From: Deltaproteobacteria bacterium
Lineage (GTDB): Bacteria > Myxococcota_A > UBA796 > JAFGLY01
Reading direction: 5' to 3'
Length of the DNA stretch: 29,815 nucleotides
Assembly (NCBI GenBank): GCA_016927815.1
Contig: JAFGLY010000169.1
Location: forward strand, 1 to 29,815
Of this stretch, positions 1 to 29,815 are shown piece by piece (the first letter of the stretch is position 1; the number at the start of each line of letters is the position of its first letter). The notes under the pieces were generated by a model that saw only the letters and a list, made by a program, of their open reading frames with translations, was not told the origin of the DNA and did no database searches. The translations under genes were made by a program, and so were the position numbers.

Positions 1-9
1 AGGCGAGCC

Positions 10-1023
10 TCAGGCGAGGAGCGGGTGCCGCCAGTTGCGTACCTTCATCGTCCAGGAAGGCGGCGTGGGGGTCTGGATTTCGGGCGGTCGCTCGCCCGCC
101 AGCGCCAGGGCGGACACCCGCACGTCCTCGCCGAGGCGCATCGTGTTGTAGCCGCCCTCGAGCACCGCCATGGTGGGCACCCGCTCGACGAAGGCATGGA
201 GCATCCAGGCCATGGCCAGGTTGGAGCAGGCCATGCCGCCGATGAGATCCCCTTCCATCACGTCGAAGCCGACCGAAGCGACACACACGTCCGGCCGGAA
301 CCGGTCCACGGCCGGAAGGATCAGGCGCTCCAGGGCGGTGAGGTAGTAGCCGTCGTCCGCACCGACCGGGAGCGGGACGTTCAGCGTGAAGCCGTAGCCC
401 GGGCCCTCGCCCACCTCGGAGGCCGCACCGGTGCCCGGGTAGAAGGGCCACCGGTGGAGGGAGACGTACAGGACGTCGGGCGACGCCCAGAACGCTTCCT
501 GCGTGCCGTTGCCGTGGTGCACGTCCGGATCGAAGACCACGACCTTCCGCCCCTCGGCCACGAGTGCCGCTGTGGCGATCGCGGCGTTGTTGAAGATGCA
601 GAAGCCCATGGCCTGGTCGCGCGTCGCGTGGTGCCCGGGGGGCCGGCACAGCACCAGGCCGTTGGTCCCGGCCATGGCGGTGGCCGCGGCGTCCACCGAC
701 GCCCCCGCAGCCACCAGCGCGGCGTCCACGGATCCCGGTGAGGCCGAGGTGTCCGCGTCGAACCAGACGTGTCGTCCCCGAGCGGCGAGAACCCGGTCCA
801 CGTAGGACGGCAGGTGAATCCGCTCCAGCTCCTCGCGCGTGGCGGGGCGCCCGGGTCGCGTGGGCCACCCGTGCGGCGCAAGCGCCCGCCGAATGGCCAC
901 GAGCCGCGCCGGGGACTCCGGGTGCCCGTAGCCGGGGTCGTGCGCGTCGAACCGGGGATCGTCGTAGAGGATCAGCGAACCTGGCGCCTCGCGCGCCGGG
1001 AACCGGGTTGGATCGTCCGGCAT
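10..1023 (-). CDS. Histone deacetylase / acetoin-utilisation AcuC family (arginase-deacetylase superfamily) protein
   Basis: Real coding part of the 682-aa minus-strand ORF begins at the ATG at 1021-1023 (MPDDPTRF...). Motifs read: LVLCRPPGHHA, FCIFNNAAIA, DPDVHHGNGTQ, LYVSLHRWPFYPGTG and GGY near the C-terminus, which are the canonical HDAC/AcuC catalytic signatures. The part of the ORF upstream of the ATG (to 2058) is Arg/Pro/Gly-rich GC junk. Confidence 0.8.
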   Translation of the reverse strand: MPDDPTRFPAREAPGSLILYDDPRFDAHDPGYGHPESPARLVAIRRALAPHGWPTRPGRPATREELERIHLPSYVDRVLAARGRHVWFDADTSASPGSVDAALVAAGASVDAAATAMAGTNGLVLCRPPGHHATRDQAMGFCIFNNAAIATAALVAEGRKVVVFDPDVHHGNGTQEAFWASPDVLYVSLHRWPFYPGTGAASEVGEGPGYGFTLNVPLPVGADDGYYLTALERLILPAVDRFRPDVCVASVGFDVMEGDLIGGMACSNLAMAWMLHAFVERVPTMAVLEGGYNTMRLGEDVRVSALALAGERPPEIQTPTPPSWTMKVRNWRHPLLA

Positions 1024-1043
1024 GTCGCCTCCGGCAGAGGCAT

Positions 1044-2798
1044 TCAATGTAGCGTCCCCGAGCAGGAGAGCGTCCCTCCGGGCGGCGGCACGACAGGTCG
1101 GGCGCGCGGATCGGGGGGCAGGGGGACGATCTCCAGCTCGCCCACCAGCACCTCGGGAACTGAGAGCCAGGTGGGCAGGCCCTCCACCGGGGAGAAGGAG
1201 GCGTGACCCGGGCGGAAGGAAGCCAGGAAGGTGCCTTCGACCTGGGGCCCCGCAGCCACGAGGTCCCTCAGGGCAAACCGGTCGAGCCGGGCGAAGCCCC
1301 CGCCGCGCAGCGTCTCCTCCCGGCCGTCGCGGTACAGGCGCACGATCTCCACGGGCAGAGGCGGGCGCTCGCCGTCGTCCGCGGGCAGGAGCCCCGGATC
1401 CCCGACCCGCCGGACGGTGTCGTCCTGCAGGCGGCGGACCACCAGCACGCTGTCGAGCCCGTAGGAGCGTGCGAGCGCCAGGGCCGTGCGGCGCAGGCGG
1501 GCATGGGTGTGGCGCCGGGCGGGCACCACCTCGAGAAGCGAGGCGCGGCCGGCCGGCCGGGCTCCGGGCGCCCCGCGTGCGTGGCCGTTGGAGGCCTGGA
1601 TCTCCTTGCGCGGCACGCGGCTCATGAGCAGGGTGCGGACGATGCCGTCGGACACGAGGTCCACGCGGCGGGCGGGCGTCCCCTCGAGATCGTAGCGGAA
1701 GGAGGCCGGGTGCGCCGGATCCCGCACAGGATCGTCGAACGCGGACCAGCCCCCGGGCAGGACCCGGCGGCCCACCCGGGGCTCCCGGCCCCGGTCGGCC
1801 GCGAGCGACAGGAATCCCTCGCCCAGCGGTCCCAACTCGCTCTCGAAGGGCACGGGCGGAGGGGTCCCCTCCAGCTGGGGCAGGAGGAGGAGGCGGAACA
1901 GGTCCACCGCGGCTCCGTCCTGGAAGATCACCGGGCCCACGTACTCCTGCTCGAGGAGCGGGGCGGCGGCGGCTCGAGCGAGGTTCTCGGTCAGATCCCG
2001 GACGGCTTCCGAGAGGCGATCGGTCTCCGGGAGGTCGGCCAGTGTCCGGGCGATCCACGTGCGGTGGTCCGTGAGCGCCATGCCGTCGGGCGCCTGGGCG
2101 CGGGCCATGACCCGGACCACGGCCTCGGCGTGCGGCCGGGCGATCCGGGTTCCCTCGGAGTCGACCAGGAGCATCGTGCCGGCCTCACAGGCGACCACCG
2201 CGGTCCCACCCACCAGCGATCCGTCCGCGGGCAGCCGCGCCGAGAGGAAACGCGCCAGGTCCCGGACGTGGGTCCTGTCGAGGGCGGGCGGGGGGCTGCC
2301 GGCGGGCACCCGGTGCGGGGCCTCGAGCCGGTAGTCGCCCGGATGGTCCGGGGGCGGCTGGAAGGAGGCCCGCTTGCGGGCGTACTGCTCGACCGCCTCC
2401 TTGTAGGCCCAGTCGGTGAGGGCCCAGATCCCGAGCCGGAGCGCGTGGGGCGTGAGCCGGGCCGGAAGCGGGCGAGCGCCGAAGCCCGTCTCCCAGCCCC
2501 CGAAGTTCGTGTTGTCGAAGGTGGGATCCCCCACCCGCACCTCGATGCCCACCAGGTTCCGGGGTCCGGCCTCCTCCTCCACGAGGGCGCCGAACGAGGC
2601 CGTGGCCAGAACCTGGTCGAGGAGCATCCCGTGGTAGCGCAGGTGGTAGAAGGGCGGGGCGCCGGGCAGCTCGAGGGCCGCCCGCTGGCGGGCCACCTCG
2701 TTTGCGAGCACGTCGGCGAAGGCCTCCGGCGCCAGGGGCACGGGGTCGGCGACCGCCTGCGGGCCAAACGCCAGGGTTGCGTAGAGAAGCGCCCTCAC
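1044..2798 (-). CDS. tldE: TldE/PmbA-family peptidase-like protein (no HExxxH motif), predicted exported
   Basis: Proposed GTG start at 2796-2798 overlaps the TGA of the upstream tldD-like gene (GTGA). N-terminus VRALLYATLAFGPQAVA-DP reads as a signal peptide. C-terminal half has the TldD/PmbA (peptidase U62) architecture (…SFRYDLEGTPARRVDLVSDGIVR…NGHARG…) but no HExxxH, which fits the TldE partner. The far-upstream part of the 1107-aa ORF is spurious because it overlaps tldD in another frame. Confidence 0.65.
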   Translation of the reverse strand: MRALLYATLAFGPQAVADPVPLAPEAFADVLANEVARQRAALELPGAPPFYHLRYHGMLLDQVLATASFGALVEEEAGPRNLVGIEVRVGDPTFDNTNFGGWETGFGARPLPARLTPHALRLGIWALTDWAYKEAVEQYARKRASFQPPPDHPGDYRLEAPHRVPAGSPPPALDRTHVRDLARFLSARLPADGSLVGGTAVVACEAGTMLLVDSEGTRIARPHAEAVVRVMARAQAPDGMALTDHRTWIARTLADLPETDRLSEAVRDLTENLARAAAAPLLEQEYVGPVIFQDGAAVDLFRLLLLPQLEGTPPPVPFESELGPLGEGFLSLAADRGREPRVGRRVLPGGWSAFDDPVRDPAHPASFRYDLEGTPARRVDLVSDGIVRTLLMSRVPRKEIQASNGHARGAPGARPAGRASLLEVVPARRHTHARLRRTALALARSYGLDSVLVVRRLQDDTVRRVGDPGLLPADDGERPPLPVEIVRLYRDGREETLRGGGFARLDRFALRDLVAAGPQVEGTFLASFRPGHASFSPVEGLPTWLSVPEVLVGELEIVPLPPDPRARPVVPPPGGTLSCSGTLH

Positions 2799-4456
2799 GG
2801 GTCGCCTCCGCCGGCCTGGGGCCGGGGCAGGAGCGGTGGACGATCCTCGCCCTTCTCCTTGCGCTGGAACTCGAGGGTCCGGAACAGCAGGCTCGGAGCG
2901 ACCGCGCTCACGGGCACCCAGCCGCTCTCGGCTCCGCACAGGCCGTTGAACACGCCCGGATCGTCGCCCGCAGCCAGGATGGAGGAGAAGGCCAGGAGCG
3001 GCGTGCCCACGAGGTCGATGCCGCGCACCCGCTCGTCCGGGCGTCCATCCACGTACACCCGGCGCGATCGGGTGGCGCGGACGTTGAAGGCGTTGGGCGT
3101 GACCCGACCGGTGGTCGTGAAACCGCCCTCGATCTCCTCCACCACGATGCCGTAGGGAAGTCCCTGGCGTCGGGCCTCCTGCTTGAGCCGATCGATCAGA
3201 CGGGCGGCCGACACGGCCCCGCGCGCCTCCACCACGGTGTTGCCCATGCGGGCCACCGGCGCGTGGCCCGCCATGCGTCGGCCATGGCCGTTGGACGTGG
3301 GAAACCCGGGGATGGGGGAGCGGTTCGTGAGGAAACCCCGGAAGATCCCCTTCTCCACGAGCACGGCCCGGGTGGCGGGCACGCCCTCGTCGTCCCACGG
3401 GTAGGCGCCGTTCAGGTCCTCGCCGGCGTACCGGGTGGTCGACGGGTCGTCCCACACGTCCAGGAACGCGGGCAGGATGGGACGCCCCACCTTCTCGGCG
3501 AAGGTCTTGCCCTCGTCGTCGCGCTTCTGGCGGTGGCCCTCGACCCGGTGGCCCAGCACCTCGTGGAAGAAGACCGCAGCCGCCCGGGCGTCGAGGATCA
3601 CCGGCCCGCGGTAGGGCTCGCCGCGCGGCGCGTCCAGGAGGGCGCCCAGCTCGTCCACGAGTCGGCCCGCGAGATCGATCAGGCGCGCCTCGGACGGGAG
3701 CCCCTCCAGGCTGCGGAACGAGAGCGTGCGCTCGGCCGAGAGGTCGTCGCCGTCGGGGGCCACCGTGCCGGCCAGGAGGCTCAGCCGGACCCAGGTGCCG
3801 CCGTGCACCAGGCGGCTGCCCTCGGTGTCCACGAAGGTCTTCTGCACCTGCTCCACCTGGAGGCTCGCCCGGGCCACGTGGACCCGCGGGTCGGCGTCCA
3901 TGCGGGCGGAGACACGCGCCAGGCGGCCCTCCCAGGGGACGGATTCGAGGGCAACCCACCGGATGGGCTGGCGGTCCTCCACCTTTGCACGTGGCTCGAA
4001 ATCCGGGGCCTGGGTCTCCTCCTCGACCTTGACCGACAGGTTGGCGCGGACGATGCCGATCCGGTTCCTGGCCTCGCGGTAGCGGGCGTCCAGCTCCGCC
4101 CACACGGCCTGGCGGAGGGCATGGGTCGGCTCGTCCTCGAAGGGGATCCTCAGGCGGTCGCGGGTGGAGTCGGTCCAGGCGCTCATGCCTCGGAGGGGAT
4201 GGGTGGAGTCGAGGTCGGGCGTGCCGACCCTCAGGTCCACGTCGAGGGTCCGGCTGCGCCCCACCTCGCTCGACGCCAGCGTGCCGGCCAGGGCGACCAC
4301 GTCGAGCGTGCGGTGATCCTCGACCTGGAGCGCGGCGTAGTGGACGGGCTGTGGACCGGCCGCCCACGCGGACCGGGCCCGGTCCAACTCGGAGACGAGC
4401 ACGTCCTCGACCGACGCGGCGAGCCCTGTCGACAGCAGGAGGAACGCGAGGAGCAC
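2795..4456 (-). CDS. tldD: TldD-family zinc metallopeptidase, predicted exported
   Basis: HEVLGHRVEGH (HExxxGH) metal-binding motif plus TldD/PmbA C-terminal domain (GFPTSNGHGRR, GNTVVE). Proposed GTG start at 4454-4456 is preceded by GGAGG 4-5 nt upstream (cctcc at 4461-4465 on + strand). N-terminus (M)LLAFLLLSTGLAAS looks like a signal peptide. Exact start uncertain; upstream in-frame ATGs would overlap the radical SAM gene. Confidence 0.75.
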   Translation of the reverse strand: MLLAFLLLSTGLAASVEDVLVSELDRARSAWAAGPQPVHYAALQVEDHRTLDVVALAGTLASSEVGRSRTLDVDLRVGTPDLDSTHPLRGMSAWTDSTRDRLRIPFEDEPTHALRQAVWAELDARYREARNRIGIVRANLSVKVEEETQAPDFEPRAKVEDRQPIRWVALESVPWEGRLARVSARMDADPRVHVARASLQVEQVQKTFVDTEGSRLVHGGTWVRLSLLAGTVAPDGDDLSAERTLSFRSLEGLPSEARLIDLAGRLVDELGALLDAPRGEPYRGPVILDARAAAVFFHEVLGHRVEGHRQKRDDEGKTFAEKVGRPILPAFLDVWDDPSTTRYAGEDLNGAYPWDDEGVPATRAVLVEKGIFRGFLTNRSPIPGFPTSNGHGRRMAGHAPVARMGNTVVEARGAVSAARLIDRLKQEARRQGLPYGIVVEEIEGGFTTTGRVTPNAFNVRATRSRRVYVDGRPDERVRGIDLVGTPLLAFSSILAAGDDPGVFNGLCGAESGWVPVSAVAPSLLFRTLEFQRKEKGEDRPPLLPRPQAGGGDP

Positions 4457-4479
4457 CTGGCCTCCGACCGGCGGGGAAC

Positions 4480-4593
4480 GGTGCCGGCGTGGGTCGGGCG
4501 ATCCTATCGCGGGCGGCCGCCGCCGCCCGGGAGGAACCGGTGCTGGCGTGGGTCGGGCTATCCTATCGGGGGCGGCCGCTGCCGCCCGGGAGG
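4480..4593. repeat. Imperfect tandem direct repeat, 2 copies of about 55 nt with 59-nt period (4480-4534 and 4539-4593), in the tldD/radical-SAM divergent intergenic region
   Basis: Copy 1 ggtgccggcgtgggtcgggcgatcctatcgcgggcggccgccgccgcccgggagg versus copy 2 ggtgctggcgtgggtcgggctatcctatcgggggcggccgctgccgcccgggagg (4 mismatches). Period 59 is not a multiple of 3. Each copy ends in a GGGAGG SD-like element; the copy-2 element sits 5 nt before the radical SAM ATG. A partial third end-of-unit (ggcggggaacg) precedes copy 1. Confidence 0.75.
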
Positions 4594-4598
4594 TGCTC

Positions 4599-5639
4599 AT
4601 GCCGATCCACGCCCCAGCCCGCTGGTGGCACCGCATCGAGGAGGGTCCGGAGGCCGGGCGCATCGCGTGCGACCTCTGTCCGCGTGCGTGCGTGCTCGGC
4701 CCGGGTCAGCGCGGCTGGTGCCGCGTCCGCGAGGCGCTCCCGGACGGGTCGGCCCTGGTGACCTGCTCCGGCCTCACCTCCGGGTTCTCCGTGGACCCCA
4801 TCGAGAAGAAGCCGCTCCACCACTTCCTGCCGGGAAGCACGGTGCTCTCCTTCGGGACCACGGGGTGCAACCTGGGCTGTCGCTTCTGCCAGAACCACCA
4901 CATGTCGCGGGCTCGGGAGCTGCCCACGGTGCCGGGTCCACCTGAGGCCGTGGCCGAGGCTGCCGTCCGCGCGGGGTGCGCCAGCGTGGCCTTCACCTAC
5001 AACGAGCCCACGATCTTCGCCGAGTACGCCATGGACGTAGCCGATGCCTGCCACGCCCGGGGCGTGCGCACGGTGGCCGTCACCAACGGCTACATCGCTC
5101 GCGATGCGCGGCGCGACTTCACCTCGGTGCTCGACGCGGTCAACATCGATCTCAAGGCCTTCTCGGACGCCTTCTACCGCCGCTGGTGCGGCGGCACGCT
5201 GGCACCGGTGATGGAGACCATCGAGTACGCGGTCCGGGAGTCGAGATGCTGGGTGGAGCTGACCACCCTCCTCATCCCCGGCCTGAACGACACGGACAGC
5301 GAGATCGAGGCGCTGTGCGCCTGGGTGGCGGGTTCACTCGGCCCGGACGTACCCCTGCACTTCTCGGCCTTCCACCCGTCGTACCGCATGCTGGACCGGC
5401 CGCGCACCCCTCCGTCCACCCTCCACCGGGCTGCCCACATCGCCCGTCGGCATGGGATCCGATACGTCTACACCGGCAACATCGCCGATCCCGAAGGCCA
5501 GGCCACGCGGTGTCCCGGCACCCAGGGACGGCCGTGTGGTGCCCTGCTCGTGGAGCGCCACGGGTTCGGGGCCCGGGTCGTGGGCCTCGACGGCGACCGC
5601 TGCCGCGTTTGCGGCGCACGGATCGCCGGGGTGTTCTGA
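4599..5639 (+). CDS. AmmeMemoRadiSam-system-type radical SAM enzyme (PFL-activase-like)
   Basis: ATG at 4599 with GGGAGG 5 nt upstream. CxxxCxxC radical SAM cluster in the context FGTTGCNLGCRFCQNHHMS, preceded by an N-terminal Cys pair (ACDLCPRAC…GWCRVRE) and DPIEKKPLHHFLPGS. This block is characteristic of the AMMECR1/Memo-associated radical SAM family (TIGR04337-like). The alternative upstream GTG at 4548 would add a repeat-encoded extension and is disfavoured. Confidence 0.8.
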   Translation: MPIHAPARWWHRIEEGPEAGRIACDLCPRACVLGPGQRGWCRVREALPDGSALVTCSGLTSGFSVDPIEKKPLHHFLPGSTVLSFGTTGCNLGCRFCQNHHMSRARELPTVPGPPEAVAEAAVRAGCASVAFTYNEPTIFAEYAMDVADACHARGVRTVAVTNGYIARDARRDFTSVLDAVNIDLKAFSDAFYRRWCGGTLAPVMETIEYAVRESRCWVELTTLLIPGLNDTDSEIEALCAWVAGSLGPDVPLHFSAFHPSYRMLDRPRTPPSTLHRAAHIARRHGIRYVYTGNIADPEGQATRCPGTQGRPCGALLVERHGFGARVVGLDGDRCRVCGARIAGVF

Positions 5640-5673
5640 GGATCCCGACGGGTGGCCTCCGGGGTCCGGCCCG

Positions 5674-7026
5674 TCAGGGCACGACGGGTGGAGGGCCGGC
5701 CGGGGGCGGAGGCGGGCCGCCGCCCAGGAGCGCGGCAATCTCCGGGACCTCGGCGGCGGCGATCCATCCGGCCATGCCGGCGCGCCAGACGAGGTGGCGG
5801 CCGTCCGGATCGGACGTGACCCGCCGGGCGACCTCCTCGGGGGGAATCTCCTCGCTGCCGCCCGCGCTTCCGCTGTAGTGGAAGCGGGTTGCGGCGGGTG
5901 GAGGCGGCGGGGCCGGCGGCAGGGCAGCCACCACCTCGGGCACCTCCCGCCAGGCCTTCCAGCCCGGCCAGCCGGGGGCCCAGACGTGGTGGGTACCCTC
6001 ACGGTCCTGAGCCACGAAGGCGGCGATCTCCGGGAGCGTGTACTCCCCCTGGCCCGCGGGACCGTGGTAGTGCAGGCGCAAAGCGCCAGCCGGCGGCGGC
6101 GGCGGTGTCGCGGCCGCGAGACCGGTGTGGGGGTCGAAGGTGCCCGGGGCCTGGGCTGCCTGGCCCATGCCGGCACCGATCTGCTGGCCCATGGCGAAGC
6201 CCACGCCCATGCCGACGCCAGCGCCGCCGATGCCCGGGTTGCGGGCCGCGTCGCCGATGGCGTCGGCCTGCTGGAGCTTCGTGTAGGCGTCGAGGTTGCC
6301 GAGCATGGCCATGCCCTGGCGCTTCTCGTAGTACTTCTGGACCTCGGGAGGCAGCGTGACGCCGTCCACCGTGAAGTCCGTGACGGTGATCCCGTAGTCC
6401 TCCTCGAACTTCGGGGAGAGCTTCTCCTTGAGCGCCTCGGCCAGCTCCAGGCCCGCGCCGACCAGCATGTCGAACGGGATCTTGGCCTCCTTGAGCAGGG
6501 CGGCGAACACCGCGAGGACCTTGCGCTTGAGCTGGCCGTTGATCTCGTCGGTGGTGAACAGACCGTCGGTGCCGACCACCTCGCGCAGGAACTTGGGCGG
6601 ATCGGAAATCCGGTAGCAGAACGTTCCGAATGCACGGATCTGGATGGAGCCGAAGTCCGGGTCCCGGACCGGCAGGGGCTGGGGGGTGCCCCACTTCTGG
6701 TCCGTGAACTTCCGGGTGTTCACGAAGTAGACGTCGCCCTTGTAGGGGTAATTGAGCTGGTACTTGATGGTCTCGAAGAAGGAGAGCAGCGGCTTGTTCT
6801 GCGTGGAGAGCGTGTAGGTGCCGGGGGCGAAGCACTCGGAGAAGCGTCCCTCGGACACGAACACCGCAGACTGCCCCTCGCGGACCACGAGCTTGCCGCC
6901 GTCCTGGATGGCCTGGTTGAAGATCGGGAAGCGGTAGACCAGGGTGTCGCGCGAGTCGTCCATCCACTCGATGATGTCGAGGAACTGGGCGGTGGCGTGG
7001 GTCTTGATGGTGTTCCAGAGGCTCAT
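5674..7026 (-). CDS. SPFH/Band-7 (COG4260, 'virion core protein'-like) domain protein with two C-terminal DUF4339/GYF-like domains
   Basis: ATG at 7024-7026 (MSLWNTIKTHATAQFLDIIEWMDDSRDTLVYRFP…) preceded by GGGAGA. The N-terminal 330 aa match the COG4260 SPFH family (IQDGGKLVVREGQSAVFV…TQNKPLLSFFETIKY…KWGTPQPLPVRDPDFG). A Gly/Met/Ala-rich linker and polyproline tracts follow. Two roughly 50-aa repeats with the DUF4339 pattern end the protein (HYHGPAGQGEYTLPEIAAF…HHVWAPGWPGWKAW and HYSGSAGGSEEIPPEEVARR…LVWRAGMAGWIAA). Confidence 0.8.
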   Translation of the reverse strand: MSLWNTIKTHATAQFLDIIEWMDDSRDTLVYRFPIFNQAIQDGGKLVVREGQSAVFVSEGRFSECFAPGTYTLSTQNKPLLSFFETIKYQLNYPYKGDVYFVNTRKFTDQKWGTPQPLPVRDPDFGSIQIRAFGTFCYRISDPPKFLREVVGTDGLFTTDEINGQLKRKVLAVFAALLKEAKIPFDMLVGAGLELAEALKEKLSPKFEEDYGITVTDFTVDGVTLPPEVQKYYEKRQGMAMLGNLDAYTKLQQADAIGDAARNPGIGGAGVGMGVGFAMGQQIGAGMGQAAQAPGTFDPHTGLAAATPPPPPAGALRLHYHGPAGQGEYTLPEIAAFVAQDREGTHHVWAPGWPGWKAWREVPEVVAALPPAPPPPPAATRFHYSGSAGGSEEIPPEEVARRVTSDPDGRHLVWRAGMAGWIAAAEVPEIAALLGGGPPPPPAGPPPVVP

Positions 7027-7132
7027 CGTGGGTCTCCCGAAACGGATTCCGGTGGCGGGACGGGGAGCAACGTAGCCACACGCGCTCGGGCCGCAACGAC
7101 TCTCTACGCCGGTGGGGGCGGTCTTCATGCAG

Positions 7133-7155
7133 GCGCGGGGCTGGAGCCTCCGCGC
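7133..7155 (-). terminator. GC-rich hairpin immediately 3' of the rocD-hypothetical operon (candidate intrinsic terminator, no U-tract)
   Basis: gcgcgg-g-ggct-gg-agcc-t-ccgcgc: 6-bp outer stem plus 4-bp inner stem, ending 5 nt from the stop codon at 7160-7162. No T-tract follows, so it may be only a stabilising stem-loop. Confidence 0.2.
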
Positions 7156-7159
7156 AGGA

Positions 7160-7921
7160 TCACTCGAACCGGAGCGAGGCGCCGCTGGCGAGCACGGCCA
7201 CGGGCACACCGCGGGCCGTGAGGCGATCGGCGATCGGAGTGAGCAGCACCGTGGGCATGCCGAGCGACCGCCGGACGTCGCCGAAGAGGTCCGCCAGCAC
7301 CAACAGCCGGCCTTCGAACCAGGGAGCCGATTCCTCCACGGTGGCCTCGTGCCCGTAGTCGCAGCCCACGATCACCAGGTCCGCTCCGGACCAGCGCCGG
7401 GCGTACTCCTCCAGGAAGCTGCCCTCCTGGCTGGCGTGGAGCGCACCGTTCAGGTGGACGAGCGTGGTGCCGTCCGGTAGCGACAGGCGCGTGATCGCCG
7501 GCTTCGAGGGGGGAAGCCGGGCGCGGTCGAGGAGGCGGCGGGCGGCTCGGAAGGGGTCCTTGAGGGCGCTGCGGGCCTTTTGCATCCCCTCGTGCCGCGT
7601 GACGTAGGACACCGGCTCGTAGGGCGCCATCTCGATCCGGATTCCCCGCACCTCGCACGGAGCGCCGATCCCCTGGATCTCCCCTTCGCGGGCGAGCCCC
7701 TGGAGAAGGGTGGGCAGGCCCACCACGCGTGGGGAGGCGCCCGAGAGGATCGCGGTGCGCACGCCCTTGATCCGTTCGGCCTCGTTCCAGGTCAGGATCA
7801 CCACGTCCGGCACCACGGGCGGCTGGAGGGGGTCGAACCGGACGCGCAGCCCGGAGGCGAGGTCCAGCCGGATCGAGGAGGCTCCCTCGTGGGTCAGGCG
7901 CTGGCGCCAGTGGACGTTCAT
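7160..7921 (-). CDS. Hypothetical protein, possibly MBL-fold-like with degenerate metal motif
   Basis: ATG at 7919-7921 overlaps the rocD stop (ATGA), so it is translationally coupled to rocD. 253 aa ([21 protein letters not shown]…). Alternating beta-strand-like hydrophobic blocks ([43 protein letters not shown]) resemble a Lactamase_B_3-type fold, but the canonical HxHxDH motif is absent. Function not supportable from sequence alone. Confidence 0.5.
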
Positions 7922-9117
7922 GGCACCAGCACGGGCGCGATCCGGGCCAGCGCCCAGTCCACCTCGTCCTCGCTGATGACCAGCGGAGGGGCGAAACGGA
8001 TGACCTGGTGGTGGGTCTCCTTGGCCAGGATGCCCGCCTCCATCAGCCGTTCGCAGAACGGCCGGGCCGGCCCGCTCTCGGGCTTGATCTCCACGCCGAT
8101 GAGGAGCCCCTTGCCCCGGATCTCCAGCACGTGGGGGCTGGACATCGCCTCGAGGCCCTCCACGAAGCGCCGGCCCATCCGTTCGGCGCGACCGGCGAGA
8201 TCCTCGTCCACCAGGACGTCGAGGGCCGCGATGCCCACCGCAGCGGCCAGCGGGTTCCCCCCGAAGGTGGAGCCGTGGTCGCCGGGGTGGAAGACGCCCA
8301 TCACCTCGTCCGAGGAGAGGAAGGCGCTCACCGGGTAGAGGCCGCCGCCCAGGGCCTTGCCCAGCGTGAGCCCGTCGGGCCGGATCCCTTCGTGCTCGAA
8401 GCAGAACATCCGGCCGGTGCGGCCGAGGCCGGTCTGGATCTCGTCCAGGACGAGGAGGGCATGGTACCGATCGCACAGCTCGCGGGCCCGGCGGAGGTAC
8501 CCGGCCGGCGGGATCCGGATCCCGGCCTCGCCCTGGATGGGCTCCACCAGGAACGCCACGGTGTTCTCGTCGAACGCGGCTTCCAGAGCCTCGGCGTCGC
8601 CGTAGGGAACCACCGTGAAGCCCGGGGTGAAGGGCCCGAACCCGTCCCGGTACGGGTCCTCGGTGGAGAAGGAGATGATCGTGACCGTACGGCCGTGGAA
8701 GTTGTCGGTACAGACGATGATCCTGGCCTGGTCCTCGGGCACGCCCTTGACCTTGTACCCCCACTTCCGGGCGGCCTTGATCGCCGTCTCCACGGCCTCT
8801 GCGCCGGTGTTCATGGGCAGGGCGCGATCGAAGCCCGACAACCGGCAGAGTCTCTCGAGGAAGGCCCCCAGCCGGTCGTTGTGGAAGGCCCGGCTGGTGA
8901 GGGTCAGGCGTCCCATCTGGGCGATCGCGGCCTCCAGGATGCGCGGGTGGAGGTGGCCCTGATTGAGCGCCGAGTAGGACGAGAGCATGTCCATGAAGCG
9001 GTGGCCCTCGACGTCTTCGACCCACACGCCCTGGCCGCGGGCCAGCACCACGGGCAGCGGGTGGTAGTTGTGAGCGCCGTAGCGGTCGGCGATCTCGATG
9101 ATGGAGCGAGCATCCAT
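7918..9117 (-). CDS. rocD: Ornithine--oxo-acid aminotransferase (class III PLP aminotransferase)
   Basis: ATG at 9115-9117 ([24 protein letters not shown]…). Class-III aminotransferase signatures: [16 protein letters not shown], catalytic-Lys context [19 protein letters not shown]. The N-terminal block ([23 protein letters not shown]) is typical of ornithine aminotransferase rather than ArgD. Confidence 0.85.
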
Positions 9118-9273
9118 GGAAGCCTCTATGCAAGGGGGCGCGACGTACGGCCCCGGGTCGGAGGCACCTATCATCGCCGGGGACGGGCGTCCCCAGGGTC
9201 GCGGGCGCGGATCGTCCCCGGGAGCCGGGCGATGGGATAACAACGCGCGTCTACCGATCGCCGGGAGTCCGCC

Positions 9274-10701
9274 GTGCCCTCCCCTCTCCCGCCGGACGAA
9301 GCCTCCAGCCGGCCCCTCGCCCTGATCCTCGCCGCCGGTCTCGGCACGAGGATGCATGCCTCGGTCGCGAAGGTGCTCCATCCGCTGTGCGGTCGTCCCA
9401 TGGTGTGCTGGGTCGTGGACGCGGCCCGCGAGGCCGGTTGCACGCCCGTGGTCGTGGTCCATCACCAGGAGGACGCGGTCCGGGCCGCCCTGCCCGGGGT
9501 CGCGTGCGTGCGCCAGGAGGCGCCGCGAGGCACCGGCGACGCGGTCCGAGCCGCCCGAGCCGTCCTGCCCGCCACGGGCACCGTCCTGGTGCTACCCGGC
9601 GACACCCCGCTGGTCCGGCCGGCCACCCTGGCGGACCTCCTGGTCCGCCACCCGGGCCGGGCCTGCACGCTGCTCACCCTGCATCCGGCCGACCCCGGGG
9701 CCTACGGCCGCGTGGTGCGGGAGGGCGACCGCGTCCTGGGCGTGGTGGAGGCCGCCGAGGCCACGCCGGTGGAGTTGGGCATCCAAGAGGTGAACGCGGG
9801 CATCTACGCCCTCGACGCCGCCTGGCTCGTGGACCGGGCCCTGCCCGCGCTCCGGCCCCACCCCCCCAAGGGCGAGTTCCACCTCACGGACGTCGTGGCA
9901 CTCGCCGCGAAGGAAGGCCGGCTCGACGCATACGGGTCCGACGATCCGGAGGAACTGGCTGGCGTCAACGACCGGTTGGCCCTGGCGCACGCGGAGGACG
10001 TGCTCCAGGCGCGCATCCTGGCGACCCACGCCCTGGCGGGCGTGACCTTCCAGCGGCCTGCCACGATCCGGGTGGAGGCAGGCGTCGTGCTCGCCCCCGA
10101 CGTCGTGGTAGAGCCGGGCGCGGTGCTCGCCGGCAGCACCGTGGTGGGCGCGGGCGCCCGCATCGGCGCCCACGCCGTCCTATGCGACACCGTCGTGGCC
10201 CCAGGGGCGCGCGTGGAGCCGGGTTCGATCTGCGAGGGCGCACGCGTGGGCGAGGAGGCGGTGGTCGGACCCATGGCCCACCTGAGACCGGGCGCGGTCC
10301 TCGAACGGCGTGCGCGCGCAGGCAACTTCGTGGAGGTGAAGGAGGCGGTGCTGGGCGAGGGGGTCCGCGCCTCCCACCTGTCCTACCTGGGCGACGCCAC
10401 GGTGGGAGAGGGCACCAACGTGGGCGCGGGCACCATCACCTGCAACTACGACGGGTACCAGAAGCTGGCGACCGTGATCGGCAAGGACGTCCTCATCGGA
10501 TCGAACACCGCCTTCGTGGCTCCGGTGTCGGTGGGCGACCACGCGGTGATCGGGGCGGGCAGCGTGGTGACCCACGACGTGCCGGCCGACGCGCTGGCCG
10601 TGGGCCGGGCCCGCCAGGTGACCCACCCGGATGCGGCCCCGCAGGTCCGGGAGCGCTTCCGCTCACGGGCCGCGAGCGCCGGGAGGGACCCCAAGCGGTG
10701 A
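9274..10701 (+). CDS. glmU: Bifunctional UDP-N-acetylglucosamine pyrophosphorylase / glucosamine-1-phosphate N-acetyltransferase
   Basis: GTG start at 9274 with GGGAG 7 nt upstream. N-terminal nucleotidyltransferase motif [11 protein letters not shown], then a left-handed beta-helix hexapeptide-repeat C-terminal half (many [LIV]G.... repeats, [14 protein letters not shown]). Confidence 0.85.
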
Positions 10702-12965
10702 GGGATCCACCCCACCTGGAGGGCCTGAACCCGGAGCAGCGGGAGGCGGTGCTCCATACCGAGGGTCCGCTCCTCATCCTGGCGGGTGCGGGGTCGGGCA
10801 AGACCCGCGTGCTGACCCGCCGGGTGGCGCACCTGGTCCACCTCGGGGTGCCCCCGGAGTCCATCCTGGCCGTGACCTTCACGAACAAGGCGGCCGACGA
10901 GATGCGGCGCCGGGTCCAGGCGTTGGTGGGGGAATCCGCGCGGTGGATCCACGTCTCGACGTTCCACTCGGCCTGTGCGCGGTTCCTGCGTCGGGACGCC
11001 GAGATCCTGGGCTACCGGCCCCACTTCGCCATCTACGACGACGAGGACACGCTCCGCCTCCTCACGCAGATCGTGAAGGAGCTGGGCATCGACCCGAAAC
11101 GCCACCCGCCCCGGGGGTTCAGGGCGCTCGTGGACCAGGCCAAGAACCACATGCAGGGGCCCGAGGAGGCCACCCGGCCCGGAGGCGTGGCTCACGACCG
11201 CAGTCCGGGCATGCGGTTCGCCGAGGTCTTCCGTCGCTACGAAGCCATGCTCAGGATCTCCAACGCCCTGGACTTCAACGACCTCGTGAACCGGATGGTC
11301 GAGCTGCTGGAGATGCACGACGCGATCCGCGAGGCCTACCAGAGGCGCTTCCGGTACCTGCTCGTGGACGAGTACCAGGACACCAACCACGCCCAGTACC
11401 GCCTGGTGAAGGCCCTGGCCGAGGGTACACGCAACGTGGCCGTGGTGGGCGACGACGACCAGTCCATCTACTCGTTCCGCGGGGCGGACGTCCGAAACAT
11501 CCTGGACTTCGAGAAGGACTTTCCCGATGCCCGGGTGGTACGCCTCGAGCAGAACTACCGCTCCACCGGCCACATCCTCCGGGCAGCCAGCGCGCTCGTG
11601 CACCACAACCGCGACCGGAAGGAGAAGACGCTCTGGACCGACGCGCCGGATGGCTACCGAGTGGTCCTGCGCGTGGCCCGGGACGAGGAGGAGGAGGCCG
11701 AGCGGGTGGTCCGGGAGATCGCGCGGCAGATGCGCGAGGGGCGCAAGGCGGAGGCATTCGCGGTGTTCTACCGGATCAACGCGGCCAGTCGCCCCGTCGA
11801 ATCGGCCCTTCGAAAGGCCGCGATCCCCTACGTTGTGGTGGGCGGCCGGAAGTTCTACGAACGCCGCGAGGTGCGCGACATGGTCGCCTTCCTGCGGCTC
11901 GTGGTCAACCCGTACGACGACATGGCCTTCTTGAGGGTGGTGAACGTCCCGGCTCGCGGCATCGGAACCGCGACCCTGACCCGCCTCCACGCGCAGGCGG
12001 ACCGGGAGGGGGGAGGCCTGCTCCACACGGCCCGGCGGTTTGCCGACACGCAGAGCCGGGCGGCCCTGGCGGTGGGGCGATTCGTCGCGATCGTGGACCG
12101 GCTCACCCAGGCCGCCCAGGACCACGATCCCGGGCAGCTCGTGCTCCAGGCGGCCGAGACGAGCGGCTACCTGGGCGCGCTCCGGGCCGAGGAAACCCCG
12201 GATGCCCAGGGCCGCATCGAGAACATCCTGAGCCTGGCCCGGGACGGCGCGGACGCGGCCGCGGAGGTCGGAGAGGAGGCCAGCCCGCTCGCGGCGCTCG
12301 AGCGCCTCCTCGAGCGTGCGACGCTCGTGGGGCAGGACTCGGAGATCCCCGACGGCGGCGCGGTGACGCTCATGACCGTGCACCTGGCCAAGGGGCTCGA
12401 GTACCCGGTCGTGTTCGTCGTGGGCCTCAACGACGGCGGCTTCCCGCACGTCCGCGCCCGCGAGACCCGGGCGGCGCTCGAGGAGGAGCGGCGGCTCGCC
12501 TACGTGGCCATCACGCGTGCGCGCGAGCGGCTCTACCTCTCCCGACCCTTGAGGCGTCGGGTACCCGGCAGCGGGATGTGGTCGGCCGTCGCGCCGTCCC
12601 CCTTCCTGTGGGAGCTCCCGCCCGAAGCGATCGAGGCCCCCGAGCGGAGCGGGTTCCTGCCCGGCGCCGGCATCCGCCCCGGGCCCGGTCGTTTCTCGGG
12701 CTTCGGGTATCCGGACCTCGGAAACGCCGATCCGCCGGCCGTGCCACGCCCGCTGCGAACGGTCCGGCGCTCGATCGAGGTGGAGGACCCCGACCTGTTC
12801 CGGCCGGGACTCCAGGTCCGCCATCGGGTGCATGGCATCGGGACGATCCTCGACCTCGAGGGCCGAGGTCCGCTCATGCGCCTCCGGGTCCGCTTCCCCC
12901 GCTCGGGGACGCGTCTCCTTCGCCTCAAGGAGGCCCATCTCGAGATCGTGGAGGAGGAGGAGTAG
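10698..12965 (+). CDS. uvrD: ATP-dependent DNA helicase UvrD/PcrA (superfamily 1)
   Basis: GTG at 10698 overlaps the glmU TGA (GTGA). LEGLNPEQREAV, Walker A AGAGSGKTRVLTRR, DEYQDTN (motif II), VVGDDDQSIYSFRGAD, VHLAKGLEYPVVFVVG, YVAITRAR, and a C-terminal Tudor-like tail. The N-terminal 437 codons of the 1192-aa ORF overlap glmU out of frame and are spurious. Confidence 0.85.
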   Translation: MRDPPHLEGLNPEQREAVLHTEGPLLILAGAGSGKTRVLTRRVAHLVHLGVPPESILAVTFTNKAADEMRRRVQALVGESARWIHVSTFHSACARFLRRDAEILGYRPHFAIYDDEDTLRLLTQIVKELGIDPKRHPPRGFRALVDQAKNHMQGPEEATRPGGVAHDRSPGMRFAEVFRRYEAMLRISNALDFNDLVNRMVELLEMHDAIREAYQRRFRYLLVDEYQDTNHAQYRLVKALAEGTRNVAVVGDDDQSIYSFRGADVRNILDFEKDFPDARVVRLEQNYRSTGHILRAASALVHHNRDRKEKTLWTDAPDGYRVVLRVARDEEEEAERVVREIARQMREGRKAEAFAVFYRINAASRPVESALRKAAIPYVVVGGRKFYERREVRDMVAFLRLVVNPYDDMAFLRVVNVPARGIGTATLTRLHAQADREGGGLLHTARRFADTQSRAALAVGRFVAIVDRLTQAAQDHDPGQLVLQAAETSGYLGALRAEETPDAQGRIENILSLARDGADAAAEVGEEASPLAALERLLERATLVGQDSEIPDGGAVTLMTVHLAKGLEYPVVFVVGLNDGGFPHVRARETRAALEEERRLAYVAITRARERLYLSRPLRRRVPGSGMWSAVAPSPFLWELPPEAIEAPERSGFLPGAGIRPGPGRFSGFGYPDLGNADPPAVPRPLRTVRRSIEVEDPDLFRPGLQVRHRVHGIGTILDLEGRGPLMRLRVRFPRSGTRLLRLKEAHLEIVEEEE

Positions 12966-12990
12966 GCCCGCCGGCCGAGGCCGCCTGACC

Positions 12991-15900
12991 TTACGGGGTC
13001 CACGTGAGGGACAGCCCCACCGATCTCCCGTCGCGGGTCTCCTCGGTGACGTTGCCGGCCACGGTCTGGCGGGAGGGCCAGTCGAGCAGGTTGGAGACCT
13101 TGAGCCGGACCTGCCAGTGGGGGCCAAAGCCCTGGGTCGCGACCATGTCCACCCGGTGCACGGGCTCCTCGTAGGCGTCGGGGATCCCCGACTTGCCGAC
13201 CTCGACGATCCGCGGTCCGAAGGCGTTGTAGAGGAGTGAGACAGAGGTCCTGACGTCGGGGTTCTCGTAGCTCAACTGGGCGTTGACCACCCAGGGGGAC
13301 TGACCCTGCAGGGGGCGTTCCTCCGACGTCTGGTTGCCCTCCGTGTCGGAGAGGTCGACCTTCGACGAGATGAGCGAGACGTTGGAGCTGGCGTACACGT
13401 CCTCGAGCAGCGGGAGGAGGGCGTCCAGGCGCTGCCGGAACTCCAGCTCCGCACCCAGGTTGGTCGCGCTCGTCGCGTTGTCGAACGTGCCCAGGCTGCC
13501 GGACACCGCGCTCACGGCGACCACCGACTCGATCGGGTGGTCGAAGTACTTGAAGAAGGCCCCGACCGAGAGGCTCTCCCCCGCACGGGGGTACCATTCC
13601 CAGCGCAGGTCGAGGTTGTCGATGGTGGCTCGCTCGAGGTCCGGGTTTCCATAGAGGGAGCGACCGGTGCGGTAGTCGTAGTAGGCCACCTCGGTCAACT
13701 CACGGAACTCGGGTCGGGACAGGGTGCGCCCGTAGCCGGCCCTGAGGAGCATCCCGTCCGGATCCGCGGCGTTGCCCAGGCCGATGGTCACGGTGGCGGC
13801 TGGCAGTACGTCCCGAGACTCGAGGGTTGCCTCCACAGGTTCCTTGCTCGTGTCGAACAGTTCGAACGTCGTCACGCCCTGTACGGAATGCTCGTACCGC
13901 AGGCCGGCCAGCGTGCGGAGGCGCGAAGTCCAGGCCGCGTCGATCATGCCGTACGCTCCCCGGAGCGACTGGCTTGCCGTGTAGTCGTCCGAGTTGGCGG
14001 TGTTCTCTTCAATCTGCAGGTAGCCCGGATCCCCCTCCTCCTCGGCCCCGATGTTGGAGGGCACGATGACCTGGTCGATGGGAGCCGTGAGGTCGATGCC
14101 CTCGGTGCCCTTGAAGCCGTAGGAGAAGCGCCGGACGGTGGAGGCCCGATCGCGGCTCGCCCTGGCGCCTCCGACCTTGATGACGGTGTCGTGGCCGACT
14201 CGCGGGAGGTGCCAGGCGAGGTCCAGCCTCAGGTCACGGGTGGTGTCGTCGAGGGTCTGGTACTGGATGTCGTTCCACCCCCCACGCTGGGAGAGCACCA
14301 GGCCTTCCTCGGTGTCCAGGTAGGTCCACTCCCGTCGGTCGGGCTCGAGCCGCGTCGCGAACGCCAGGGCGTAGCGGGCGGCGGCCTCGACACGACCGAG
14401 GTCCACGTCCAGGGCGAGCTGCTCGAAGGCGAGTTGCTGCTCCACCCAGTCGATCCGCTCGTTGTAGGTGTCGCTGCTGCCCTCCGGGTCGTCCCAGGTC
14501 CAGCGGAGCGCGGTCCCCTGGGAGGCCCGATTGATGAGCGTCGTCGAGGAGAAGCGGACCACGTCCCTCCAGTCCAGGCCGAGGGAGAGGGCCCCGCCCA
14601 CGCGGACCCGGTTCGAGGTGTCCACGAACGCCGTGCGGCGGGCGACCTGGAGTCGGTCCAGGCCCGCTGCGTACACGGTCCGGACCCCCTCCTCGACGTT
14701 CCATGCGTTCGAGTAGACCAGAGCGCCCAGAGCCCCCAGTTCGGCCTCCCCGACCTTCCACCTCCGGCCGGCGCTCGCGGTCAGGCCGAGGTCGGGAGGC
14801 AGCGTACGCGCCTCGTGGGTCCAGCGATTGGGGATCATCTCCCCGTAGCGCTCGAGTTCCTCGGGCGAGTACCCGAGGTCCGAGAAGATCCCCTTGGACT
14901 TCAACGGCTGCTCGGCGCTGGCCTCGGCGACCTCTGCTGGGAGGGCCCGCCAGCCGGCCCCTACCCCCAGCCAGTCGGTGGGACCGGACGGCGCGACCCG
15001 TGCGTCGGAAAGGGTGGCCCCCCCCACCCACGTCCCCGACACACCGAGGCTCAGGACCGGCGTCTCCGGGATGCTCCGCGTGCGGATCTCCACCACCCCG
15101 CCTCCGAACTCACCCGGCCGGTCCGGAGAGAACGTCTTCTGGACGACGATGGCCTCGATGAGGGCGGTTGGGAAGAGGTCGAGGGGCACGACCCTCTTCT
15201 CCGGTTCCGGGCTCGGCAAGGCCGAGTCGTTGAGCAGGGTGGAGGAGTAGCGATCGCCCAGCCCGCGTACATAGACGTACCTGCCGCCGATCACGGTCAG
15301 GCCCGTGACCCGCTTCAGCGCAGCGGCGGCGTCGCTGTCGCCGGCCCGGGTCATCTGCTCGGCCCCCAGCACGTCGGATACCGCAGCCGCCTCTTTGCGC
15401 TCATCGAGGAGCGAGGCGGTACCGCCCGTGATCCGAGGCGCCGTGATCGTCAGGTCCGAGAGGACCAGCCCGATCTTCTCCAGGGAGAAGGAGAGGGAGC
15501 GCGCCTCGCCGGGAACCACCCGGACGGTCTGGGTGTGGGCCTCGTAGCCGGCGCGGATGGCGGTGACCTCCCATGTCCCTGCGGGCAGGGTGAGCGAACC
15601 GGTGCCGTCCGCAGCGGTCGTGGCGGCCGCCCCCGCGCCCCTGACGAACAGCCGTACGTCGGCGAGAGGGACTCCGGCGGACCGATCGGTGACCGTTCCG
15701 ACCACCGTTCCGGGCGGACCGGCCGGCACCACCGCCACGGCCTCCTCCACAGACGGCGCTTCCAGATGGACCTGAGGCTCCCCTGCACCCACCGTGACCA
15801 GCATCTCGGTGGTCCGGCCAGCGGCCACGGGCACCTCGGACACGGCTGCGACCGGAAGGCCTGGAGCTTCGACGTGCACCTCGACCCGGCCGGGCAGGAG

Positions 15901-16065
15901 GTCGATGCGGAAGACCCCCCACTCGTCGGTCCGGACCTCGGTCTCGCCCGCCCACACCCGGGCGTCCGGCACCGGCGTTCCGTCGACGTCGAAGACCACC
16001 CCCGAGAGGGATCCGGTCTGGGCCAGGGCGGCGCCCGCCAGGAGCAGGAGGGCGATCAAGGACAC
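12991..16065 (-). CDS. TonB-dependent outer-membrane transporter with N-terminal carboxypeptidase-regulatory-like (CarboxypepD_reg) domains (Oar-like)
   Basis: Proposed GTG at 16063-16065 (GGGGGAG 7 nt upstream) gives signal peptide MSLIALLLLAGAALA-QTG. Two roughly 80-aa CarboxypepD_reg-like beta-sandwich modules follow (GSLSGVVFDVDGTPVPDARV…; GTVVGTVTDRSAGVPLADVRLFV…). The Plug domain (AVSDVLGAEQMTRAGDSDAAAALKRVTGLTVIGGRYVYVRGLGDRYSSTLLN) is followed by a long beta-barrel. The 5' extension to 17079 overlaps the TPR gene and is spurious. Confidence 0.8.
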   Translation of the reverse strand: MSLIALLLLAGAALAQTGSLSGVVFDVDGTPVPDARVWAGETEVRTDEWGVFRIDLLPGRVEVHVEAPGLPVAAVSEVPVAAGRTTEMLVTVGAGEPQVHLEAPSVEEAVAVVPAGPPGTVVGTVTDRSAGVPLADVRLFVRGAGAAATTAADGTGSLTLPAGTWEVTAIRAGYEAHTQTVRVVPGEARSLSFSLEKIGLVLSDLTITAPRITGGTASLLDERKEAAAVSDVLGAEQMTRAGDSDAAAALKRVTGLTVIGGRYVYVRGLGDRYSSTLLNDSALPSPEPEKRVVPLDLFPTALIEAIVVQKTFSPDRPGEFGGGVVEIRTRSIPETPVLSLGVSGTWVGGATLSDARVAPSGPTDWLGVGAGWRALPAEVAEASAEQPLKSKGIFSDLGYSPEELERYGEMIPNRWTHEARTLPPDLGLTASAGRRWKVGEAELGALGALVYSNAWNVEEGVRTVYAAGLDRLQVARRTAFVDTSNRVRVGGALSLGLDWRDVVRFSSTTLINRASQGTALRWTWDDPEGSSDTYNERIDWVEQQLAFEQLALDVDLGRVEAAARYALAFATRLEPDRREWTYLDTEEGLVLSQRGGWNDIQYQTLDDTTRDLRLDLAWHLPRVGHDTVIKVGGARASRDRASTVRRFSYGFKGTEGIDLTAPIDQVIVPSNIGAEEEGDPGYLQIEENTANSDDYTASQSLRGAYGMIDAAWTSRLRTLAGLRYEHSVQGVTTFELFDTSKEPVEATLESRDVLPAATVTIGLGNAADPDGMLLRAGYGRTLSRPEFRELTEVAYYDYRTGRSLYGNPDLERATIDNLDLRWEWYPRAGESLSVGAFFKYFDHPIESVVAVSAVSGSLGTFDNATSATNLGAELEFRQRLDALLPLLEDVYASSNVSLISSKVDLSDTEGNQTSEERPLQGQSPWVVNAQLSYENPDVRTSVSLLYNAFGPRIVEVGKSGIPDAYEEPVHRVDMVATQGFGPHWQVRLKVSNLLDWPSRQTVAGNVTEETRDGRSVGLSLTWTP

Positions 16066-17198
16066 GCTCCCCCGGACGTGCAGGTCTCCATGGCCACCCG
16101 CAACTGGGTGGCCCTGGCGTAGGCCTCGGGCTCGCTGATGGTCGCCAGCCAGCGCTCGGACCGGTCGAACGCGCCCAGGTGGAACCAGGCGAAGGCCAGA
16201 CCGTAGGCGATGCCGTCGTCGTCGCCCAGATCCAGGCGGAGCAGTCGCTCTTCGAGCGCGACGGCTCGCTCCCACTCCTCGCCCTCCAGGAGCAGGCCCA
16301 GGCGCTGCCGGGCCTTGGCCACGGGATCGACCACCTGACCGTTCATCCGCTGGGCGGCATCCAGGTCGCCCGCTCGGCGGTAGGCCTCGGCGGCCTCGAG
16401 TGCGAGCGCGGGGTCGAGCGTGGCCGCGCGCTCGAGGAATCGTCCCGCGTTGCGCGGCTGCCCGTCGTCGATCGCTGCGCGGGCCGACTGCACCAGCAGG
16501 TCGCGGTCGTTTCCCTGGCGGAGCAGGGCGGCCTCGAGGATGACCATCGCTTCCCCGGTGTCCCCGCCACGTCGAAGCGCCTCGGAGATGGCGATGGCGT
16601 CCTTCGCATCGGAGTCCTGACGGGCCAGGAGCGCTTCGCCATGCTCGCGCGCCTCCCGGAGGAGGCCGAGACGGACGAGCAGGAAGACCTGCTGGCGTCT
16701 CAGGTCCGGCTGGTCGGGAAGCCGGTTCGCCCCTTGCTCCAAGGCGTTCCAGGCCTCGGCCGGCCGGCCGATCTCCTCGTACGCCTGGGCTCGCAGCAGC
16801 CACGTACCGGGCAGGCTCTCCCCCATCTGGCCGGTGCGGTCGAGGGCCTCGAGCGCCCGCACGGGGTCCCTTGCCGCGAGGAGTGCCCGCGCGAGGTGCA
16901 ACTCGAGCAACTCCCGCCCCTCGGTCGCCGTCTCGAGGGCACGCTGGAACGAGACCGATGCCGCGATCGCCTTCTTCTCGTGCAGCTCGACGAGACCGCG
17001 GAGCATCCAGAGCCTCTCGGGATCGGCTCTCTCGGCATCCAGGGGGATTTCCGCCAGTATCTCGGAAGCCCGAGCCCACTGGCCCTCGCGGACGAGCAGG
17101 CCCGCGAGCGCGACCGGGTCCTCTTCGGGCACGGCCTCACGGGGCCTGGCCTCCGCCACGCCGATGAGGATCAGCCACAAGGCCAGCCAATGGCGCAT
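16056..17198 (-). CDS. TPR-repeat protein with signal peptide (TtpD-like component of the TonB2-type system)
   Basis: ATG at 17196-17198, MRHWLALWLILIGVAEA signal, then TPR-like helical repeats (Ala/Leu/Arg/Glu-rich, W/Y..A..G motifs). The stop overlaps the TBDT start by 10 nt; the start lies 3 nt downstream of the tonB stop. Confidence 0.75.
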   Translation of the reverse strand: MRHWLALWLILIGVAEARPREAVPEEDPVALAGLLVREGQWARASEILAEIPLDAERADPERLWMLRGLVELHEKKAIAASVSFQRALETATEGRELLELHLARALLAARDPVRALEALDRTGQMGESLPGTWLLRAQAYEEIGRPAEAWNALEQGANRLPDQPDLRRQQVFLLVRLGLLREAREHGEALLARQDSDAKDAIAISEALRRGGDTGEAMVILEAALLRQGNDRDLLVQSARAAIDDGQPRNAGRFLERAATLDPALALEAAEAYRRAGDLDAAQRMNGQVVDPVAKARQRLGLLLEGEEWERAVALEERLLRLDLGDDDGIAYGLAFAWFHLGAFDRSERWLATISEPEAYARATQLRVAMETCTSGGACP

Positions 17199-17200
17199 CG

Positions 17201-17830
17201 TCACTCCAGCGCGAAGCGCAGCGTCTGCCGGACGCGGACGGCCACGGGGGCGCCCTCCTGGCGCCCGGGTTCGAACGTCCACTCCTCGACCGCCATGACC
17301 GCCGCTTCGTCGAAGGTGCCCGGGGGCTCGGCCTCCACCACGTGGATGTCCTGTGCCGATCCGTCCACGTCGACCACGAAGCTCAGGGTGACGAAGCCCG
17401 AGAGCCCGAGAGCCCGAGCCCTCGCGGGGAAGGACGGCGGCTCCTGCCGGGTCGGGCGGGGAGGCACCTCCACCGCATCCTCGTCGATCACGGACGCTCC
17501 GAGATCCTGGACGAGCGCCTCCGTCACCCCGCTGAGCGCCAGGTCGGCGGCGTCGCCGAAGCCGAAGTCCAGGCCCTCCAGGCCCGCCGCGAGCAGAGGC
17601 GCCGCAGAGGGCCCCTTGCGTGCGGCCTGGCGGGCGGCCCCGGTCCGCCGCGGGCGGGACGCCCTCTGGGCGGCAGGTCGAGCGGGCACGGCGATCTCCT
17701 GGACCACGCTCACGGGCTCCAGTGCACGCTTCTCCACCTGGGCGTTCATTCCGAGGCTCAGCGCACACACGCCCGCCGTCCCCAGAACCGCGATGCCCAT
17801 GGCAGCGAGATGGCGCAGCAGGTCAGCCAT
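17201..17830 (-). CDS. tonB: TonB-family energy transducer
   Basis: ATG at 17828-17830 overlaps the exbD end (8 nt). N-terminal TM anchor (LAAMGIAVLGTAGVCALSL), a Pro/Ala/Arg-rich spacer, and a C-terminal TonB_C fold (ARARALGLSGFVTLSFVVDVDGSAQDIHVVEAEPPGTFDEAAVMAVEEWTFEP). Confidence 0.75.
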   Translation of the reverse strand: MADLLRHLAAMGIAVLGTAGVCALSLGMNAQVEKRALEPVSVVQEIAVPARPAAQRASRPRRTGAARQAARKGPSAAPLLAAGLEGLDFGFGDAADLALSGVTEALVQDLGASVIDEDAVEVPPRPTRQEPPSFPARARALGLSGFVTLSFVVDVDGSAQDIHVVEAEPPGTFDEAAVMAVEEWTFEPGRQEGAPVAVRVRQTLRFALE

Positions 17831-18230
17831 CCTCGGCGTCCGTGACCACACCGATTTCCTTCGCGCCTCCCAGCCGGCACTGATCGACGACCTCGACGAG
17901 CTTTTCGGCCGTGACCCGCCGGTCGCTGACCACGAGCACCGTCTTGTCGCCGCTCCGGGAGAGCGCATCGCGGACCCGGCTCTGGACCATCCAGGGCCGG
18001 ACGGGCGTCTCGTCGATGTAGACCGCGGCGGACCGGTCGATGAACACCCGGAGCGCCCGGGTGTTTGCCGGCGAGGCGCTCTGGGCGCCCGGGCGCTCGA
18101 TCTGCAGTTCGGCATCCTTGGCAAAGGTCGTGGTGACCATGAAGAAGATGAGCAGCACGAGGATGCAGTCGATGAGGGGCACCACGTCGATGTGTGGGTC
18201 GCTGTGGGGGGCGTGCTGTCGCCGGCTCAT
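17823..18230 (-). CDS. exbD: ExbD/TolR biopolymer transport protein
   Basis: 135 aa, MSRRQHA…IDVVPLIDCILVLLIFFMVTTTF (single TM). Periplasmic domain carries the ExbD signature (LRVFIDRSAAVYIDETPV). ATGA overlap with the upstream exbB stop. Coordinates are taken from ORF-frame arithmetic. Confidence 0.8.
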   Translation of the reverse strand: MSRRQHAPHSDPHIDVVPLIDCILVLLIFFMVTTTFAKDAELQIERPGAQSASPANTRALRVFIDRSAAVYIDETPVRPWMVQSRVRDALSRSGDKTVLVVSDRRVTAEKLVEVVDQCRLGGAKEIGVVTDAEDG

Positions 18231-18835
18231 GCGGGCACCCGCTTCAGGCTGCCCGAGTAGATGGCCTTCAACTCCTCGAGCTCCAGGCTGAGCTTCTGCT
18301 CGAAATGGTGGAGGACGCCGCCCATCAGCAGACCCGGCACGGCGATCGCGAGGCCCATCTGGGTTGCGTACAGGGCCTCGACGATGCCTCCGGCGATGCC
18401 CTCCGAGGCGGTGGAGGTCATGGACTGTCCCAACGAGCCGAAGGTCTCGATGAGCCCGGTCACCGTGCCGAGCAGGCCGAGCAAAGGCGACATGGCCACC
18501 AGGCATTTCACGAGCATCGTCCCGCGCTGGAGGCTCTCCTCGAGGTCGGCGAAGGCCTCGTCCAGGAAGGGACGGGGAACCGGGCCGCCGAATCGCCGCC
18601 AGAGGGCTGCGCCCCGGCTTGCCGCCTCTCCGATGACGCCCTGGGCACGCCCCTCCGGCCTGACCCGCCATGCAGCCACCAGGGTCCTCAGGTCGCGCCG
18701 ATCCCCCCGCCGGAGCACGAGCAAGCGCTCCCCGAGGGCGAACCAGAGCACGAAGGCGGTGGTGAAGAGGGCGGGCATGACGACGCCTCCCCCCTGCCAG
18801 AGGTCGTAGACCTGGAGCAGGAGGGAATCACTCAT
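18227..18835 (-). CDS. exbB: MotA/TolQ/ExbB proton-channel protein
   Basis: 202 aa, three TM segments with the MotA_ExbB motif (MSPLLGLLGTVTGLIETFGSL…GIAGGIVEALYATQMGLAIAVPG). The start ATGAGTGA overlaps the stop of the upstream long ExbB-like gene. Confidence 0.8.
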   Translation of the reverse strand: MSDSLLLQVYDLWQGGGVVMPALFTTAFVLWFALGERLLVLRRGDRRDLRTLVAAWRVRPEGRAQGVIGEAASRGAALWRRFGGPVPRPFLDEAFADLEESLQRGTMLVKCLVAMSPLLGLLGTVTGLIETFGSLGQSMTSTASEGIAGGIVEALYATQMGLAIAVPGLLMGGVLHHFEQKLSLELEELKAIYSGSLKRVPA

Positions 18836-20174
18836 TCGCCACCAGGAGCCGTTCGACGGGGTCCTCGTACGCGCATTCCTGTTCGGACCGCTGGAGGTCG
18901 AATGCGTTGACCAGGGCCAACGCCCCGCGTTCGACGGTGTTCTTCACGGAACTGCCGACGCTGGCCAGGAGGTTCCCGACGAGCAGGGTGGGGATGGCCA
19001 CCGCAAGACCCATGGCCGTGCAGACCAACGCCTCTGCGATGCCGGCCGACATCAGCTTCGGATTTCCGGTTCCGTGCTCGGTGATGACGTTGAAGGTCGC
19101 GATCATGCCGGTGACGGTACCGAGCAGCCCCAGCAGGGGAGCGCCGGCCGTGATGACCACCAGGGCCGAGGCGAAGCGGTCGATAAGCGGCGTCTCGCGG
19201 AGGATGGCCTCGTCCACCACGCGATCCAGCTCCTCTCGGGAACGGTGTGCGTTCTCGAAGACCGCCTTCAGCACCCGAGGGATCGATCCGCCCCGCTTCC
19301 GGAGAAGGCTCAGGGCCTCCTCGAGCCGGTCGGCCCGAACCCGTTCGGTGACGGCGTTCACGAGCGGCATGCCGCCGCGCCTCGCGAGCGCGAGCGTGCC
19401 GGCCCGCGAGAGCGCGAGAAGGGCGCTCAAGCAGCCGAGCCCGAACAGCACGTACCCCATGGCGCCCGCATCCTCGAGCACCGAGCCGAGCCCCGTCTCC
19501 TTCTCCTTTTCGATGGTCAGGCGGTCCGGCTCGAAGAGGTGGACCTCCAGATCCGCGGGTCGCTCCCCGGCGGCGAGCGCCGCGGCCGTCGCCTGGCCGA
19601 ACCTCCTTCGGAGCTGGAGCTTTCCCTCGGCCACCGGGGCCAGCGCACCCGATCCCTCATCGGATACGCCCCAGGCGGCGACCCGGCCCCAACGGAAGAT
19701 CCGTCCCTGGACCTGCTGGCCCTCGGGAAGGAAGAAGGCCCCCTCCTCCGAGCGGATCGCGCCCGTCTCGGCCAGGCGCTCGGCCGAGGCGCGGAAGATG
19801 AGCGGGATGGCCGTGGTGGGGTCGTCGAGCGGGTCGAGGTCGAGCGTGTCTTCCGCCTGCTGGAGGGTGGACGAGAGCACGGAGTTGGCGTCGTCCATCT
19901 CCCCGAGTTCGCGATCCACGATGTCGCGCTCGTCCTCGGCGAGGTCGGCCTCGTGGGCCGTGGAGACGAGCTTCGCCTGGACGGTTTCCAGACGAGCGTT
20001 CGCCTGGGCCACGCGCTGGGCGGCCTCCCCGCTCATCTCCTGGAGCCGCTCCTCGAGCTCCCGCTTCTCCGCGCTCAGGTAGGCGAACTCCTTCTGATAG
20101 GCGGCGTCCAGGCTGGACGCCATGGCCCCTGGGTCGGTGGCCAGGGCTGCGCCGAGGAGACAAAACAGGATCAT
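18828..20174 (-). CDS. Long MotA/TolQ/ExbB-family protein with about 230-aa N-terminal periplasmic coiled-coil extension (TtpC-like)
   Basis: ATG at 20172-20174, signal peptide MILFCLLGAALA. The N-terminal half is a Glu/Arg/Ala-rich coiled coil. The C-terminal half holds three TMs and the MotA_ExbB channel motif (APLLGLLGTVTGMIATFNVI…GIAEALVCTAMGLAVAIPT). This architecture equals TtpC of Vibrio TonB2 systems. Confidence 0.75.
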   Translation of the reverse strand: MILFCLLGAALATDPGAMASSLDAAYQKEFAYLSAEKRELEERLQEMSGEAAQRVAQANARLETVQAKLVSTAHEADLAEDERDIVDRELGEMDDANSVLSSTLQQAEDTLDLDPLDDPTTAIPLIFRASAERLAETGAIRSEEGAFFLPEGQQVQGRIFRWGRVAAWGVSDEGSGALAPVAEGKLQLRRRFGQATAAALAAGERPADLEVHLFEPDRLTIEKEKETGLGSVLEDAGAMGYVLFGLGCLSALLALSRAGTLALARRGGMPLVNAVTERVRADRLEEALSLLRKRGGSIPRVLKAVFENAHRSREELDRVVDEAILRETPLIDRFASALVVITAGAPLLGLLGTVTGMIATFNVITEHGTGNPKLMSAGIAEALVCTAMGLAVAIPTLLVGNLLASVGSSVKNTVERGALALVNAFDLQRSEQECAYEDPVERLLVANE

Positions 20175-20926
20175 GACCCAGCTCCCGGGTCGGGGAGCGT
20201 GAAGTCCCCGCTGCGCACGCCGTGCGCGACCTTGTTGAAGAAGCTCTCGACCGCCCTCTGGTCTTCACGCAAAGTCAGCGCCTTCCACGTCCAACCCTCG
20301 GCCGAGCGCACCGCCGTCCCGTACAGGCCGCCGTCCGTCCGGAAATACAGCGCCACCATGCCGAGTCGAGCCACGTCGGCCAGCACCTCCTGCCCGTCCA
20401 GCGGCACGATCTGTCGATCCAGGCCGTTCTCGCGGGTGAGGCGGAGCTCGTCCTCGGTGAACGCCCAGAGACGTGCCGTCGCGCCCTCCGGGGAGATCAG
20501 GCCCGAGGCGAGCTGGTCCTGGATCCTGTCCAGCTCCGCCTGCCGCTCGGCCAGGTGGAAGGGCAGGCTGAAGTCCACGGCGGTCCGGATCCGCCGGATG
20601 GACTCCAGGAGGGCCGGGGTGAGCGTCTCACCGCGCGTGCTCGAGCGGGCCAGCTCCGCCCGACTGGCGTCCACCTCGCCCCGGACCTGGGAGAGCCTGA
20701 GCTCCTCACGCCGGAGCTGGACCTCCACCTCCATCACCTGCGCCTCGACGGCCTTGATCCTGGCCCTCGTGTCCTCCTTGGAGGCTGCGATCTCGCTGGA
20801 CAGCGTCTCCACCTCGCGGCGGAGGCGCGCCAGCTCGGAAGCGCGGTGACCCGCGGCCTCCTCTGCGAACGCGCCGGCTGGCAGGCAAAGCAGGAGGACC
20901 AGGACGAATCCTCTCCGGGGGCTCAT
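20171..20926 (-). CDS. DUF3450-like periplasmic coiled-coil protein (TtpB-like, TonB-system associated)
   Basis: ATG at 20924-20926, signal peptide MSPRRGFVLVLLLCLPAGAFA. A coiled-coil N-terminal half is followed by a conserved C-terminal block (LPFHLAERQAELDRIQDQL…VALYFRTDGG.YG). The 4-nt overlap with the downstream TtpC-like start and the position match DUF3450/TtpB genes of TonB2-type clusters. Confidence 0.6.
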   Translation of the reverse strand: MSPRRGFVLVLLLCLPAGAFAEEAAGHRASELARLRREVETLSSEIAASKEDTRARIKAVEAQVMEVEVQLRREELRLSQVRGEVDASRAELARSSTRGETLTPALLESIRRIRTAVDFSLPFHLAERQAELDRIQDQLASGLISPEGATARLWAFTEDELRLTRENGLDRQIVPLDGQEVLADVARLGMVALYFRTDGGLYGTAVRSAEGWTWKALTLREDQRAVESFFNKVAHGVRSGDFTLPDPGAGS

Positions 20927-20929
20927 GGA

Positions 20930-22267
20930 TCAGTCTTCGTCGTGGTGGGTCCAGCCGGCCGTCCAGTCGTTGGTCGCGTCAAACGCGCCCTTGTAGCTGA
21001 CCTGCTGGAAGAAGCTGTCCGAGGGGGCCTCGCCGCCGGTGGCGAGCACGGATCCGGACTTGAGCCGGAAGTCGGGCGCCGAGGGGTTCAGCGGGTCGAC
21101 CAGGCCCAGGTCGGGGGCGATCGAGTTGCCCTCGCCGCCCGTGAAGATGGGCTCCTCGTCCGTATCTTCGAAGGCACTGGCGCAGGCCAGCACCGAGTGG
21201 GTGATCCAGGCGTCCCCGCTCGTGAACCCGGAGAGGGTCTCGCTGTCGCGGAGGGACAGGCACGCCTTGGAGAAGTCCATCACCGCCAGGTTCTGGAGCT
21301 TCGGCTGCGTGCCCTTGCGGATGAGCATGCCGAAGTTGTCCTCCTTGAGCGCCTCGTCGCCCACGAGGGTGACGTTGACGATCGTCGGGGTGGTGAGGGG
21401 CTCGGCCGCGTAGTCGTCCGGGTTGTTGTCGCCCTCGAAGCCGTTGTTGCCCCCGCCGAGGATCTGCTGGACCACGGCGAACTGGATCTTGCCCTGGTAC
21501 CCGAGGTCCCAGTCGATCCCGTCGTCGCCGGGGGAGGTGCAGACCAGGTGCGTGGCGTTGACCGCCCCGCCCCAGAACTCGATGCAGTCGTCGAGGGTGT
21601 TGTGGACCTGGATGTAGTCGAGGGTGGTGCCGCTGCCCACGCCCTGCAGCCCGAGGCCGTTGACCTCGTTGGCCTTGCTGATCTCCGTGCCGCCGAACTC
21701 GATGACGACGTACTTCAAGGAGCCGCTGTCGTCGGCGTTGTCACTGCCGCCGTAGGTCCCGGTACCGCCCTCGCCCTCCGCCTCGCAGGGGGTGCTGCCA
21801 TCGGTGCAGGCGTTGATCTTCCCCAAACCGTTGATCACGAGGCCGCCCCAGTCTCCGCGCGCTCGCGAACCGACGGGCTGGTCGGAGGTGAAGACGATGG
21901 GCGCCGAGACGGTTCCCTCGGCGACGATGTTCGCGTGCCTGCTGATGATGAGCAGGCCGTTGGTGGCGGACTCACCGTAGATCCGGGTGCCCGGCTGGAT
22001 CCTCAGGGTCGTCTCGTTGACGTCGTCCCCGATGATCACGGCGCTGCGCAGCAGCCACGCCTTGTCGGAGGTGAGGACCATGTCCTCGGTGTAGGTGCCG
22101 GAGAGCACGCAGGCGCCACCCTCCTCGACGCAGTCCGCTACATTGCCGGTGTCGTCCAGGGTGTTGGTGTCGTCGGGAGTGTTGCTGTCGTGGGTGTCGC
22201 CCGTCTCCTCCCCGCCGTTGCACGCGACGAGGGGAACAAGGGCCAGAATTGCGATCAGATTGCGCAT
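20930..22267 (-). CDS. Lipoprotein, Asp/Asn/Gly/Thr-rich, predicted right-handed beta-helix-like fold; first gene of the TonB2-type operon
   Basis: ATG at 22265-22267 with GGAG about 6 nt upstream. Lipoprotein signal MRNLIAILALVPLVAC (lipobox LVAC). The mature protein is highly acidic and G/N/T-rich, with repeated short beta-strand motifs (GLLIISRHANIV, GGLVINGLGKI, KYVVIEFGG, GIDWDLGYQGKIQFAVV, PTIVNVTLVG) suggesting a parallel beta-helix. The stop lies 3 nt before the DUF3450 start. Confidence 0.7.
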   Translation of the reverse strand: MRNLIAILALVPLVACNGGEETGDTHDSNTPDDTNTLDDTGNVADCVEEGGACVLSGTYTEDMVLTSDKAWLLRSAVIIGDDVNETTLRIQPGTRIYGESATNGLLIISRHANIVAEGTVSAPIVFTSDQPVGSRARGDWGGLVINGLGKINACTDGSTPCEAEGEGGTGTYGGSDNADDSGSLKYVVIEFGGTEISKANEVNGLGLQGVGSGTTLDYIQVHNTLDDCIEFWGGAVNATHLVCTSPGDDGIDWDLGYQGKIQFAVVQQILGGGNNGFEGDNNPDDYAAEPLTTPTIVNVTLVGDEALKEDNFGMLIRKGTQPKLQNLAVMDFSKACLSLRDSETLSGFTSGDAWITHSVLACASAFEDTDEEPIFTGGEGNSIAPDLGLVDPLNPSAPDFRLKSGSVLATGGEAPSDSFFQQVSYKGAFDATNDWTAGWTHHDED

Positions 22268-22472
22268 GTTCGCTCCTGGTTGGAGGGGAAGGGATGGCTG
22301 TGGCCACCCGGTGTCGAGCGCCCAGGAGTCTACGGTCCCTGTTTGGCGGGACAGTGACGCCACGGCGGCGGGAGGATGGAGATTCGGGGGCATCCCAGGA
22401 CTTGCCGATTACCCCGATAGTGCCACTCACTTGGCCCGATCCTGTCTCATCCGGGGGATACCGTGGGCCCCT

Positions 22473-23177
22473 ATGGACGAAGCCATCCTCATCGTGGACG
22501 ACGAACCCGATCTGGTCGCCGCGCTGGACTATTCCCTGCGCCGCGAGGGGTTCGTCACGCGGACCGCAGCCTCCGGGCACGCGGCTTTGGAGGCCGTCGC
22601 GCTGGAGCCGCGTCCCGTCCTGGTGCTGCTCGACTGGATGCTGCCGGACCTCCCTGGGACCGAGGTGTTCCGGCGTCTCCGCAACGACCCCTCCACCGCG
22701 TCGATCCCCGTGGTGATGGTGACGGCCCGGGGGGAGGAGGTGGATCGGATCGTGGGTCTGGAGCTCGGGGCCGAAGACTACATCGTCAAGCCCTTCAGCA
22801 TCCGTGAGTTGGTGCTCCGGGTCCGCGCGGTGCTCAGACGGTCCAGGGTCGCCGGGCCCGACACGCCGTCTCCTCCGGACCGGATGGTCTCGGGCGCCCT
22901 CGTGGTGCACCGCGAGGCGCACCGGGCCTGGGTCGACGGCTCCGAGATCGACCTGACCGCCCAGGAGTTCCGCCTGCTCCTCGTGTTCCTGGACCACGCC
23001 GGACGAGCCCTGACACGCGAGCAGATCCTCGCGGACGCTTGGGAGGACGGAGTCAGCATCACCGAGCGTGCGGTGGATACCCACATCAAGCGACTGCGCC
23101 GCAAGCTCGGCACGTCGGGCGCGCGGATCGAGGCGATCCGCGGCGTCGGCTACCGTTTCTCGGCCAACGTCGAGTAG
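22473..23177 (+). CDS. OmpR/PhoB-family two-component response regulator (no cognate kinase nearby)
   Basis: ATG at 22473 (MDEAILIVDDEPDLV…). Receiver domain with phospho-acceptor context VLLDWMLPD and conserved T/K (VVMVTARG…YIVKPF). C-terminal winged-helix Trans_reg_C (LTAQEFRLLLVFLDHAGRALTREQIL…VDTHIKRLRRKL…VGYRF). Confidence 0.85.
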   Translation: MDEAILIVDDEPDLVAALDYSLRREGFVTRTAASGHAALEAVALEPRPVLVLLDWMLPDLPGTEVFRRLRNDPSTASIPVVMVTARGEEVDRIVGLELGAEDYIVKPFSIRELVLRVRAVLRRSRVAGPDTPSPPDRMVSGALVVHREAHRAWVDGSEIDLTAQEFRLLLVFLDHAGRALTREQILADAWEDGVSITERAVDTHIKRLRRKLGTSGARIEAIRGVGYRFSANVE

Positions 23178-23317
23178 GCCCGCCCCCCAGGCCGCCTCGC
23201 GGCGGGGTCCGCAAGACCTCCGGGGCCGCAGGGGTACGTGATCCCCGCGATTGCACGGAAGGACCGTCCTGGGGTACGTACGGTGTCCCGGCCATACACT
23301 CTCGAAGGCACCGCGGC

Positions 23318-24733
23318 ATGATCGTCACCTGCGAGCGATGCAACGCTCGGTACAAGCTCGACGACTCCCGGATCAAGGGCCGGGGTGCCCGGATCACCTG
23401 TCCGAGGTGCCACCACGTCTTCACGATCCTCGTCGATCCACCGGCGGAGAGGGCCGCTGAGCCCGCGCCCGATCCTGGGGTCGAGCCGGGGCCGCCCGAG
23501 GGCGGGAGCGGGCAGCACCTGCGTCCGTTGCAGGCCGCCCGGCTCGAGGTGCCCCAGGGGTCCGCCGATCGGCTCGACTTTCGGAAGGTGGGCATCGCCA
23601 CCTGGAAGGTCAAGGTCAAGAGCGGTCTCGTCTACGACTTCTCCGACATCCGGACGCTCCGGAAGTACATCCAGGATCACCGCGTCACCGAGGACGACGT
23701 CATCTCCTGGGACGGCCTCCGGTGGACGCGGATCGGCGACATCCCGAACCTGGACGCGTTCTTCCTGCAGGTCTACGAGGAGCGCGTGCCGGTCCCCGGG
23801 CCCGCTCTGGCGCAGGAGGAGGCCGAGGACGCCCCCACCATCGTCGTGGGCATGGGGACGCTCGGCTACAACCGCCCCACGGGAGTCTTCGAGCGGCCCG
23901 ACCTCGCATCCGACGCCTCGCTGGCGGAGGCGTCCGAACCGTCCTCCCCCGGCGACGCGCACATCCCCCGCTTCGTGGATCCCTTCGAGGCTCTCAAGAA
24001 GTCGCGTCTGAAAGCCAAGGGGCGAAGCAGTCCCGTGCAGGACCCCGGGACGGTACGGGGCGGCTGGCGCGTGCGCACGGCCTTCGTGGCCGGCCTGGCC
24101 GTGGTCACCCTCCTCGCGGTCGCCTGGTTCATCGGCTCCCGGCCCGCACCCGAAGCGCCCGCACGACCCGTGGCCACGACCCCCGCCCTTCCGGATGCCA
24201 GCGACTTTCGAGCGCAGATGCGGGATCGGATCGAGCAGCAACTGGAGCAGCGGGACCCGCTCCCACTCGAGCCCGAGCCCGAGGAAGCCCTCCGCCCGGT
24301 CGTACCCCCCGATGCGGCCCTCCGGCGGGGGACCTCCCCGGCCCTGACCTTGTCCCCGCCGAGCATCGCTCCTCCCTCGCCGGCCTCCGTGGCTGATCTC
24401 GCGGCCCGAGGTGACGCGTTGCGGGAGGCGGGCGACTGGGCCGCCGCGACGGACACCTACGCCCGTGCCGCGGCCCTGGATCCGGGCAATGCCGGGTACC
24501 GCTTCCGGTACGGAGAGGGGCTGGTCCACTCGGGTCGGCCGGCCGAGGCGCGGCAGGTGCTCGAGGCCGCCTCCCTGGCGGGCGTGGCGGCCGCGCACAA
24601 GCTCCTCGGCGACCTGGCCCGAGACCGGCAGGACGTCCAGGACGCCGTGACCCACTACCAGGAGTACCTGAAGAGCGAGCCTCCGGATCGGGCCGCGATC
24701 GAGCAGGTGCTTCGGGATCTTTCGGACGACTGA
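23318..24733 (+). CDS. MJ0042-type zinc-ribbon / DUF4339-like / single-TM / TPR multidomain protein
   Basis: ATG at 23318: MIVTCERCNARYKLDDSRIKGRGARITCPRCHHVF is the MJ0042-family zinc-finger signature. Next comes a DUF4339/GYF-like module (WKVKVKSGLVYDFSDIRTLRKYIQDHRVTEDDVISWDGLRWTRIGDIP), a Pro/Ala-rich linker, one TM helix (AFVAGLAVVTLLAVAWFIG), and a C-terminal TPR-like region (ALREAGDWAAATDTYARAAALDPGNAGYRFRYGEGL…). Confidence 0.7.
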   Translation: MIVTCERCNARYKLDDSRIKGRGARITCPRCHHVFTILVDPPAERAAEPAPDPGVEPGPPEGGSGQHLRPLQAARLEVPQGSADRLDFRKVGIATWKVKVKSGLVYDFSDIRTLRKYIQDHRVTEDDVISWDGLRWTRIGDIPNLDAFFLQVYEERVPVPGPALAQEEAEDAPTIVVGMGTLGYNRPTGVFERPDLASDASLAEASEPSSPGDAHIPRFVDPFEALKKSRLKAKGRSSPVQDPGTVRGGWRVRTAFVAGLAVVTLLAVAWFIGSRPAPEAPARPVATTPALPDASDFRAQMRDRIEQQLEQRDPLPLEPEPEEALRPVVPPDAALRRGTSPALTLSPPSIAPPSPASVADLAARGDALREAGDWAAATDTYARAAALDPGNAGYRFRYGEGLVHSGRPAEARQVLEAASLAGVAAAHKLLGDLARDRQDVQDAVTHYQEYLKSEPPDRAAIEQVLRDLSDD

Positions 24734-25251
24734 TGGACACCGTCTGCCCCGCGTGCCGCCGCGCCGGGCGCCCGCCCGTGCTCGAGATCCTGCTTTCTCC
24801 CGGCCGCTGCCGGAGCTGCGGCGCCCTCCTCCCCCCGGTGCCCGCCGAGGACGTGACCGAGGAGGGCACCCTGCCCCCGGTGCCCCCGTTCTCCACGGGA
24901 GGCGCCTGGATGCTGCGCTGCCAGGGACGCACCTGGCGCATCGCCAGCGACGAGGTCCTCCGGCGGTGGATCGTGGACCGGCGCGTGTCGGCCGGCGACC
25001 TGGTCTCCCTGGACGGCGTACGCTGGGAGCCGGTGGAGCGGCAGCCCGCGCTCCGGGACCTCCTCGCCGTGGTCGCGCGCCTCGGCGGATCCCACGCCAC
25101 CCGGCCGGCCGGCCTGAAAGAAGCTTCCACCCCCGAGACCGGCTGGACGACGGCCGTGGAGCCGGAGGGCGCCCAGCCGCCGCCCCGGTCCCAGATGGCC
25201 CCCCGCACAGGAGATCACCATGGCCGAGGACGAGTACTTCGCCAAGATTGA
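24733..25251 (+). CDS. Small zinc-ribbon (CxxC…CxxC) plus DUF4339-like domain protein
   Basis: ATG at 24733 overlaps the TGA of the preceding gene (TGATG). N-terminus CPACRR…CRSC (Cys4 ribbon), then WMLRCQGRTWRIASDEVLRRWIVDRRVSAGDLVSLDGVRWEPVERQPALRDLL, which matches the DUF4339 pattern. The C-terminal 40 aa are low-complexity and overlap the next gene by 32 nt; the true extent is uncertain. Confidence 0.5.
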   Translation: MDTVCPACRRAGRPPVLEILLSPGRCRSCGALLPPVPAEDVTEEGTLPPVPPFSTGGAWMLRCQGRTWRIASDEVLRRWIVDRRVSAGDLVSLDGVRWEPVERQPALRDLLAVVARLGGSHATRPAGLKEASTPETGWTTAVEPEGAQPPPRSQMAPRTGDHHGRGRVLRQD

Positions 25252-25519
25252 AGCCGAGAAGAAGGCTCGGCTCGCAGCCGACCTGAAGGCTCAGAAGGAC
25301 CGCACCGCCCTGGAGGAGCGCAAGGCACTCCACTGGCTCAGGTGCGGCAAGTGCGGCGCCGTGATGACCACCCGCATCTTCCGCGGCGTGGAGATCGAGG
25401 TCTGCCCGGAGTGCGGGGCGGTCCTGCTCGACCGGGGAGAACTGGAAGCCCTCTCCGGCAGGGACCGCAGCGGCTTCTTCGAGGCGCTCTCCGGCCTGTT
25501 CGGCCGGGAGTCTCCCTGA
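25220..25519 (+). CDS. zf-TFIIB-like zinc-ribbon domain protein (about 99 aa)
   Basis: ATG at 25220 with AGGAG 6 nt upstream. MAEDEYFAKIEAEKKARL… then CGKCGAVM…FRGVEIEVCPECGAVLLDRGELEAL, the PF13453-type (transcription-factor zinc-finger) pattern. Confidence 0.65.
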   Translation: MAEDEYFAKIEAEKKARLAADLKAQKDRTALEERKALHWLRCGKCGAVMTTRIFRGVEIEVCPECGAVLLDRGELEALSGRDRSGFFEALSGLFGRESP

Positions 25520-25629
25520 ACAGGTTCGTCCATGGGTCTGGGGGCGTTTCGGGCGCTGCGGATCCGAACCGGGAAGACCCGGAACCGTCCCCGGCTGACA
25601 GCTGACAGCCTCGACGGTCGGGCGCCGAA

Positions 25630-27447
25630 TCAGTACAGCACCTGCTCCTCGGTCATGGAGATCACCTCGTCGAAGGTGGTCTCGCCCATGGCCATCTTCC
25701 GGATGGCGCACTCCCGGAGCGTGAGCATTCCGTCGTTGAGCGCCTCCTTCTTGATCTCGGCCGCCGGTGCGCGCTCGGTGATGAGACGGGCGATCCGCGG
25801 CGTGACCGGCAGCACCTCGAACACACCCGTACGCCCGTGGTAGCCGGTGCCCCGGCACTTCGCGCAGCCCACGCCCCGCCGGACCTTGAGCTTGCGGTCT
25901 TTCGCGCCCGTGATCCGCAGGGCCAGGACCTGCTCCTCGGTGAGCACCTCGTCCACCGCGCAGTGCGGACAGATCCGGCGGACGAGGCGCTGGGCCACCA
26001 GGCCCTGGAGCACGCTCGCGACGAGGAACGGGTAGACGCCCAGGTCCAGGAGCCGAGTGACGCCGCTCGCGGCGTCGTTGGTGTGGAGCGTGGAGAGGAC
26101 GAGGTGCCCCGTGAGGGCCGACTGGACGGCGTTCTCGGCGGTCTCCGGATCGCGGATCTCGCCCACCATGATCACGTCCGGGTCCTGCCGCAGGAGGTTC
26201 TTGAGGGCGTTGGCGAAGGTGAACCCGATCCGGTGCTGGACAGCGATCTGGTTGAACGCCTCGTGGACGATCTCGATGGGGTCCTCGAGCGTGCAGATGT
26301 TGATCCGCGGGTTCTGGACGTGGTGGAGGGCCGAGTAGAGGGTGGTGGTCTTCCCGGAGCCCGTGGGGCCGGTCACCAGCACCATCCCCGATCGGGCGGC
26401 GAGCAGGCGCTCCACGACCAACAGTTCGCTCGGTAGGAATCCGAGGCCCCCCAGGTCCCGCACGTAGACCCCGGGGTCGAAGACCCGCAACACCACCTTT
26501 TCGCCGAAGGCGGTGGGCACGACGGACACGCGGAACTCCACCTCCTGTCCCTCGAAGGAGGTCTTGAACCGTCCGTCCTGCGGGAGGCGCCGTTCGGCGA
26601 TGTCGAGCCGGCCCAGCATCTTGATCCGACTCACGACCGCCGCGTGCACGGCCTTGGGCAGGCGGTGGATACGGTGGAGCACGCCGTCGATGCGCATCCG
26701 GACCCAGGCCTCCTCCCGCTTGGGCTCCACGTGGATGTCGCTGGCCCGCTGCTCCAGGGCGTAGTTGAGCAGGTACCAGACCGCCTGCACGATTGGCTGG
26801 TCGCTGGCATCGAGCTCGTGGGCGCCCTTCAGCCGGTAGAACTGCTCCAGGTTGCCCAGGTCGGGCAGGTCGGATCGGAACTCGGCCTCCGCAGCCTGCA
26901 TGGAGCGGCGGAAGCCATGAAACTCCACGAGGATCTGGAGGATCTCCGACTTGGAGGCCACCACCGGGCTCACCCGCTTGCCCTTGAACCGCTCGATGCT
27001 GTCCAGCAGTTCGCGGTCCCAGGGGTCGGCCACGGCCAGCGTCAGCCCATCGTCGGTCTCCTCGAGAGCGACCACGAGGTGCCGCTCGGCGAAGGGGCCC
27101 CCGAAGGACTCGGTCACGAGCCGGTAGTCGAGGGAAAGCGGGTCGAGGGTCACGAACGGGAGGGAGAGCGCTTCGGCCACCGCGCGGGTGATGGACTCCT
27201 CGTCGAGCAACGCCTCCGGCCGATCGGCCCGGTGGAAGCGGAACGACGCCACCAGCTCGATCTCGCTCACCGCGTAGGTGACCCGCTGCCGGCCGAGCAT
27301 CCGGCGCAGTTCGGCGCGCTTGTCGAGCAGGACGTGGCGGGCCTGGTCCCGGCCCCGGTTGCGGACGTCCTGTGCCTGGCCGGCTTGGAGCAGGCCCCGT
27401 GTCTGGAGCAGGGCGAGCAGGTCCTCGAGTCGCTTGAGGTGCGTCAC
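25630..27447 (-). CDS. GspE/PilB-family secretion ATPase (type II secretion / type IV pilus assembly ATPase superfamily) with N-terminal T2SSE_N/MshEN-like domain
   Basis: Proposed GTG at 27445-27447 overlaps the upstream membrane-protein TGA (GTGA). The N-terminal about 170 aa form a T2SSE_N-like domain. Walker A VLVTGPTGSGKTTTLYS, Asp box and His box (VLSTLHTNDAASG), Walker B DPDVIMVGEIRD, and a tetracysteine CPHC…CAKCRGTGYHGR zinc motif follow. In-frame upstream ATGs (to 27624) give Arg/Gly-rich junk that overlaps the membrane-protein gene. Confidence 0.85.
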   Translation of the reverse strand: MTHLKRLEDLLALLQTRGLLQAGQAQDVRNRGRDQARHVLLDKRAELRRMLGRQRVTYAVSEIELVASFRFHRADRPEALLDEESITRAVAEALSLPFVTLDPLSLDYRLVTESFGGPFAERHLVVALEETDDGLTLAVADPWDRELLDSIERFKGKRVSPVVASKSEILQILVEFHGFRRSMQAAEAEFRSDLPDLGNLEQFYRLKGAHELDASDQPIVQAVWYLLNYALEQRASDIHVEPKREEAWVRMRIDGVLHRIHRLPKAVHAAVVSRIKMLGRLDIAERRLPQDGRFKTSFEGQEVEFRVSVVPTAFGEKVVLRVFDPGVYVRDLGGLGFLPSELLVVERLLAARSGMVLVTGPTGSGKTTTLYSALHHVQNPRINICTLEDPIEIVHEAFNQIAVQHRIGFTFANALKNLLRQDPDVIMVGEIRDPETAENAVQSALTGHLVLSTLHTNDAASGVTRLLDLGVYPFLVASVLQGLVAQRLVRRICPHCAVDEVLTEEQVLALRITGAKDRKLKVRRGVGCAKCRGTGYHGRTGVFEVLPVTPRIARLITERAPAAEIKKEALNDGMLTLRECAIRKMAMGETTFDEVISMTEEQVLY

Positions 27448-29138
27448 GGGGGCAGGGTCTCCGGCACGGAACGTATCTCCGGCGCGGATGGGCAGAGACG
27501 GCGCACGTCCCAGGCGCCGCCCTCTGCCCCCGCCACGTGGGGCGCGCCCAGGACGGGCTCGAGCCGCGCCACCTCGGACGGCGTCCCGGCGATCACCGCC
27601 CATCCCTCCTGTCCGAGCGCACACAGGTCCGGTGGGTCCACGGCCATCCAGGCATCGCGGCTCGAAGCCACCCAGCGGCCCGTGTCGGAGCGCGCGGGCG
27701 GTGGGCCCGGCCGGTCGGGGTCGACCAGGAGCGAGCGGCCGTGCACGCGCTGGTCGAGAAGGGCCCGCTGGGGATGGATCCCCGGTCCTGCGGCGGGGAC
27801 CCAGACGAGCGGGCCCGGGGGCAGGTCACCGATGGCTGCCAGCACGTCCGGAGCCGAGGCGTCGGCCACCGGCAGCGGCCAGGGCAGCGGGGAGAGCAGC
27901 GCGTAGTCGAGGAGCACCGCGCCGGCCGCGATCGGGGCGACCGGGCGGCCGAAGCGGGTGCCGAGGCGCCGGCTGCCGCGGGCGGCCAGCATGGCCAGCG
28001 CCACCTGTCCGAGGAGCATCAGGCGGCCGTGGTGGTGGATGCGATTCCCCAAGGGCACGAGGTCCACCATCCACGCCGCGGGGTTGTCCACGCCGAGCGG
28101 GCTGCCGCCGGCCCTCAGGCGGGGGCCGGGCGCCAGGACCAGGGGAACGGCGAGCACCCACCACCACCGGCTGCGGCCCGCGGCGAGGGCCAGCGCCAGC
28201 GCCGCGATGCCCAGGTAGGCGGGGTGGAGCCGGACGACCGCCCCGGACGGAGGGGTGACGGGCCCGGGCGCCACGAACGACACCAGATCCGCACCGTCCC
28301 AGGGATTCAACGGCCAGAGCGGCTCGGGTCCCTCCACGCGCTGGCTCGTCTCTGGCCGGATCTCGCTCCAGGCCCTGGGCCCCAACAGGGCCACGGCCGG
28401 CGTGGCGAGGGCGGCTGCCAGGAGCGCGGCCGCCCCCCAGCGCCCCGCCTGCCGCGGCCGCCGCACGAGGGCGGCCAGGCCCGCCCCCAACGCGAGCAGG
28501 GACCCCATCAACGCCAGGTACGGGCCGCACCAGGCCAGGACGCCCAGACCGCCGCCCACGCCGGCCACCCACCGCCAGGACGGCAGGATGGGCGGATCCG
28601 TCTCCGCCGGCCGAGGGGGCACGGGCACCACCACCATCGCGGCCACCACGGCCAGGAGGCCGAGCGCGAGATCCTCCGTGAGCCCCGAGGCCACACTCCC
28701 GGCGAAGACCGGACCGAGCGCCAGGGTCAACCCCCCGATCCACGGGTGGCCCCCCGCCCGGCGGGCGGCCCAGGCGCCCCCGAGGAAGGCCCCGGCCACG
28801 GCGAGGACCTGGGCCAGGTTCCAGGCCGCGAGGATGCCCACCGCCCGGCTCGCCGCCCCGAACACCGCCGCGAGGAGCGGATCGATGGCGGCCCGCTCCA
28901 GGGCCACCGGAAGGAGCGCCGTGCGCGCGGGCCATTCGGGAAGCGCGAGGCCCCGCCACCACCAGGACCAGGCGTGTCCCCAGACCTCGCCGCCGCGCCA
29001 GGCGAGGATGGGCTCCCCCTCGGCAAAGGGCAGCCGGGCCGACGCGAGCCCCGCGAGCGCCAGGGCGCCGGCGAGCCAAAGGACCCACCGCTGTCCGAGC
29101 CGGGCCGACGCGCACGCCTTCGGGGAAGTCCGGGCCAT
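27444..29138 (-). CDS. Large polytopic (about 10-12 TM) Trp-rich integral membrane protein of unknown function, possibly GT-C-like
   Basis: ATG at 29136-29138 (MARTSPKACASARLGQRWVLWLAGALALAGL…). Many hydrophobic helices (AVFGAASRAVGILAAWNLAQVLAVAGAFLGG; LGLLAVVAAMVVVPV; GVLAWCGPYLALMGSLLALGAGLAALV; WWWVLAVPLVLAPG; LMLLGQVALAMLAA). Periplasmic-loop-like EGEPILAWRGGEVWGHAWSWWWRGL. Roughly 120-aa soluble C-terminal tail. The stop overlaps the GspE-like start. Confidence 0.65.
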   Translation of the reverse strand: MARTSPKACASARLGQRWVLWLAGALALAGLASARLPFAEGEPILAWRGGEVWGHAWSWWWRGLALPEWPARTALLPVALERAAIDPLLAAVFGAASRAVGILAAWNLAQVLAVAGAFLGGAWAARRAGGHPWIGGLTLALGPVFAGSVASGLTEDLALGLLAVVAAMVVVPVPPRPAETDPPILPSWRWVAGVGGGLGVLAWCGPYLALMGSLLALGAGLAALVRRPRQAGRWGAAALLAAALATPAVALLGPRAWSEIRPETSQRVEGPEPLWPLNPWDGADLVSFVAPGPVTPPSGAVVRLHPAYLGIAALALALAAGRSRWWWVLAVPLVLAPGPRLRAGGSPLGVDNPAAWMVDLVPLGNRIHHHGRLMLLGQVALAMLAARGSRRLGTRFGRPVAPIAAGAVLLDYALLSPLPWPLPVADASAPDVLAAIGDLPPGPLVWVPAAGPGIHPQRALLDQRVHGRSLLVDPDRPGPPPARSDTGRWVASSRDAWMAVDPPDLCALGQEGWAVIAGTPSEVARLEPVLGAPHVAGAEGGAWDVRRLCPSAPEIRSVPETLPP

Positions 29139-29199
29139 CCCGGGTCCGGTATCACGGGCCGGGCGAACCGGGCCGCTCCCAGCACGATAGGCGGTTTCC

Positions 29200-29724
29200 A
29201 TGGACACCCGCCTGCTTCTCCTCCTCGTCCTTGCCCTCCTCACGCCGCCCGCCGCCGGAGCCGGTCGTCGCCCCCGCCCCGCTGCCCGAGGGGTTCAGGT
29301 GGAGGCCGTGGGCGTGGTCCCCCTGGACGGCGGCGGCACCGTGCTGCTCGCCGACCTGGACCACACCCGCCTGGTGCCCATCTCCGTGGGCTCGACCGAG
29401 GCGCTGGCCATCGCGCTCCGTATCGAGCGCCGGCGCTACGAACGCCCGCTCACCTACGACCTGATCGATGCGATCCTGGACGGGATGGGCGGCGAGGTGG
29501 TGGAGGCCCGCATCGATGACCTCCGGAGCGGCACGTTCGTCGCCCACCTCACCTTCCGCGAGGGCCGTCGCTCCTTCACGGTGGACACCCGGGCTTCCGA
29601 CGCCATCGCGGTGGCGCTGGGTCGAGGCGTGCCGTTGTGGCTGGCGGCCCCGGTCCTGGACGGAGCAGGCCTGCCCTGGCCCGAGACGCCCCTCGTACCG
29701 GATCCCACAGCGCCCAGCCTGTGA
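29200..29724 (+). CDS. Bifunctional-nuclease (BFN/DUF151) domain protein with N-terminal signal peptide
   Basis: ATG at 29200, MDTRLLLLLVLALLTPPAAGAG signal-like N-terminus. The BFN domain follows (VVPLDGGGTVLLADLDHTRLVPISVGSTEALAIALRIERRRYERPLTYDLIDAILDGMGGEVVEARIDDLRSGTFVAHLTF). Confidence 0.7.
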   Translation: MDTRLLLLLVLALLTPPAAGAGRRPRPAARGVQVEAVGVVPLDGGGTVLLADLDHTRLVPISVGSTEALAIALRIERRRYERPLTYDLIDAILDGMGGEVVEARIDDLRSGTFVAHLTFREGRRSFTVDTRASDAIAVALGRGVPLWLAAPVLDGAGLPWPETPLVPDPTAPSL

Positions 29725-29741
29725 CCGGAGCGGATCGGACT

Positions 29742-29764
29742 CGGTTTGCTGGCGCAGCAAGTCG
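29742..29764 (+). terminator. Candidate intrinsic terminator hairpin downstream of the BFN gene
   Basis: tcggTTTGCTGgcgCAGCAAgtcga: 6-bp perfect stem (ttgctg/cagcaa, loop gcg), extendable to about 10 bp with two G-U pairs, followed by a T-containing tract (gttctgt), 18 nt after the stop codon. Confidence 0.3.
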
Positions 29765-29815
29765 AGTTCTGTCCCGTCGGAGGGGCCTCGGCAGGGCCTG
29801 GCGTGGACACAACGG

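Follow-up and report, generated by a model that had tools for sequence, protein, structure and literature searches.

A predicted exported TldD/TldE-like pair and its deacetylase and radical SAM neighbours in one Myxococcota sub-lineage

The window analysed here (29,815 nucleotides, the whole contig of a MAG) carries a TldD/TldE-like pair, an HDAC-family deacetylase and a divergent radical SAM gene (Table 1), of which only the TldD/TldE-like pair is kept together as a unit in many phyla. We regard this pair as an unremarkable representative of an uncharacterised TldD/E subfamily that is predicted to be exported. Inherited synteny of the region best explains its gene neighbourhood, and the locus itself is of little weight. 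The region probably consists of three functionally independent units (the pair, the deacetylase and the radical SAM enzyme) which are neighbours by descent, with no functional coupling to be expected among them. An earlier note on this DNA had likened the same genes to a peptide- or metabolite-modification locus arranged around a shared, duplicated control region. Most likely it is not a peptide-modification locus, because the deacetylase and the radical SAM gene adjoin the pair only in one narrow Myxococcota lineage, in which the synteny extends to a wider region.

Table 1. Features of the analysed region (positions in the window).
Feature	Position	Strand	Remarks
Class II (HDAC6-like) HDAC-family deacetylase, 337 aa	10..1023	-	PF00850, E=1e-78; without signal peptide
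TldE-like non-catalytic paralogue, 584 aa	1044..2798	-	PF19289, E=4e-10; N-terminus MRALLYATLAFGPQAVA
TldD-like catalytic subunit, 553 aa	2795..4456	-	PF19289, E=1e-29; N-terminal signal-like segment MLLAFLLLSTGLAAS
Two tandem 59-nt copies, 85% identical	4460..4577 (4460-4518, 4519-4577)		Repeat filling the gap between tldD and the radical SAM gene
AmmeMemoRadiSam-type radical SAM enzyme, 346 aa	4599..5639	+	TIGR04337; divergent from TldD

The TldD-like protein is a member of the TldD/PmbA superfamily (PF19289, MEROPS M103), having its fold, its HExxxH motif with a Cys, and a paralogue without the motif. The metal motif reads H298-E299-V-L-G302-H303, which is the HExxxH form (HEVLGH) also present in E. 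coli TldD and not the HExxxGH given in the earlier note; H298, E299, G302, H303 and the conserved Cys507 show no variation among 17 homologues. When the protein is aligned with the E. coli TldD C-domain (5nj5_A), the HExxxH and the Cys coincide with the E. coli motif and CGKEG, and an AF2 model of the protein (pLDDT 77.7, pTM 0.79) matches E. coli TldD (5nj5/5njf) in Foldseek over its full length (E=1e-26, TMt 0.72, ~540 aligned columns). The canonical TldD equivalog cut-offs (NCBIfam NF008006 / NF040952) are not reached (57 vs 513 bits and 66 vs 635 bits), and the protein is part of a distinct, longer subfamily with a signal peptide, apart from these equivalogs. All four genes lie where they had been placed from the letters alone, and the TldD-like gene has the same start codon in the NCBI annotation. 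The NCBI proteins MBN1337049.1 and MBN1337050.1 (prefix JXB39_) are identical to proteins from the window.

The second gene of the pair encodes a paralogue of the TldD-like protein (30% identity, E=1e-25) in which ESELGP stands at the position of HEVLGH, so that the metal motif is missing; this protein is identical to an NCBI entry (locus tag JXB39_13905) labelled "hypothetical protein". Its GTG start overlaps the TldD stop (GTGA, 4 nt), and both the presence of a TldE-like gene without the metal motif and its translational coupling to tldD had been correctly read in the earlier note. In the 84 TldD-centred loci from other genomes (Myxococcota, Acidobacteriota, Bacteroidota/Kapaibacteria, Planctomycetota, Verrucomicrobiota and others), the motif-less paralogue is immediately downstream of the TldD-like gene nearly always.

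Whereas tldD and tldE are unlinked in E. coli, the window genes are translationally coupled. The E. coli TldD/TldE system (PmbA; MEROPS M103; PDB 5NJ5) has the same fold over the full length, with the HExxxH and a Cys ligand in one subunit and a paralogue lacking the motif, but identity is only ~19%, the window subunits are longer by 70-130 aa, and both have N-terminal signal segments, while the E. coli proteins are cytoplasmic. By analogy, the pair would form a heterodimer of one catalytic subunit (binding Zn via HExxxH and Cys) and one inactive paralogue; both this assembly and its peptidase activity are predicted from the GTGA gene coupling and the E. coli precedent. TldD/E of the E. coli type degrade unfolded peptides in a "pencil-sharpener" mode (PMC10885120), which would also be expected for the window pair. 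Unfolded peptides may be threaded into the chamber of the heterodimer and broken down there, in the periplasm or extracellularly, and its role would most likely be general peptide turnover or nutrition.

The coupled pair belongs to a large subfamily, spread over many phyla, of proteins of ~550-590 aa that have the TldD/PmbA fold and signal peptides. This signal-peptide-bearing family comprises at least 6,800 database proteins (E<=1e-5) from at least six phyla, and we found no experimental study of such pairs in the searchable literature. If they resemble E. coli TldD/E in action, the exported pairs would constitute a widespread and unexamined peptide-degrading machine of the periplasm or the extracellular space. 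A nearby M16 peptidase pair was also considered as a conserved partner of the exported TldD/E and rejected as lineage synteny again, since its occurrences (only 7/80 genome loci, together with L001-L003 and L090) are confined to one Myxococcota group.

The export of both subunits, claimed in the earlier note on the basis of signal peptides, is well supported by their N-termini, since hydrophobic N-termini recur among homologues of both in at least six phyla, including low-GC genomes whose signal peptides are of the classical MKK type. Both window subunits have such N-termini, and heuristics on N-terminal hydrophobicity, from which export was predicted, found the segment in 96/119 TldD-like and 110/119 TldE-like homologues, vs 3/120 radical SAM controls. 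In low-GC homologues (Bacteroidota, Kapaibacteria and others), both subunits begin with unambiguous MKK...hydrophobic...AxA or lipobox N-termini. It is highly improbable that wrongly chosen start codons account for the signal peptides and that the pair is an ordinary cytoplasmic TldD/E, an outcome that the earlier note had named as fatal to its claim. Gene starts are indeed ambiguous at ~72% GC, a positively charged n-region (K/R ahead of the hydrophobic segment) is missing in most close Myxococcota homologues, and the segment is missing from one homologue (P0065) as called. Against this stand the clear signal peptides or lipobox on both subunits in low-GC relatives and the frequency of the segment across phyla, the lack of any in-frame start within 4600 to 4456 of the window, the interruption of the stretch upstream of tldD by a 59-nt (non-triplet) duplication missing from the nearest relative, and scores far under the canonical equivalog cut-offs given above. 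The short h-region of the window TldE (KD 1.72), like the missing n-region charge, counts against export.

The deacetylase is assigned to class II of the HDAC family by its PF00850 match and intact catalytic residues, its translation containing the PPGHH, DPDVHHGNG, GFD and EGGY motifs. Among solved structures, it is closest to HDAC6 catalytic domains, HDAC15 and a bacterial HDAH/lysine deacylase; as in bacterial class II HDAC-like amidohydrolases, lysine deacylases and HDAC6 domains, PF00850 covers the full length, and the catalytic His-His, the Asp/His metal ligands and the EGGY tyrosine are kept. No NCBIfam equivalog matched the protein. The HDAC-family label in the earlier note thus holds at these positions, but not the AcuC type, the protein being HDAC6-like class II and not class I AcuC. 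Its maximum N-terminal hydrophobicity is 0.49. The gene has its own GGAGG and, as had been noted, lies 20 nt downstream of TldE; given this gap and no terminator, this predicted cytoplasmic enzyme is probably co-transcribed with the pair in the window genome, without being a conserved partner. The terminator scan returned one site, inside tldD and no more than in shuffles, and a sigma-70 promoter scan found none, neither scan being informative at the 72% GC of this Myxococcota genome.

The divergent gene encodes an enzyme of the AmmeMemoRadiSam type, as the earlier note had it, scoring 462 bits against TIGR04337 (cut-off 220) and bearing the cluster motif CNLGCRFC (CxxxCxxC). It is 53-62% identical to homologues in many phyla, and PF04055 is its only Pfam content, with no SPASM or RRE domain among Pfam and NCBIfam models; it is matched best by the AmmeMemoRadiSam and glycyl-radical activase models, while sactipeptide maturase models reach ~18 bits. 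The AmmeMemoRadiSam system comprises Memo, AMMECR1 and the TIGR04337 enzyme (Memo-AMMECR1 systems are treated by Burroughs et al. 2019, as cited in PMC7159879), and the window enzyme is 53-58% identical to those encoded in Memo-AMMECR1-radical SAM operons. Among the 58 informative loci of its closest homologues (at least 1.5 kb of upstream sequence), 53 have this gene order, two have AMMECR1 only and three have neither partner. In the window, in contrast, neither adjoins the gene, which is divergent from tldD instead, and the local absence of the usual partners reported in the earlier note is upheld: Memo and AMMECR1 were not found on the 29.8-kb window by tblastn, by custom HMMs (from 56 Memo and 62 AMMECR1 sequences) or by Pfam searches of the remaining genes, a negative which applies to the contig, and they were likewise not found in five related loci. 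Six-frame ORF clustering around radical SAM homologues was noisy at high GC and gave a Memo-AMMECR1 fusion, which was used as a query. In one Myxococcota sub-lineage, this orthologue appears to have been separated from the Memo-AMMECR1 operon and to stand now divergently beside tldD. Stand-alone copies also exist elsewhere (L173, L100, L107, L166), and such enzymes are a small clue to the role of this uncharacterised three-gene system. It is in one and the same lineage that the radical SAM gene has lost its local Memo/AMMECR1 partners and abuts tldD, a coincidence that counts against three independent units.

The co-occurrence of tldD, tldE, HDAC and radical SAM genes does not recur in independent lineages. 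A radical SAM gene was near TldD in 0/84 TldD-centred loci from other genomes, and TldD or HDAC near the radical SAM gene in 0/80 homologue loci from other lineages, nor in any of the 58 informative loci; an HDAC lies within 10 kb of TldD in 1/84 loci (35% identity, opposite strand). Outside the window, the four-gene arrangement occurs only in L085, L086, L087/88, L089 and L091/92 (TldD 59-79% identical), which with the window make six distinct, phylogenetically non-independent loci of one sub-lineage; a TldD relative at similar distance (L090, 62%) has neither HDAC nor radical SAM neighbour. In the five relatives, synteny extends to GlmU, a class III aminotransferase, a conserved 253-aa protein and SPFH/GYF, and since these include housekeeping genes, we take the synteny to be regional. 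Additionally, a neighbour-joining tree groups the radical SAM genes of the four-gene loci in a single clade, which is consistent with vertical inheritance. The radical SAM-tldD junction has no insertion in any of the six loci and the HDAC is downstream and co-directional in 6/6, while the outer flanks were altered (GGDEF/HDOD inserted, SPFH moved), so that some selective linkage is possible.

This retained inner order speaks for a functional module in the sub-lineage, with the radical SAM enzyme recruited away from Memo/AMMECR1, a reading which we consider unlikely. In it, the radical SAM enzyme and the deacetylase would act in the cytoplasm on a peptide or metabolite, which would be exported and then trimmed by a periplasmic TldD/E, or imported after trimming. 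The divergent radical SAM gene and the TldD-TldE-(x)-HDAC order are kept in six loci down to 55-62% protein identity, with differing outer flanks, and Memo and AMMECR1 are missing from all sub-lineage loci; moreover, RiPPs are matured by TldD/E enzymes elsewhere, and the family includes N-deacetylases according to the title of a review cited in PMC10885120. Nevertheless, the 84 and 80 loci hold no association beyond the lineage, the housekeeping genes are equally syntenic, TldE and HDAC are split by insertions (an abhydrolase in L087, an opposite-strand DUF4126 gene in L091), and the radical SAM enzyme is PFL-activase-like, without SPASM or RRE. A RiPP cluster would be expected to have a precursor gene, a SPASM or peptide-recognition domain and co-occurrence in independent lineages, and none of these is present: the gaps of 20, 142 and 34 nt and the 4-nt overlap hold no ORF of at least 20 aa, in agreement with the earlier note, which had found no precursor peptide gene. 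The would-be partners are also predicted to occupy different compartments, the protease pair being exported and the HDAC and radical SAM enzymes cytoplasmic.

A link restricted to the pair and the HDAC as an operon, with the radical SAM gene unrelated, is similarly doubtful; acetylated peptides or amino compounds could, for example, be released, taken up and deacetylated. The 20-nt gap on the same strand with no terminator, and the co-directional HDAC downstream in 6/6 sub-lineage loci, speak in its favour, but the pair lacks an HDAC neighbour in 83/84 other loci, the HDAC is cut off by the L091 and L087 insertions, and the same separation by compartment applies. Fainter still is the prospect that the radical SAM enzyme, uncoupled from Memo/AMMECR1, was recruited together with the class II deacetylase to the pathway of an exported TldD/E "pencil-sharpener", which, if true, would be a new kind of trans-envelope peptide or metabolite modification system. 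On the whole of this evidence, we retain inherited regional synteny as the preferred reading.

The tldD-radical SAM intergenic gap is 142 nt long, and the duplication described in the earlier note is real (59 nt, twice). Its reading as a "shared, duplicated control region" is not supported: a dispersed element or conserved operator was rejected, the repeat having no further copy anywhere in the window and being single-copy in the nearest relative (L085), and for these reasons we consider it a private tandem duplication. An Rfam scan of positions 1-7500 (E<=1) gave two chance matches only, and as both are sub-threshold, the intergenic region would hold no riboswitch or leader. In L085, the corresponding region measures 83 nt, which is 142 minus 59. 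In the window, the start of a partial third repeat (4578-4593) bears the GGGAGG of the radical SAM gene.

In the reading that we consider probable, a TldD/E-type peptidase predicted to be exported has two neighbours joined to it by descent, a class II deacetylase unrelated to it and an AmmeMemoRadiSam gene that has left its usual place. The TldD/E-type pair would form a heterodimeric peptidase acting in periplasmic or extracellular peptide turnover, the class II deacetylase would be functionally unrelated to it, and the radical SAM gene would have been displaced to its present place beside tldD; a single Myxococcota sub-lineage would have inherited the three units as neighbours. The window is a complete contig (29,815 bp, GC ~72%) of a metagenome-assembled genome. 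The gene models, derived from codon-position GC analysis and inspection of start codons, confirm the four genes and the layout described in the earlier note: the tldD stop overlaps the tldE start (GTGA), 20 nt separate tldE from the HDAC gene, and the radical SAM gene diverges from tldD across 142 nt. Each of the TldD-like, TldE-like and radical SAM proteins has a 100% identical counterpart at NCBI (MBN1337049.1, MBN1337050.1; locus tags JXB39_).

Coordinates of the features discussed (L-numbers are loci of other genomes)
Feature	Sequence	Coordinates	Strand	Remarks
HDAC	window	1023..10	-	337 aa; ATG start, GGAGG before
TldE-like	window	2798..1044	-	584 aa; GTG start, GGAGG before
TldD-like	window	4456..2795	-	553 aa; GTG start, GGAGG before; NCBI start identical
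59-nt repeat, copy 1	window	4460-4518
59-nt repeat, copy 2	window	4519-4577
59-nt repeat, whole array	window	4460-4593		2.3 copies
Radical SAM	window	4599..5639	+	346 aa; ATG start, GGGAGG before
SPFH/Band_7_1 protein	window	5674-7026	-	two C-terminal GYF_2 domains; syntenic in L091, 73% identity
Conserved 253-aa protein	window	7160-7921	-	no Pfam match; adjoins class III aminotransferase; L089 copy 47% identical
TonB-related genes	window	12991-20264	-
Lipoprotein-like protein	window	20930-22270	-	446 aa; no Pfam match
MJ0042-type zinc-ribbon protein	window	23291-24733	+	TPR repeats at C-terminus
TFIIB-type zinc-ribbon protein	window	25220-25519	+	small
M16-linked stretch	L001	18327-21139
M16-linked stretch	L002	14446-17264
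M16-linked stretch	L003	15879-18682
M16-linked stretch	L090	9583-12128
Stand-alone AmmeMemoRadiSam-type gene	L173	10001-11104

The TldD-like protein matches PF19289 in Pfam (E=1e-29) and aligns to the C-domain of E. coli TldD, matching it both in HExxxH (as HEVLGH) and in the Cys ligand, residues which are invariant among 17 homologues. Its AlphaFold2 model (pLDDT 77.7, pTM 0.79) has E. coli TldD as a full-length structural match (Foldseek E=1e-26, TMt 0.72, 19% identity), the remainder of its 16 PDB matches at E<=0.001 being PmbA/TldE structures. Since it scores far under the NCBIfam TldD equivalog cut-offs, it belongs to a distinct subfamily. Its paralogue at 30% identity, the TldE-like protein, has ESELGP at the motif site and a database homologue, P0242, at 76% identity. 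In several non-Myxococcota loci (L022, L028, L031, L036, L038, L046, L048, L052, L054, L059, L083, L084) the second paralogue is closer to the window's TldD-like protein than to the TldE-like one; HExxxH, if kept there, would mean two active subunits.

The TldD-like protein begins with MLLAFLLLSTGLAAS, followed by VEDV, and the TldE-like protein with MRALLYATLAFGPQAVA, followed by DPV; a similar type of N-terminus is found in 16 close homologues. Among the top database matches, a hydrophobic 10-mer starts within the first 25 residues in 96/119 TldD-like and 110/119 TldE-like proteins, against only 3/120 radical SAM controls, which supports the signal peptides previously read on both subunits. 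Low-GC relatives, whose starts are unambiguous, have classical signal peptides or lipoboxes on both subunits (e.g. MKKIILSIVIAFILALSLAYSQQ, MKKIKSIIYALLLFACANPSFAQ and MKKNFFQRTIFVSVFLQLLSCYSIVSAQ). These relatives have classical MKK-type n-regions, unlike, oddly, most of the Myxococcota members: a K/R n-region is nearly absent from the close, mostly Myxococcota homologues (12/119 for TldD, P0002-P0120, and 22/119 for TldE, P0242-P0360, both sets of database proteins). The window has no in-frame start for the TldD-like gene between 4600 and 4456, and the upstream region contains a 59-nt, non-triplet duplication missing from the nearest relative (L085), so that a longer TldD N-terminus is not conserved. 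Together, the N-terminal segment counts, the low-GC signal peptides and the lack of an alternative start make the predicted export of both subunits well supported at the sequence level. In L036, L038, L069 and L072, homologues of one or the other subunit start with lipobox-like sequences (LALGC, SFAC, LFAC), so some lineages may anchor them as lipoproteins.

The predicted deacetylase (PF00850, E=1e-78 in Pfam) is class II-like and not of the AcuC type that had been proposed: its nearest relatives of known structure are HDAC6 catalytic domains, HDAC15 and bacterial HDAH/lysine deacylases. The catalytic motifs PPGHH, DPDVHHGNG, GFD and EGGY are intact in the translation, and no hydrophobic N-terminus is present on the protein.

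The radical SAM protein scores 462 bits against TIGR04337 (AmmeMemoRadiSam; cut-off 220); it is otherwise akin to glycyl-radical activases, has PF04055 as its sole Pfam domain and evolves slowly, with 56-62% identity to proteins from Actinomycetota, Acidobacteria, Planctomycetota, Gammaproteobacteria and Myxococcales. We compared 80 metagenome loci of its closest homologues, 58 of which were informative (at least 1.5 kb upstream), using as query for Memo and AMMECR1 a fusion of the two found directly upstream of the radical SAM gene in one fetched locus. That this type of enzyme normally accompanies both partners, as the earlier note held, is borne out by 53/58 loci with Memo, AMMECR1 and radical SAM in this order on one strand; AMMECR1 alone occurs in 2/58 and neither partner in 3/58, and neither TldD nor HDAC was found among the homologue loci. 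The reported local absence of both partners also holds across the 29.8-kb window and L085-L092 by tblastn (E<1) and HMMs (from 56 and 62 sequences), and among the window's remaining genes by Pfam. Stand-alone copies are a minority pattern which is not confined to this locus: one is the nearest full-length homologue in the database (P0122, 62%), whose surroundings are unrelated, and genes of this type without adjacent Memo/AMMECR1 lie in unrelated contexts in L173, L100, L107 and L166. A neighbour-joining tree places the sub-lineage's radical SAM genes in a single clade, as expected for vertical inheritance after one rearrangement.

On the TldD side, three long Myxococcota contigs and 80 loci of GTDB species representatives (tblastn with the window proteins as queries) were compared, covering Myxococcota, Acidobacteriota, Kapaibacteria/Ignavibacteria, Bacteroidota, Planctomycetota, Verrucomicrobiota and others, with TldD identities of 39-57%. 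A TldE-like paralogue directly follows TldD in nearly all of them; only L011 has an HDAC homologue within 10 kb (35% identity, opposite strand), and tblastn found the radical SAM gene in none of these loci. The arrangement of a radical SAM gene divergent from TldD, TldE and, further on, HDAC recurs in the closest relatives, namely L085 (GCA_041309265.1; TldD 79%), L086 (64%), L087/88 (62%), L089 (61%) and L091/92 (59%). In L089, GlmU, a class III aminotransferase and the conserved 253-aa protein also keep the order and orientation of the window. Within the sub-lineage, GGDEF and HDOD genes are inserted upstream of the radical SAM gene, and tldE is separated from the HDAC gene by an abhydrolase gene in L087 and by an opposite-strand DUF4126 gene in L091; L090, as close as the sub-lineage members (TldD 62%), has neither HDAC nor radical SAM gene. 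Given this wider synteny, the insertions and the absence of both neighbours from L090, the four-gene arrangement is regional synteny of one sub-lineage and not a co-travelling cluster.

The earlier note had proposed a peptide- or metabolite-modification locus around a shared, duplicated control region. The duplication itself stands: two copies of 59 nt (85% identical) make up the 142-nt gap together with the start of a third, which bears the Shine-Dalgarno of the radical SAM gene, and every copy has GGGAGG and a TATCCTATC/GATAGGATA motif. The repeat, which takes in the entire core of the divergent gap, is a recent private tandem duplication, with no further copies in the window, a single copy in L085 (83-nt gap, i.e. 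142 minus 59) and unrelated intergenic sequence in more distant relatives, and neither an Rfam family nor a consensus promoter was found in the region. A functional link between the neighbours has in its favour that none of the six related loci shows an insertion at the junction of the radical SAM gene and tldD; we regard such a link as unlikely, and a novel version of a trans-envelope pathway as slightly less likely still. The modification locus is not borne out, the arrangement being synteny of one sub-lineage; the gaps inside the block (20, 142 and 34 nt, and a 4-nt overlap) contain no ORF of at least 20 aa, in agreement with the precursor peptide gene already noted as missing, the radical SAM protein has no SPASM or RRE domain, and the predicted compartments of the protease and of the two putative tailoring enzymes differ. 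The TldD/E that mature RiPPs are general peptidases tolerant of sequence, and their genes typically lie outside the clusters (PMC10885120).

In another Myxococcota group, a pair of M16 peptidase genes with signal peptides lies a few kb from the exported TldD/E (7/80 genome loci, all of that group), where a Sua5/YciO gene often comes next after the TldD/E genes. This adjacency is lineage synteny again or, possibly, a periplasmic peptide-degradation neighbourhood.

Elsewhere in the window, a TonB-dependent receptor (CarboxypepD_reg domain, checked by Pfam) heads a series that continues with TPR-repeat-like, TonB-like and ExbD-like genes and two ExbB/MotA-like ones, named from their translations; together they are a predicted complete outer-membrane uptake module. 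The 446-aa protein has a lipoprotein-like N-terminus (LVPLVACNGG). Gene content with MJ0042-type and TFIIB-type zinc-ribbon proteins, both of which are present here, is typical for Myxococcota.

What the first reader, a model, noticed from the sequence alone, without database searches (positions are those of the whole stretch)
4457..4598. 59-nt tandem duplication of the radical-SAM leader, including its Shine-Dalgarno, fills the tldD / radical-SAM divergent promoter region
The 142-bp spacer between the divergent tldD-like (start 4456, minus) and AmmeMemoRadiSam radical SAM (start 4599, plus) genes is almost entirely two copies of a 55-nt unit (period 59, 4 mismatches). Each copy ends in CCCGGGAGG. 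Copy 2's GGGAGG is the functional SD of the radical SAM ATG. Copy 1's GGGAGG is followed 5 nt later by an in-phase GTG (4540) that opens only a junk frame. The period is not a multiple of three, so the repeat is non-coding. Each copy has an internal short palindrome (gcgatcctatcgc / ctatcctatcgg). A duplicated leader/operator like this could be a reiterated regulator-binding site, or an RNA element that sequesters or exposes the SD (a translational attenuator or riboregulator), or simply a recent slipped duplication.
Basis: seen in the sequence. Interest (0 to 1): 0.55.

Follow-up and report, generated by a model that had tools for sequence, protein, structure and literature searches.

The report
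Duplicated control region between two genes
A 59-base stretch of the short, conserved control region between two back-to-back bacterial genes was copied head-to-tail in this lineage only, which is a real but ordinary kind of mutation and shows no sign of being an RNA switch.

Summary
The 142-nt spacer between the TldD-like gene (GTG 4456, minus) and the AmmeMemoRadiSam-type radical SAM gene (ATG 4599, plus) holds two tandem units: 4480-4534 and 4539-4593, 55 nt, 4 mismatches, period 59.

Three sibling MAG contigs carry the same divergent gene pair (78-81% aa identity). Their spacer is 83 nt, which is 142 minus 59, and holds one unit. That unit is flanked by CCGCCCGGG direct repeats exactly 59 nt apart, a ready slippage substrate.

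The two window copies resemble each other (92%) more than either resembles the orthologue (81-89%). The duplication is therefore derived in the window lineage.

The single-copy spacer is 85-88% identical between lineages, against 62-64% at four-fold sites, so the unit is a constrained control module. It holds the only AT-rich patch, a GC hairpin and the SD.

Nothing supports an RNA switch:
- no Rfam match;
- folding z-scores of about 0 to -2;
- no significant covariation;
- the predicted cost of opening the SD and start codon is the same with or without copy 1.

The unit is not dispersed in the roughly 230 kb of sequence held.

Verdict: a promoter-region tandem duplication, VNTR-like, as known from M. 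tuberculosis. Its regulatory effect is untested. Interest is low.

The parts
2795..4456 (-). TldD/PmbA-family gene (553 aa), start GTG 4456. It is the first gene of a TldD-like, PmbA-like, HDAC-like operon.
   Evidence: PF19289 and NCBIfam TldD hits. 100% identical to NCBI MBN1337049.1, 553 aa.
4461..4465 (-). GGAGG Shine-Dalgarno of the TldD-like gene (CCTCC on the + strand), 4 nt before GTG 4456.
   Evidence: Read from the sequence. Conserved in L026, L031 and L032.
4464..4472 (+). Decayed left direct repeat, CCGACCGGC. Its counterpart in the single-copy orthologues is CCGCCCGGG. It accounts for the extra 0.3 copy that TRF reports.
   Evidence: (D1).
4476..4534 (+). Copy 1 of the 59-nt unit, proximal to tldD. 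It keeps the orthologue state at 4 of the 5 sites where the copies differ.
4535..4593 (+). Copy 2 of the unit, proximal to the radical SAM gene. It carries the working SD and has the extra C at 4538.
4501..4508 (.). AT-rich patch ATCCTATC of copy 1 (GATCCT on +, TAGGAT on -). Candidate -10 region, inferred only.
   Evidence: Invariant in all five unit sequences. No consensus sigma-70 promoter was found.
4560..4567 (.). AT-rich patch ATCCTATC of copy 2 (TATCCT on +, TAGGAT on -). Candidate -10 region, inferred only.
4511..4528 (+). GC hairpin or palindrome of copy 1: GGGCGGC-CGCC-GCCGCCC.
   Evidence: (I12).
4570..4587 (+). GC hairpin or palindrome of copy 2: GGGCGGC-CGCT-GCCGCCC.
4523..4531 (+). 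CCGCCCGGG direct repeat at the junction of copies 1 and 2.
4582..4590 (+). CCGCCCGGG direct repeat at the end of copy 2.
4529..4534 (+). Duplicated SD, GGGAGG (copy 1), 5 nt before GTG 4540.
4540..4761 (+). Possible by-product upstream ORF: 73 codons in the +2 phase, running across the radical SAM start. There is no evidence that it is translated.
4588..4593 (+). SD GGGAGG of the radical SAM gene, 5 nt before ATG 4599.
   Evidence: Conserved in the orthologues.
4599..5639 (+). AmmeMemoRadiSam-type radical SAM gene (346 aa).
   Evidence: TIGR04337, 462 bits. Equals MBN1337050.1.

Best explanation
The spacer is a lineage-specific, 59-bp head-to-tail duplication of the core of a compact bidirectional control region. 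That region was 83 bp in the ancestral form. It serves a TldD-like/PmbA-like/HDAC-like operon on one strand and an AmmeMemoRadiSam-type radical SAM gene on the other.

Origin (inferred from the anatomy). In the single-copy form the unit is bracketed by two CCGCCCGGG direct repeats exactly 59 bp apart. Replication slippage or unequal exchange between them gives exactly the observed repeat-unit-repeat-unit-repeat array.

Content of the unit (conservation shown, function inferred). The unit is a constrained regulatory module. It carries the only AT-rich patch of a 79% GC spacer (ATCCTATC, read as TATCCT on + and TAGGAT on -). This patch is the most plausible -10 region for both divergent genes. 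The unit also carries a GC hairpin or palindrome and the radical SAM SD.

Consequence (inferred). After the duplication each gene keeps one complete module at its ancestral distance: copy 1 for tldD and copy 2 for the radical SAM gene. The other copy sits 59 bp further upstream as a second promoter-like module. This is a 'promoter tandem repeat'. Its effect is probably a modest or nil change in transcription, not an RNA switch.
For: Repeat real and far above chance.

Same divergent gene pair with an 83-nt single-copy spacer in three independently assembled sibling MAG contigs, L026, L031 and L032. The alignments show one clean 59-nt gap.

CCGCCCGGG occurs twice, 59 nt apart, in the single-copy spacer.

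Copy 1 vs copy 2 is 57/62 (92%). Either copy vs an orthologue is 81-89%. Both copies share the same state in the variable block, GGCGTGGG against CGCGCCCG.

The spacer minus one copy is 69-71 of 81 sites (85-88%) identical to the orthologues. Four-fold sites in the flanking genes are 62-64% identical over about 435-470 sites. Binomial p is 2e-6 to 2e-5.

The AT patch, the hairpin core and both SDs are invariant in all five unit sequences.

Known analogue: the 57-bp tandem repeat of the dop promoter and the lpdA VNTR in M. tuberculosis (PMC12817950).
Against: No transcription start is known. No sigma-70 consensus (9 of 12) or sigma-54-like site is found in the spacer, so the -10 assignment is inference.

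Only two independent lineages could be compared, and the outgroup spacers (L028, L030) are unalignable. Polarity therefore rests on copy-to-copy similarity rather than on an outgroup.

Read-level support for the junction could not be checked.

The asymmetry in change (one substitution in copy 1; three substitutions plus one inserted base in copy 2) is not significant.
Confidence: 0.7

Rival explanations
1. Adaptive uncoupling of an overlapping bidirectional promoter. In the 83-bp form the two genes share one -10 patch, with TATCCT on + and TAGGAT on - overlapping by 5 nt, so the polymerases compete for it. The duplication gives each gene its own copy and the copies then subfunctionalise.
For: The single AT patch lies about 28 nt from the radical SAM start and about 38 nt from the tldD start in the single-copy form (read). 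The only derived change in copy 1 (T to G at 4500) destroys the plus-strand TATCCT and leaves the minus-strand TAGGAT intact. Copy 2 keeps TATCCT. The duplicate has persisted long enough to gather 4-5 substitutions and an indel.
Against: There is no TSS data and no consensus promoter. The argument rests on one substitution. The asymmetry between the copies (1 change against 4) is not significant. Persistence is also expected for a neutral repeat once mismatches shorten the identical runs; the longest is 14 nt.
Confidence: 0.2
2. Riboregulator or translational attenuator. Copy 1 and copy 2 form alternative RNA structures that hide or expose the radical SAM SD.
For: Each unit has a strong GC hairpin abutting the SD. 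The left arm of copy 1 can pair with the right arm of copy 2 (I1: 22 nt, 86% complementary). GGCGTGGGTCGG in both copies is complementary to codons 2-5, 4602-4613. Copy 2 plus the start of the CDS folds with z = -1.9 to -2.1.
Against: No Rfam family matches at gathering score. The best weak hit has E = 0.78. The whole leader gives z = -0.8 and single units give z of about 0. The hairpin shows 9 of 11 pairs invariant, 2 pairs broken without compensation, and no covariation. One double change in a 5-bp stem is matched by 242 of 500 shuffles. The leader-CDS helix is not kept in the same register in L026. The predicted cost of opening the SD and ATG is 7.7-8.3 kcal/mol with or without copy 1. The relatives function with one copy.
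Confidence: 0.05
3. Reiterated operator. The GC palindrome (CCCGGGCGGC-N4-GCCGCCCGGG in the orthologues) or the AT-centred palindrome is a transcription-factor site, and the duplication doubles it.
For: A perfect 10-4-10 inverted repeat occurs in L026, L031 and L032, with its core invariant in all units. The pattern of conserved stem sequence and variable loop also fits a DNA site.
Against: No regulator gene lies in the conserved cluster. The outer palindrome positions have decayed in both window copies. The AT-centred palindromes differ in register between lineages. The 59-bp spacing puts the two sites on opposite faces of the helix. No further copies occur in the roughly 230 kb held.
Confidence: 0.1
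4. Two copies are ancestral, and the sibling clade lost one by recombination between copies.
For: Deletion between tandem copies is mechanistically easy. No alignable outgroup exists.
Against: The copies are closer to each other (92%) than to the orthologue (81-89%), and they share the variable-block state. This reading would therefore also need gene conversion. The single-copy form retains both flanking 9-mers intact, as expected for the pre-duplication state.
Confidence: 0.07
5. Assembly artefact in the MAG contig.
For: The source is a metagenome assembly, and the reads could not be inspected.
Against: The copies differ at 4 sites plus an indel. The longest identical run is 14 nt, shorter than any usual assembly k-mer, so the junction must have been spanned by reads. 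Assemblers tend to collapse tandem repeats rather than create them.
Confidence: 0.03

Closest known systems
Promoter tandem repeats and intergenic VNTRs of GC-rich bacteria, for example the 57-bp dop promoter repeat and the lpdA VNTR of Mycobacterium tuberculosis (PMC12817950)
   Same: Unit length of about 57-59 bp. Head-to-tail copies directly upstream of a gene in its control region. Copy number differs between related genomes. Strand slippage or recombination is the presumed origin.
   Different: Here the copies have diverged (92%), so the array is probably no longer hypervariable. It lies between divergent genes and so duplicates elements for both. No TSS or expression data exist. Copy-number variation is seen only between lineages, not within a population.
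MIRU-type dispersed minisatellites (mycobacterial interspersed repetitive units; from my own knowledge)
   Same: Intergenic tandem units of 40-100 bp in a high-GC genome.
   Different: MIRUs are a dispersed family at many loci, typically inside operons. This unit is found only at this one orthologous locus in all sequence available.
5'-UTR translational attenuators and SD-sequestering leaders
   Same: A GC hairpin abuts the SD, and the leader is complementary to the first codons.
   Different: No covariation, no significant stability, no Rfam family, and no predicted effect of copy 1 on SD accessibility.

Membership tests
Intergenic or promoter tandem repeat (VNTR-like) | Head-to-tail copies of a 10-100 bp unit in non-coding DNA | tested here: met
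   TRF gives period 59, 2.3 copies, score 201. A 59-nt indel relative to the orthologues rules out coding on either strand.
Intergenic or promoter tandem repeat (VNTR-like) | Copy number differs among related genomes | tested here: met
   Two copies in the window and one copy in L026, L031 and L032.
Intergenic or promoter tandem repeat (VNTR-like) | The repeat overlaps a mapped promoter or TSS and changes expression | not testable with these tools
   No transcriptome is available. Consensus scans found nothing.
Dispersed repeat family (MIRU, REP or MITE-like) | Many copies at unrelated loci in the genome | tested here: inconclusive
   No further copy in the 29.8-kb contig or in the roughly 230 kb of loci held. 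Collection scans gave only 19-21-nt chance matches. The rest of the source MAG is not in the collections.
Structured cis-regulatory RNA (riboswitch, attenuator or leader) | Match to a curated RNA family | tested here: not met
   Rfam gave 0 hits at gathering score. The best weak hit has E = 0.78.
Structured cis-regulatory RNA (riboswitch, attenuator or leader) | Structure supported by compensatory changes | tested here: not met
   Hairpin: 9 of 11 pairs invariant and 2 broken. One double change in a 5-bp stem, matched by 242 of 500 shuffles. Power is low because only two lineages are available.
Structured cis-regulatory RNA (riboswitch, attenuator or leader) | Folding energy well below shuffled controls, and alternative folds that change SD access | tested here: not met
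   z-scores range from +0.5 to -2.1. The opening energy of the SD and ATG is unchanged by copy 1.
Sigma-70 or sigma-54 consensus promoter | Two consensus elements at canonical spacing | tested here: not met
   No sigma-70-type site in the spacer of the window or of L026. No TGGCAC-N5-TTGC-like site within 4457-4598 at up to 3 mismatches. Only a -10-like TATCCT/TAGGAT is present.
AmmeMemoRadiSam system (context gene) | Radical SAM enzyme matching TIGR04337 above its cut-off | tested here: met
   462 bits against a cut-off of 220.
AmmeMemoRadiSam system (context gene) | Adjacent AMMECR1-like and Memo-like partner genes | tested here: not met
   The neighbours are TldD-like, PmbA-like, HDAC-like and SPFH genes. 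No PF01871 or PF01875 hit was found among the flanking ORFs scanned.

The most novel reading that the evidence does not exclude
The duplication is an adaptive resolution of promoter conflict. A single shared -10 patch that drove two divergent genes was duplicated, and the copies then subfunctionalised: copy 1 lost the plus-strand TATCCT and copy 2 kept it. This would uncouple expression of the secreted TldD/PmbA protease operon from that of the radical SAM gene. It would be a natural example of bidirectional-promoter subfunctionalisation by a 59-bp tandem duplication.
Probability: 0.15. Interest if true: 0.45.

Novelty: new member of a known kind. Interest (0 to 1): 0.2.

Why it matters
On its own it matters little. 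It is a clean, well-documented example of how short flanking direct repeats seed a tandem duplication of a bacterial control region, with both the 'before' state (83 bp) and the 'after' state (142 bp) available.

It does mark out a compact 83-bp bidirectional control region, conserved in this clade, for a gene cluster found in several Myxococcota-like lineages: AmmeMemoRadiSam-type radical SAM gene, divergent from TldD-like, PmbA-like and HDAC-like genes. The biology of that cluster is unknown. The one-copy and two-copy alleles would be ready-made constructs for testing how the two divergent genes are driven.

Tried and rejected
1. Dispersed-element idea. Unit sub-patterns were searched in the window, in genome contigs and metagenome contigs and by blastn against all held loci. 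Only 19-21-nt chance hits turned up. Limitation: the collection pattern, GGGTCGGGCNATCCTATCG, lay in what later proved to be the least conserved block of the unit.

2. Known RNA families. Rfam was searched at gathering score and at E up to 1. Nothing credible was found.

3. RNA switch. This was tested with folding z-scores, consensus folding, pair counts and opening energies. No support.

4. Sigma-70, sigma-54 and ECF-type promoters. Sigma-70 and sigma-54 were scanned, with no match in the spacer. ECF-type GGAAC-N16/17-CGT was checked by eye only; the spacings are 8-13 nt, so it was rejected.

5. Longer TldD ORF starting at the minus-strand ATG 4600 and reading through the repeat. Rejected for three reasons: NCBI's protein starts at GTG 4456; GGAGG lies 4 nt upstream of that GTG; and a 59-nt indel relative to the orthologues would shift the frame.

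6. More relatives. The nearest radical SAM homologues are at most 62% identical, and the P0002 locus is not syntenic. An N-terminal TldD query returned nothing close. P0145 does not reach the spacer. L028 and L030 keep the gene order but have unrelated spacers. L029 has no radical SAM neighbour.

7. Excess synonymous conservation at the 5' ends of the two genes, which would point to promoters embedded in the coding sequence. None was found.

Full report
**Observation**

The window is a complete 29,815-nt contig of an NCBI MAG labelled 'Deltaproteobacteria bacterium', 71.5% GC.

Tandem Repeats Finder reports one strong array at 4460-4593: period 59, 2.3 copies, 88% matches, score 201. Positions 4480-4534 and 4539-4593 are 55 nt long and differ at four sites (4485, 4500, 4510, 4521). 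Copy 2 has one extra C at 4538. Two 24-mers from the unit each occur exactly twice in the window, and none of 100 shuffles reaches two matches.

- A TldD/PmbA-family gene on the minus strand. Its NCBI protein (MBN1337049.1, 553 aa) fixes the start at GTG 4456. GGAGG lies 4 nt upstream of it.
- An AmmeMemoRadiSam-type radical SAM gene starting at ATG 4599 (TIGR04337, 462 bits against a cut-off of 220; MBN1337050.1).

Further downstream on the minus strand lie a PmbA-like gene and a histone-deacetylase-family gene.

**Comparative evidence**

The lineage is thinly sampled. The best radical SAM homologue other than the protein itself is 62% identical.

The TldD-like protein has one closer cluster at 78% identity. 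Its three members lie on contigs of three sibling assemblies: L026, L031 and L032, from GCA_041309265.1, GCA_041309225.1 and GCA_041309205.1. All three carry the same divergent arrangement of radical SAM gene against TldD-like, PmbA-like and HDAC-like genes. In all three the spacer is 83 nt, which is 142 minus 59. Alignment with the window shows a single clean 59-nt gap and otherwise a well-conserved spacer.

More distant relatives keep the gene order, but their spacers of 156 and 259 nt are unrelated in sequence. These are L028 (TldD 64% identical) and L030 (62%).

**Which state is derived**

Copy 1 against copy 2 is 57/62 (92%). Copy 1 against the orthologues is 85-89%. Copy 2 against the orthologues is 81-84%.

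Both copies share the same sequence in the one variable block, GGCGTGGG, where the sibling clade has CGCGCCCG. The simplest reading is that the duplication happened in the window's lineage after the split. The alternative, two ancestral copies with a loss in the sibling clade, would also require gene conversion.

Five sites differ between the copies. Copy 1 keeps the orthologue state at four of them, counting the indel. Copy 2 keeps it at one, the T of TATCCT. This asymmetry is not statistically significant.

**How it arose**

In the single-copy spacer the 9-mer CCGCCCGGG occurs twice, exactly 59 nt apart. One copy sits next to the tldD SD and the other forms the 5' part of the radical SAM SD region. 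Slippage or unequal exchange between these repeats produces exactly the repeat-unit-repeat-unit-repeat structure seen.

This also explains TRF's extra 0.3 copy: the leftmost repeat has since decayed to CCGACCGGC at 4464-4472. The mechanism is inferred from the anatomy, but the fit is exact.

**Is the unit functional?**

With one copy removed, the spacer is 69-71 of 81 positions (85-88%) identical between the two lineages. Four-fold degenerate sites of the flanking genes are only 62-64% identical over about 435-470 sites, and third codon positions are about 70% identical. Binomial p is 2e-6 to 2e-5. The unit is therefore under purifying selection.

The following are invariant in all five unit sequences:
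- the block GGTGC;
- the only AT-rich patch of the 79% GC spacer, ATCCTATC;
- the core of a GC hairpin, GGGCGGC-N4-GCCGCCC;
- CCCGGGAGG.

The patch reads TATCCT on the plus strand and TAGGAT on the minus strand. In the 83-nt form it lies about 28 nt before the radical SAM ATG and about 38 nt before the tldD GTG. I infer that it is the -10 region for one or both divergent promoters.

That assignment is not shown. No consensus sigma-70 promoter (9 of 12) exists in either spacer, and no sigma-54-like site falls in the spacer. ECF-type spacing does not fit either.

**RNA-switch hypothesis**

- Rfam gives nothing at gathering score and only an E = 0.78 hit below it.
- Folding z-scores are -0.8 for the whole leader, about 0 for single units, and -1.9 to -2.1 for copy 2 plus the start of the CDS.
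- The last value reflects a 12-bp complementarity between GGCGTGGGTCGG in each copy and codons 2-5. This helix is not kept in the same register in L026.
- In the hairpin, 9 of 11 pairs never vary and two are broken in the window copies without compensation.
- One double change in a small upstream 5-bp stem is equalled by 242 of 500 shuffles.
- The computed cost of opening the SD and start codon is 7.7-8.3 kcal/mol whether or not copy 1 is in the transcript.

I find no support for an attenuator built from the two copies. With only two lineages, however, the power of the covariation test is low.

**Dispersal**

The unit occurs nowhere else in the contig, nor in the roughly 230 kb of loci fetched. 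Scans of the genome and metagenome collections with a unit sub-pattern returned only 19-21-nt chance matches.

That pattern lay in the variable block and could not have detected the sibling clade. The source MAG itself is in neither collection. Dispersal within its own genome therefore remains untested.

**Interpretation**

This is a derived, slippage-type tandem duplication of a constrained bidirectional control module. Each gene retains one full module at its ancestral distance, and the other copy becomes a second, more distal module.

The closest described phenomenon is the promoter tandem repeat or intergenic VNTR of M. tuberculosis. Examples are the 57-bp dop promoter repeat, whose copy number varies among Erdman substrains, and the lpdA VNTR, whose copy number sets expression (PMC12817950).

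The window's duplication is not very recent. The copies have gathered 4-5 substitutions and an indel, and their longest identical run is 14 nt. That makes collapse unlikely and also argues against an assembly artefact.

Whether the duplication changes expression is unknown. The most interesting reading still open is that it uncoupled two overlapping divergent promoters. The single derived change in copy 1 removes the plus-strand TATCCT but not the minus-strand TAGGAT. That rests on one substitution.

**Verdict**

The feature is real and its origin is explained. It is an ordinary kind of event, so I score it as a new member of a known kind with low interest.

Noticed in passing
L026:906-988, L031:1048-1130, L032:1031-1113: The three sibling contigs are 99.8-99.9% identical in coding DNA, yet 3 of their 12 segregating sites in 5230 nt fall in the 83-nt spacer (Fisher p = 7.6e-4, odds ratio 21). 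So the control region is conserved over the long term but is a hot spot of micro-diversity within that population. Alternatively it is a hot spot of consensus errors in a GC-rich palindromic stretch.
   Followed up: partly
window 10-5639; L026, L028, L030, L031, L032: The cluster of an AmmeMemoRadiSam-type radical SAM gene divergent from TldD-like, PmbA-like and HDAC-like genes is conserved across lineages with only 60-80% protein identity. The radical SAM gene has no adjacent AMMECR1 or Memo partner here. The TldD-like protein begins with a hydrophobic, signal-peptide-like stretch, MLLAFLLLSTGLAAS (read). The function of the cluster is unknown.
   Followed up: partly
window 4486-4497 and 4545-4556 vs 4602-4613: GGCGTGGGTCGG in each repeat copy is complementary to codons 2-5 of the radical SAM gene, CCGATCCACGCC: 12 bp with one G-U pair (I9 and I10). 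It is marginal against shuffles (z about -2). L026 does not keep it in the same register; there a different upstream block pairs with the SD and ATG.
   Followed up: yes
window 4598-4601: CATG at the radical SAM start is also an ATG on the minus strand, in frame with the TldD ORF. This gives a spurious 622-aa ORF (2795-4663) that reads through the repeat. It was rejected as a real start.
   Followed up: yes
window 12991-22393: A minus-strand run of genes for a TonB-dependent receptor with CarboxypepD_reg domains, TonB_C, two MotA/ExbB-family proteins and DUF3450. A T2SSE-family ATPase lies at 25630-27624, and an OmpR-type response regulator at 22095-23177. This is context only.
   Followed up: no
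window 22148-22197: An 18-nt tandem repeat, 2.4 copies, TRF score 60. This is the second-best array in the window. It lies where the 5' end of the minus-strand ORF 20930-22393 overlaps the listed response-regulator ORF.
   Followed up: no
L002, L003, L004, L005, L014 (collection hits): Five unrelated genomes or metagenome contigs share the same 20-nt string that matches copy 1 (query positions 34/35-53/54). The number of hits is within the chance expectation for the pattern, so I took them as coincidence.
   Followed up: partly

What the first reader, a model, noticed from the sequence alone, without database searches (positions are those of the whole stretch)
12991..22267. Complete eight-gene TonB2/Ttp-type energy-transduction operon with an added beta-helix lipoprotein and an Oar-like TBDT
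On the minus strand, eight genes run head-to-tail with 3-10-nt gaps or overlaps. The order is lipoprotein, DUF3450 (TtpB-like), long ExbB with periplasmic coiled coil (TtpC-like), ExbB, ExbD, TonB, TPR protein (TtpD-like), and a 1024-aa TonB-dependent transporter with two CarboxypepD_reg modules. The core gene order reproduces the Vibrio TonB2 system (ttpB-ttpC-exbB2-exbD2-tonB2-ttpD). Here the core is bracketed by a putative substrate-capturing lipoprotein and a dedicated transporter. CarboxypepD_reg-type TBDTs include Myxococcus Oar, which exports a protease rather than importing nutrients, so this unit could be either a dedicated uptake system or a TonB-powered outer-membrane secretion system.
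Basis: partly seen in the sequence, partly recalled or inferred. Interest (0 to 1): 0.55.

Follow-up and report, generated by a model that had tools for sequence, protein, structure and literature searches.

The report
Lipoprotein-capped outer-membrane importer with own TonB motor
This is a real eight-gene operon that joins a widespread surface-lipoprotein and outer-membrane-transporter pair, linked in other bacteria to phosphate starvation, with its own Vibrio TonB2/TonB3-type energy motor, so it is most likely a nutrient importer (probably for phosphorus) and not an Oar-like secretion system.

Summary
Eight minus-strand genes (22267-12991) run head to tail with 2-3-nt gaps or 4-10-nt overlaps, all in a high-GC3 coding frame. 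HMMs confirm DUF3450/TtpB, a long ExbB-like TtpC, ExbB, ExbD, TonB, a TPR protein (TtpD-like) and a 1024-aa TBDT.

The core matches the Vibrio ttpB-ttpC-exbB-exbD-tonB-ttpD order. The two 'added' genes, however, are the conserved unit. The lipoprotein (Pfam PF28492 Beta_helix_4) lies next to an orthologous TBDT in 57 of the 72 fetched loci that hold both, across many phyla. In another 15, Ttp genes separate them as here. Ttp-type Ton genes lie between the pair (15 loci), beside it (11) or are absent (46).

Neighbours elsewhere are phoB/phoR, pstSCAB, phoU and ppx. Pho-box-like sites precede the lipoprotein gene in Gammaproteobacteria. By fold and context the pair matches Caulobacter ElpS/CC0171, Bacteroides BT4056/BT4055 and Flavobacterium Fjoh_0546/0545. 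The first and last are phosphate-starvation induced; substrate unknown.

The CarboxypepD_reg extension is absent from alpha/gamma orthologues and occurs in 28% of all TBDTs, so 'Oar-like' is not supported.

In this window itself, the phosphate link rests only on a divergent PhoB-like regulator. Direct alignment to ElpS was not possible.

Verdict: new variant of a known kind; interest about 0.45.

The parts
22473..23177 (+). Divergently transcribed OmpR-family response regulator, PhoB-like. No partner histidine kinase was found in the window.
   Evidence: Pfam Response_reg 90.7 bits and Trans_reg_C 81.2 bits. The best NCBIfam hit is PhoB TIGR02154 at 225.7 bits, below its 296.2-bit cut-off. It is 53% and 48% identical to regulators at the same position in L002 and L006. 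Histidine-kinase queries gave no match in the window.
22268..22472 (.). 205-bp divergent intergenic region, the presumed promoter and regulatory region of the operon.
   Evidence: Sequence read. No sigma-70 consensus. No E. coli-type Pho box or TGTCAY-N5-TGTCAY repeat. The best Fur-box match is 11/19, equal to the window background.
20930..22267 (-). Beta-helix lipoprotein of 445 aa (PF28492 Beta_helix_4). It has lipobox LVAC with Cys16, an acidic low-complexity tether (aa 17-45), then a right-handed beta-helix carrying an invariant acidic ladder and a C-terminal DWTxGWT motif. It is the putative surface 'lid' or capture protein of the TBDT.
   Evidence: Pfam; alignments. Invariant residues are E166, E201, D226, D227, E230, D248, D249, D252, E278, D280, N152, N203, Q220, N281, R317, W140 and W439. 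Structure (pLDDT 82). Fold matches to pectate lyases and tailspikes are only generic. Adjacency to an orthologous TBDT across loci is shown.
20171..20926 (-). TtpB-like DUF3450 protein of 251 aa, with a signal peptide and a coiled coil; periplasmic.
   Evidence: PF11932 88.7 bits against cut-off 32.6. Vibrio TtpB2 is a 255-aa DUF3450 protein and the first gene of the tonB2 operon (PMC6957404). No solved homologue.
18828..20174 (-). TtpC-like long ExbB paralogue of 448 aa. It has an N-terminal extension of about 235 aa (predicted periplasmic), three predicted membrane-spanning segments, and a MotA_ExbB domain at aa 300-407 (18954-19277).
   Evidence: MotA_ExbB 93.6 bits; sub-threshold DUF3450 hit of 22.2 bits at aa 140-176. 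Hydrophobic segments at 236-256, 334-365 and 382-410. PDB matches to ExbB and TolQ cover only the C-terminal part. DUF3450 N-terminal appendages on ExbB-like subunits are noted in PMC12505986.
18227..18835 (-). ExbB, 202 aa, three hydrophobic segments.
   Evidence: MotA_ExbB 78.3 bits.
17823..18230 (-). ExbD, 135 aa.
   Evidence: PF02472 87.8 bits.
17201..17830 (-). TonB, 209 aa, with one N-terminal hydrophobic segment and a C-terminal TonB_C domain.
   Evidence: PF03544 69.1 bits; TIGR01352 56 bits against cut-off 27.1.
16056..17198 (-). TtpD-like TPR protein of 380 aa with a signal peptide.
   Evidence: TPR_19 55.2 bits, ANAPC3 43.1, TPR_14 39.9. Vibrio TtpD2 is a 425-aa TPR protein and the last gene of the tonB2 operon.
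12991..16065 (-). TonB-dependent transporter of 1024 aa. In order: signal peptide, CarboxypepD_reg (15793-16011), CarbopepD_reg_2 (15475-15702), TonB box DLTITAP (15436-15456), Plug (15124-15396) and beta-barrel (about 13000-14580). It is orthologous to the TBDTs that accompany the lipoprotein in other genomes.
   Evidence: TIGR01782 228 bits, below cut-off 310. Orthologues found in 72 of 84 loci; bit scores co-vary with the lipoprotein (Spearman 0.67). N-terminal domains are variable. The C-terminal TWTP is conserved in the closest relatives.

Best explanation
The unit is a self-contained TonB-dependent import system for the outer membrane. It is built from two known modules.

Module 1 is an ElpS/BT4056-type beta-helix lipoprotein plus its cognate TBDT. 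I infer that the lipoprotein is displayed on the cell surface on a flexible acidic tether. I also infer that it docks on the extracellular face of the TBDT as a capture protein or 'lid', and that it uses an invariant ladder of Asp/Glu residues, probably metal-loaded, to bind the substrate.

Module 2 is a six-protein Ttp-type Ton complex (TtpB, TtpC, ExbB, ExbD, TonB, TtpD). It converts proton-motive force into a pull on the TBDT's TonB box (DLTITAP), which opens the plug.

Because all eight genes are translationally coupled in one operon, transporter and motor are made together.

The substrate is most likely a phosphorus source scavenged under phosphate starvation. The divergent PhoB-like response regulator would be the switch. 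This rests on the genomic company the pair keeps elsewhere and on published phosphate-starvation induction of the apparent homologues ElpS and Fjoh_0545/0546.

Shown here: gene content, operon structure, family assignments, the conserved lipoprotein-TBDT pairing, recurrent linkage to Ttp genes and to Pho genes in other genomes, and Pho-box enrichment in Gammaproteobacteria.

Inferred: surface location, lid function, phosphate control in this organism, and the chemical identity of the substrate.
For: - Operon anatomy and HMM assignments.
- Conserved pairing. A TBDT orthologue was found with the lipoprotein in 72 of 84 loci. It is directly adjacent in 57 of them. In 15 it is separated only by Ttp genes. 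Bit scores co-vary (Spearman 0.67).
- Ttp genes lie within 10 kb in 26 of 72 loci, in three different arrangements and in several phyla. This pattern indicates selection for linkage and not shared ancestry of one arrangement.
- Phosphate linkage by neighbourhood. A PhoB-like regulator occurs in 34 loci and a PhoR-like kinase in 29. In L018 both pass the NCBIfam equivalog cut-offs (330.8 against 296.2; 419.7 against 334.2). PstS-family proteins occur in 12 loci, along with PstC/A, PstB, PhoU and Ppx.
- Pho-box-like sites number 15 observed against 1.56 expected upstream of the lipoprotein gene in 36 gammaproteobacterial loci.
- The window's own divergent regulator has PhoB as its best family hit.
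- Literature on ElpS/CC0171. ElpS is a surface lipoprotein induced by phosphate starvation, encoded next to a TBDT and T2SS genes (PMC2996285). The same lipoprotein-TBDT-GspC/D/E layout appears in L054, L072 and L077.
- Literature on Fjoh_0545/0546. They sit in the PhoBR operon and are strongly induced by Pi depletion. That TBDT carries Plug, CarbopepD_reg_2 and OMP_b-brl_3, as here (PMC8115612).
- Literature on BT4055/BT4056. [quoted passage not shown]
- All six Ttp-type proteins are required for TonB2-dependent transport in Vibrio vulnificus (PMC6957404).
- A canonical TonB box and plug are present in the TBDT.
Against: - In the window itself there is no recognisable Pho box and no histidine kinase.
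- The regulator scores below the PhoB equivalog cut-off. It could be a different OmpR-family regulator.
- Homology of this lipoprotein to ElpS, BT4056 and Fjoh_0546 was not shown by direct alignment. Reference sequences could not be retrieved. The link is by fold, Pfam family context and synteny.
- The Pho-box statistic counts related species as independent, and it uses an E. coli consensus.
- No phosphatase, nuclease or inner-membrane P-transporter gene is in the operon.
- The substrate of no family member is known. The B. thetaiotaomicron pair had no clear fitness phenotype.
- The beta-helix fold and the TIGR01782-like barrel are also typical of glycan systems.
Confidence: 0.6

Rival explanations
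1. Glycan capture and import. The beta-helix lipoprotein is a surface polysaccharide lyase, hydrolase or binding protein. The TBDT, related to the Xanthomonas/Caulobacter carbohydrate transporters, imports the oligosaccharides. Any phosphate link is indirect, for example phosphorylated or acidic polysaccharides such as teichoic acids or root cell-wall material, as Lidbury et al. suggest.
For: - The fold resembles pectate lyases, PL6 alginate lyases, polygalacturonases and tailspikes, but only weakly (TM 0.36 or less).
- The best NCBIfam hit for the TBDT is TIGR01782 TonB-Xanth-Caul.
- TonB2-type genes of Teredinibacter are needed for growth on cellulose (PMC10734418).
- Lidbury et al. note homology of the FI and FII lipoproteins to polygalacturonases.
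Against: - No CAZyme, sugar kinase, isomerase or sugar transporter family emerged among conserved neighbours. The recurrent neighbours are phoBR, pstSCAB, phoU and ppx.
- TIGR01782 is below its cut-off (228 against 310).
- There is no significant sequence match to any solved lyase.
- The fold matches are generic to beta-helices.
Confidence: 0.15
2. Iron or siderophore (or haem) uptake, as for the Vibrio TonB2 system. The operon would be Fur/iron controlled and the TBDT would import an iron chelate, with the lipoprotein as a receptor aid.
For: - The gene order of the six core genes is that of the iron-regulated tonB2 operon, whose six proteins are all needed for siderophore uptake.
- The acidic ladder on the lipoprotein could bind metal ions.
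Against: - There is no Fur-box-like site. The best match is 11/19, the same as the background.
- No siderophore biosynthesis, reductase or ABC iron-uptake genes occur in the window or among conserved neighbours.
- The apparent homologues Fjoh_0545/0546 were among loci tightly repressed under Fe limitation and induced by Pi depletion.
- The Vibrio system that does carry a receptor gene, TonB3, is not iron regulated and does not transport iron.
Confidence: 0.08
3. TonB-powered export. The TBDT, driven by the dedicated Ttp motor, moves a protein outward. One candidate cargo is the lipoprotein itself; its route to the surface is unknown in Proteobacteria.
For: - Oar shows that a TBDT with a CarboxypepD_reg extension and a TonB box can act in secretion (PMC6434023).
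- ElpS reaches the cell surface independently of the T2SS by an unknown route.
- Price et al. note that the machinery for exporting such lipoproteins outside Bacteroidota is unexplained.
- The lipoprotein has an acidic segment just after the lipidated Cys.
Against: - The CarboxypepD_reg extension is not diagnostic. It occurs in 28% of TBDTs and is absent from alpha and gamma orthologues of this same TBDT.
- No Oar-type relationship was demonstrated.
- No secreted-protease gene lies nearby.
- Deleting cc0171 did not abolish ElpS production, although surface exposure was not reported.
- AlphaFold-Multimer places the homologous lipoprotein on the outer face as a lid.
Confidence: 0.07

Closest known systems
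Caulobacter crescentus ElpS (CC0170) with TBDT CC0171/CCNA_00170; Bacteroides thetaiotaomicron BT4056/BT4055; Flavobacterium johnsoniae Fjoh_0546/Fjoh_0545
   Same: - A lipoprotein of about 45-50 kDa with a pectin-lyase-type beta-helix fold is encoded beside a TBDT.
- The pair is very widely distributed across phyla.
- It is linked to phoBR and Pi starvation.
- The Flavobacterium TBDT has the same Pfam signature (Plug, CarbopepD_reg_2, OMP_b-brl_3).
- Alphaproteobacterial family members sit upstream of T2SS genes exactly as elpS does.

   Different: - Here six Ttp-type Ton genes are inserted between the lipoprotein and the TBDT inside one operon.
- The TBDT carries two CarboxypepD_reg modules.
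- No kinase, pst or T2SS cluster is adjacent.
- Homology to the named reference proteins was inferred from family, fold and synteny, not from direct alignment.
Vibrio TonB2 system (ttpB2-ttpC2-exbB2-exbD2-tonB2-ttpD2)
   Same: - The six gene types appear in the same order.
- TtpB is a DUF3450 protein of about 255 aa.
- TtpC is a long ExbB-like protein.
- TtpD is a TPR protein.

   Different: - The Vibrio operon has no receptor or lipoprotein gene, has a putative Fur box, is induced by iron depletion, and serves several siderophore receptors.
- Here the motor is embedded in a single transporter's operon with no Fur-like site.
- Sequence relatedness to the Vibrio proteins was not measured.
Vibrio/Teredinibacter TonB3 system
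   Same: - It has a Ttp-type six-gene set with an outer-membrane receptor gene at the head of the same operon.
- It is not iron regulated and its function is unknown.
- The Alteromonas-type layout found here (beta-helix protein, TBDT, TtpB, TtpC, ExbB, ExbD, TonB, TtpD) has that form.
   Different: - Whether the TonB3 receptor is an orthologue of this TBDT, and whether a PF28492 gene precedes it, could not be tested.
- TonB3 of V. vulnificus is reported to be activated in human serum or in glycerol minimal medium with low casamino acids. Alice & Crosa 2012 (title in the reference list) place it under Lrp and CRP, not PhoB.
Myxococcus xanthus Oar (TBDT required for PopC secretion)
   Same: - An N-terminal CarboxypepD_reg extension, a plug with a TonB box and a 22-strand-type barrel.
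- A dedicated Ton gene set.
   Different: - The extension is common (28% of TBDTs) and variable within this orthologous group.
- This TBDT is paired with a conserved lipoprotein and with phosphate genes, not with a secreted protease.
- Orthology to Oar was not shown.
SusC/SusD-type and other lipoprotein-capped TBDTs (BtuB2/BtuG2, XusA/XusB)
   Same: The concept of a surface lipoprotein capping a TBDT and helping to bind the substrate.
   Different: - The lipoprotein fold is a beta-helix, not a SusD, BtuG or XusB fold.
- The TBDT gave no SusC/RagA (TIGR04056) hit.

Membership tests
Vibrio-type TonB2/Ttp energy-transduction system | First gene encodes a DUF3450 protein of about 255 aa (TtpB) | tested here: met
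   PF11932 88.7 bits against cut-off 32.6; 251 aa; it lies directly upstream of the long ExbB-like gene.
Vibrio-type TonB2/Ttp energy-transduction system | TtpC: an extra, long ExbB-like protein with a large N-terminal extension, encoded in addition to ExbB | tested here: met
   448 aa; MotA_ExbB 93.6 bits confined to aa 300-407; three C-terminal hydrophobic segments; a separate 202-aa ExbB follows. Identity to Vibrio TtpC was not measured.
Vibrio-type TonB2/Ttp energy-transduction system | ExbB, ExbD and TonB genes follow, then a TPR protein (TtpD) as the last Ton gene | tested here: met
   ExbD 87.8 bits, TonB_C 69.1 bits, TPR_19 55.2 bits, in that order. The order matches PMC6957404.
Vibrio-type TonB2/Ttp energy-transduction system | Fur/iron regulation and a role in siderophore uptake | tested here: inconclusive
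   The best Fur-box match in the 205-bp upstream region is 11/19, equal to the window background. The consensus may not apply to this lineage. No iron-uptake genes are nearby.
ElpS / BT4056-type TBDT-associated lipoprotein ('lid') with cognate TBDT | Lipoprotein signal peptide with lipobox | tested here: met
   MRNLIAILALVPLVAC, Cys16. The Cys is invariant in alignment A1.
ElpS / BT4056-type TBDT-associated lipoprotein ('lid') with cognate TBDT | Pectin-lyase-type right-handed beta-helix fold with no other known domain | tested here: met
   PF28492 Beta_helix_4. The model has pLDDT 82 and is all-beta with regular rungs. The best PDB matches are pectate lyases and tailspikes, and they are weak.
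ElpS / BT4056-type TBDT-associated lipoprotein ('lid') with cognate TBDT | Encoded with a TBDT on the same strand, conserved across distant taxa | tested here: met
   A TBDT orthologue is present in 72 of 84 loci. It is adjacent in 57 and separated only by Ton genes in 15. Here the two genes lie in the same operon.
ElpS / BT4056-type TBDT-associated lipoprotein ('lid') with cognate TBDT | Significant sequence similarity to CC_0170, BT_4056 or Fjoh_0546 themselves | not testable with these tools
   The reference sequences are not in any reachable collection. Homologue searches seeded from Oceanicaulis and Flavobacteriales members returned no named Caulobacter, B. thetaiotaomicron or F. johnsoniae protein in the top 120. 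Synteny matches both references: T2SS downstream in L054, L072 and L077; a PhoB-like regulator, then TBDT, then lipoprotein in L079.
Pho regulon member | PhoB-dependent control (Pho box or induction by Pi starvation) | tested here: inconclusive
   In the window there is only a divergent PhoB-like regulator (225.7 bits, below the 296.2 cut-off) and no Pho box. Homologous loci have bona fide PhoB/PhoR, pstSCAB, phoU and ppx neighbours and enriched Pho-box-like sites. Expression could not be tested.
Oar subclass TBDT / TonB-dependent protein secretion | CarboxypepD_reg N-terminal extension before the plug | tested here: met
   Two modules (aa 19-91 and 122-197). The feature is not specific: it occurs in 28% of TBDTs and is absent in alpha and gamma orthologues.
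Oar subclass TBDT / TonB-dependent protein secretion | Orthology of plug and barrel to Oar, and a cognate secreted substrate | not tested
   No Oar sequence was available for a tree. The barrel's best curated match is the importer subfamily TIGR01782. No secreted protease gene is in the window.
SusC/RagA TBDT (TIGR04056) | Match to the SusC/RagA model and an adjacent SusD-family gene | tested here: not met
   The NCBIfam scan lists no TIGR04056 hit at E<=0.01. The partner lipoprotein is a beta-helix, not SusD.
TonB-Xanth-Caul TBDT subfamily (TIGR01782) | Score above the curated cut-off of 310 bits | tested here: not met
   228.1 bits in two stretches. It is related to the subfamily but outside it.

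The most novel reading that the evidence does not exclude
The ElpS-type lipoprotein and its TBDT form an energy-driven outer-membrane uptake machine for phosphate itself or for metal-phosphate complexes. The invariant Asp/Glu ladder of the beta-helix would hold Ca2+ or another metal to capture phosphate at the cell surface. Ttp-type Ton complexes, including the enigmatic, non-iron Vibrio TonB3 type, would be its dedicated motors. A variant of this reading is that the same TBDT and motor also deliver the lipoprotein to the cell surface.
Probability: 0.12. Interest if true: 0.8.

Novelty: new variant of a known kind. Interest (0 to 1): 0.45.

Why it matters
Three open questions meet in this operon.
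- What ElpS-type lipoproteins and their TBDTs transport. This has been unknown since 2010, although the pair occurs in hundreds of genera and is among the most strongly phosphate-starvation-induced surface proteins in Flavobacterium.
- What the accessory TtpB, TtpC and TtpD proteins do.
- What the non-iron 'TonB3'-type systems are for.

The repeated, rearranged linkage of a Ttp motor to this one transporter pair across phyla gives a concrete, testable pairing of motor, transporter and capture protein. It also points to phosphorus scavenging and away from iron.

If confirmed, it would add a TonB-dependent route to the bacterial phosphate-starvation response in oligotrophic waters and soils.

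For annotation purposes, the lesson is that a CarboxypepD_reg extension should not be read as 'Oar-like secretion'.

Tried and rejected
- **Pho box in the window's 205-bp upstream region.** Neither the E. coli consensus (CTGTCAT-N4-CTGTCAT) nor a relaxed TGTCAY-N5-TGTCAY repeat is present. Among window-type loci only L009 and L014 have strong sites. Phosphate control of this particular operon is therefore not shown.
- **Fur box.** The best match is 11/19, the same as elsewhere in the window.
- **Sigma-70 promoters and intrinsic terminators.** None is informative.
- **Direct link to ElpS, BT4056 or Fjoh_0546.** Every listed hit carries PF28492, but none is a named Caulobacter, B. thetaiotaomicron or F. 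johnsoniae protein. The afdb50 fold library was unavailable.
- **PDB sequence searches.** Searches with the TBDT and the lipoprotein profile found nothing; TtpB gave only a marginal coiled-coil match (Homer 3, E 0.0099). TtpC matches ExbB and TolQ only in its C-terminal part.
- **BLASTP of TtpB against the TtpC N-terminal extension.** Not significant (E 0.27). Their relatedness rests on sub-threshold DUF3450 HMM hits (22 bits here, 30 bits in L025).
- **The 785-aa ORF 10631-12988 (+).** I first took it to be the converging gene. It is a wrong-frame artefact of high GC. The real gene is a UvrD-type helicase at 10698-12965, unrelated to the operon.
- **Vibrio TonB3 comparison.** I could not test whether Vibrio TonB3 clusters contain this TBDT or lipoprotein.

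Full report
**Source and observation**

The window is the complete 29,815-bp contig of a metagenome-assembled 'Deltaproteobacteria bacterium'. The lipoprotein carries locus tag JXB39_13980. The contig is about 71% G+C.

On the minus strand between 22267 and 12991 there are eight genes:
- lipoprotein, 22267-20930
- DUF3450 protein, 20926-20171
- long ExbB-like protein, 20174-18828
- ExbB, 18835-18227
- ExbD, 18230-17823
- TonB, 17830-17201
- TPR protein, 17198-16056
- TonB-dependent transporter (TBDT), 16065-12991

The junctions are a 3-nt gap, overlaps of 4, 8, 4 and 8 nt, a 2-nt gap and a 10-nt overlap. In a genome this GC-rich, many long spurious ORFs exist. I therefore checked codon-position GC. 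Third-position GC is 0.85-1.0 in exactly these frames over the whole stretch.

These are DUF3450 at 88.7 bits, MotA_ExbB at 93.6 and 78.3, ExbD at 87.8, TonB_C at 69.1 and TPR_19 at 55.2. The TBDT has CarboxypepD_reg at 81.1 bits in two stretches, CarbopepD_reg_2 at 40.2, Plug at 36.7, the TBDT barrel at 86.1 and OMP_b-brl_3 at 54. No promoter or minus-strand terminator consensus interrupts the cluster.

**Boundaries**

Downstream, a UvrD-type helicase (10698-12965, +) converges on the TBDT stop. The 785-aa ORF that appears to end at 12988 is a wrong-frame artefact.

Upstream, a 205-bp intergenic region (22268-22472) separates the operon from a divergently transcribed OmpR-family response regulator (22473-23177, +). 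The functional unit is therefore the eight genes plus, probably, this regulator.

**The Ton core**

The order DUF3450, long ExbB-like, ExbB, ExbD, TonB, TPR is the order of the Vibrio tonB2 operon (ttpB2-ttpC2-exbB2-exbD2-tonB2-ttpD2). All six of its products are required for siderophore uptake. TtpB2 is a 255-aa DUF3450 protein and TtpD2 is a 425-aa TPR protein (PMC6957404).

The long ExbB-like protein has a 235-aa N-terminal extension, then three hydrophobic segments and a MotA_ExbB domain at aa 300-407. Its extension gives a sub-threshold DUF3450 hit of 22 bits here and 30 bits in an Alteromonas orthologue. A direct BLASTP against TtpB is not significant. DUF3450 appendages on ExbB-like subunits have been noted by others (PMC12505986).

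**The two flanking genes are the conserved unit**

The lipoprotein has no hit in the local Pfam copy. The protein database places it, and every listed homologue, in PF28492 Beta_helix_4. An AlphaFold model built on 16 homologues (pLDDT 82, pTM 0.83) is a right-handed beta-helix. It resembles solved pectate lyases, PL6 lyases and tailspikes only generically (TM 0.36 or less, no E below 1e-3). No PDB sequence matches the family profile.

The family is very large. One search returned 7,211 proteins at E<=1e-10. Members come from Alteromonas, Pseudoalteromonas, Shewanella, Idiomarina, Rheinheimera, Colwellia, Kordiimonas, Oceanicaulis, Gemmatimonadota, Acidobacteria, Ignavibacteria, Flavobacteriales, Bdellovibrionota, Myxococcota, Planctomycetota and Poribacteria.

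I mapped the eight window proteins onto 84 fetched loci with tblastn. A TBDT orthologous to the window's was found in 72 loci. The remaining 12 are mostly cut by contig ends.
- In 46 loci the lipoprotein and TBDT are simply adjacent, with no Ton genes within 10 kb.
- In 11 loci the adjacent pair is flanked by Ttp-type Ton genes. Examples are L028 and L080. Alteromonas L025 reads [three beta-helix modules in one ORF]-TBDT-TtpB-TtpC-ExbB-ExbD-TonB-TtpD, confirmed by Pfam.
- In 15 loci the Ton genes lie between the two, as in the window. These are Myxococcota and 'Deltaproteobacteria' MAGs, Bacteriovoracaceae, Pseudobdellovibrionaceae and Planctomycetota.

Lipoprotein and TBDT bit scores co-vary across loci (Spearman 0.67). 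The picture is a conserved lipoprotein-TBDT pair to which a Ttp motor has repeatedly been linked, in different arrangements.

**The TBDT is not specifically Oar-like**

Its best curated match is the importer subfamily TIGR01782 (TonB-Xanth-Caul), at 228 bits against a cut-off of 310. It has no SusC/RagA hit and no solved relative by sequence.

It has a canonical TonB box (DLTITAP, aa 204-210) ahead of the plug.

The CarboxypepD_reg extension that prompted the Oar comparison varies within this one orthologous group. There are two modules in window-type loci, one in Gemmatimonadota, Acidobacteria, Bacteroidota and Ignavibacteria, and none in Alpha- and Gammaproteobacteria. The 898-aa Alteromonas orthologue has only Plug and barrel.

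The Oar paper itself reports that 28% of 34,893 TBDTs have this architecture (PMC6434023). The extension therefore says nothing about direction of transport.

**What the pair does elsewhere**

Clustering all ORFs of the 84 loci gave the recurrent extra neighbours. These are an OmpR-type regulator (34 loci), a histidine kinase (29 loci) and a PstS-family binding protein (12 loci). Smaller groups proved to be PstC/A, PstB, PhoU, exopolyphosphatase Ppx, a porin and, in Alphaproteobacteria, GspC/GspD/GspE.

In L018 the regulator and kinase pass the NCBIfam equivalog cut-offs for PhoB (330.8 against 296.2) and PhoR (419.7 against 334.2).

Upstream of the lipoprotein gene in 36 gammaproteobacterial loci, I found 15 Pho-box-like sites against 1.56 expected from the rest of the same loci. 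One example is CTGTCATAAAACAGTCAT in L048. The species are related, so the nominal P value is overstated.

**Literature match**

In Caulobacter crescentus, ElpS (CC0170) is a lipoprotein of about 50 kDa produced under phosphate starvation. It is displayed on the surface and then released. It is encoded directly upstream of the TBDT CC0171 and the T2SS genes, and the authors report homologues in Shewanella, Bacteroides, Xanthomonas and Hyphomonas (PMC2996285). My Oceanicaulis, Hyphococcus and Rhodospirillaceae loci show the same lipoprotein-TBDT-GspC/D/E layout.

Price, Deutschbauer and Arkin (bioRxiv 10.1101/2023.03.17.533168) treat BT4055/BT4056 of B. thetaiotaomicron as a TBDT with a putative lipoprotein 'lid' of pectin-lyase fold. 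They find the pair adjacent in 621 genera and state that BT4056 is homologous to ElpS and 40% identical to Fjoh_0546.

Lidbury et al. (PMC8115612) found Fjoh_0545 and Fjoh_0546 in the PhoBR operon of Flavobacterium johnsoniae. Fjoh_0545 is a TBDT with Plug, CarbopepD_reg_2 and OMP_b-brl_3. Fjoh_0546 is lipoprotein 'FII' (IPR011050). Both are strongly induced by Pi depletion and abundant in the exoproteome. My Flavobacteriales locus L079 has the same order: PhoB-like regulator, TBDT, lipoprotein.

No paper I could find identifies the substrate.

**Limits of the phosphate inference for this window**

- The window's regulator has PhoB as its best family match, but below cut-off (225.7 bits).
- There is no kinase in the window.
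- No Pho box is recognisable with either an E. coli-type or a relaxed pattern.
- No Fur box is present either.
- I could not align the window lipoprotein directly to ElpS, BT4056 or Fjoh_0546.

The link is by Pfam family, fold, partner TBDT signature and three kinds of matching synteny. I consider it likely but not proven.

**Mechanism proposed**

The lipoprotein has lipobox Cys16, a 30-residue acidic tether and a beta-helix. The helix has an invariant ladder of acidic residues on successive rungs (E166, E201, D226/D227/E230, D248/D249/D252, E278/D280). This suggests a metal-dependent binding or catalytic groove.

I propose that it sits on the extracellular face of the TBDT and captures a scarce, probably phosphorus-containing and anionic substrate. 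The TBDT imports it when TonB pulls on the TonB box. [quoted passage not shown] The divergent PhoB-like regulator switches the operon on.

The general part, a dedicated TonB-dependent import system with a partner lipoprotein, I hold at about 0.85. The phosphorus-specific part for this organism I hold at about 0.6.

Rivals are glycan import (0.15), iron import as in TonB2 (0.08) and Oar-like export, possibly of the lipoprotein itself (0.07).

**Novelty and interest**

Both modules are known and both are mechanistically obscure. I found no published description of their fusion into one operon, or of their recurrent linkage across phyla. This makes the window a new variant of a known kind and not a new system.

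The nearest named analogue of the combined layout is the Vibrio and Teredinibacter TonB3 cluster. It begins with a receptor gene, is not iron regulated and has no known function. Whether it is the same system could not be tested.

The finding is useful because it pairs a specific transporter, a specific capture protein and a specific motor, and it suggests phosphate limitation as the condition to test. It is not very surprising to a specialist. Interest is 0.45.

Noticed in passing
L025:7142-11212 (+); L072:8159-11302 (+): In Alteromonas a single 1356-aa ORF contains three tandem Beta_helix_4 modules. In Oceanicaulis a lipoprotein contains two. Other Gammaproteobacteria have two or three separate tandem copies before the TBDT. 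The capture protein is thus often multiplied or fused.
   Followed up: partly
window 25630-27624 (-): A T2SSE-type secretion ATPase with an MshEN domain lies 3.4 kb upstream of the operon. In Caulobacter and other Alphaproteobacteria the ElpS-TBDT pair sits next to a T2SS. Here only this lone ATPase gene was identified, so the proximity may be coincidental.
   Followed up: no
window 10631-12988 (+) versus 10698-12965 (+): The long 785-aa ORF that abuts the TBDT stop is a Pro/Arg/Gly-rich wrong-frame artefact of the high GC content. The real converging gene is a UvrD/PcrA-type helicase in another frame.
   Followed up: yes
window 12991-13005 (-); L001, L002, L011, L045: The TBDT ends in TWTP, not in the usual C-terminal aromatic residue. 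The ending TW[TA]P is conserved in the closest relatives, while more distant orthologues mostly end in F, Y or L.
   Followed up: partly
window 18828-20174 (-), aa 140-176; L025:14976-16349: The N-terminal extension of the TtpC-like protein gives sub-threshold DUF3450 hits (22 and 30 bits). TtpC may be a TtpB-like domain fused to an ExbB. Pairwise BLASTP within the window is not significant.
   Followed up: partly
L013:14472-15281: One window-type locus (a Myxococcales MAG) has two tandem ExbD genes in the Ttp module.
   Followed up: no
L009 upstream of 9986; L014 upstream of 9863: Strong TGTCAC-N5-TGTCAC direct repeats (for example TGTCACAGCGCTGTCAC, in several copies) lie upstream of the lipoprotein gene in two window-type loci. 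They resemble Pho boxes. The window itself has none.
   Followed up: partly
window 1044-4663 (-), 4548-5639 (+), 5674-7209 (-), 7918-9465 (-), 9274-10701 (+), 23039-24733 (+), 29200-29724 (+): Other genes on the contig show no evident link to the operon. They are two PmbA/TldD-like proteins, a radical SAM protein, an SPFH/Band-7 protein with a GYF_2 domain, a class-III aminotransferase, a GlmU-like nucleotidyl/acetyl-transferase, a zinc-ribbon plus TPR protein and a bifunctional-nuclease-domain protein.
   Followed up: partly
L025:5020-6935: In Alteromonas, a PstS-family binding protein and a 2OG-Fe(II) oxygenase lie immediately upstream of the beta-helix gene, downstream of phoB/phoR-like genes. 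The oxygenase is unexplained.
   Followed up: no

Follow-up and report, generated by a model that had tools for sequence, protein, structure and literature searches.

The window analysed here, a 29,815-nt stretch of DNA from a Deltaproteobacteria bacterium (GCA_016927815.1 JAFGLY010000169.1:1-29815), carries in the studied feature (22473-25519) the gene of a PhoB-family (OmpR-type) response regulator (hereafter, RR), followed by three genes for proteins with zinc-ribbon motifs, P2, P3, and P4 (Table 1). All four genes are present as given in the preliminary description, and all are coding-like. P3 is coupled to P2 as described, its start overlapping the P2 stop codon in TGATG. Also as described, P4 overlaps P3 by 32 nt and has an AGGAG Shine-Dalgarno (SD) motif; these gene overlaps suggest that P2, P3, and P4 are co-transcribed, and read-through from the RR gene into the three genes may occur. 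The earlier statement that each of the three genes begins with a Cys4 ribbon is borne out by a profile for P2 and by the cysteine pattern only for P3, and fails for P4, where the ribbon lies at aa 41-78.

Table 1 Features of the studied region and of the repeats that flank the RR-bearing block (positions in the window).
Feature	Position	Strand	Evidence or remark
Direct repeat, left copy	12960..13003	+	Begins within the final codons of UvrD
RR, PhoB-family (OmpR-type) response regulator	22473..23177	+	Response_reg and Trans_reg_C
Direct repeat, right copy	23172..23212	+	Provides the final two codons and stop of RR
Conserved non-coding stretch upstream of P2	23243..23292	+	Upstream alignment of window, L001, and L002
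P2, 471 aa: zinc ribbon (ZnR), linker, GYF-fold domain, transmembrane (TM) helix, TPR	23318..24733	+	Profiles, alignment
P2 zinc ribbon, aa 1-36 (C5, C8, C28, C31), MJ0042/GltJ/ZitP type	23318..23425	+	Zn_ribbon_4, TIGR02098
P2 divergent GYF-fold domain, aa 86-155 (modelled)	23573..23782	+	AF2 model, Foldseek
P2 TM helix, aa 254-273	24077..24136	+	Hydrophobic segment TAFVAGLAVVTLLAVAWFIG
P2 C-terminal TPR domain, aa 356-466	24383..24715	+	TPR_2, TPR_16, TPR_14, TPR_19
P3, 172 aa: Cys4 motif and GYF domain	24733..25251	+	GC3, homologues, AF2 model
P3 Cys4 motif (C5, C8, C26, C29)	24745..24819	+	Conserved in P0122-P0124 and L006_188
P3 GYF-fold domain, aa 58-120 (modelled)	24904..25092	+	AF2 model, pairwise comparison
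P4 SD motif AGGAG	25209-25213	+	6 nt upstream of ATG
P4, 99 aa: charged N-terminal segment and ribbon aa 41-78 (nt 25340-25453)	25220..25519	+	PF13453

The ribbon of P2 (GC3 0.88) passes both MJ0042 profiles (Zn_ribbon_4, PF13717: 53.3 bits against a cutoff of 30.3; TIGR02098: 33.2 against 20.9). Its best PDB sequence matches are 7zok, the ZnR of GltJ (AgmX; E 7.7e-6), and 2nb9 (P2 aa 1-41; E 3.5e-5), labelled 'Uncharacterized protein' in the PDB table, which we take to be the ZnR of ZitP, a polar zinc-finger protein of Caulobacter crescentus. The TM block is hydrophobic in all aligned P2 homologues and is preceded by a K/R-rich segment in P2; following the positive-inside rule, the N-terminus would be cytoplasmic and the TPR domain periplasmic, and P2 is predicted to be a bitopic (single-pass) inner-membrane protein. 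More than 283 full-length homologues (33-57% identity) were found, and in their alignment the ZnR and GYF blocks are near-invariant, with the remainder varying. The ribbon, TM, and TPR modules previously assigned to this 471-aa protein hold, whereas its DUF4339-like module does so at the level of the GYF fold and not with the Pfam profile.

The Pfam GYF_2/DUF4339 profile (PF14237, gathering cutoff 25.8 bits) matched neither P2 nor P3 at E<=1, nor the excised P2 segment at E<=10, and sub-threshold GYF_2 matches were obtained for 14 of 22 homologous segments (best E 1.2e-3), GYF_2 being the commonest family matched. The DUF4339 scan leaves both segments unscored, and their GYF assignment rests on AlphaFold (AF2) models. 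For the P2 domain (pLDDT 91.8), the top nine Foldseek PDB matches are all GYF domains (TM ~0.5, E 0.03-0.2). E-values in this range are weak, as is usual for a domain of ~65 residues. The P3 model (aa 58-120, pLDDT ~94) has the GYF domain of GltJ, 7z3c, as its best PDB match (probability 1.00, rmsd 2.7 Å over 57 columns). The models show the beta-beta-alpha-beta-(beta)-alpha order of the GYF fold, with best matches at TM ~0.5-0.6 and rmsd 2.1-2.7 Å, that is, weak statistics with a consistently GYF list; no match to 7z3c was found at the sequence level. The modelled assignment is accordingly one of fold level only. The two domains also resemble each other (P2 aa 96-152 vs. P3 aa 59-114: 30% identity, pairwise E 2e-7).

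A second kind of GYF domain occurs elsewhere in the window, where an SPFH protein (5674-7209, minus strand) contains two true GYF_2 stretches (41.2 bits, above the gathering cutoff). Comparison of the P2/P3 family with these repeats using hhalign gave no significant profile similarity, and the GYF-like profile of the P2/P3 family recovered 1192 cluster representatives at E<=1e-3. Judged from sequence, the P2/P3 domain is a separate, rarer, divergent GYF subfamily, and the repeats of the SPFH protein are of the canonical GYF_2 type. The count of four DUF4339-like modules in 30 kb made earlier is correct for GYF-type modules (P2, P3, and two in SPFH), but a common adaptor role for DUF4339 in this lineage goes further than the data, given that the P2/P3 subfamily is distinct from the canonical SPFH domains.

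P4 had been described as a zf-TFIIB-like protein of about 99 aa, which agrees with its score against Zn_ribbon_TFIIB (PF13453: 43.4 bits vs. a gathering cutoff of 22, aa 41-78). Its best PDB sequence match is 8yoz (P4 aa 40-97 to 8yoz aa 4-64, E 3e-7), and with a dN/dS of 0.14 it is the most constrained gene among P2, P3, and P4. A literature search returned no published function for the PF13453 family.

Gene order was compared across about 70 related loci, all of them on MAG contigs, with genes taken as stop-to-stop ORFs plus matches to home-made HMMs. The order UvrD, P2, a second ZnR-GYF gene, and P4 is conserved across this set. UvrD lies directly upstream of the P2 homologue in 60/68 loci, the second ZnR-GYF gene follows P2 in 55/58 loci (50 long and five short forms), and at least 31 of 54 loci have a P4 homologue after the second gene. 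The short form of the second gene also occurs in the window and in L002, a locus outside the 58-locus count because it has too little downstream sequence. Upstream of P2, a non-coding stretch with the pattern TTGC(A/G)..GG.AGG.CCGTCCTGGGGTACGTAC is almost invariant across the window, L001, and L002 despite different flanking genes. A scan for the sigma-70 consensus upstream of P2 found nothing and an Rfam search of the stretch gave no matches; we regard it as a candidate promoter, or 5' leader, belonging to the P2-P3-P4 operon itself. Together, we read P2-P3-P4 as a conserved operon-like unit of uncultured Myxococcota in which P2 is GltJ-like and of which RR is no part, a reading to which we assign a probability of roughly 0.55.

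The position of UvrD gives rise to a different reading, namely that the ligands of the zinc ribbons are nucleic acids and not proteins, and that P4, perhaps also P3, are small DNA/RNA-binding regulators tied to the UvrD helicase. The name of PF13453, given for TFIIB-type ribbons ('transcription factor zinc-finger'), and the strong constraint on P4 are in line with it. However, a protein-binding role is described for the nearest solved relatives of the P2 ribbon, the GltJ ZnR and 2nb9 (PMC11135422), both P2 and the long form of the second paralogue sit in the membrane with a predicted periplasmic TPR, and an intergenic region with its own conserved element separates UvrD from P2. GlmU-like and aminotransferase genes are also conserved farther upstream, which suggests a core-genome neighbourhood and not one pathway. 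We therefore consider a role in nucleic acid binding unlikely.

RR has the domains of its family (Pfam profile search: Response_reg, E 3e-26; Trans_reg_C, E 4e-23), and the receiver residues DD (aa 9-10), D53, T84, and K105 can be read from its sequence, which places it in the OmpR/PhoB family. Its best NCBIfam model is PhoB (TIGR02154), at 225.7 bits under a cutoff of 296.2, so it is not assigned to the PhoB equivalog. The major ORFs of the 29.8-kb contig gave no match to HisKA or HATPase_c, in agreement with the earlier description of a response regulator lacking a histidine kinase. An RR orthologue (P0126, 80% identity, the alignment covering RR aa 1-232 only) adjoins the same TonB2/TBDR (TonB/ExbBD/TBDR) cluster in locus L088. 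In the sister MAG GCA_041309225.1, this RR orthologue and the P2 orthologue are on separate contigs and the P2 locus is without RR. Another homologue, with 59% identity to RR, sits in a pstSCAB-phoU-phoB-phoR operon context. In the window, a TBDR/TonB2/RR block of ~10.2 kb is placed between UvrD and P2, flanked by an imperfect direct repeat of ~44 bp (local score 18 vs. 9.2 ± 1.3 for shuffled sequences), and stops just short of the conserved element upstream of P2. RR is thus a member of a translocated iron-uptake-type TonB2/TBDR block that moved in beside P2, and most likely regulates the TonB2/TBDR uptake operon, which is transcribed divergently.

The preliminary description lists this orphan OmpR regulator together with the trio. 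If they formed one functional unit, RR would control the zinc-ribbon genes or be co-transcribed with them, and the zinc-ribbon proteins would be its output or sensor. The genes do share a strand, RR and P2 are only 140 nt apart with no terminator-like site detected in the gap, and there is no kinase gene nearby. Nevertheless, RR precedes the P2 homologue in none of the 68 loci where UvrD so often takes that place, and this lack of co-occurrence, along with the separate contigs in the sister MAG, where RR keeps the company of the TonB2/TBDR cluster, and the repeat-bounded block ending before the P2 element, makes a functional unit of RR and the trio very unlikely.

The comparisons identify P3 as a truncated orthologue of the second full-length ZnR-GYF-TM-TPR gene rather than a copy of P2. 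The P3 GYF domain is closer to those of the second genes (mean 35.6%, maximum 73% identity) than to P2-type domains (mean 26.3%, maximum 32.8%). The P3 ribbon gave no Pfam or NCBIfam match at E<=1 and is recognizable by the conserved CxxC-x17-CxxC pattern alone; because long second-gene relatives still match Zn_ribbon_4 (L079, 42.2 bits; L028, 23.8 bits), it would be a degenerate MJ0042-type ribbon by descent.

Could P3 be a spurious GC-rich ORF or the decaying pseudogene remnant of a second paralogue? Beyond the missing profile matches, its GC3 signal fades past ~25090, the final ~20 aa, which overlap P4, are a window-specific extension, and its dN/dS of 0.52 is not low. That value is, however, similar to that of P2, and GC3 reaches 0.93 over the part of P3 not overlapping other genes. 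As to whether the ORF is conserved as a separate gene, three homologues of 152-153 aa (P0122-P0124, 62-69% identity) occupy the corresponding slot downstream of the P2 homologue, with P3 more conserved there than P2 itself (55-56%). The short form (150-190 aa) is retained as well in L006, L011, L012, L014, and L016, where P2 is only 38-40% identical, and the four cysteines and the GYF core, with its confident AF2 model, are kept. A spurious or decaying P3 is therefore highly improbable. The remaining model, implied by the earlier view of P2 and P3 as a full-length and a truncated paralogue, is correct in that P3 is a truncated relative with a common ZnR-GYF layout, but its recent origin by tandem duplication of the 5' part of P2, suggested by the shared architecture, adjacency, and the 30% identity of the GYF domains, is less plausible still, given that no P2-type domain is as close to P3 as the average second-gene domain of distant relatives, that the second gene fills this slot in nearly all loci and is mostly full-length there, and that P2-type domains are ~63% identical among themselves, so that much higher similarity would be expected of a recent copy.

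By analogy to GltJ and ZitP, we propose that P2 is likely a transmembrane adaptor or switch. Its predicted cytoplasmic N-terminus has the GltJ module, in which a flexible linker rich in Pro and Glu connects the MJ0042/ZitP-type ZnR to a GYF domain of non-canonical type. In such a scheme, the ZnR and GYF domains may bind cytoplasmic partners, with a proline-rich ligand for GYF and competition between the linker and the ZnR for a second partner, and this binding may be coupled to contact with a periplasmic protein through the TPR domain. In most relatives, P2 is joined by the second full-length paralogue of the same layout and then by the small PF13453 protein. In the clade of the window, the second paralogue has shed its TM and periplasmic parts, leaving the soluble ZnR-GYF protein P3, possibly a free cytoplasmic version of the binding module that acts as a co-adaptor or competitor, and P4 is a candidate cytoplasmic partner. 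A ZnR-linker-GYF switch model has been put forward that is present also beyond Myxococcus, and outside Myxococcales ZnR-GYF proteins show no correlation with MglA, MglB, or AglZ (PMC11135422). This lack of correlation, the failed GltJ equivalog model, and the replacement of TonB-C by TPR count against the GltJ-like reading. Extending the scheme, we regard as doubtful the possibility that UvrD-proximal P2, the second paralogue, and P4 form a signalling or polarity module that spans the envelope and is confined to uncultured Myxococcota, with paired GltJ-like switches, the PF13453 protein as a dedicated cytoplasmic ligand, and, in the clade of the window, one switch freed from the membrane to regulate the other in soluble form or to serve as its decoy. 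If true, such a module would be so far undescribed.

Among known systems, RR shares receiver and winged-helix output domains with PhoB, whose models are its best NCBIfam matches, but it scores under the equivalog cutoffs, lacks an adjacent PhoR, and is kept beside a TonB2/TBDR cluster instead. The motif CxxC...CPxCG, with (W)LD.GEL after it, is common to P4 and 8yoz ('Transcription factor zinc-finger domain-containing protein'), whereas P4 carries an additional charged N-terminal segment of 40 aa compared with small PF13453 proteins. The P2/P3 domain belongs, by its models, to the same fold class as Pfam GYF_2/DUF4339, with similar length and a common W...G...(helix)...W core pattern, but falls under that profile and has no significant similarity to the SPFH repeats. 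ZitP, like P2, has an MJ0042-type N-terminal ribbon on a membrane-anchored protein, and its ribbon serves protein binding. It is not known to have a GYF domain and carries a C-terminal DUF3426 domain, and no PopZ-type partner is evident at the P2 locus. The ZitP study is reference 22 of PMC11135422.

The closest comparison is with GltJ (AgmX), a gliding-motility protein of Myxococcus xanthus (PDB 7zok for ZnR and 7z3c for GYF), which has a cytoplasmic N-terminal ZnR, a flexible linker, a GYF domain without the G-Y-F signature, a single TM, and a periplasmic C-terminus (PMC11135422), made up of a disordered region and a TonB-C domain (PMC11135422, PMC11761067). P2 has the same ZnR-linker-GYF-TM order, the GltJ ZnR is the nearest PDB relative of its ribbon, and the modelled GYF domains of P2 and P3 match that of GltJ at fold level only. 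The periplasmic ends differ: P2 gave no Pfam match to TonB_C and has TPR at aa 356-466 instead. P2 also fails the GltJ equivalog NF033761 (gliding_GltJ; 25.1 bits vs. a cutoff of 450), matching over aa 1-48 (the ribbon) only, and no Glt/Agl, MglA/MglB, or AglZ genes were found in the 29.8-kb window or the related loci examined. Furthermore, the Glt system as described includes neither a tandem paralogue nor a PF13453 protein, both of which accompany P2. P2-P3-P4 is, in our reading, a further example of the known ZnR-GYF kind and not a new system.

All four genes named in the preliminary description, encoding a response regulator (RR), two zinc ribbon (ZnR) proteins (P2 and P3), and a small PF13453 protein (P4), are present where it placed them, and each has the third-position G+C excess typical of genuine genes in this genome (GC3: RR, 0.89; P2, 0.88; P3 non-overlapping part, 0.93; P4, 0.89). 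The window is an entire contig of 29,815 nt with ~72% G+C, from a MAG labelled Deltaproteobacteria bacterium. P2 has a hydrophobic helix (aa 254–273) preceded by a K/R-rich stretch. P4 does not begin with its ribbon, as had been claimed: the PF13453 match (aa 41–78) is central, not N-terminal. The ORF at 10631–12988, considered as the gene following a GlmU-like gene, lies in the wrong frame, and UvrD occupies the longer ORF listed in the table instead. Scanning the window against Rfam and for tRNAs gave no match, a sigma-70 promoter scan of 22300–25700 found no site, and a terminator scan returned a single minus-strand match, inside P4, that was not above the shuffle level. Operon structure and membrane topology were predicted from sequence alone.

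Features of the window discussed in the text, with positions on the contig
Feature	Position	Strand	Remarks
SPFH protein (Band_7_1)	5674–7209	-	two canonical C-terminal GYF_2 repeats
UvrD	within ORF 9387–12965		start near 10698
Imperfect direct repeat, ~44 bp	12960–13003 and 23172–23212		begins GAGTAGGCCCGCC; at both block junctions; left copy from the UvrD stop region
Predicted lipoprotein, 487 aa	20930–22393	-	LVAC lipobox; first gene of TonB2 operon, divergent from RR
RR	22473–23177	+	Response_reg and Trans_reg_C domains
P2, 471 aa	23318–24733	+	Zn_ribbon_4/MJ0042 at aa 1–36; TPR repeats at aa 356–466
P3, 172 aa	24733–25251	+	start within TGATG overlapping the P2 stop
P4, 99 aa	25220–25519	+	AGGAG 6 bases 5' of ATG; 32-nt overlap with P3
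T2SSE-family ATPase with MshEN, and ~590-aa polytopic membrane protein	25630–27447, 27444–29243	-	overlapping operon, membrane protein first; no Pfam family for the membrane protein

Gene order was compared across 80 loci from species-representative genomes with a P2-family alignment, together with loci from exact-protein look-ups. The comparison set consists entirely of MAGs, most of which carry the label Myxococcota or Deltaproteobacteria; no cultured organism was among the P2 loci retrieved. Gene models in these loci are stop-to-stop ORFs, all of which were searched with a GYF-like-domain HMM and by phmmer with the P3, P4, RR, UvrD, T2SSE ATPase, and 599-aa neighbour of the window. In 60 of the 68 loci with enough sequence, UvrD is the gene directly 5' of the P2 homologue, and an RR has this position in none of the 68. 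Downstream of P2, a second ZnR/GYF gene is present in 55/58 loci having at least 2.5 kb of sequence there, and a P4 homologue was found downstream in at least 31 of 54, the P4 counts being lower bounds because they come from single-sequence phmmer at E <1e-10. In the closest relatives of the window, the next genes are the convergent pair of MshEN-T2SSE ATPase (MshEN presumably being of the c-di-GMP-binding type) and polytopic membrane protein; this pair is convergent to P4 in loci L001, L006, L011, L012, and L014, its distance varies elsewhere, and no other secretion or pilus genes occur near it.

An orphan OmpR-type regulator had been tied to the zinc ribbon trio. The RR does lack an adjacent kinase, both in the window and beside its 80%-identical orthologue P0126, but its adjacency to the trio recurs in none of the 68 related loci. 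Its best NCBIfam matches are PhoB models, with scores below their cutoffs; its homologues are widely annotated as PhoB, and one (59% identity) is located in a pstSCAB-phoU-phoB-phoR operon. P0126 belongs to the MAG (GCA_041309225.1) whose L001 locus reads UvrD-P2-P4-ATPase without an RR, and it lies on a contig other than that of L001, divergent from exactly the gene set found in the window (beta-helix lipoprotein, DUF3450, two ExbB-like, ExbD, TonB, TPR gene, and TonB-dependent receptor). The Pfam scan found nothing on the 487-aa lipoprotein of the window, and its orthologue beside P0126 (locus L088) is recorded with Beta_helix_4 (PF28492). In the window, a block of ~10.2 kb (~12,966–23,171) that includes the PhoB-like RR sits between UvrD and P2, with the direct repeat at its junctions (local alignment score 18 vs. 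9.2 ± 1.3 for shuffles). The right repeat copy supplies the last two codons and stop of the RR, and P0126 aligns only up to residue 232. The block looks like an insertion or translocation with target-sequence duplication. The RR is part of the TonB uptake block, and its adjacency to the zinc ribbon genes is a lineage-specific rearrangement; the apparent 'regulator plus targets' layout is an accident of block insertion, which is relevant to annotators of this MAG.

Past the right junction and just 5' of the P2 start, ~50 nt of non-coding DNA (23243–23292, TTGCACGGAAGGACCGTCCTGGGGTACGTAC...) are near-identical in L001 and L002, despite ~56% protein identity there and a different upstream gene. 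This stretch has neither an Rfam match nor a sigma-70 consensus match, and could serve as a promoter or a leader.

The second domain of P2 and P3 had been labelled DUF4339-like, a label that fails against the profile: Pfam GYF_2 (DUF4339, PF14237) gives no score on either protein, even at E ≤1, and nothing on the excised P2 segment at E ≤10. The two segments are related to each other (30% identity over 57 residues, pairwise E 2e-7), and when 22 homologous segments were scanned singly, GYF_2 was the commonest family match (14/22), weakly (best E 1.2e-3). The AlphaFold2 model of P3 is confident at aa 58–120 (pLDDT ~94), with a beta-beta-alpha-beta-alpha layout, and the best-matching PDB entry is 7z3c, the GltJ GYF domain in solution (probability 1.00, rmsd 2.7 Å over 57 columns, E 0.03, structure-match E-values being weak, as expected, at about 65 residues), followed by the GYF domains of human GIGYF1/2 and yeast Smy2. 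For a domain-only model of P2 (aa 82–158, pLDDT 91.8), GYF domains, that of GltJ among them, fill the first nine places in the list of PDB matches. Because the hit lists are consistent despite the weak E-values, we accept a predicted GYF fold for both segments and place them outside the Pfam GYF_2 family in its current model. When the PDB was searched by sequence, TPR proteins dominated the results of the full-length P2 family profile, and the GYF-only profile gave no meaningful match. The GYF-like subfamily is small: its profile reaches 1192 cluster representatives out of 1.84 billion (E ≤1e-3).

These assignments bear on the count of four DUF4339-like modules in 30 kb. The pair in the SPFH protein is canonical GYF_2, but a profile-to-sequence comparison (hhalign) of the P2/P3 GYF family with the SPFH repeats was not significant, so that the four modules fall into two pairs, each from its own subfamily. 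A poly-proline run (PPPPPAG..., PPAPPPPPAA...) stands before each SPFH repeat, and the protein terminus is a further Pro-rich tail; proline-rich ligand-like stretches and GYF domains therefore adjoin within one protein. A P4-SPFH link through likeness to PspA-YdjGHI of B. subtilis (SPFH plus zinc ribbon membrane protein) was rejected, given that YdjG has TF_Zn_Ribbon (PF08271), not PF13453, and that the SPFH gene is 16 kb off and not syntenic.

P3 is a real gene. Conservation of the 172-aa ORF as a separate gene, proposed as a check, is borne out by three close homologues (152–153 aa, 62–69% identity), two of them seen directly between a P2 and a P4 homologue. Among these genomes, P3 is more conserved than P2 (55–57% identity), and its dN/dS (NG86: 0.52) is level with that of P2 (0.47–0.56), with P4 tighter (0.14). 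The relatives of P3 end ~20 codons sooner, leaving a 24-nt gap before P4, and therefore the 32-nt overlap and the last ~20 P3 residues are specific to the window contig. At 25190–25251, P3 reads through beyond the stop position of its orthologues, and the GC3 signal of its frame is gone from about 25090.

P2 and P3 had been read as a full-length and a truncated paralogue. P3 is indeed truncated, but it is not a cut-down P2. In 50 loci the second gene runs 321–809 residues beyond the GYF domain; these long forms combine an extended acidic/Pro-rich stretch with a TM helix and end in a short TPR-like domain. Short forms (34–58 residues after GYF) occur only in the nearest clade (the window, L002, L006, L011, L012, L014, and L016), and the near relative L001 is without the second gene altogether. 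The P3 GYF domain is on average 35.6% identical to second-gene domains vs. a maximum of 32.8% to P2-type domains, which are ~63% identical to one another. Zn_ribbon_4 scores on long second genes (L079, 42.2 bits; L028, 23.8 bits) and not on short ones. The GYF identities, second-gene synteny, and Zn_ribbon_4 in long forms show P3 to be a truncated orthologue of an ancient second paralogue rather than a recent partial copy of P2. Since the second gene is long, short, or absent across loci, the slot between P2 and P4 is evolutionarily labile. In L001 (GCA_041309225.1), the P4 homologue (7428–7787) is annotated from 12 codons upstream, with a 4-nt overlap with P2.

The P2 family alignment shows almost no variation in the ZnR and GYF blocks, while the linker varies. 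The nearest solved relatives of the P2 ZnR by sequence are the GltJ/AgmX ZnR (7zok, E 7.7e-6) and 2nb9 (E 3.5e-5), which we take to be the ZitP zinc finger. The N-terminus of P3 has a CxxC-x17-CxxC pattern, kept in all homologues, that matches no profile. Two family-wide cytoplasmic motifs of P2, PTMIVGMGSL (aa 173–182, 23834–23863) and RFVDPFExLK (aa 218–227, 23969–23998), lie after the GYF domain and before the TM helix and could be docking sites. No description of small PF13453 zinc ribbon proteins was found in the literature.

The ZnR-GYF module and its wide distribution are already published. We found no published description of the trio (two tandem ZnR-GYF-TM-TPR paralogues and a PF13453 protein beside UvrD), nor of one paralogue being reduced, in this clade only, to a soluble protein. 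The locus provides a concrete, conserved non-Glt example of ZnR-GYF proteins with a defined neighbourhood, in which a tandem pair is accompanied by a PF13453 protein. It also amounts to a natural experiment: one membrane-anchored copy now consists of the bare cytoplasmic module, and this copy could help to show what ZnR-GYF modules bind.

In 2024, ZnR-linker-GYF was shown to work as a conformational switch within the gliding machinery of Myxococcus, and a general role as a bacterial signalling device, with ligands unknown elsewhere, was proposed for it (PMC11135422). In the OFF state of GltJ, the ZnR is bound to a flexible-linker motif; in the ON state this motif is displaced by MglA-GTP, the proline-rich region of AglZ is bound by a non-canonical surface of the GYF domain, and the freed ZnR then recruits MglB (PMC11135422). 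The same paper cites the ZitP zinc finger for ZnR function, and reports that pairs of ZnR and GYF are frequent among bacteria, above all in myxobacteria, with ligands that probably differ outside Myxococcales (PMC11135422). By analogy, P2 would be a transmembrane adaptor coupling periplasmic TPR contact to cytoplasmic partner binding, P3 may act as a soluble cytoplasmic version of the binding module, with P4 as a candidate partner. P2 fits the published ZnR-linker-GYF description, but it scores 25 bits against the GltJ equivalog model (cutoff 450) and carries TPR at the position of the TonB-C domain in GltJ (PMC11135422; PMC11761067), which rules it out as a GltJ orthologue.

Follow-up and report, generated by a model that had tools for sequence, protein, structure and literature searches.

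The question raised by this locus is why a complete secretion-type ATPase is encoded immediately downstream of, and overlapping with, a polytopic membrane protein, and whether the two proteins act together as an undescribed ATP-powered machine, as proposed in the first-pass annotation. Within the whole stretch of DNA analysed (29,815 nucleotides, hereafter the window), the two genes are located on the minus strand: a GspE/PilB-superfamily ATPase of 605 aa with a GTG start (25630..27447), delimited by its ORF and by Pfam and NCBIfam matches, and a 564-aa protein of an unclassified family, here termed MEM (27444..29138), which from its ORF and predicted fold would be a GT-C-fold membrane glycosyltransferase. 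The GTGA overlap reported between the ATPase start codon and the partner's stop codon (27444..27447, minus strand) was confirmed by reading the sequence: the minus-strand junction is ...CTGCCCCCGTGACGC..., so that the TGA of MEM (27446-27444) overlaps the GTG of the ATPase (27447-27445), and a GGAG is found 11 nt upstream of this GTG. Both ORFs show a coding-type GC3 (0.86-0.98), and the drop in GC3 upstream of 29153 supports the ATG of MEM at 29138. A promoter and terminator scan of 25300-29400 found none, as expected at 72% GC. The flanking genes are those originally described, a convergent 99-aa Zn_ribbon_TFIIB gene (25220..25519, plus strand; Pfam, and synteny with the ATPase in 16/23 informative loci) and a divergent BFN_dom nuclease gene (29200..29724, plus strand; Pfam BFN_dom, 5.4e-28), the latter giving no tblastn match among 68 related loci and adjoining the pair in none of them. 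The window ORFs scanned, a subset in which some lack a Pfam match, include a deacetylase, PmbA/TldD, a radical SAM protein, SPFH-GYF, an aminotransferase, an NTP-transferase, UvrD, a TonB-dependent receptor with TonB and ExbB, a response regulator and a Zn-ribbon/TPR protein. No T2SS/T4P family match occurs among them, in agreement with the earlier reading, nor were pilus or T2SS genes present among the called genes of the related ~20-kb loci examined.

The ATPase is complete, as had been claimed, and carries an intact T2SSE core (PF00437; residues 214-596, 25660..26808, minus strand), scoring 410.4 bits against a Pfam gathering cutoff of 24.9. Its motifs comprise GPTGSGKT at residue 360 (Walker A; 26347-26370, minus strand), EDPIE at 388, DPDVIMVGEIRD at 422, TGH...STLHT at 446 and the tetracysteine CPHC...CAKC (25855-25971, minus strand; CPHC at 493, CAKC at 528). 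The Walker A, the Asp box, the Walker B with its catalytic Glu, the His box and the extension-type tetracysteine are all present and invariant in 21 orthologues, and as judged by these motifs the protein is a catalytically intact hexameric motor of the PilB/GspE type. Orthologue alignments back the 605-aa start, as does the finding of GTG at this -4 position in nine related loci; the annotation at NCBI is a longer form of 657 aa, and the exact 605-aa sequence is for this reason not on record. The claim of a T2SSE_N/MshEN-like N-domain held in part, as residues 94-181 (26905..27168, minus strand) match MshEN (PF05157; 64 bits, 1.3e-17, cutoff 23.1), but this match covers the alpha/beta half of the domain only. 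The 24-residue c-di-GMP motif of MshEN, sought as the tandem RLGxx(L/V/I)(L/V/I)xxG(L/V/I)(L/V/I)xxxxLxxxLxxQ that forms a four-helix bundle, is absent from ATPase residues 1-200 in both its strict and its published relaxed form (best position 8/11), and c-di-GMP control of the ATPase via MshEN was rejected on this ground. In the AF2 model the N-terminus consists of three helices (4-16, 22-51 and 62-67; pLDDT 72-93), compared to the four short helices expected of the MshEN bundle. Residues 79-183 align with residues 59-162 of Geobacter PilB, and residues 1-78 have no match among PDB sequences. Orthologue alignment further delimits a clade-specific, Arg-rich N-terminal extension of 93 residues (27169..27447, minus strand), which is invariant across the 21 orthologues at many residues, e.g. 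G23 D27 V28 N30 R31 G32 R37 H38 L41 D42.

Among curated families, the ATPase scores best against TfpB (NF053534), the ATPase that serves Acinetobacter baylyi as an accessory motor of type IV pilus extension. The NCBIfam match is nearly full length (ATPase residues 42-598 on profile positions 24-581 of 584), but its 619.8 bits fall below the equivalog cutoff of 850, so that the comparison is an analogy only. The scores are also below cutoff for GspE (TIGR02533; 530.7 vs 630.25) and for type IV-A PilB (TIGR02538; 518.7 vs 675.65). As a homologue of PilB, TfpB drives pilus extension although its gene is without the pilC synteny of pilB (PMC8213720). The window ATPase is likewise not encoded with pilC, but it derives from another phylum and carries the clade-specific 93 residues at its N-terminus. 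With PilB, GspE and MshE it shares the T2SSE core, Walker A and B, the Asp and His boxes, the tetracysteine and the N-terminal alpha/beta subdomain, whereas it is located outside any gsp or pil operon and lacks the tandem c-di-GMP motif of MshEN. The protein belongs to a Myxococcota-specific orphan clade, which is wider than the MEM family and orphan in every locus examined; sister ATPases (49-55% identity) are orphans located beside housekeeping genes. Among the matches listed in a metagenome scan with the ATPase, most were generic PilB/GspE relatives at 39-55% identity, and loci L072-L077 were informative as sister orphans. As M. xanthus alone has up to 22 MshEN-domain proteins (PMC5013675), additional ATPases of this kind are common in the phylum. 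A T2SSE-type N-domain tied to glycan synthesis is also known from NfrB, a glycosyltransferase that is activated by c-di-GMP and carries an MshEN domain at its C-terminus (PMC5013675, PMC8669469), and the NfrB NCBIfam models match the ATPase N-region weakly (25 bits). However, NfrB combines both parts in one GT2 polypeptide and its c-di-GMP motif is functional, while here two proteins are encoded, the fold is GT-C and the motif is missing. A literature search returned no description of an ATPase/GT-C pairing or of an orphan GspE in Myxococcota.

The partner had been described as a W-rich protein of roughly 10-12 TM helices with a soluble C-terminal tail, resembling GT-C glycosyltransferases more than T2SS/T4P components, and this description proved accurate. 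The secondary structure of the predicted model gives ~11 TM helices and a 150-aa C-terminal alpha/beta domain, and the Trp content is 5.1% (29 W). HMM searches, covering GT-C families and T2SSF, gave no Pfam or NCBIfam match and hence no T2SSF match, and a profile search of PDB sequences also gave no match. The GT-C membrane fold of MEM is nevertheless established from a high-confidence predicted model, at a sequence identity of only 6-15% to solved GT-C structures (AftA 8if8, AglB/PglB/STT3, PMTs, ArnT, AftD). A diverged GspF/PilC platform, which would have ~3 TMs with large cytoplasmic domains, was considered and rejected, as a T2SSF match is absent and the fold is GT-C. Alignment, model and the positive-inside rule place the first periplasmic loop at residues 33-86 (28881..29042, minus strand), in which E51, G54, H55, W57 and D86 are invariant in a 39-sequence alignment; E155 and D156, at the next external turn, are invariant as well. 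These invariant columns point to loop 1 as a candidate catalytic site. Conserved acidic residues in the first extracytoplasmic loop, a trait of GT-C enzymes, are found in MEM as E51 and D86, in a putatively catalytic role. The C-terminal soluble domain (residues 416-564, 27447..27893, minus strand; model secondary structure) is predicted to be periplasmic, given an odd TM count and an N-terminus placed inside by the K+R content of the loops, and the predicted cytoplasmic loops comprise 7-17 residues each.

The MEM family was detected in uncultured Myxococcota only and is thereby, as well as by its lack of Pfam, NCBIfam or PDB sequence matches, distinct from the solved GT-C enzymes. It falls outside the curated GT-C families (PMT_2, YfhO, GT39, GT83, GT87 and others), sub-threshold matches to PMT_2, YfhO or DUF2079 coming from distant superfamily relatives only. 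MEM thus represents a GT-C family lacking a Pfam or NCBIfam model, with a core of ~100 representative clusters and usually organised as a divergent pair of paralogues. A divergently transcribed paralogous GT-C gene adjoins MEM in 29 of 51 genomes and stays beside it in nine genomes where MEM has no ATPase neighbour; the paralogue is not visible in the window, where the contig ends. Given GT-C pairs like Pmt1-Pmt2 and EmbA-EmbB, MEM and its paralogue might form a heterodimer, which is offered here only as an idea. A genetic link between a GT-C enzyme and type IV pili is known from TfpW, the pilin arabinosyltransferase of P. aeruginosa, but the tfpW gene is located beside that of its pilin substrate, while MEM is located beside a motor ATPase at a locus where no pilin gene was found among the ORFs scanned.

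The conservation of the pair in related genomes bears directly on whether the two proteins form one machine. The ATPase is directly downstream of MEM in 23 of 53 informative genomes, and within 4 kb of it in 31 of the 53 loci. In ten of the 23, the start and stop codons again overlap by 4 nt at this position (GTG start in nine, TTG/ATG in L027), and the called genes overlap also in L001 and L153. Adjacency persists down to 39% MEM identity and looks ancestral to the MEM family. To this extent the gene-neighbourhood comparison favours the pairing, but an obligate two-gene module, as first envisaged, is not supported by it. No ATPase is found within 2.5-8 kb of MEM in 22/53 genomes, unrelated genes, often on the opposite strand, separate the two in eight others (MoaC, SIR2_2, fatty-acid desaturase), and in HK-STAS-MYXO-43 they are located on one contig ~380 kb apart. 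The losses are scattered over the tree and occur even between close relatives (L020 vs L016/L017). Five loci with ATPase orthologues, chosen by the length of their contigs, have MEM upstream in two cases, a different GT-C in one and neither in two, and a distant MEM relative (P0099) has no ATPase in its neighbourhood. At L070, the start of the ATPase orthologue overlaps a different, GT87-like GT-C gene of 504 aa. Homology of the encoded protein to MEM was rejected (no HMM match, hhalign probability 0.2%); its relatives carry GT87, and two of them are without an ATPase neighbour. On the 9.4-Mb contig ctg7579, a GT87-like relative is all that is present.

Since related genomes often separate the ATPase and MEM, the two are probably co-expressed neighbours rather than a new ATP-driven machine. 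The reading we prefer, at a probability of roughly 0.5, is that they are two conventional enzymes in an ancestral operon, within a longer synteny block that also contains UvrD, the NTP-transferase and the aminotransferase. The GTGA overlap couples translation, so that both proteins would be co-expressed in this uncultured myxobacterium. MEM, as an 11-TM GT-C enzyme, would glycosylate an acceptor at the periplasmic face of the membrane with a sugar drawn from a polyprenyl-phosphate donor, the putative active site being formed by the invariant E51/H55/D86 of loop 1 together with E155/D156, and in most relatives it would be partnered with the divergently encoded paralogous GT-C. For the ATPase, the most likely role is that of a motor working in trans, cf. 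TfpB in Acinetobacter, with its type IV filament machine (pilus or T2SS-like) encoded at another locus; this partner is assumed rather than observed, as no pilus or T2SS genes were found in the ~20-kb loci examined. The two may serve the same cell-surface programme, presumably without direct contact and without the ATPase energising the glycosyltransferase. Some observations run counter to this reading: the adjacency seems ancestral and persists to 39% MEM identity, a 4-nt overlap kept in ten related loci is more than loose synteny predicts, and an ATPase overlapping a different GT-C gene at L070 would be an odd coincidence.

A new machine of two components, with the secretion-type ATPase docked directly on the GT-C protein and powering glycan translocation or polymerisation, would account for the matched co-expression implied by the GTGA coupling, the lack of GspF/PilC nearby among the ORFs scanned, the seemingly ancestral adjacency and the GT87-like protein in the equivalent position at L070, and the unique, highly conserved N-terminal extension of the ATPase could bind such a novel partner. 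However, GT-C enzymes use lipid-linked donors and, to our knowledge, do not need ATP, and since MEM exposes to the cytoplasm only loops of 7-17 residues, little surface is available for docking of a hexameric motor. Conservation is also far higher in the ATPase (64-86% identity among orthologues) than in MEM (35-77%), the ATPase is found in the absence of MEM, orthologous and sister ATPases adjoin unrelated genes, and an ATPase neighbour is lacking for the distant MEM relative as well as for two GT87-like ones. Together with the repeated loss of the pairing, up to a separation of ~380 kb, this makes the ATPase-powered two-gene machine first suggested for the locus improbable. It is doubtful, on a broader scale, that a lineage of uncultured Myxococcota has recruited an ATPase of the type IV filament class to GT-C enzymes (MEM, its paralogue and the GT87-like protein of L070), as a new PilC/GspF-free envelope system in which ATP hydrolysis in the cytoplasm is coupled to the assembly or export of periplasmic glycans or glycoproteins. 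Were the ATPase and the GT-C enzyme to act together, this would be the first case of a secretion-type motor linked to lipid-linked glycosylation, and a new way to energise periplasmic glycan assembly. An indirect link within one pathway is conceivable, though on balance not expected: the ATPase would assemble or secrete a type IV filament or cargo, the GT-C enzyme (with its paralogue) would glycosylate the fibre or cargo in the periplasm, and co-expression would match assembly to modification without contact.

The synteny block offers yet another candidate set of partners for the ATPase, namely the zinc-ribbon proteins encoded downstream (the 99-aa Zn_ribbon_TFIIB protein and the Zn-ribbon/GYF-like/TM/TPR protein), which would reduce MEM to a bystander. 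We consider this quite improbable, as the genes are convergent to the ATPase and hence not co-transcribed with it, are absent from L069 and L070, and may reflect plain synteny, UvrD and other housekeeping genes being found in the same block; nor is a functional precedent known. Nevertheless, a Zn_ribbon_TFIIB gene is located <5 kb from the ATPase in the 16 of 23 informative loci noted above, at least as often as the GT-C gene (31/53), and also in L151-L153. The sister ATPase of L076 is followed by a same-strand Zn_ribbon_4 + GYF_2 + DUF4013 gene, and the TPR protein of the window has a weak match to an MJ0042/GltJ-type zinc finger. Whichever partners it serves, the orphan PilB-like clade described here is large and very conserved, is distinguished by its N-terminal extension and lacks the c-di-GMP motif. 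Along with TfpB, it strengthens the case that filament motors are commonly encoded at a distance from their machines.

The window, an NCBI contig of 29,815 bp from a MAG labelled 'Deltaproteobacteria bacterium', has a G+C content of about 72%, and two minus-strand open reading frames take up its positions 25630-29138. They encode a 605-aa GspE/PilB-family ATPase (25630-27447) and a 564-aa Trp-rich membrane protein, here called MEM (27444-29138). Third-position GC in both is of the coding type (0.86-0.98), and this signal drops upstream of about 29153, which speaks for MEM starting from the ATG at 29138. The minus-strand junction reads CTGCCCCCGTGACGC, so that the TGA of the MEM gene overlaps the GTG of the ATPase gene, and a GGAG is located 11 nt upstream of this GTG. 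The open reading frames and the sequence read confirm the pair and its overlap at 27444-27447 as described in the first-pass annotation, and Pfam bears out the flanks named there, a convergent Zn_ribbon_TFIIB gene (25220-25519, plus strand) and a divergent BFN-domain gene. The reported absence of secretion and pilus genes likewise held, as no match to pilus or type II secretion families was obtained among the other window ORFs scanned. The ATPase is publicly annotated with 657 aa from a GTG further upstream, within the MEM gene (25630-27624(-)), but both the alignment of orthologues and the conservation of the GTGA junction speak for the start at 27447.

MEM is a GT-C glycosyltransferase from an unclassified family. 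It lacks matches in Pfam, NCBIfam and PDB sequences, and none of the 47 homologues found by a word-indexed search is annotated. A profile search covering 1.84 billion cluster representatives identified 99 relatives with E < 1e-30 and 1,767 with E < 1e-3, a few distant ones giving sub-threshold matches to PMT_2, YfhO or DUF2079. Comparison of the membrane protein with GT-C enzymes yielded scores of 19.2 for AftA, 17.6 for AglB, 17.5 for Pmt4, 16.3 for STT3B, 15.6 for AftD, 15.3 for PglB and 14.5 for ArnT. The initial guess of a GT-C-like protein was right, and a GspF/PilC identity, named at the time as a possible refutation, is excluded. In the family alignment, E51, G54, H55, W57 and D86 are invariant in the first external loop, as is S151-G152-L153-x-E155-D156 in the next external turn. 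Helices read against the positive-inside rule give about 11 TMs and a cytoplasmic N-terminus; the predicted topology places the 150-residue C-terminal domain on the periplasmic side and leaves cytoplasmic loops of only 7-17 residues.

In 29 of 51 informative loci, the gene next to the MEM homologue on its upstream side is divergent and encodes a polytopic protein of about 600 aa that lacks a Pfam match; the count refers to related loci, the window itself ending 90 bp past the BFN gene. Examples are L001 (8114-9952(-)) and L023 (6114-7925(-)), followed by 27 other loci; nine of the 29 are without an ATPase neighbour. As this protein is a distant MEM paralogue (hhalign probability 98.2%, E 2.9e-14, 487 columns), MEM is, judged by homology, usually one of two paired GT-C enzymes, and the paralogue may be its heterodimer partner. 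The window carries the BFN nuclease gene immediately upstream of MEM, and no counterpart of this gene was found in any of them. A biosynthetic arginine decarboxylase gene recurs one or two genes upstream of MEM (L001, L003, L005, L151).

The ATPase has a Walker A motif at 360 and the previously noted tetracysteine motif (CPHC/CAKC at 493/528), and every nucleotide-binding box is invariant across 21 orthologues. Pfam detects T2SSE (residues 214-596) and MshEN (94-181); the T2SSE_N/MshEN-like N-domain proposed earlier thus stands as a Pfam match, restricted to the alpha/beta subdomain (aligned to Geobacter PilB residues 59-162) and without the 24-residue c-di-GMP motif in either its strict or its published relaxed form. 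The best curated match is the accessory pilus motor ATPase TfpB (619.8 bits against a cutoff of 850), GspE (530.7) and PilB (518.7) coming next and the score being under cutoff for all three families; among solved structures, the PilB proteins of Geobacter and Myxococcus are the closest. Residues 1-93 (27169-27447(-)) are instead a clade-specific extension that is rich in Arg, highly conserved with many invariant positions, and without a PDB sequence match. In the model it consists of a short helix, a 30-residue helix and a second short one; the model, whose core is of low confidence (mean pLDDT 67), was used solely for this N-terminal region. Orthologues are 64-86% identical and numerous, over 120 clusters at 90% identity being among the matches listed.

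Conservation of the pairing across genomes turned out to be partial. Scanning a single genome for each species gave 62 MEM loci, all MAGs and nearly all labelled Myxococcota, Deltaproteobacteria or unclassified proteobacteria; implausible labels on a number of them (e.g. 'uncultured Enterobacterales') are taken to be mislabels. In the 53 loci with enough downstream flank, tblastn of the window proteins placed the ATPase directly downstream of MEM (same strand, gap under 400 bp) in 23, at 0.9-3.8 kb with other genes between in eight, and not within 2.5-8 kb in 22. The 4-nt overlap is kept in 10 adjacent pairs, and in nine of these the ATPase begins with GTG. Intervening genes bear no relation to the pair and frequently run in the other direction (MoaC, SIR2_2, fatty-acid desaturase), MopE-type proteins being further insertions; one genome has a PilZ-domain gene in this position (L026 5210-5962(+)). 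In the MEM tree, adjacency occurs on both major branches and in 10/10 members of the window's own subclade, with losses scattered even between close relatives (L020 versus L016/L017), a distribution by which the link looks ancestral and repeatedly lost. In HK-STAS-MYXO-43 the two genes lie about 380 kb apart on one 1.03-Mb contig, and one distant MEM relative lacks an ATPase in its vicinity.

Seen from the ATPase, in five orthologue loci picked solely for contig size, MEM is upstream in two (L151, L153), a divergent ECF sigma factor in L152, and neither membrane gene nor synteny is found in L069. Sister ATPases (49-55% identity) are orphans too, adjoining housekeeping genes. A direct ATPase-powered GT-C machine, as first proposed, is unlikely: the pair has been repeatedly lost, split by insertions and relocated, the ATPase clade is wider and uniformly orphan, the ATPase is far more conserved than MEM, and MEM exposes a tiny cytoplasmic surface. 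GT-C enzymes moreover use lipid-linked donors and are not known to require ATP.

The fifth locus, L070, has three consecutive membrane-protein genes upstream of the ATPase orthologue (5539-10001(+)), encoding a GT87 enzyme, a 459-aa protein of no assigned family and a GT87-like protein of 504 aa, the stop region of the last gene running into the start of the ATPase gene. Neither the HMM nor hhalign relates this 504-aa protein to MEM. The protein's homologues carry GT87, another GT-C family; MEM's position is here held by a second GT-C family. Two GT87-like relatives, both located on long contigs, are not adjoined by an ATPase gene. The GT87-like gene of L070, the apparently ancestral same-strand adjacency and the conserved 4-nt overlap are the strongest points for a functional link. 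We favour, at a probability of roughly one half, a pair of conventional enzymes whose genes share an ancestral operon and are co-expressed. The main rival, though a rather doubtful one, is an indirect link within the same pathway, e.g. a GT-C enzyme glycosylating a filament or the cargo of a filament; the GT-C pilin glycosyltransferase TfpW offers a precedent. The favoured reading is based on the points against a direct machine, on TfpB, a PilB homologue encoded apart from pilC and able to drive a pilus (PMC8213720; review PMC11656802), and on the up to 22 MshEN-domain proteins of M. xanthus alone (PMC5013675).

The zinc-ribbon proteins travelling with the ATPase are, in the window, an MJ0042-type Zn-ribbon/TM/TPR protein (23339-24733(+)), a small Zn-ribbon protein (24733-25251(+)), GYF-like by eye, and the Zn_ribbon_TFIIB protein (25220-25519(+)). 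In 16 of 23 informative loci the convergent Zn-ribbon gene is no more than 5 kb away from the ATPase, keeping its company at least as often as MEM does, and in L076 a Zn_ribbon_4 + GYF_2 + DUF4013 gene (7715-9424(+)) follows the sister ATPase on the same strand. That these proteins are the ATPase partners is slightly less probable still than a direct machine. The TPR protein faintly matches the gliding-motility protein GltJ, in the zinc finger only. The order MEM, ATPase, Zn-ribbon gene, Zn-ribbon/TPR gene, UvrD, NTP-transferase and aminotransferase is common to the window, L007-L012, L029 and L030; it is contiguous in the related loci, whereas in the window it is broken by a cluster (12991-22393) encoding a TonB-dependent receptor (1362 aa, CarboxypepD_reg domains), TonB, a DUF3450 protein and two proteins of the ExbB/MotA type, together with the gene for an OmpR-type response regulator that comes next (22095-23177, plus strand). 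The UvrD helicase gene (10704-12965, plus strand), inside a long mechanical ORF (9387-12965), was identified from frame-specific GC3 and tblastn synteny; ORF 10631-12988 at this position is in the wrong frame and without Pfam match. The window encodes another GYF-domain protein (5674-7209, minus strand), an SPFH/Band-7 protein that carries GYF_2 at its C-terminus.
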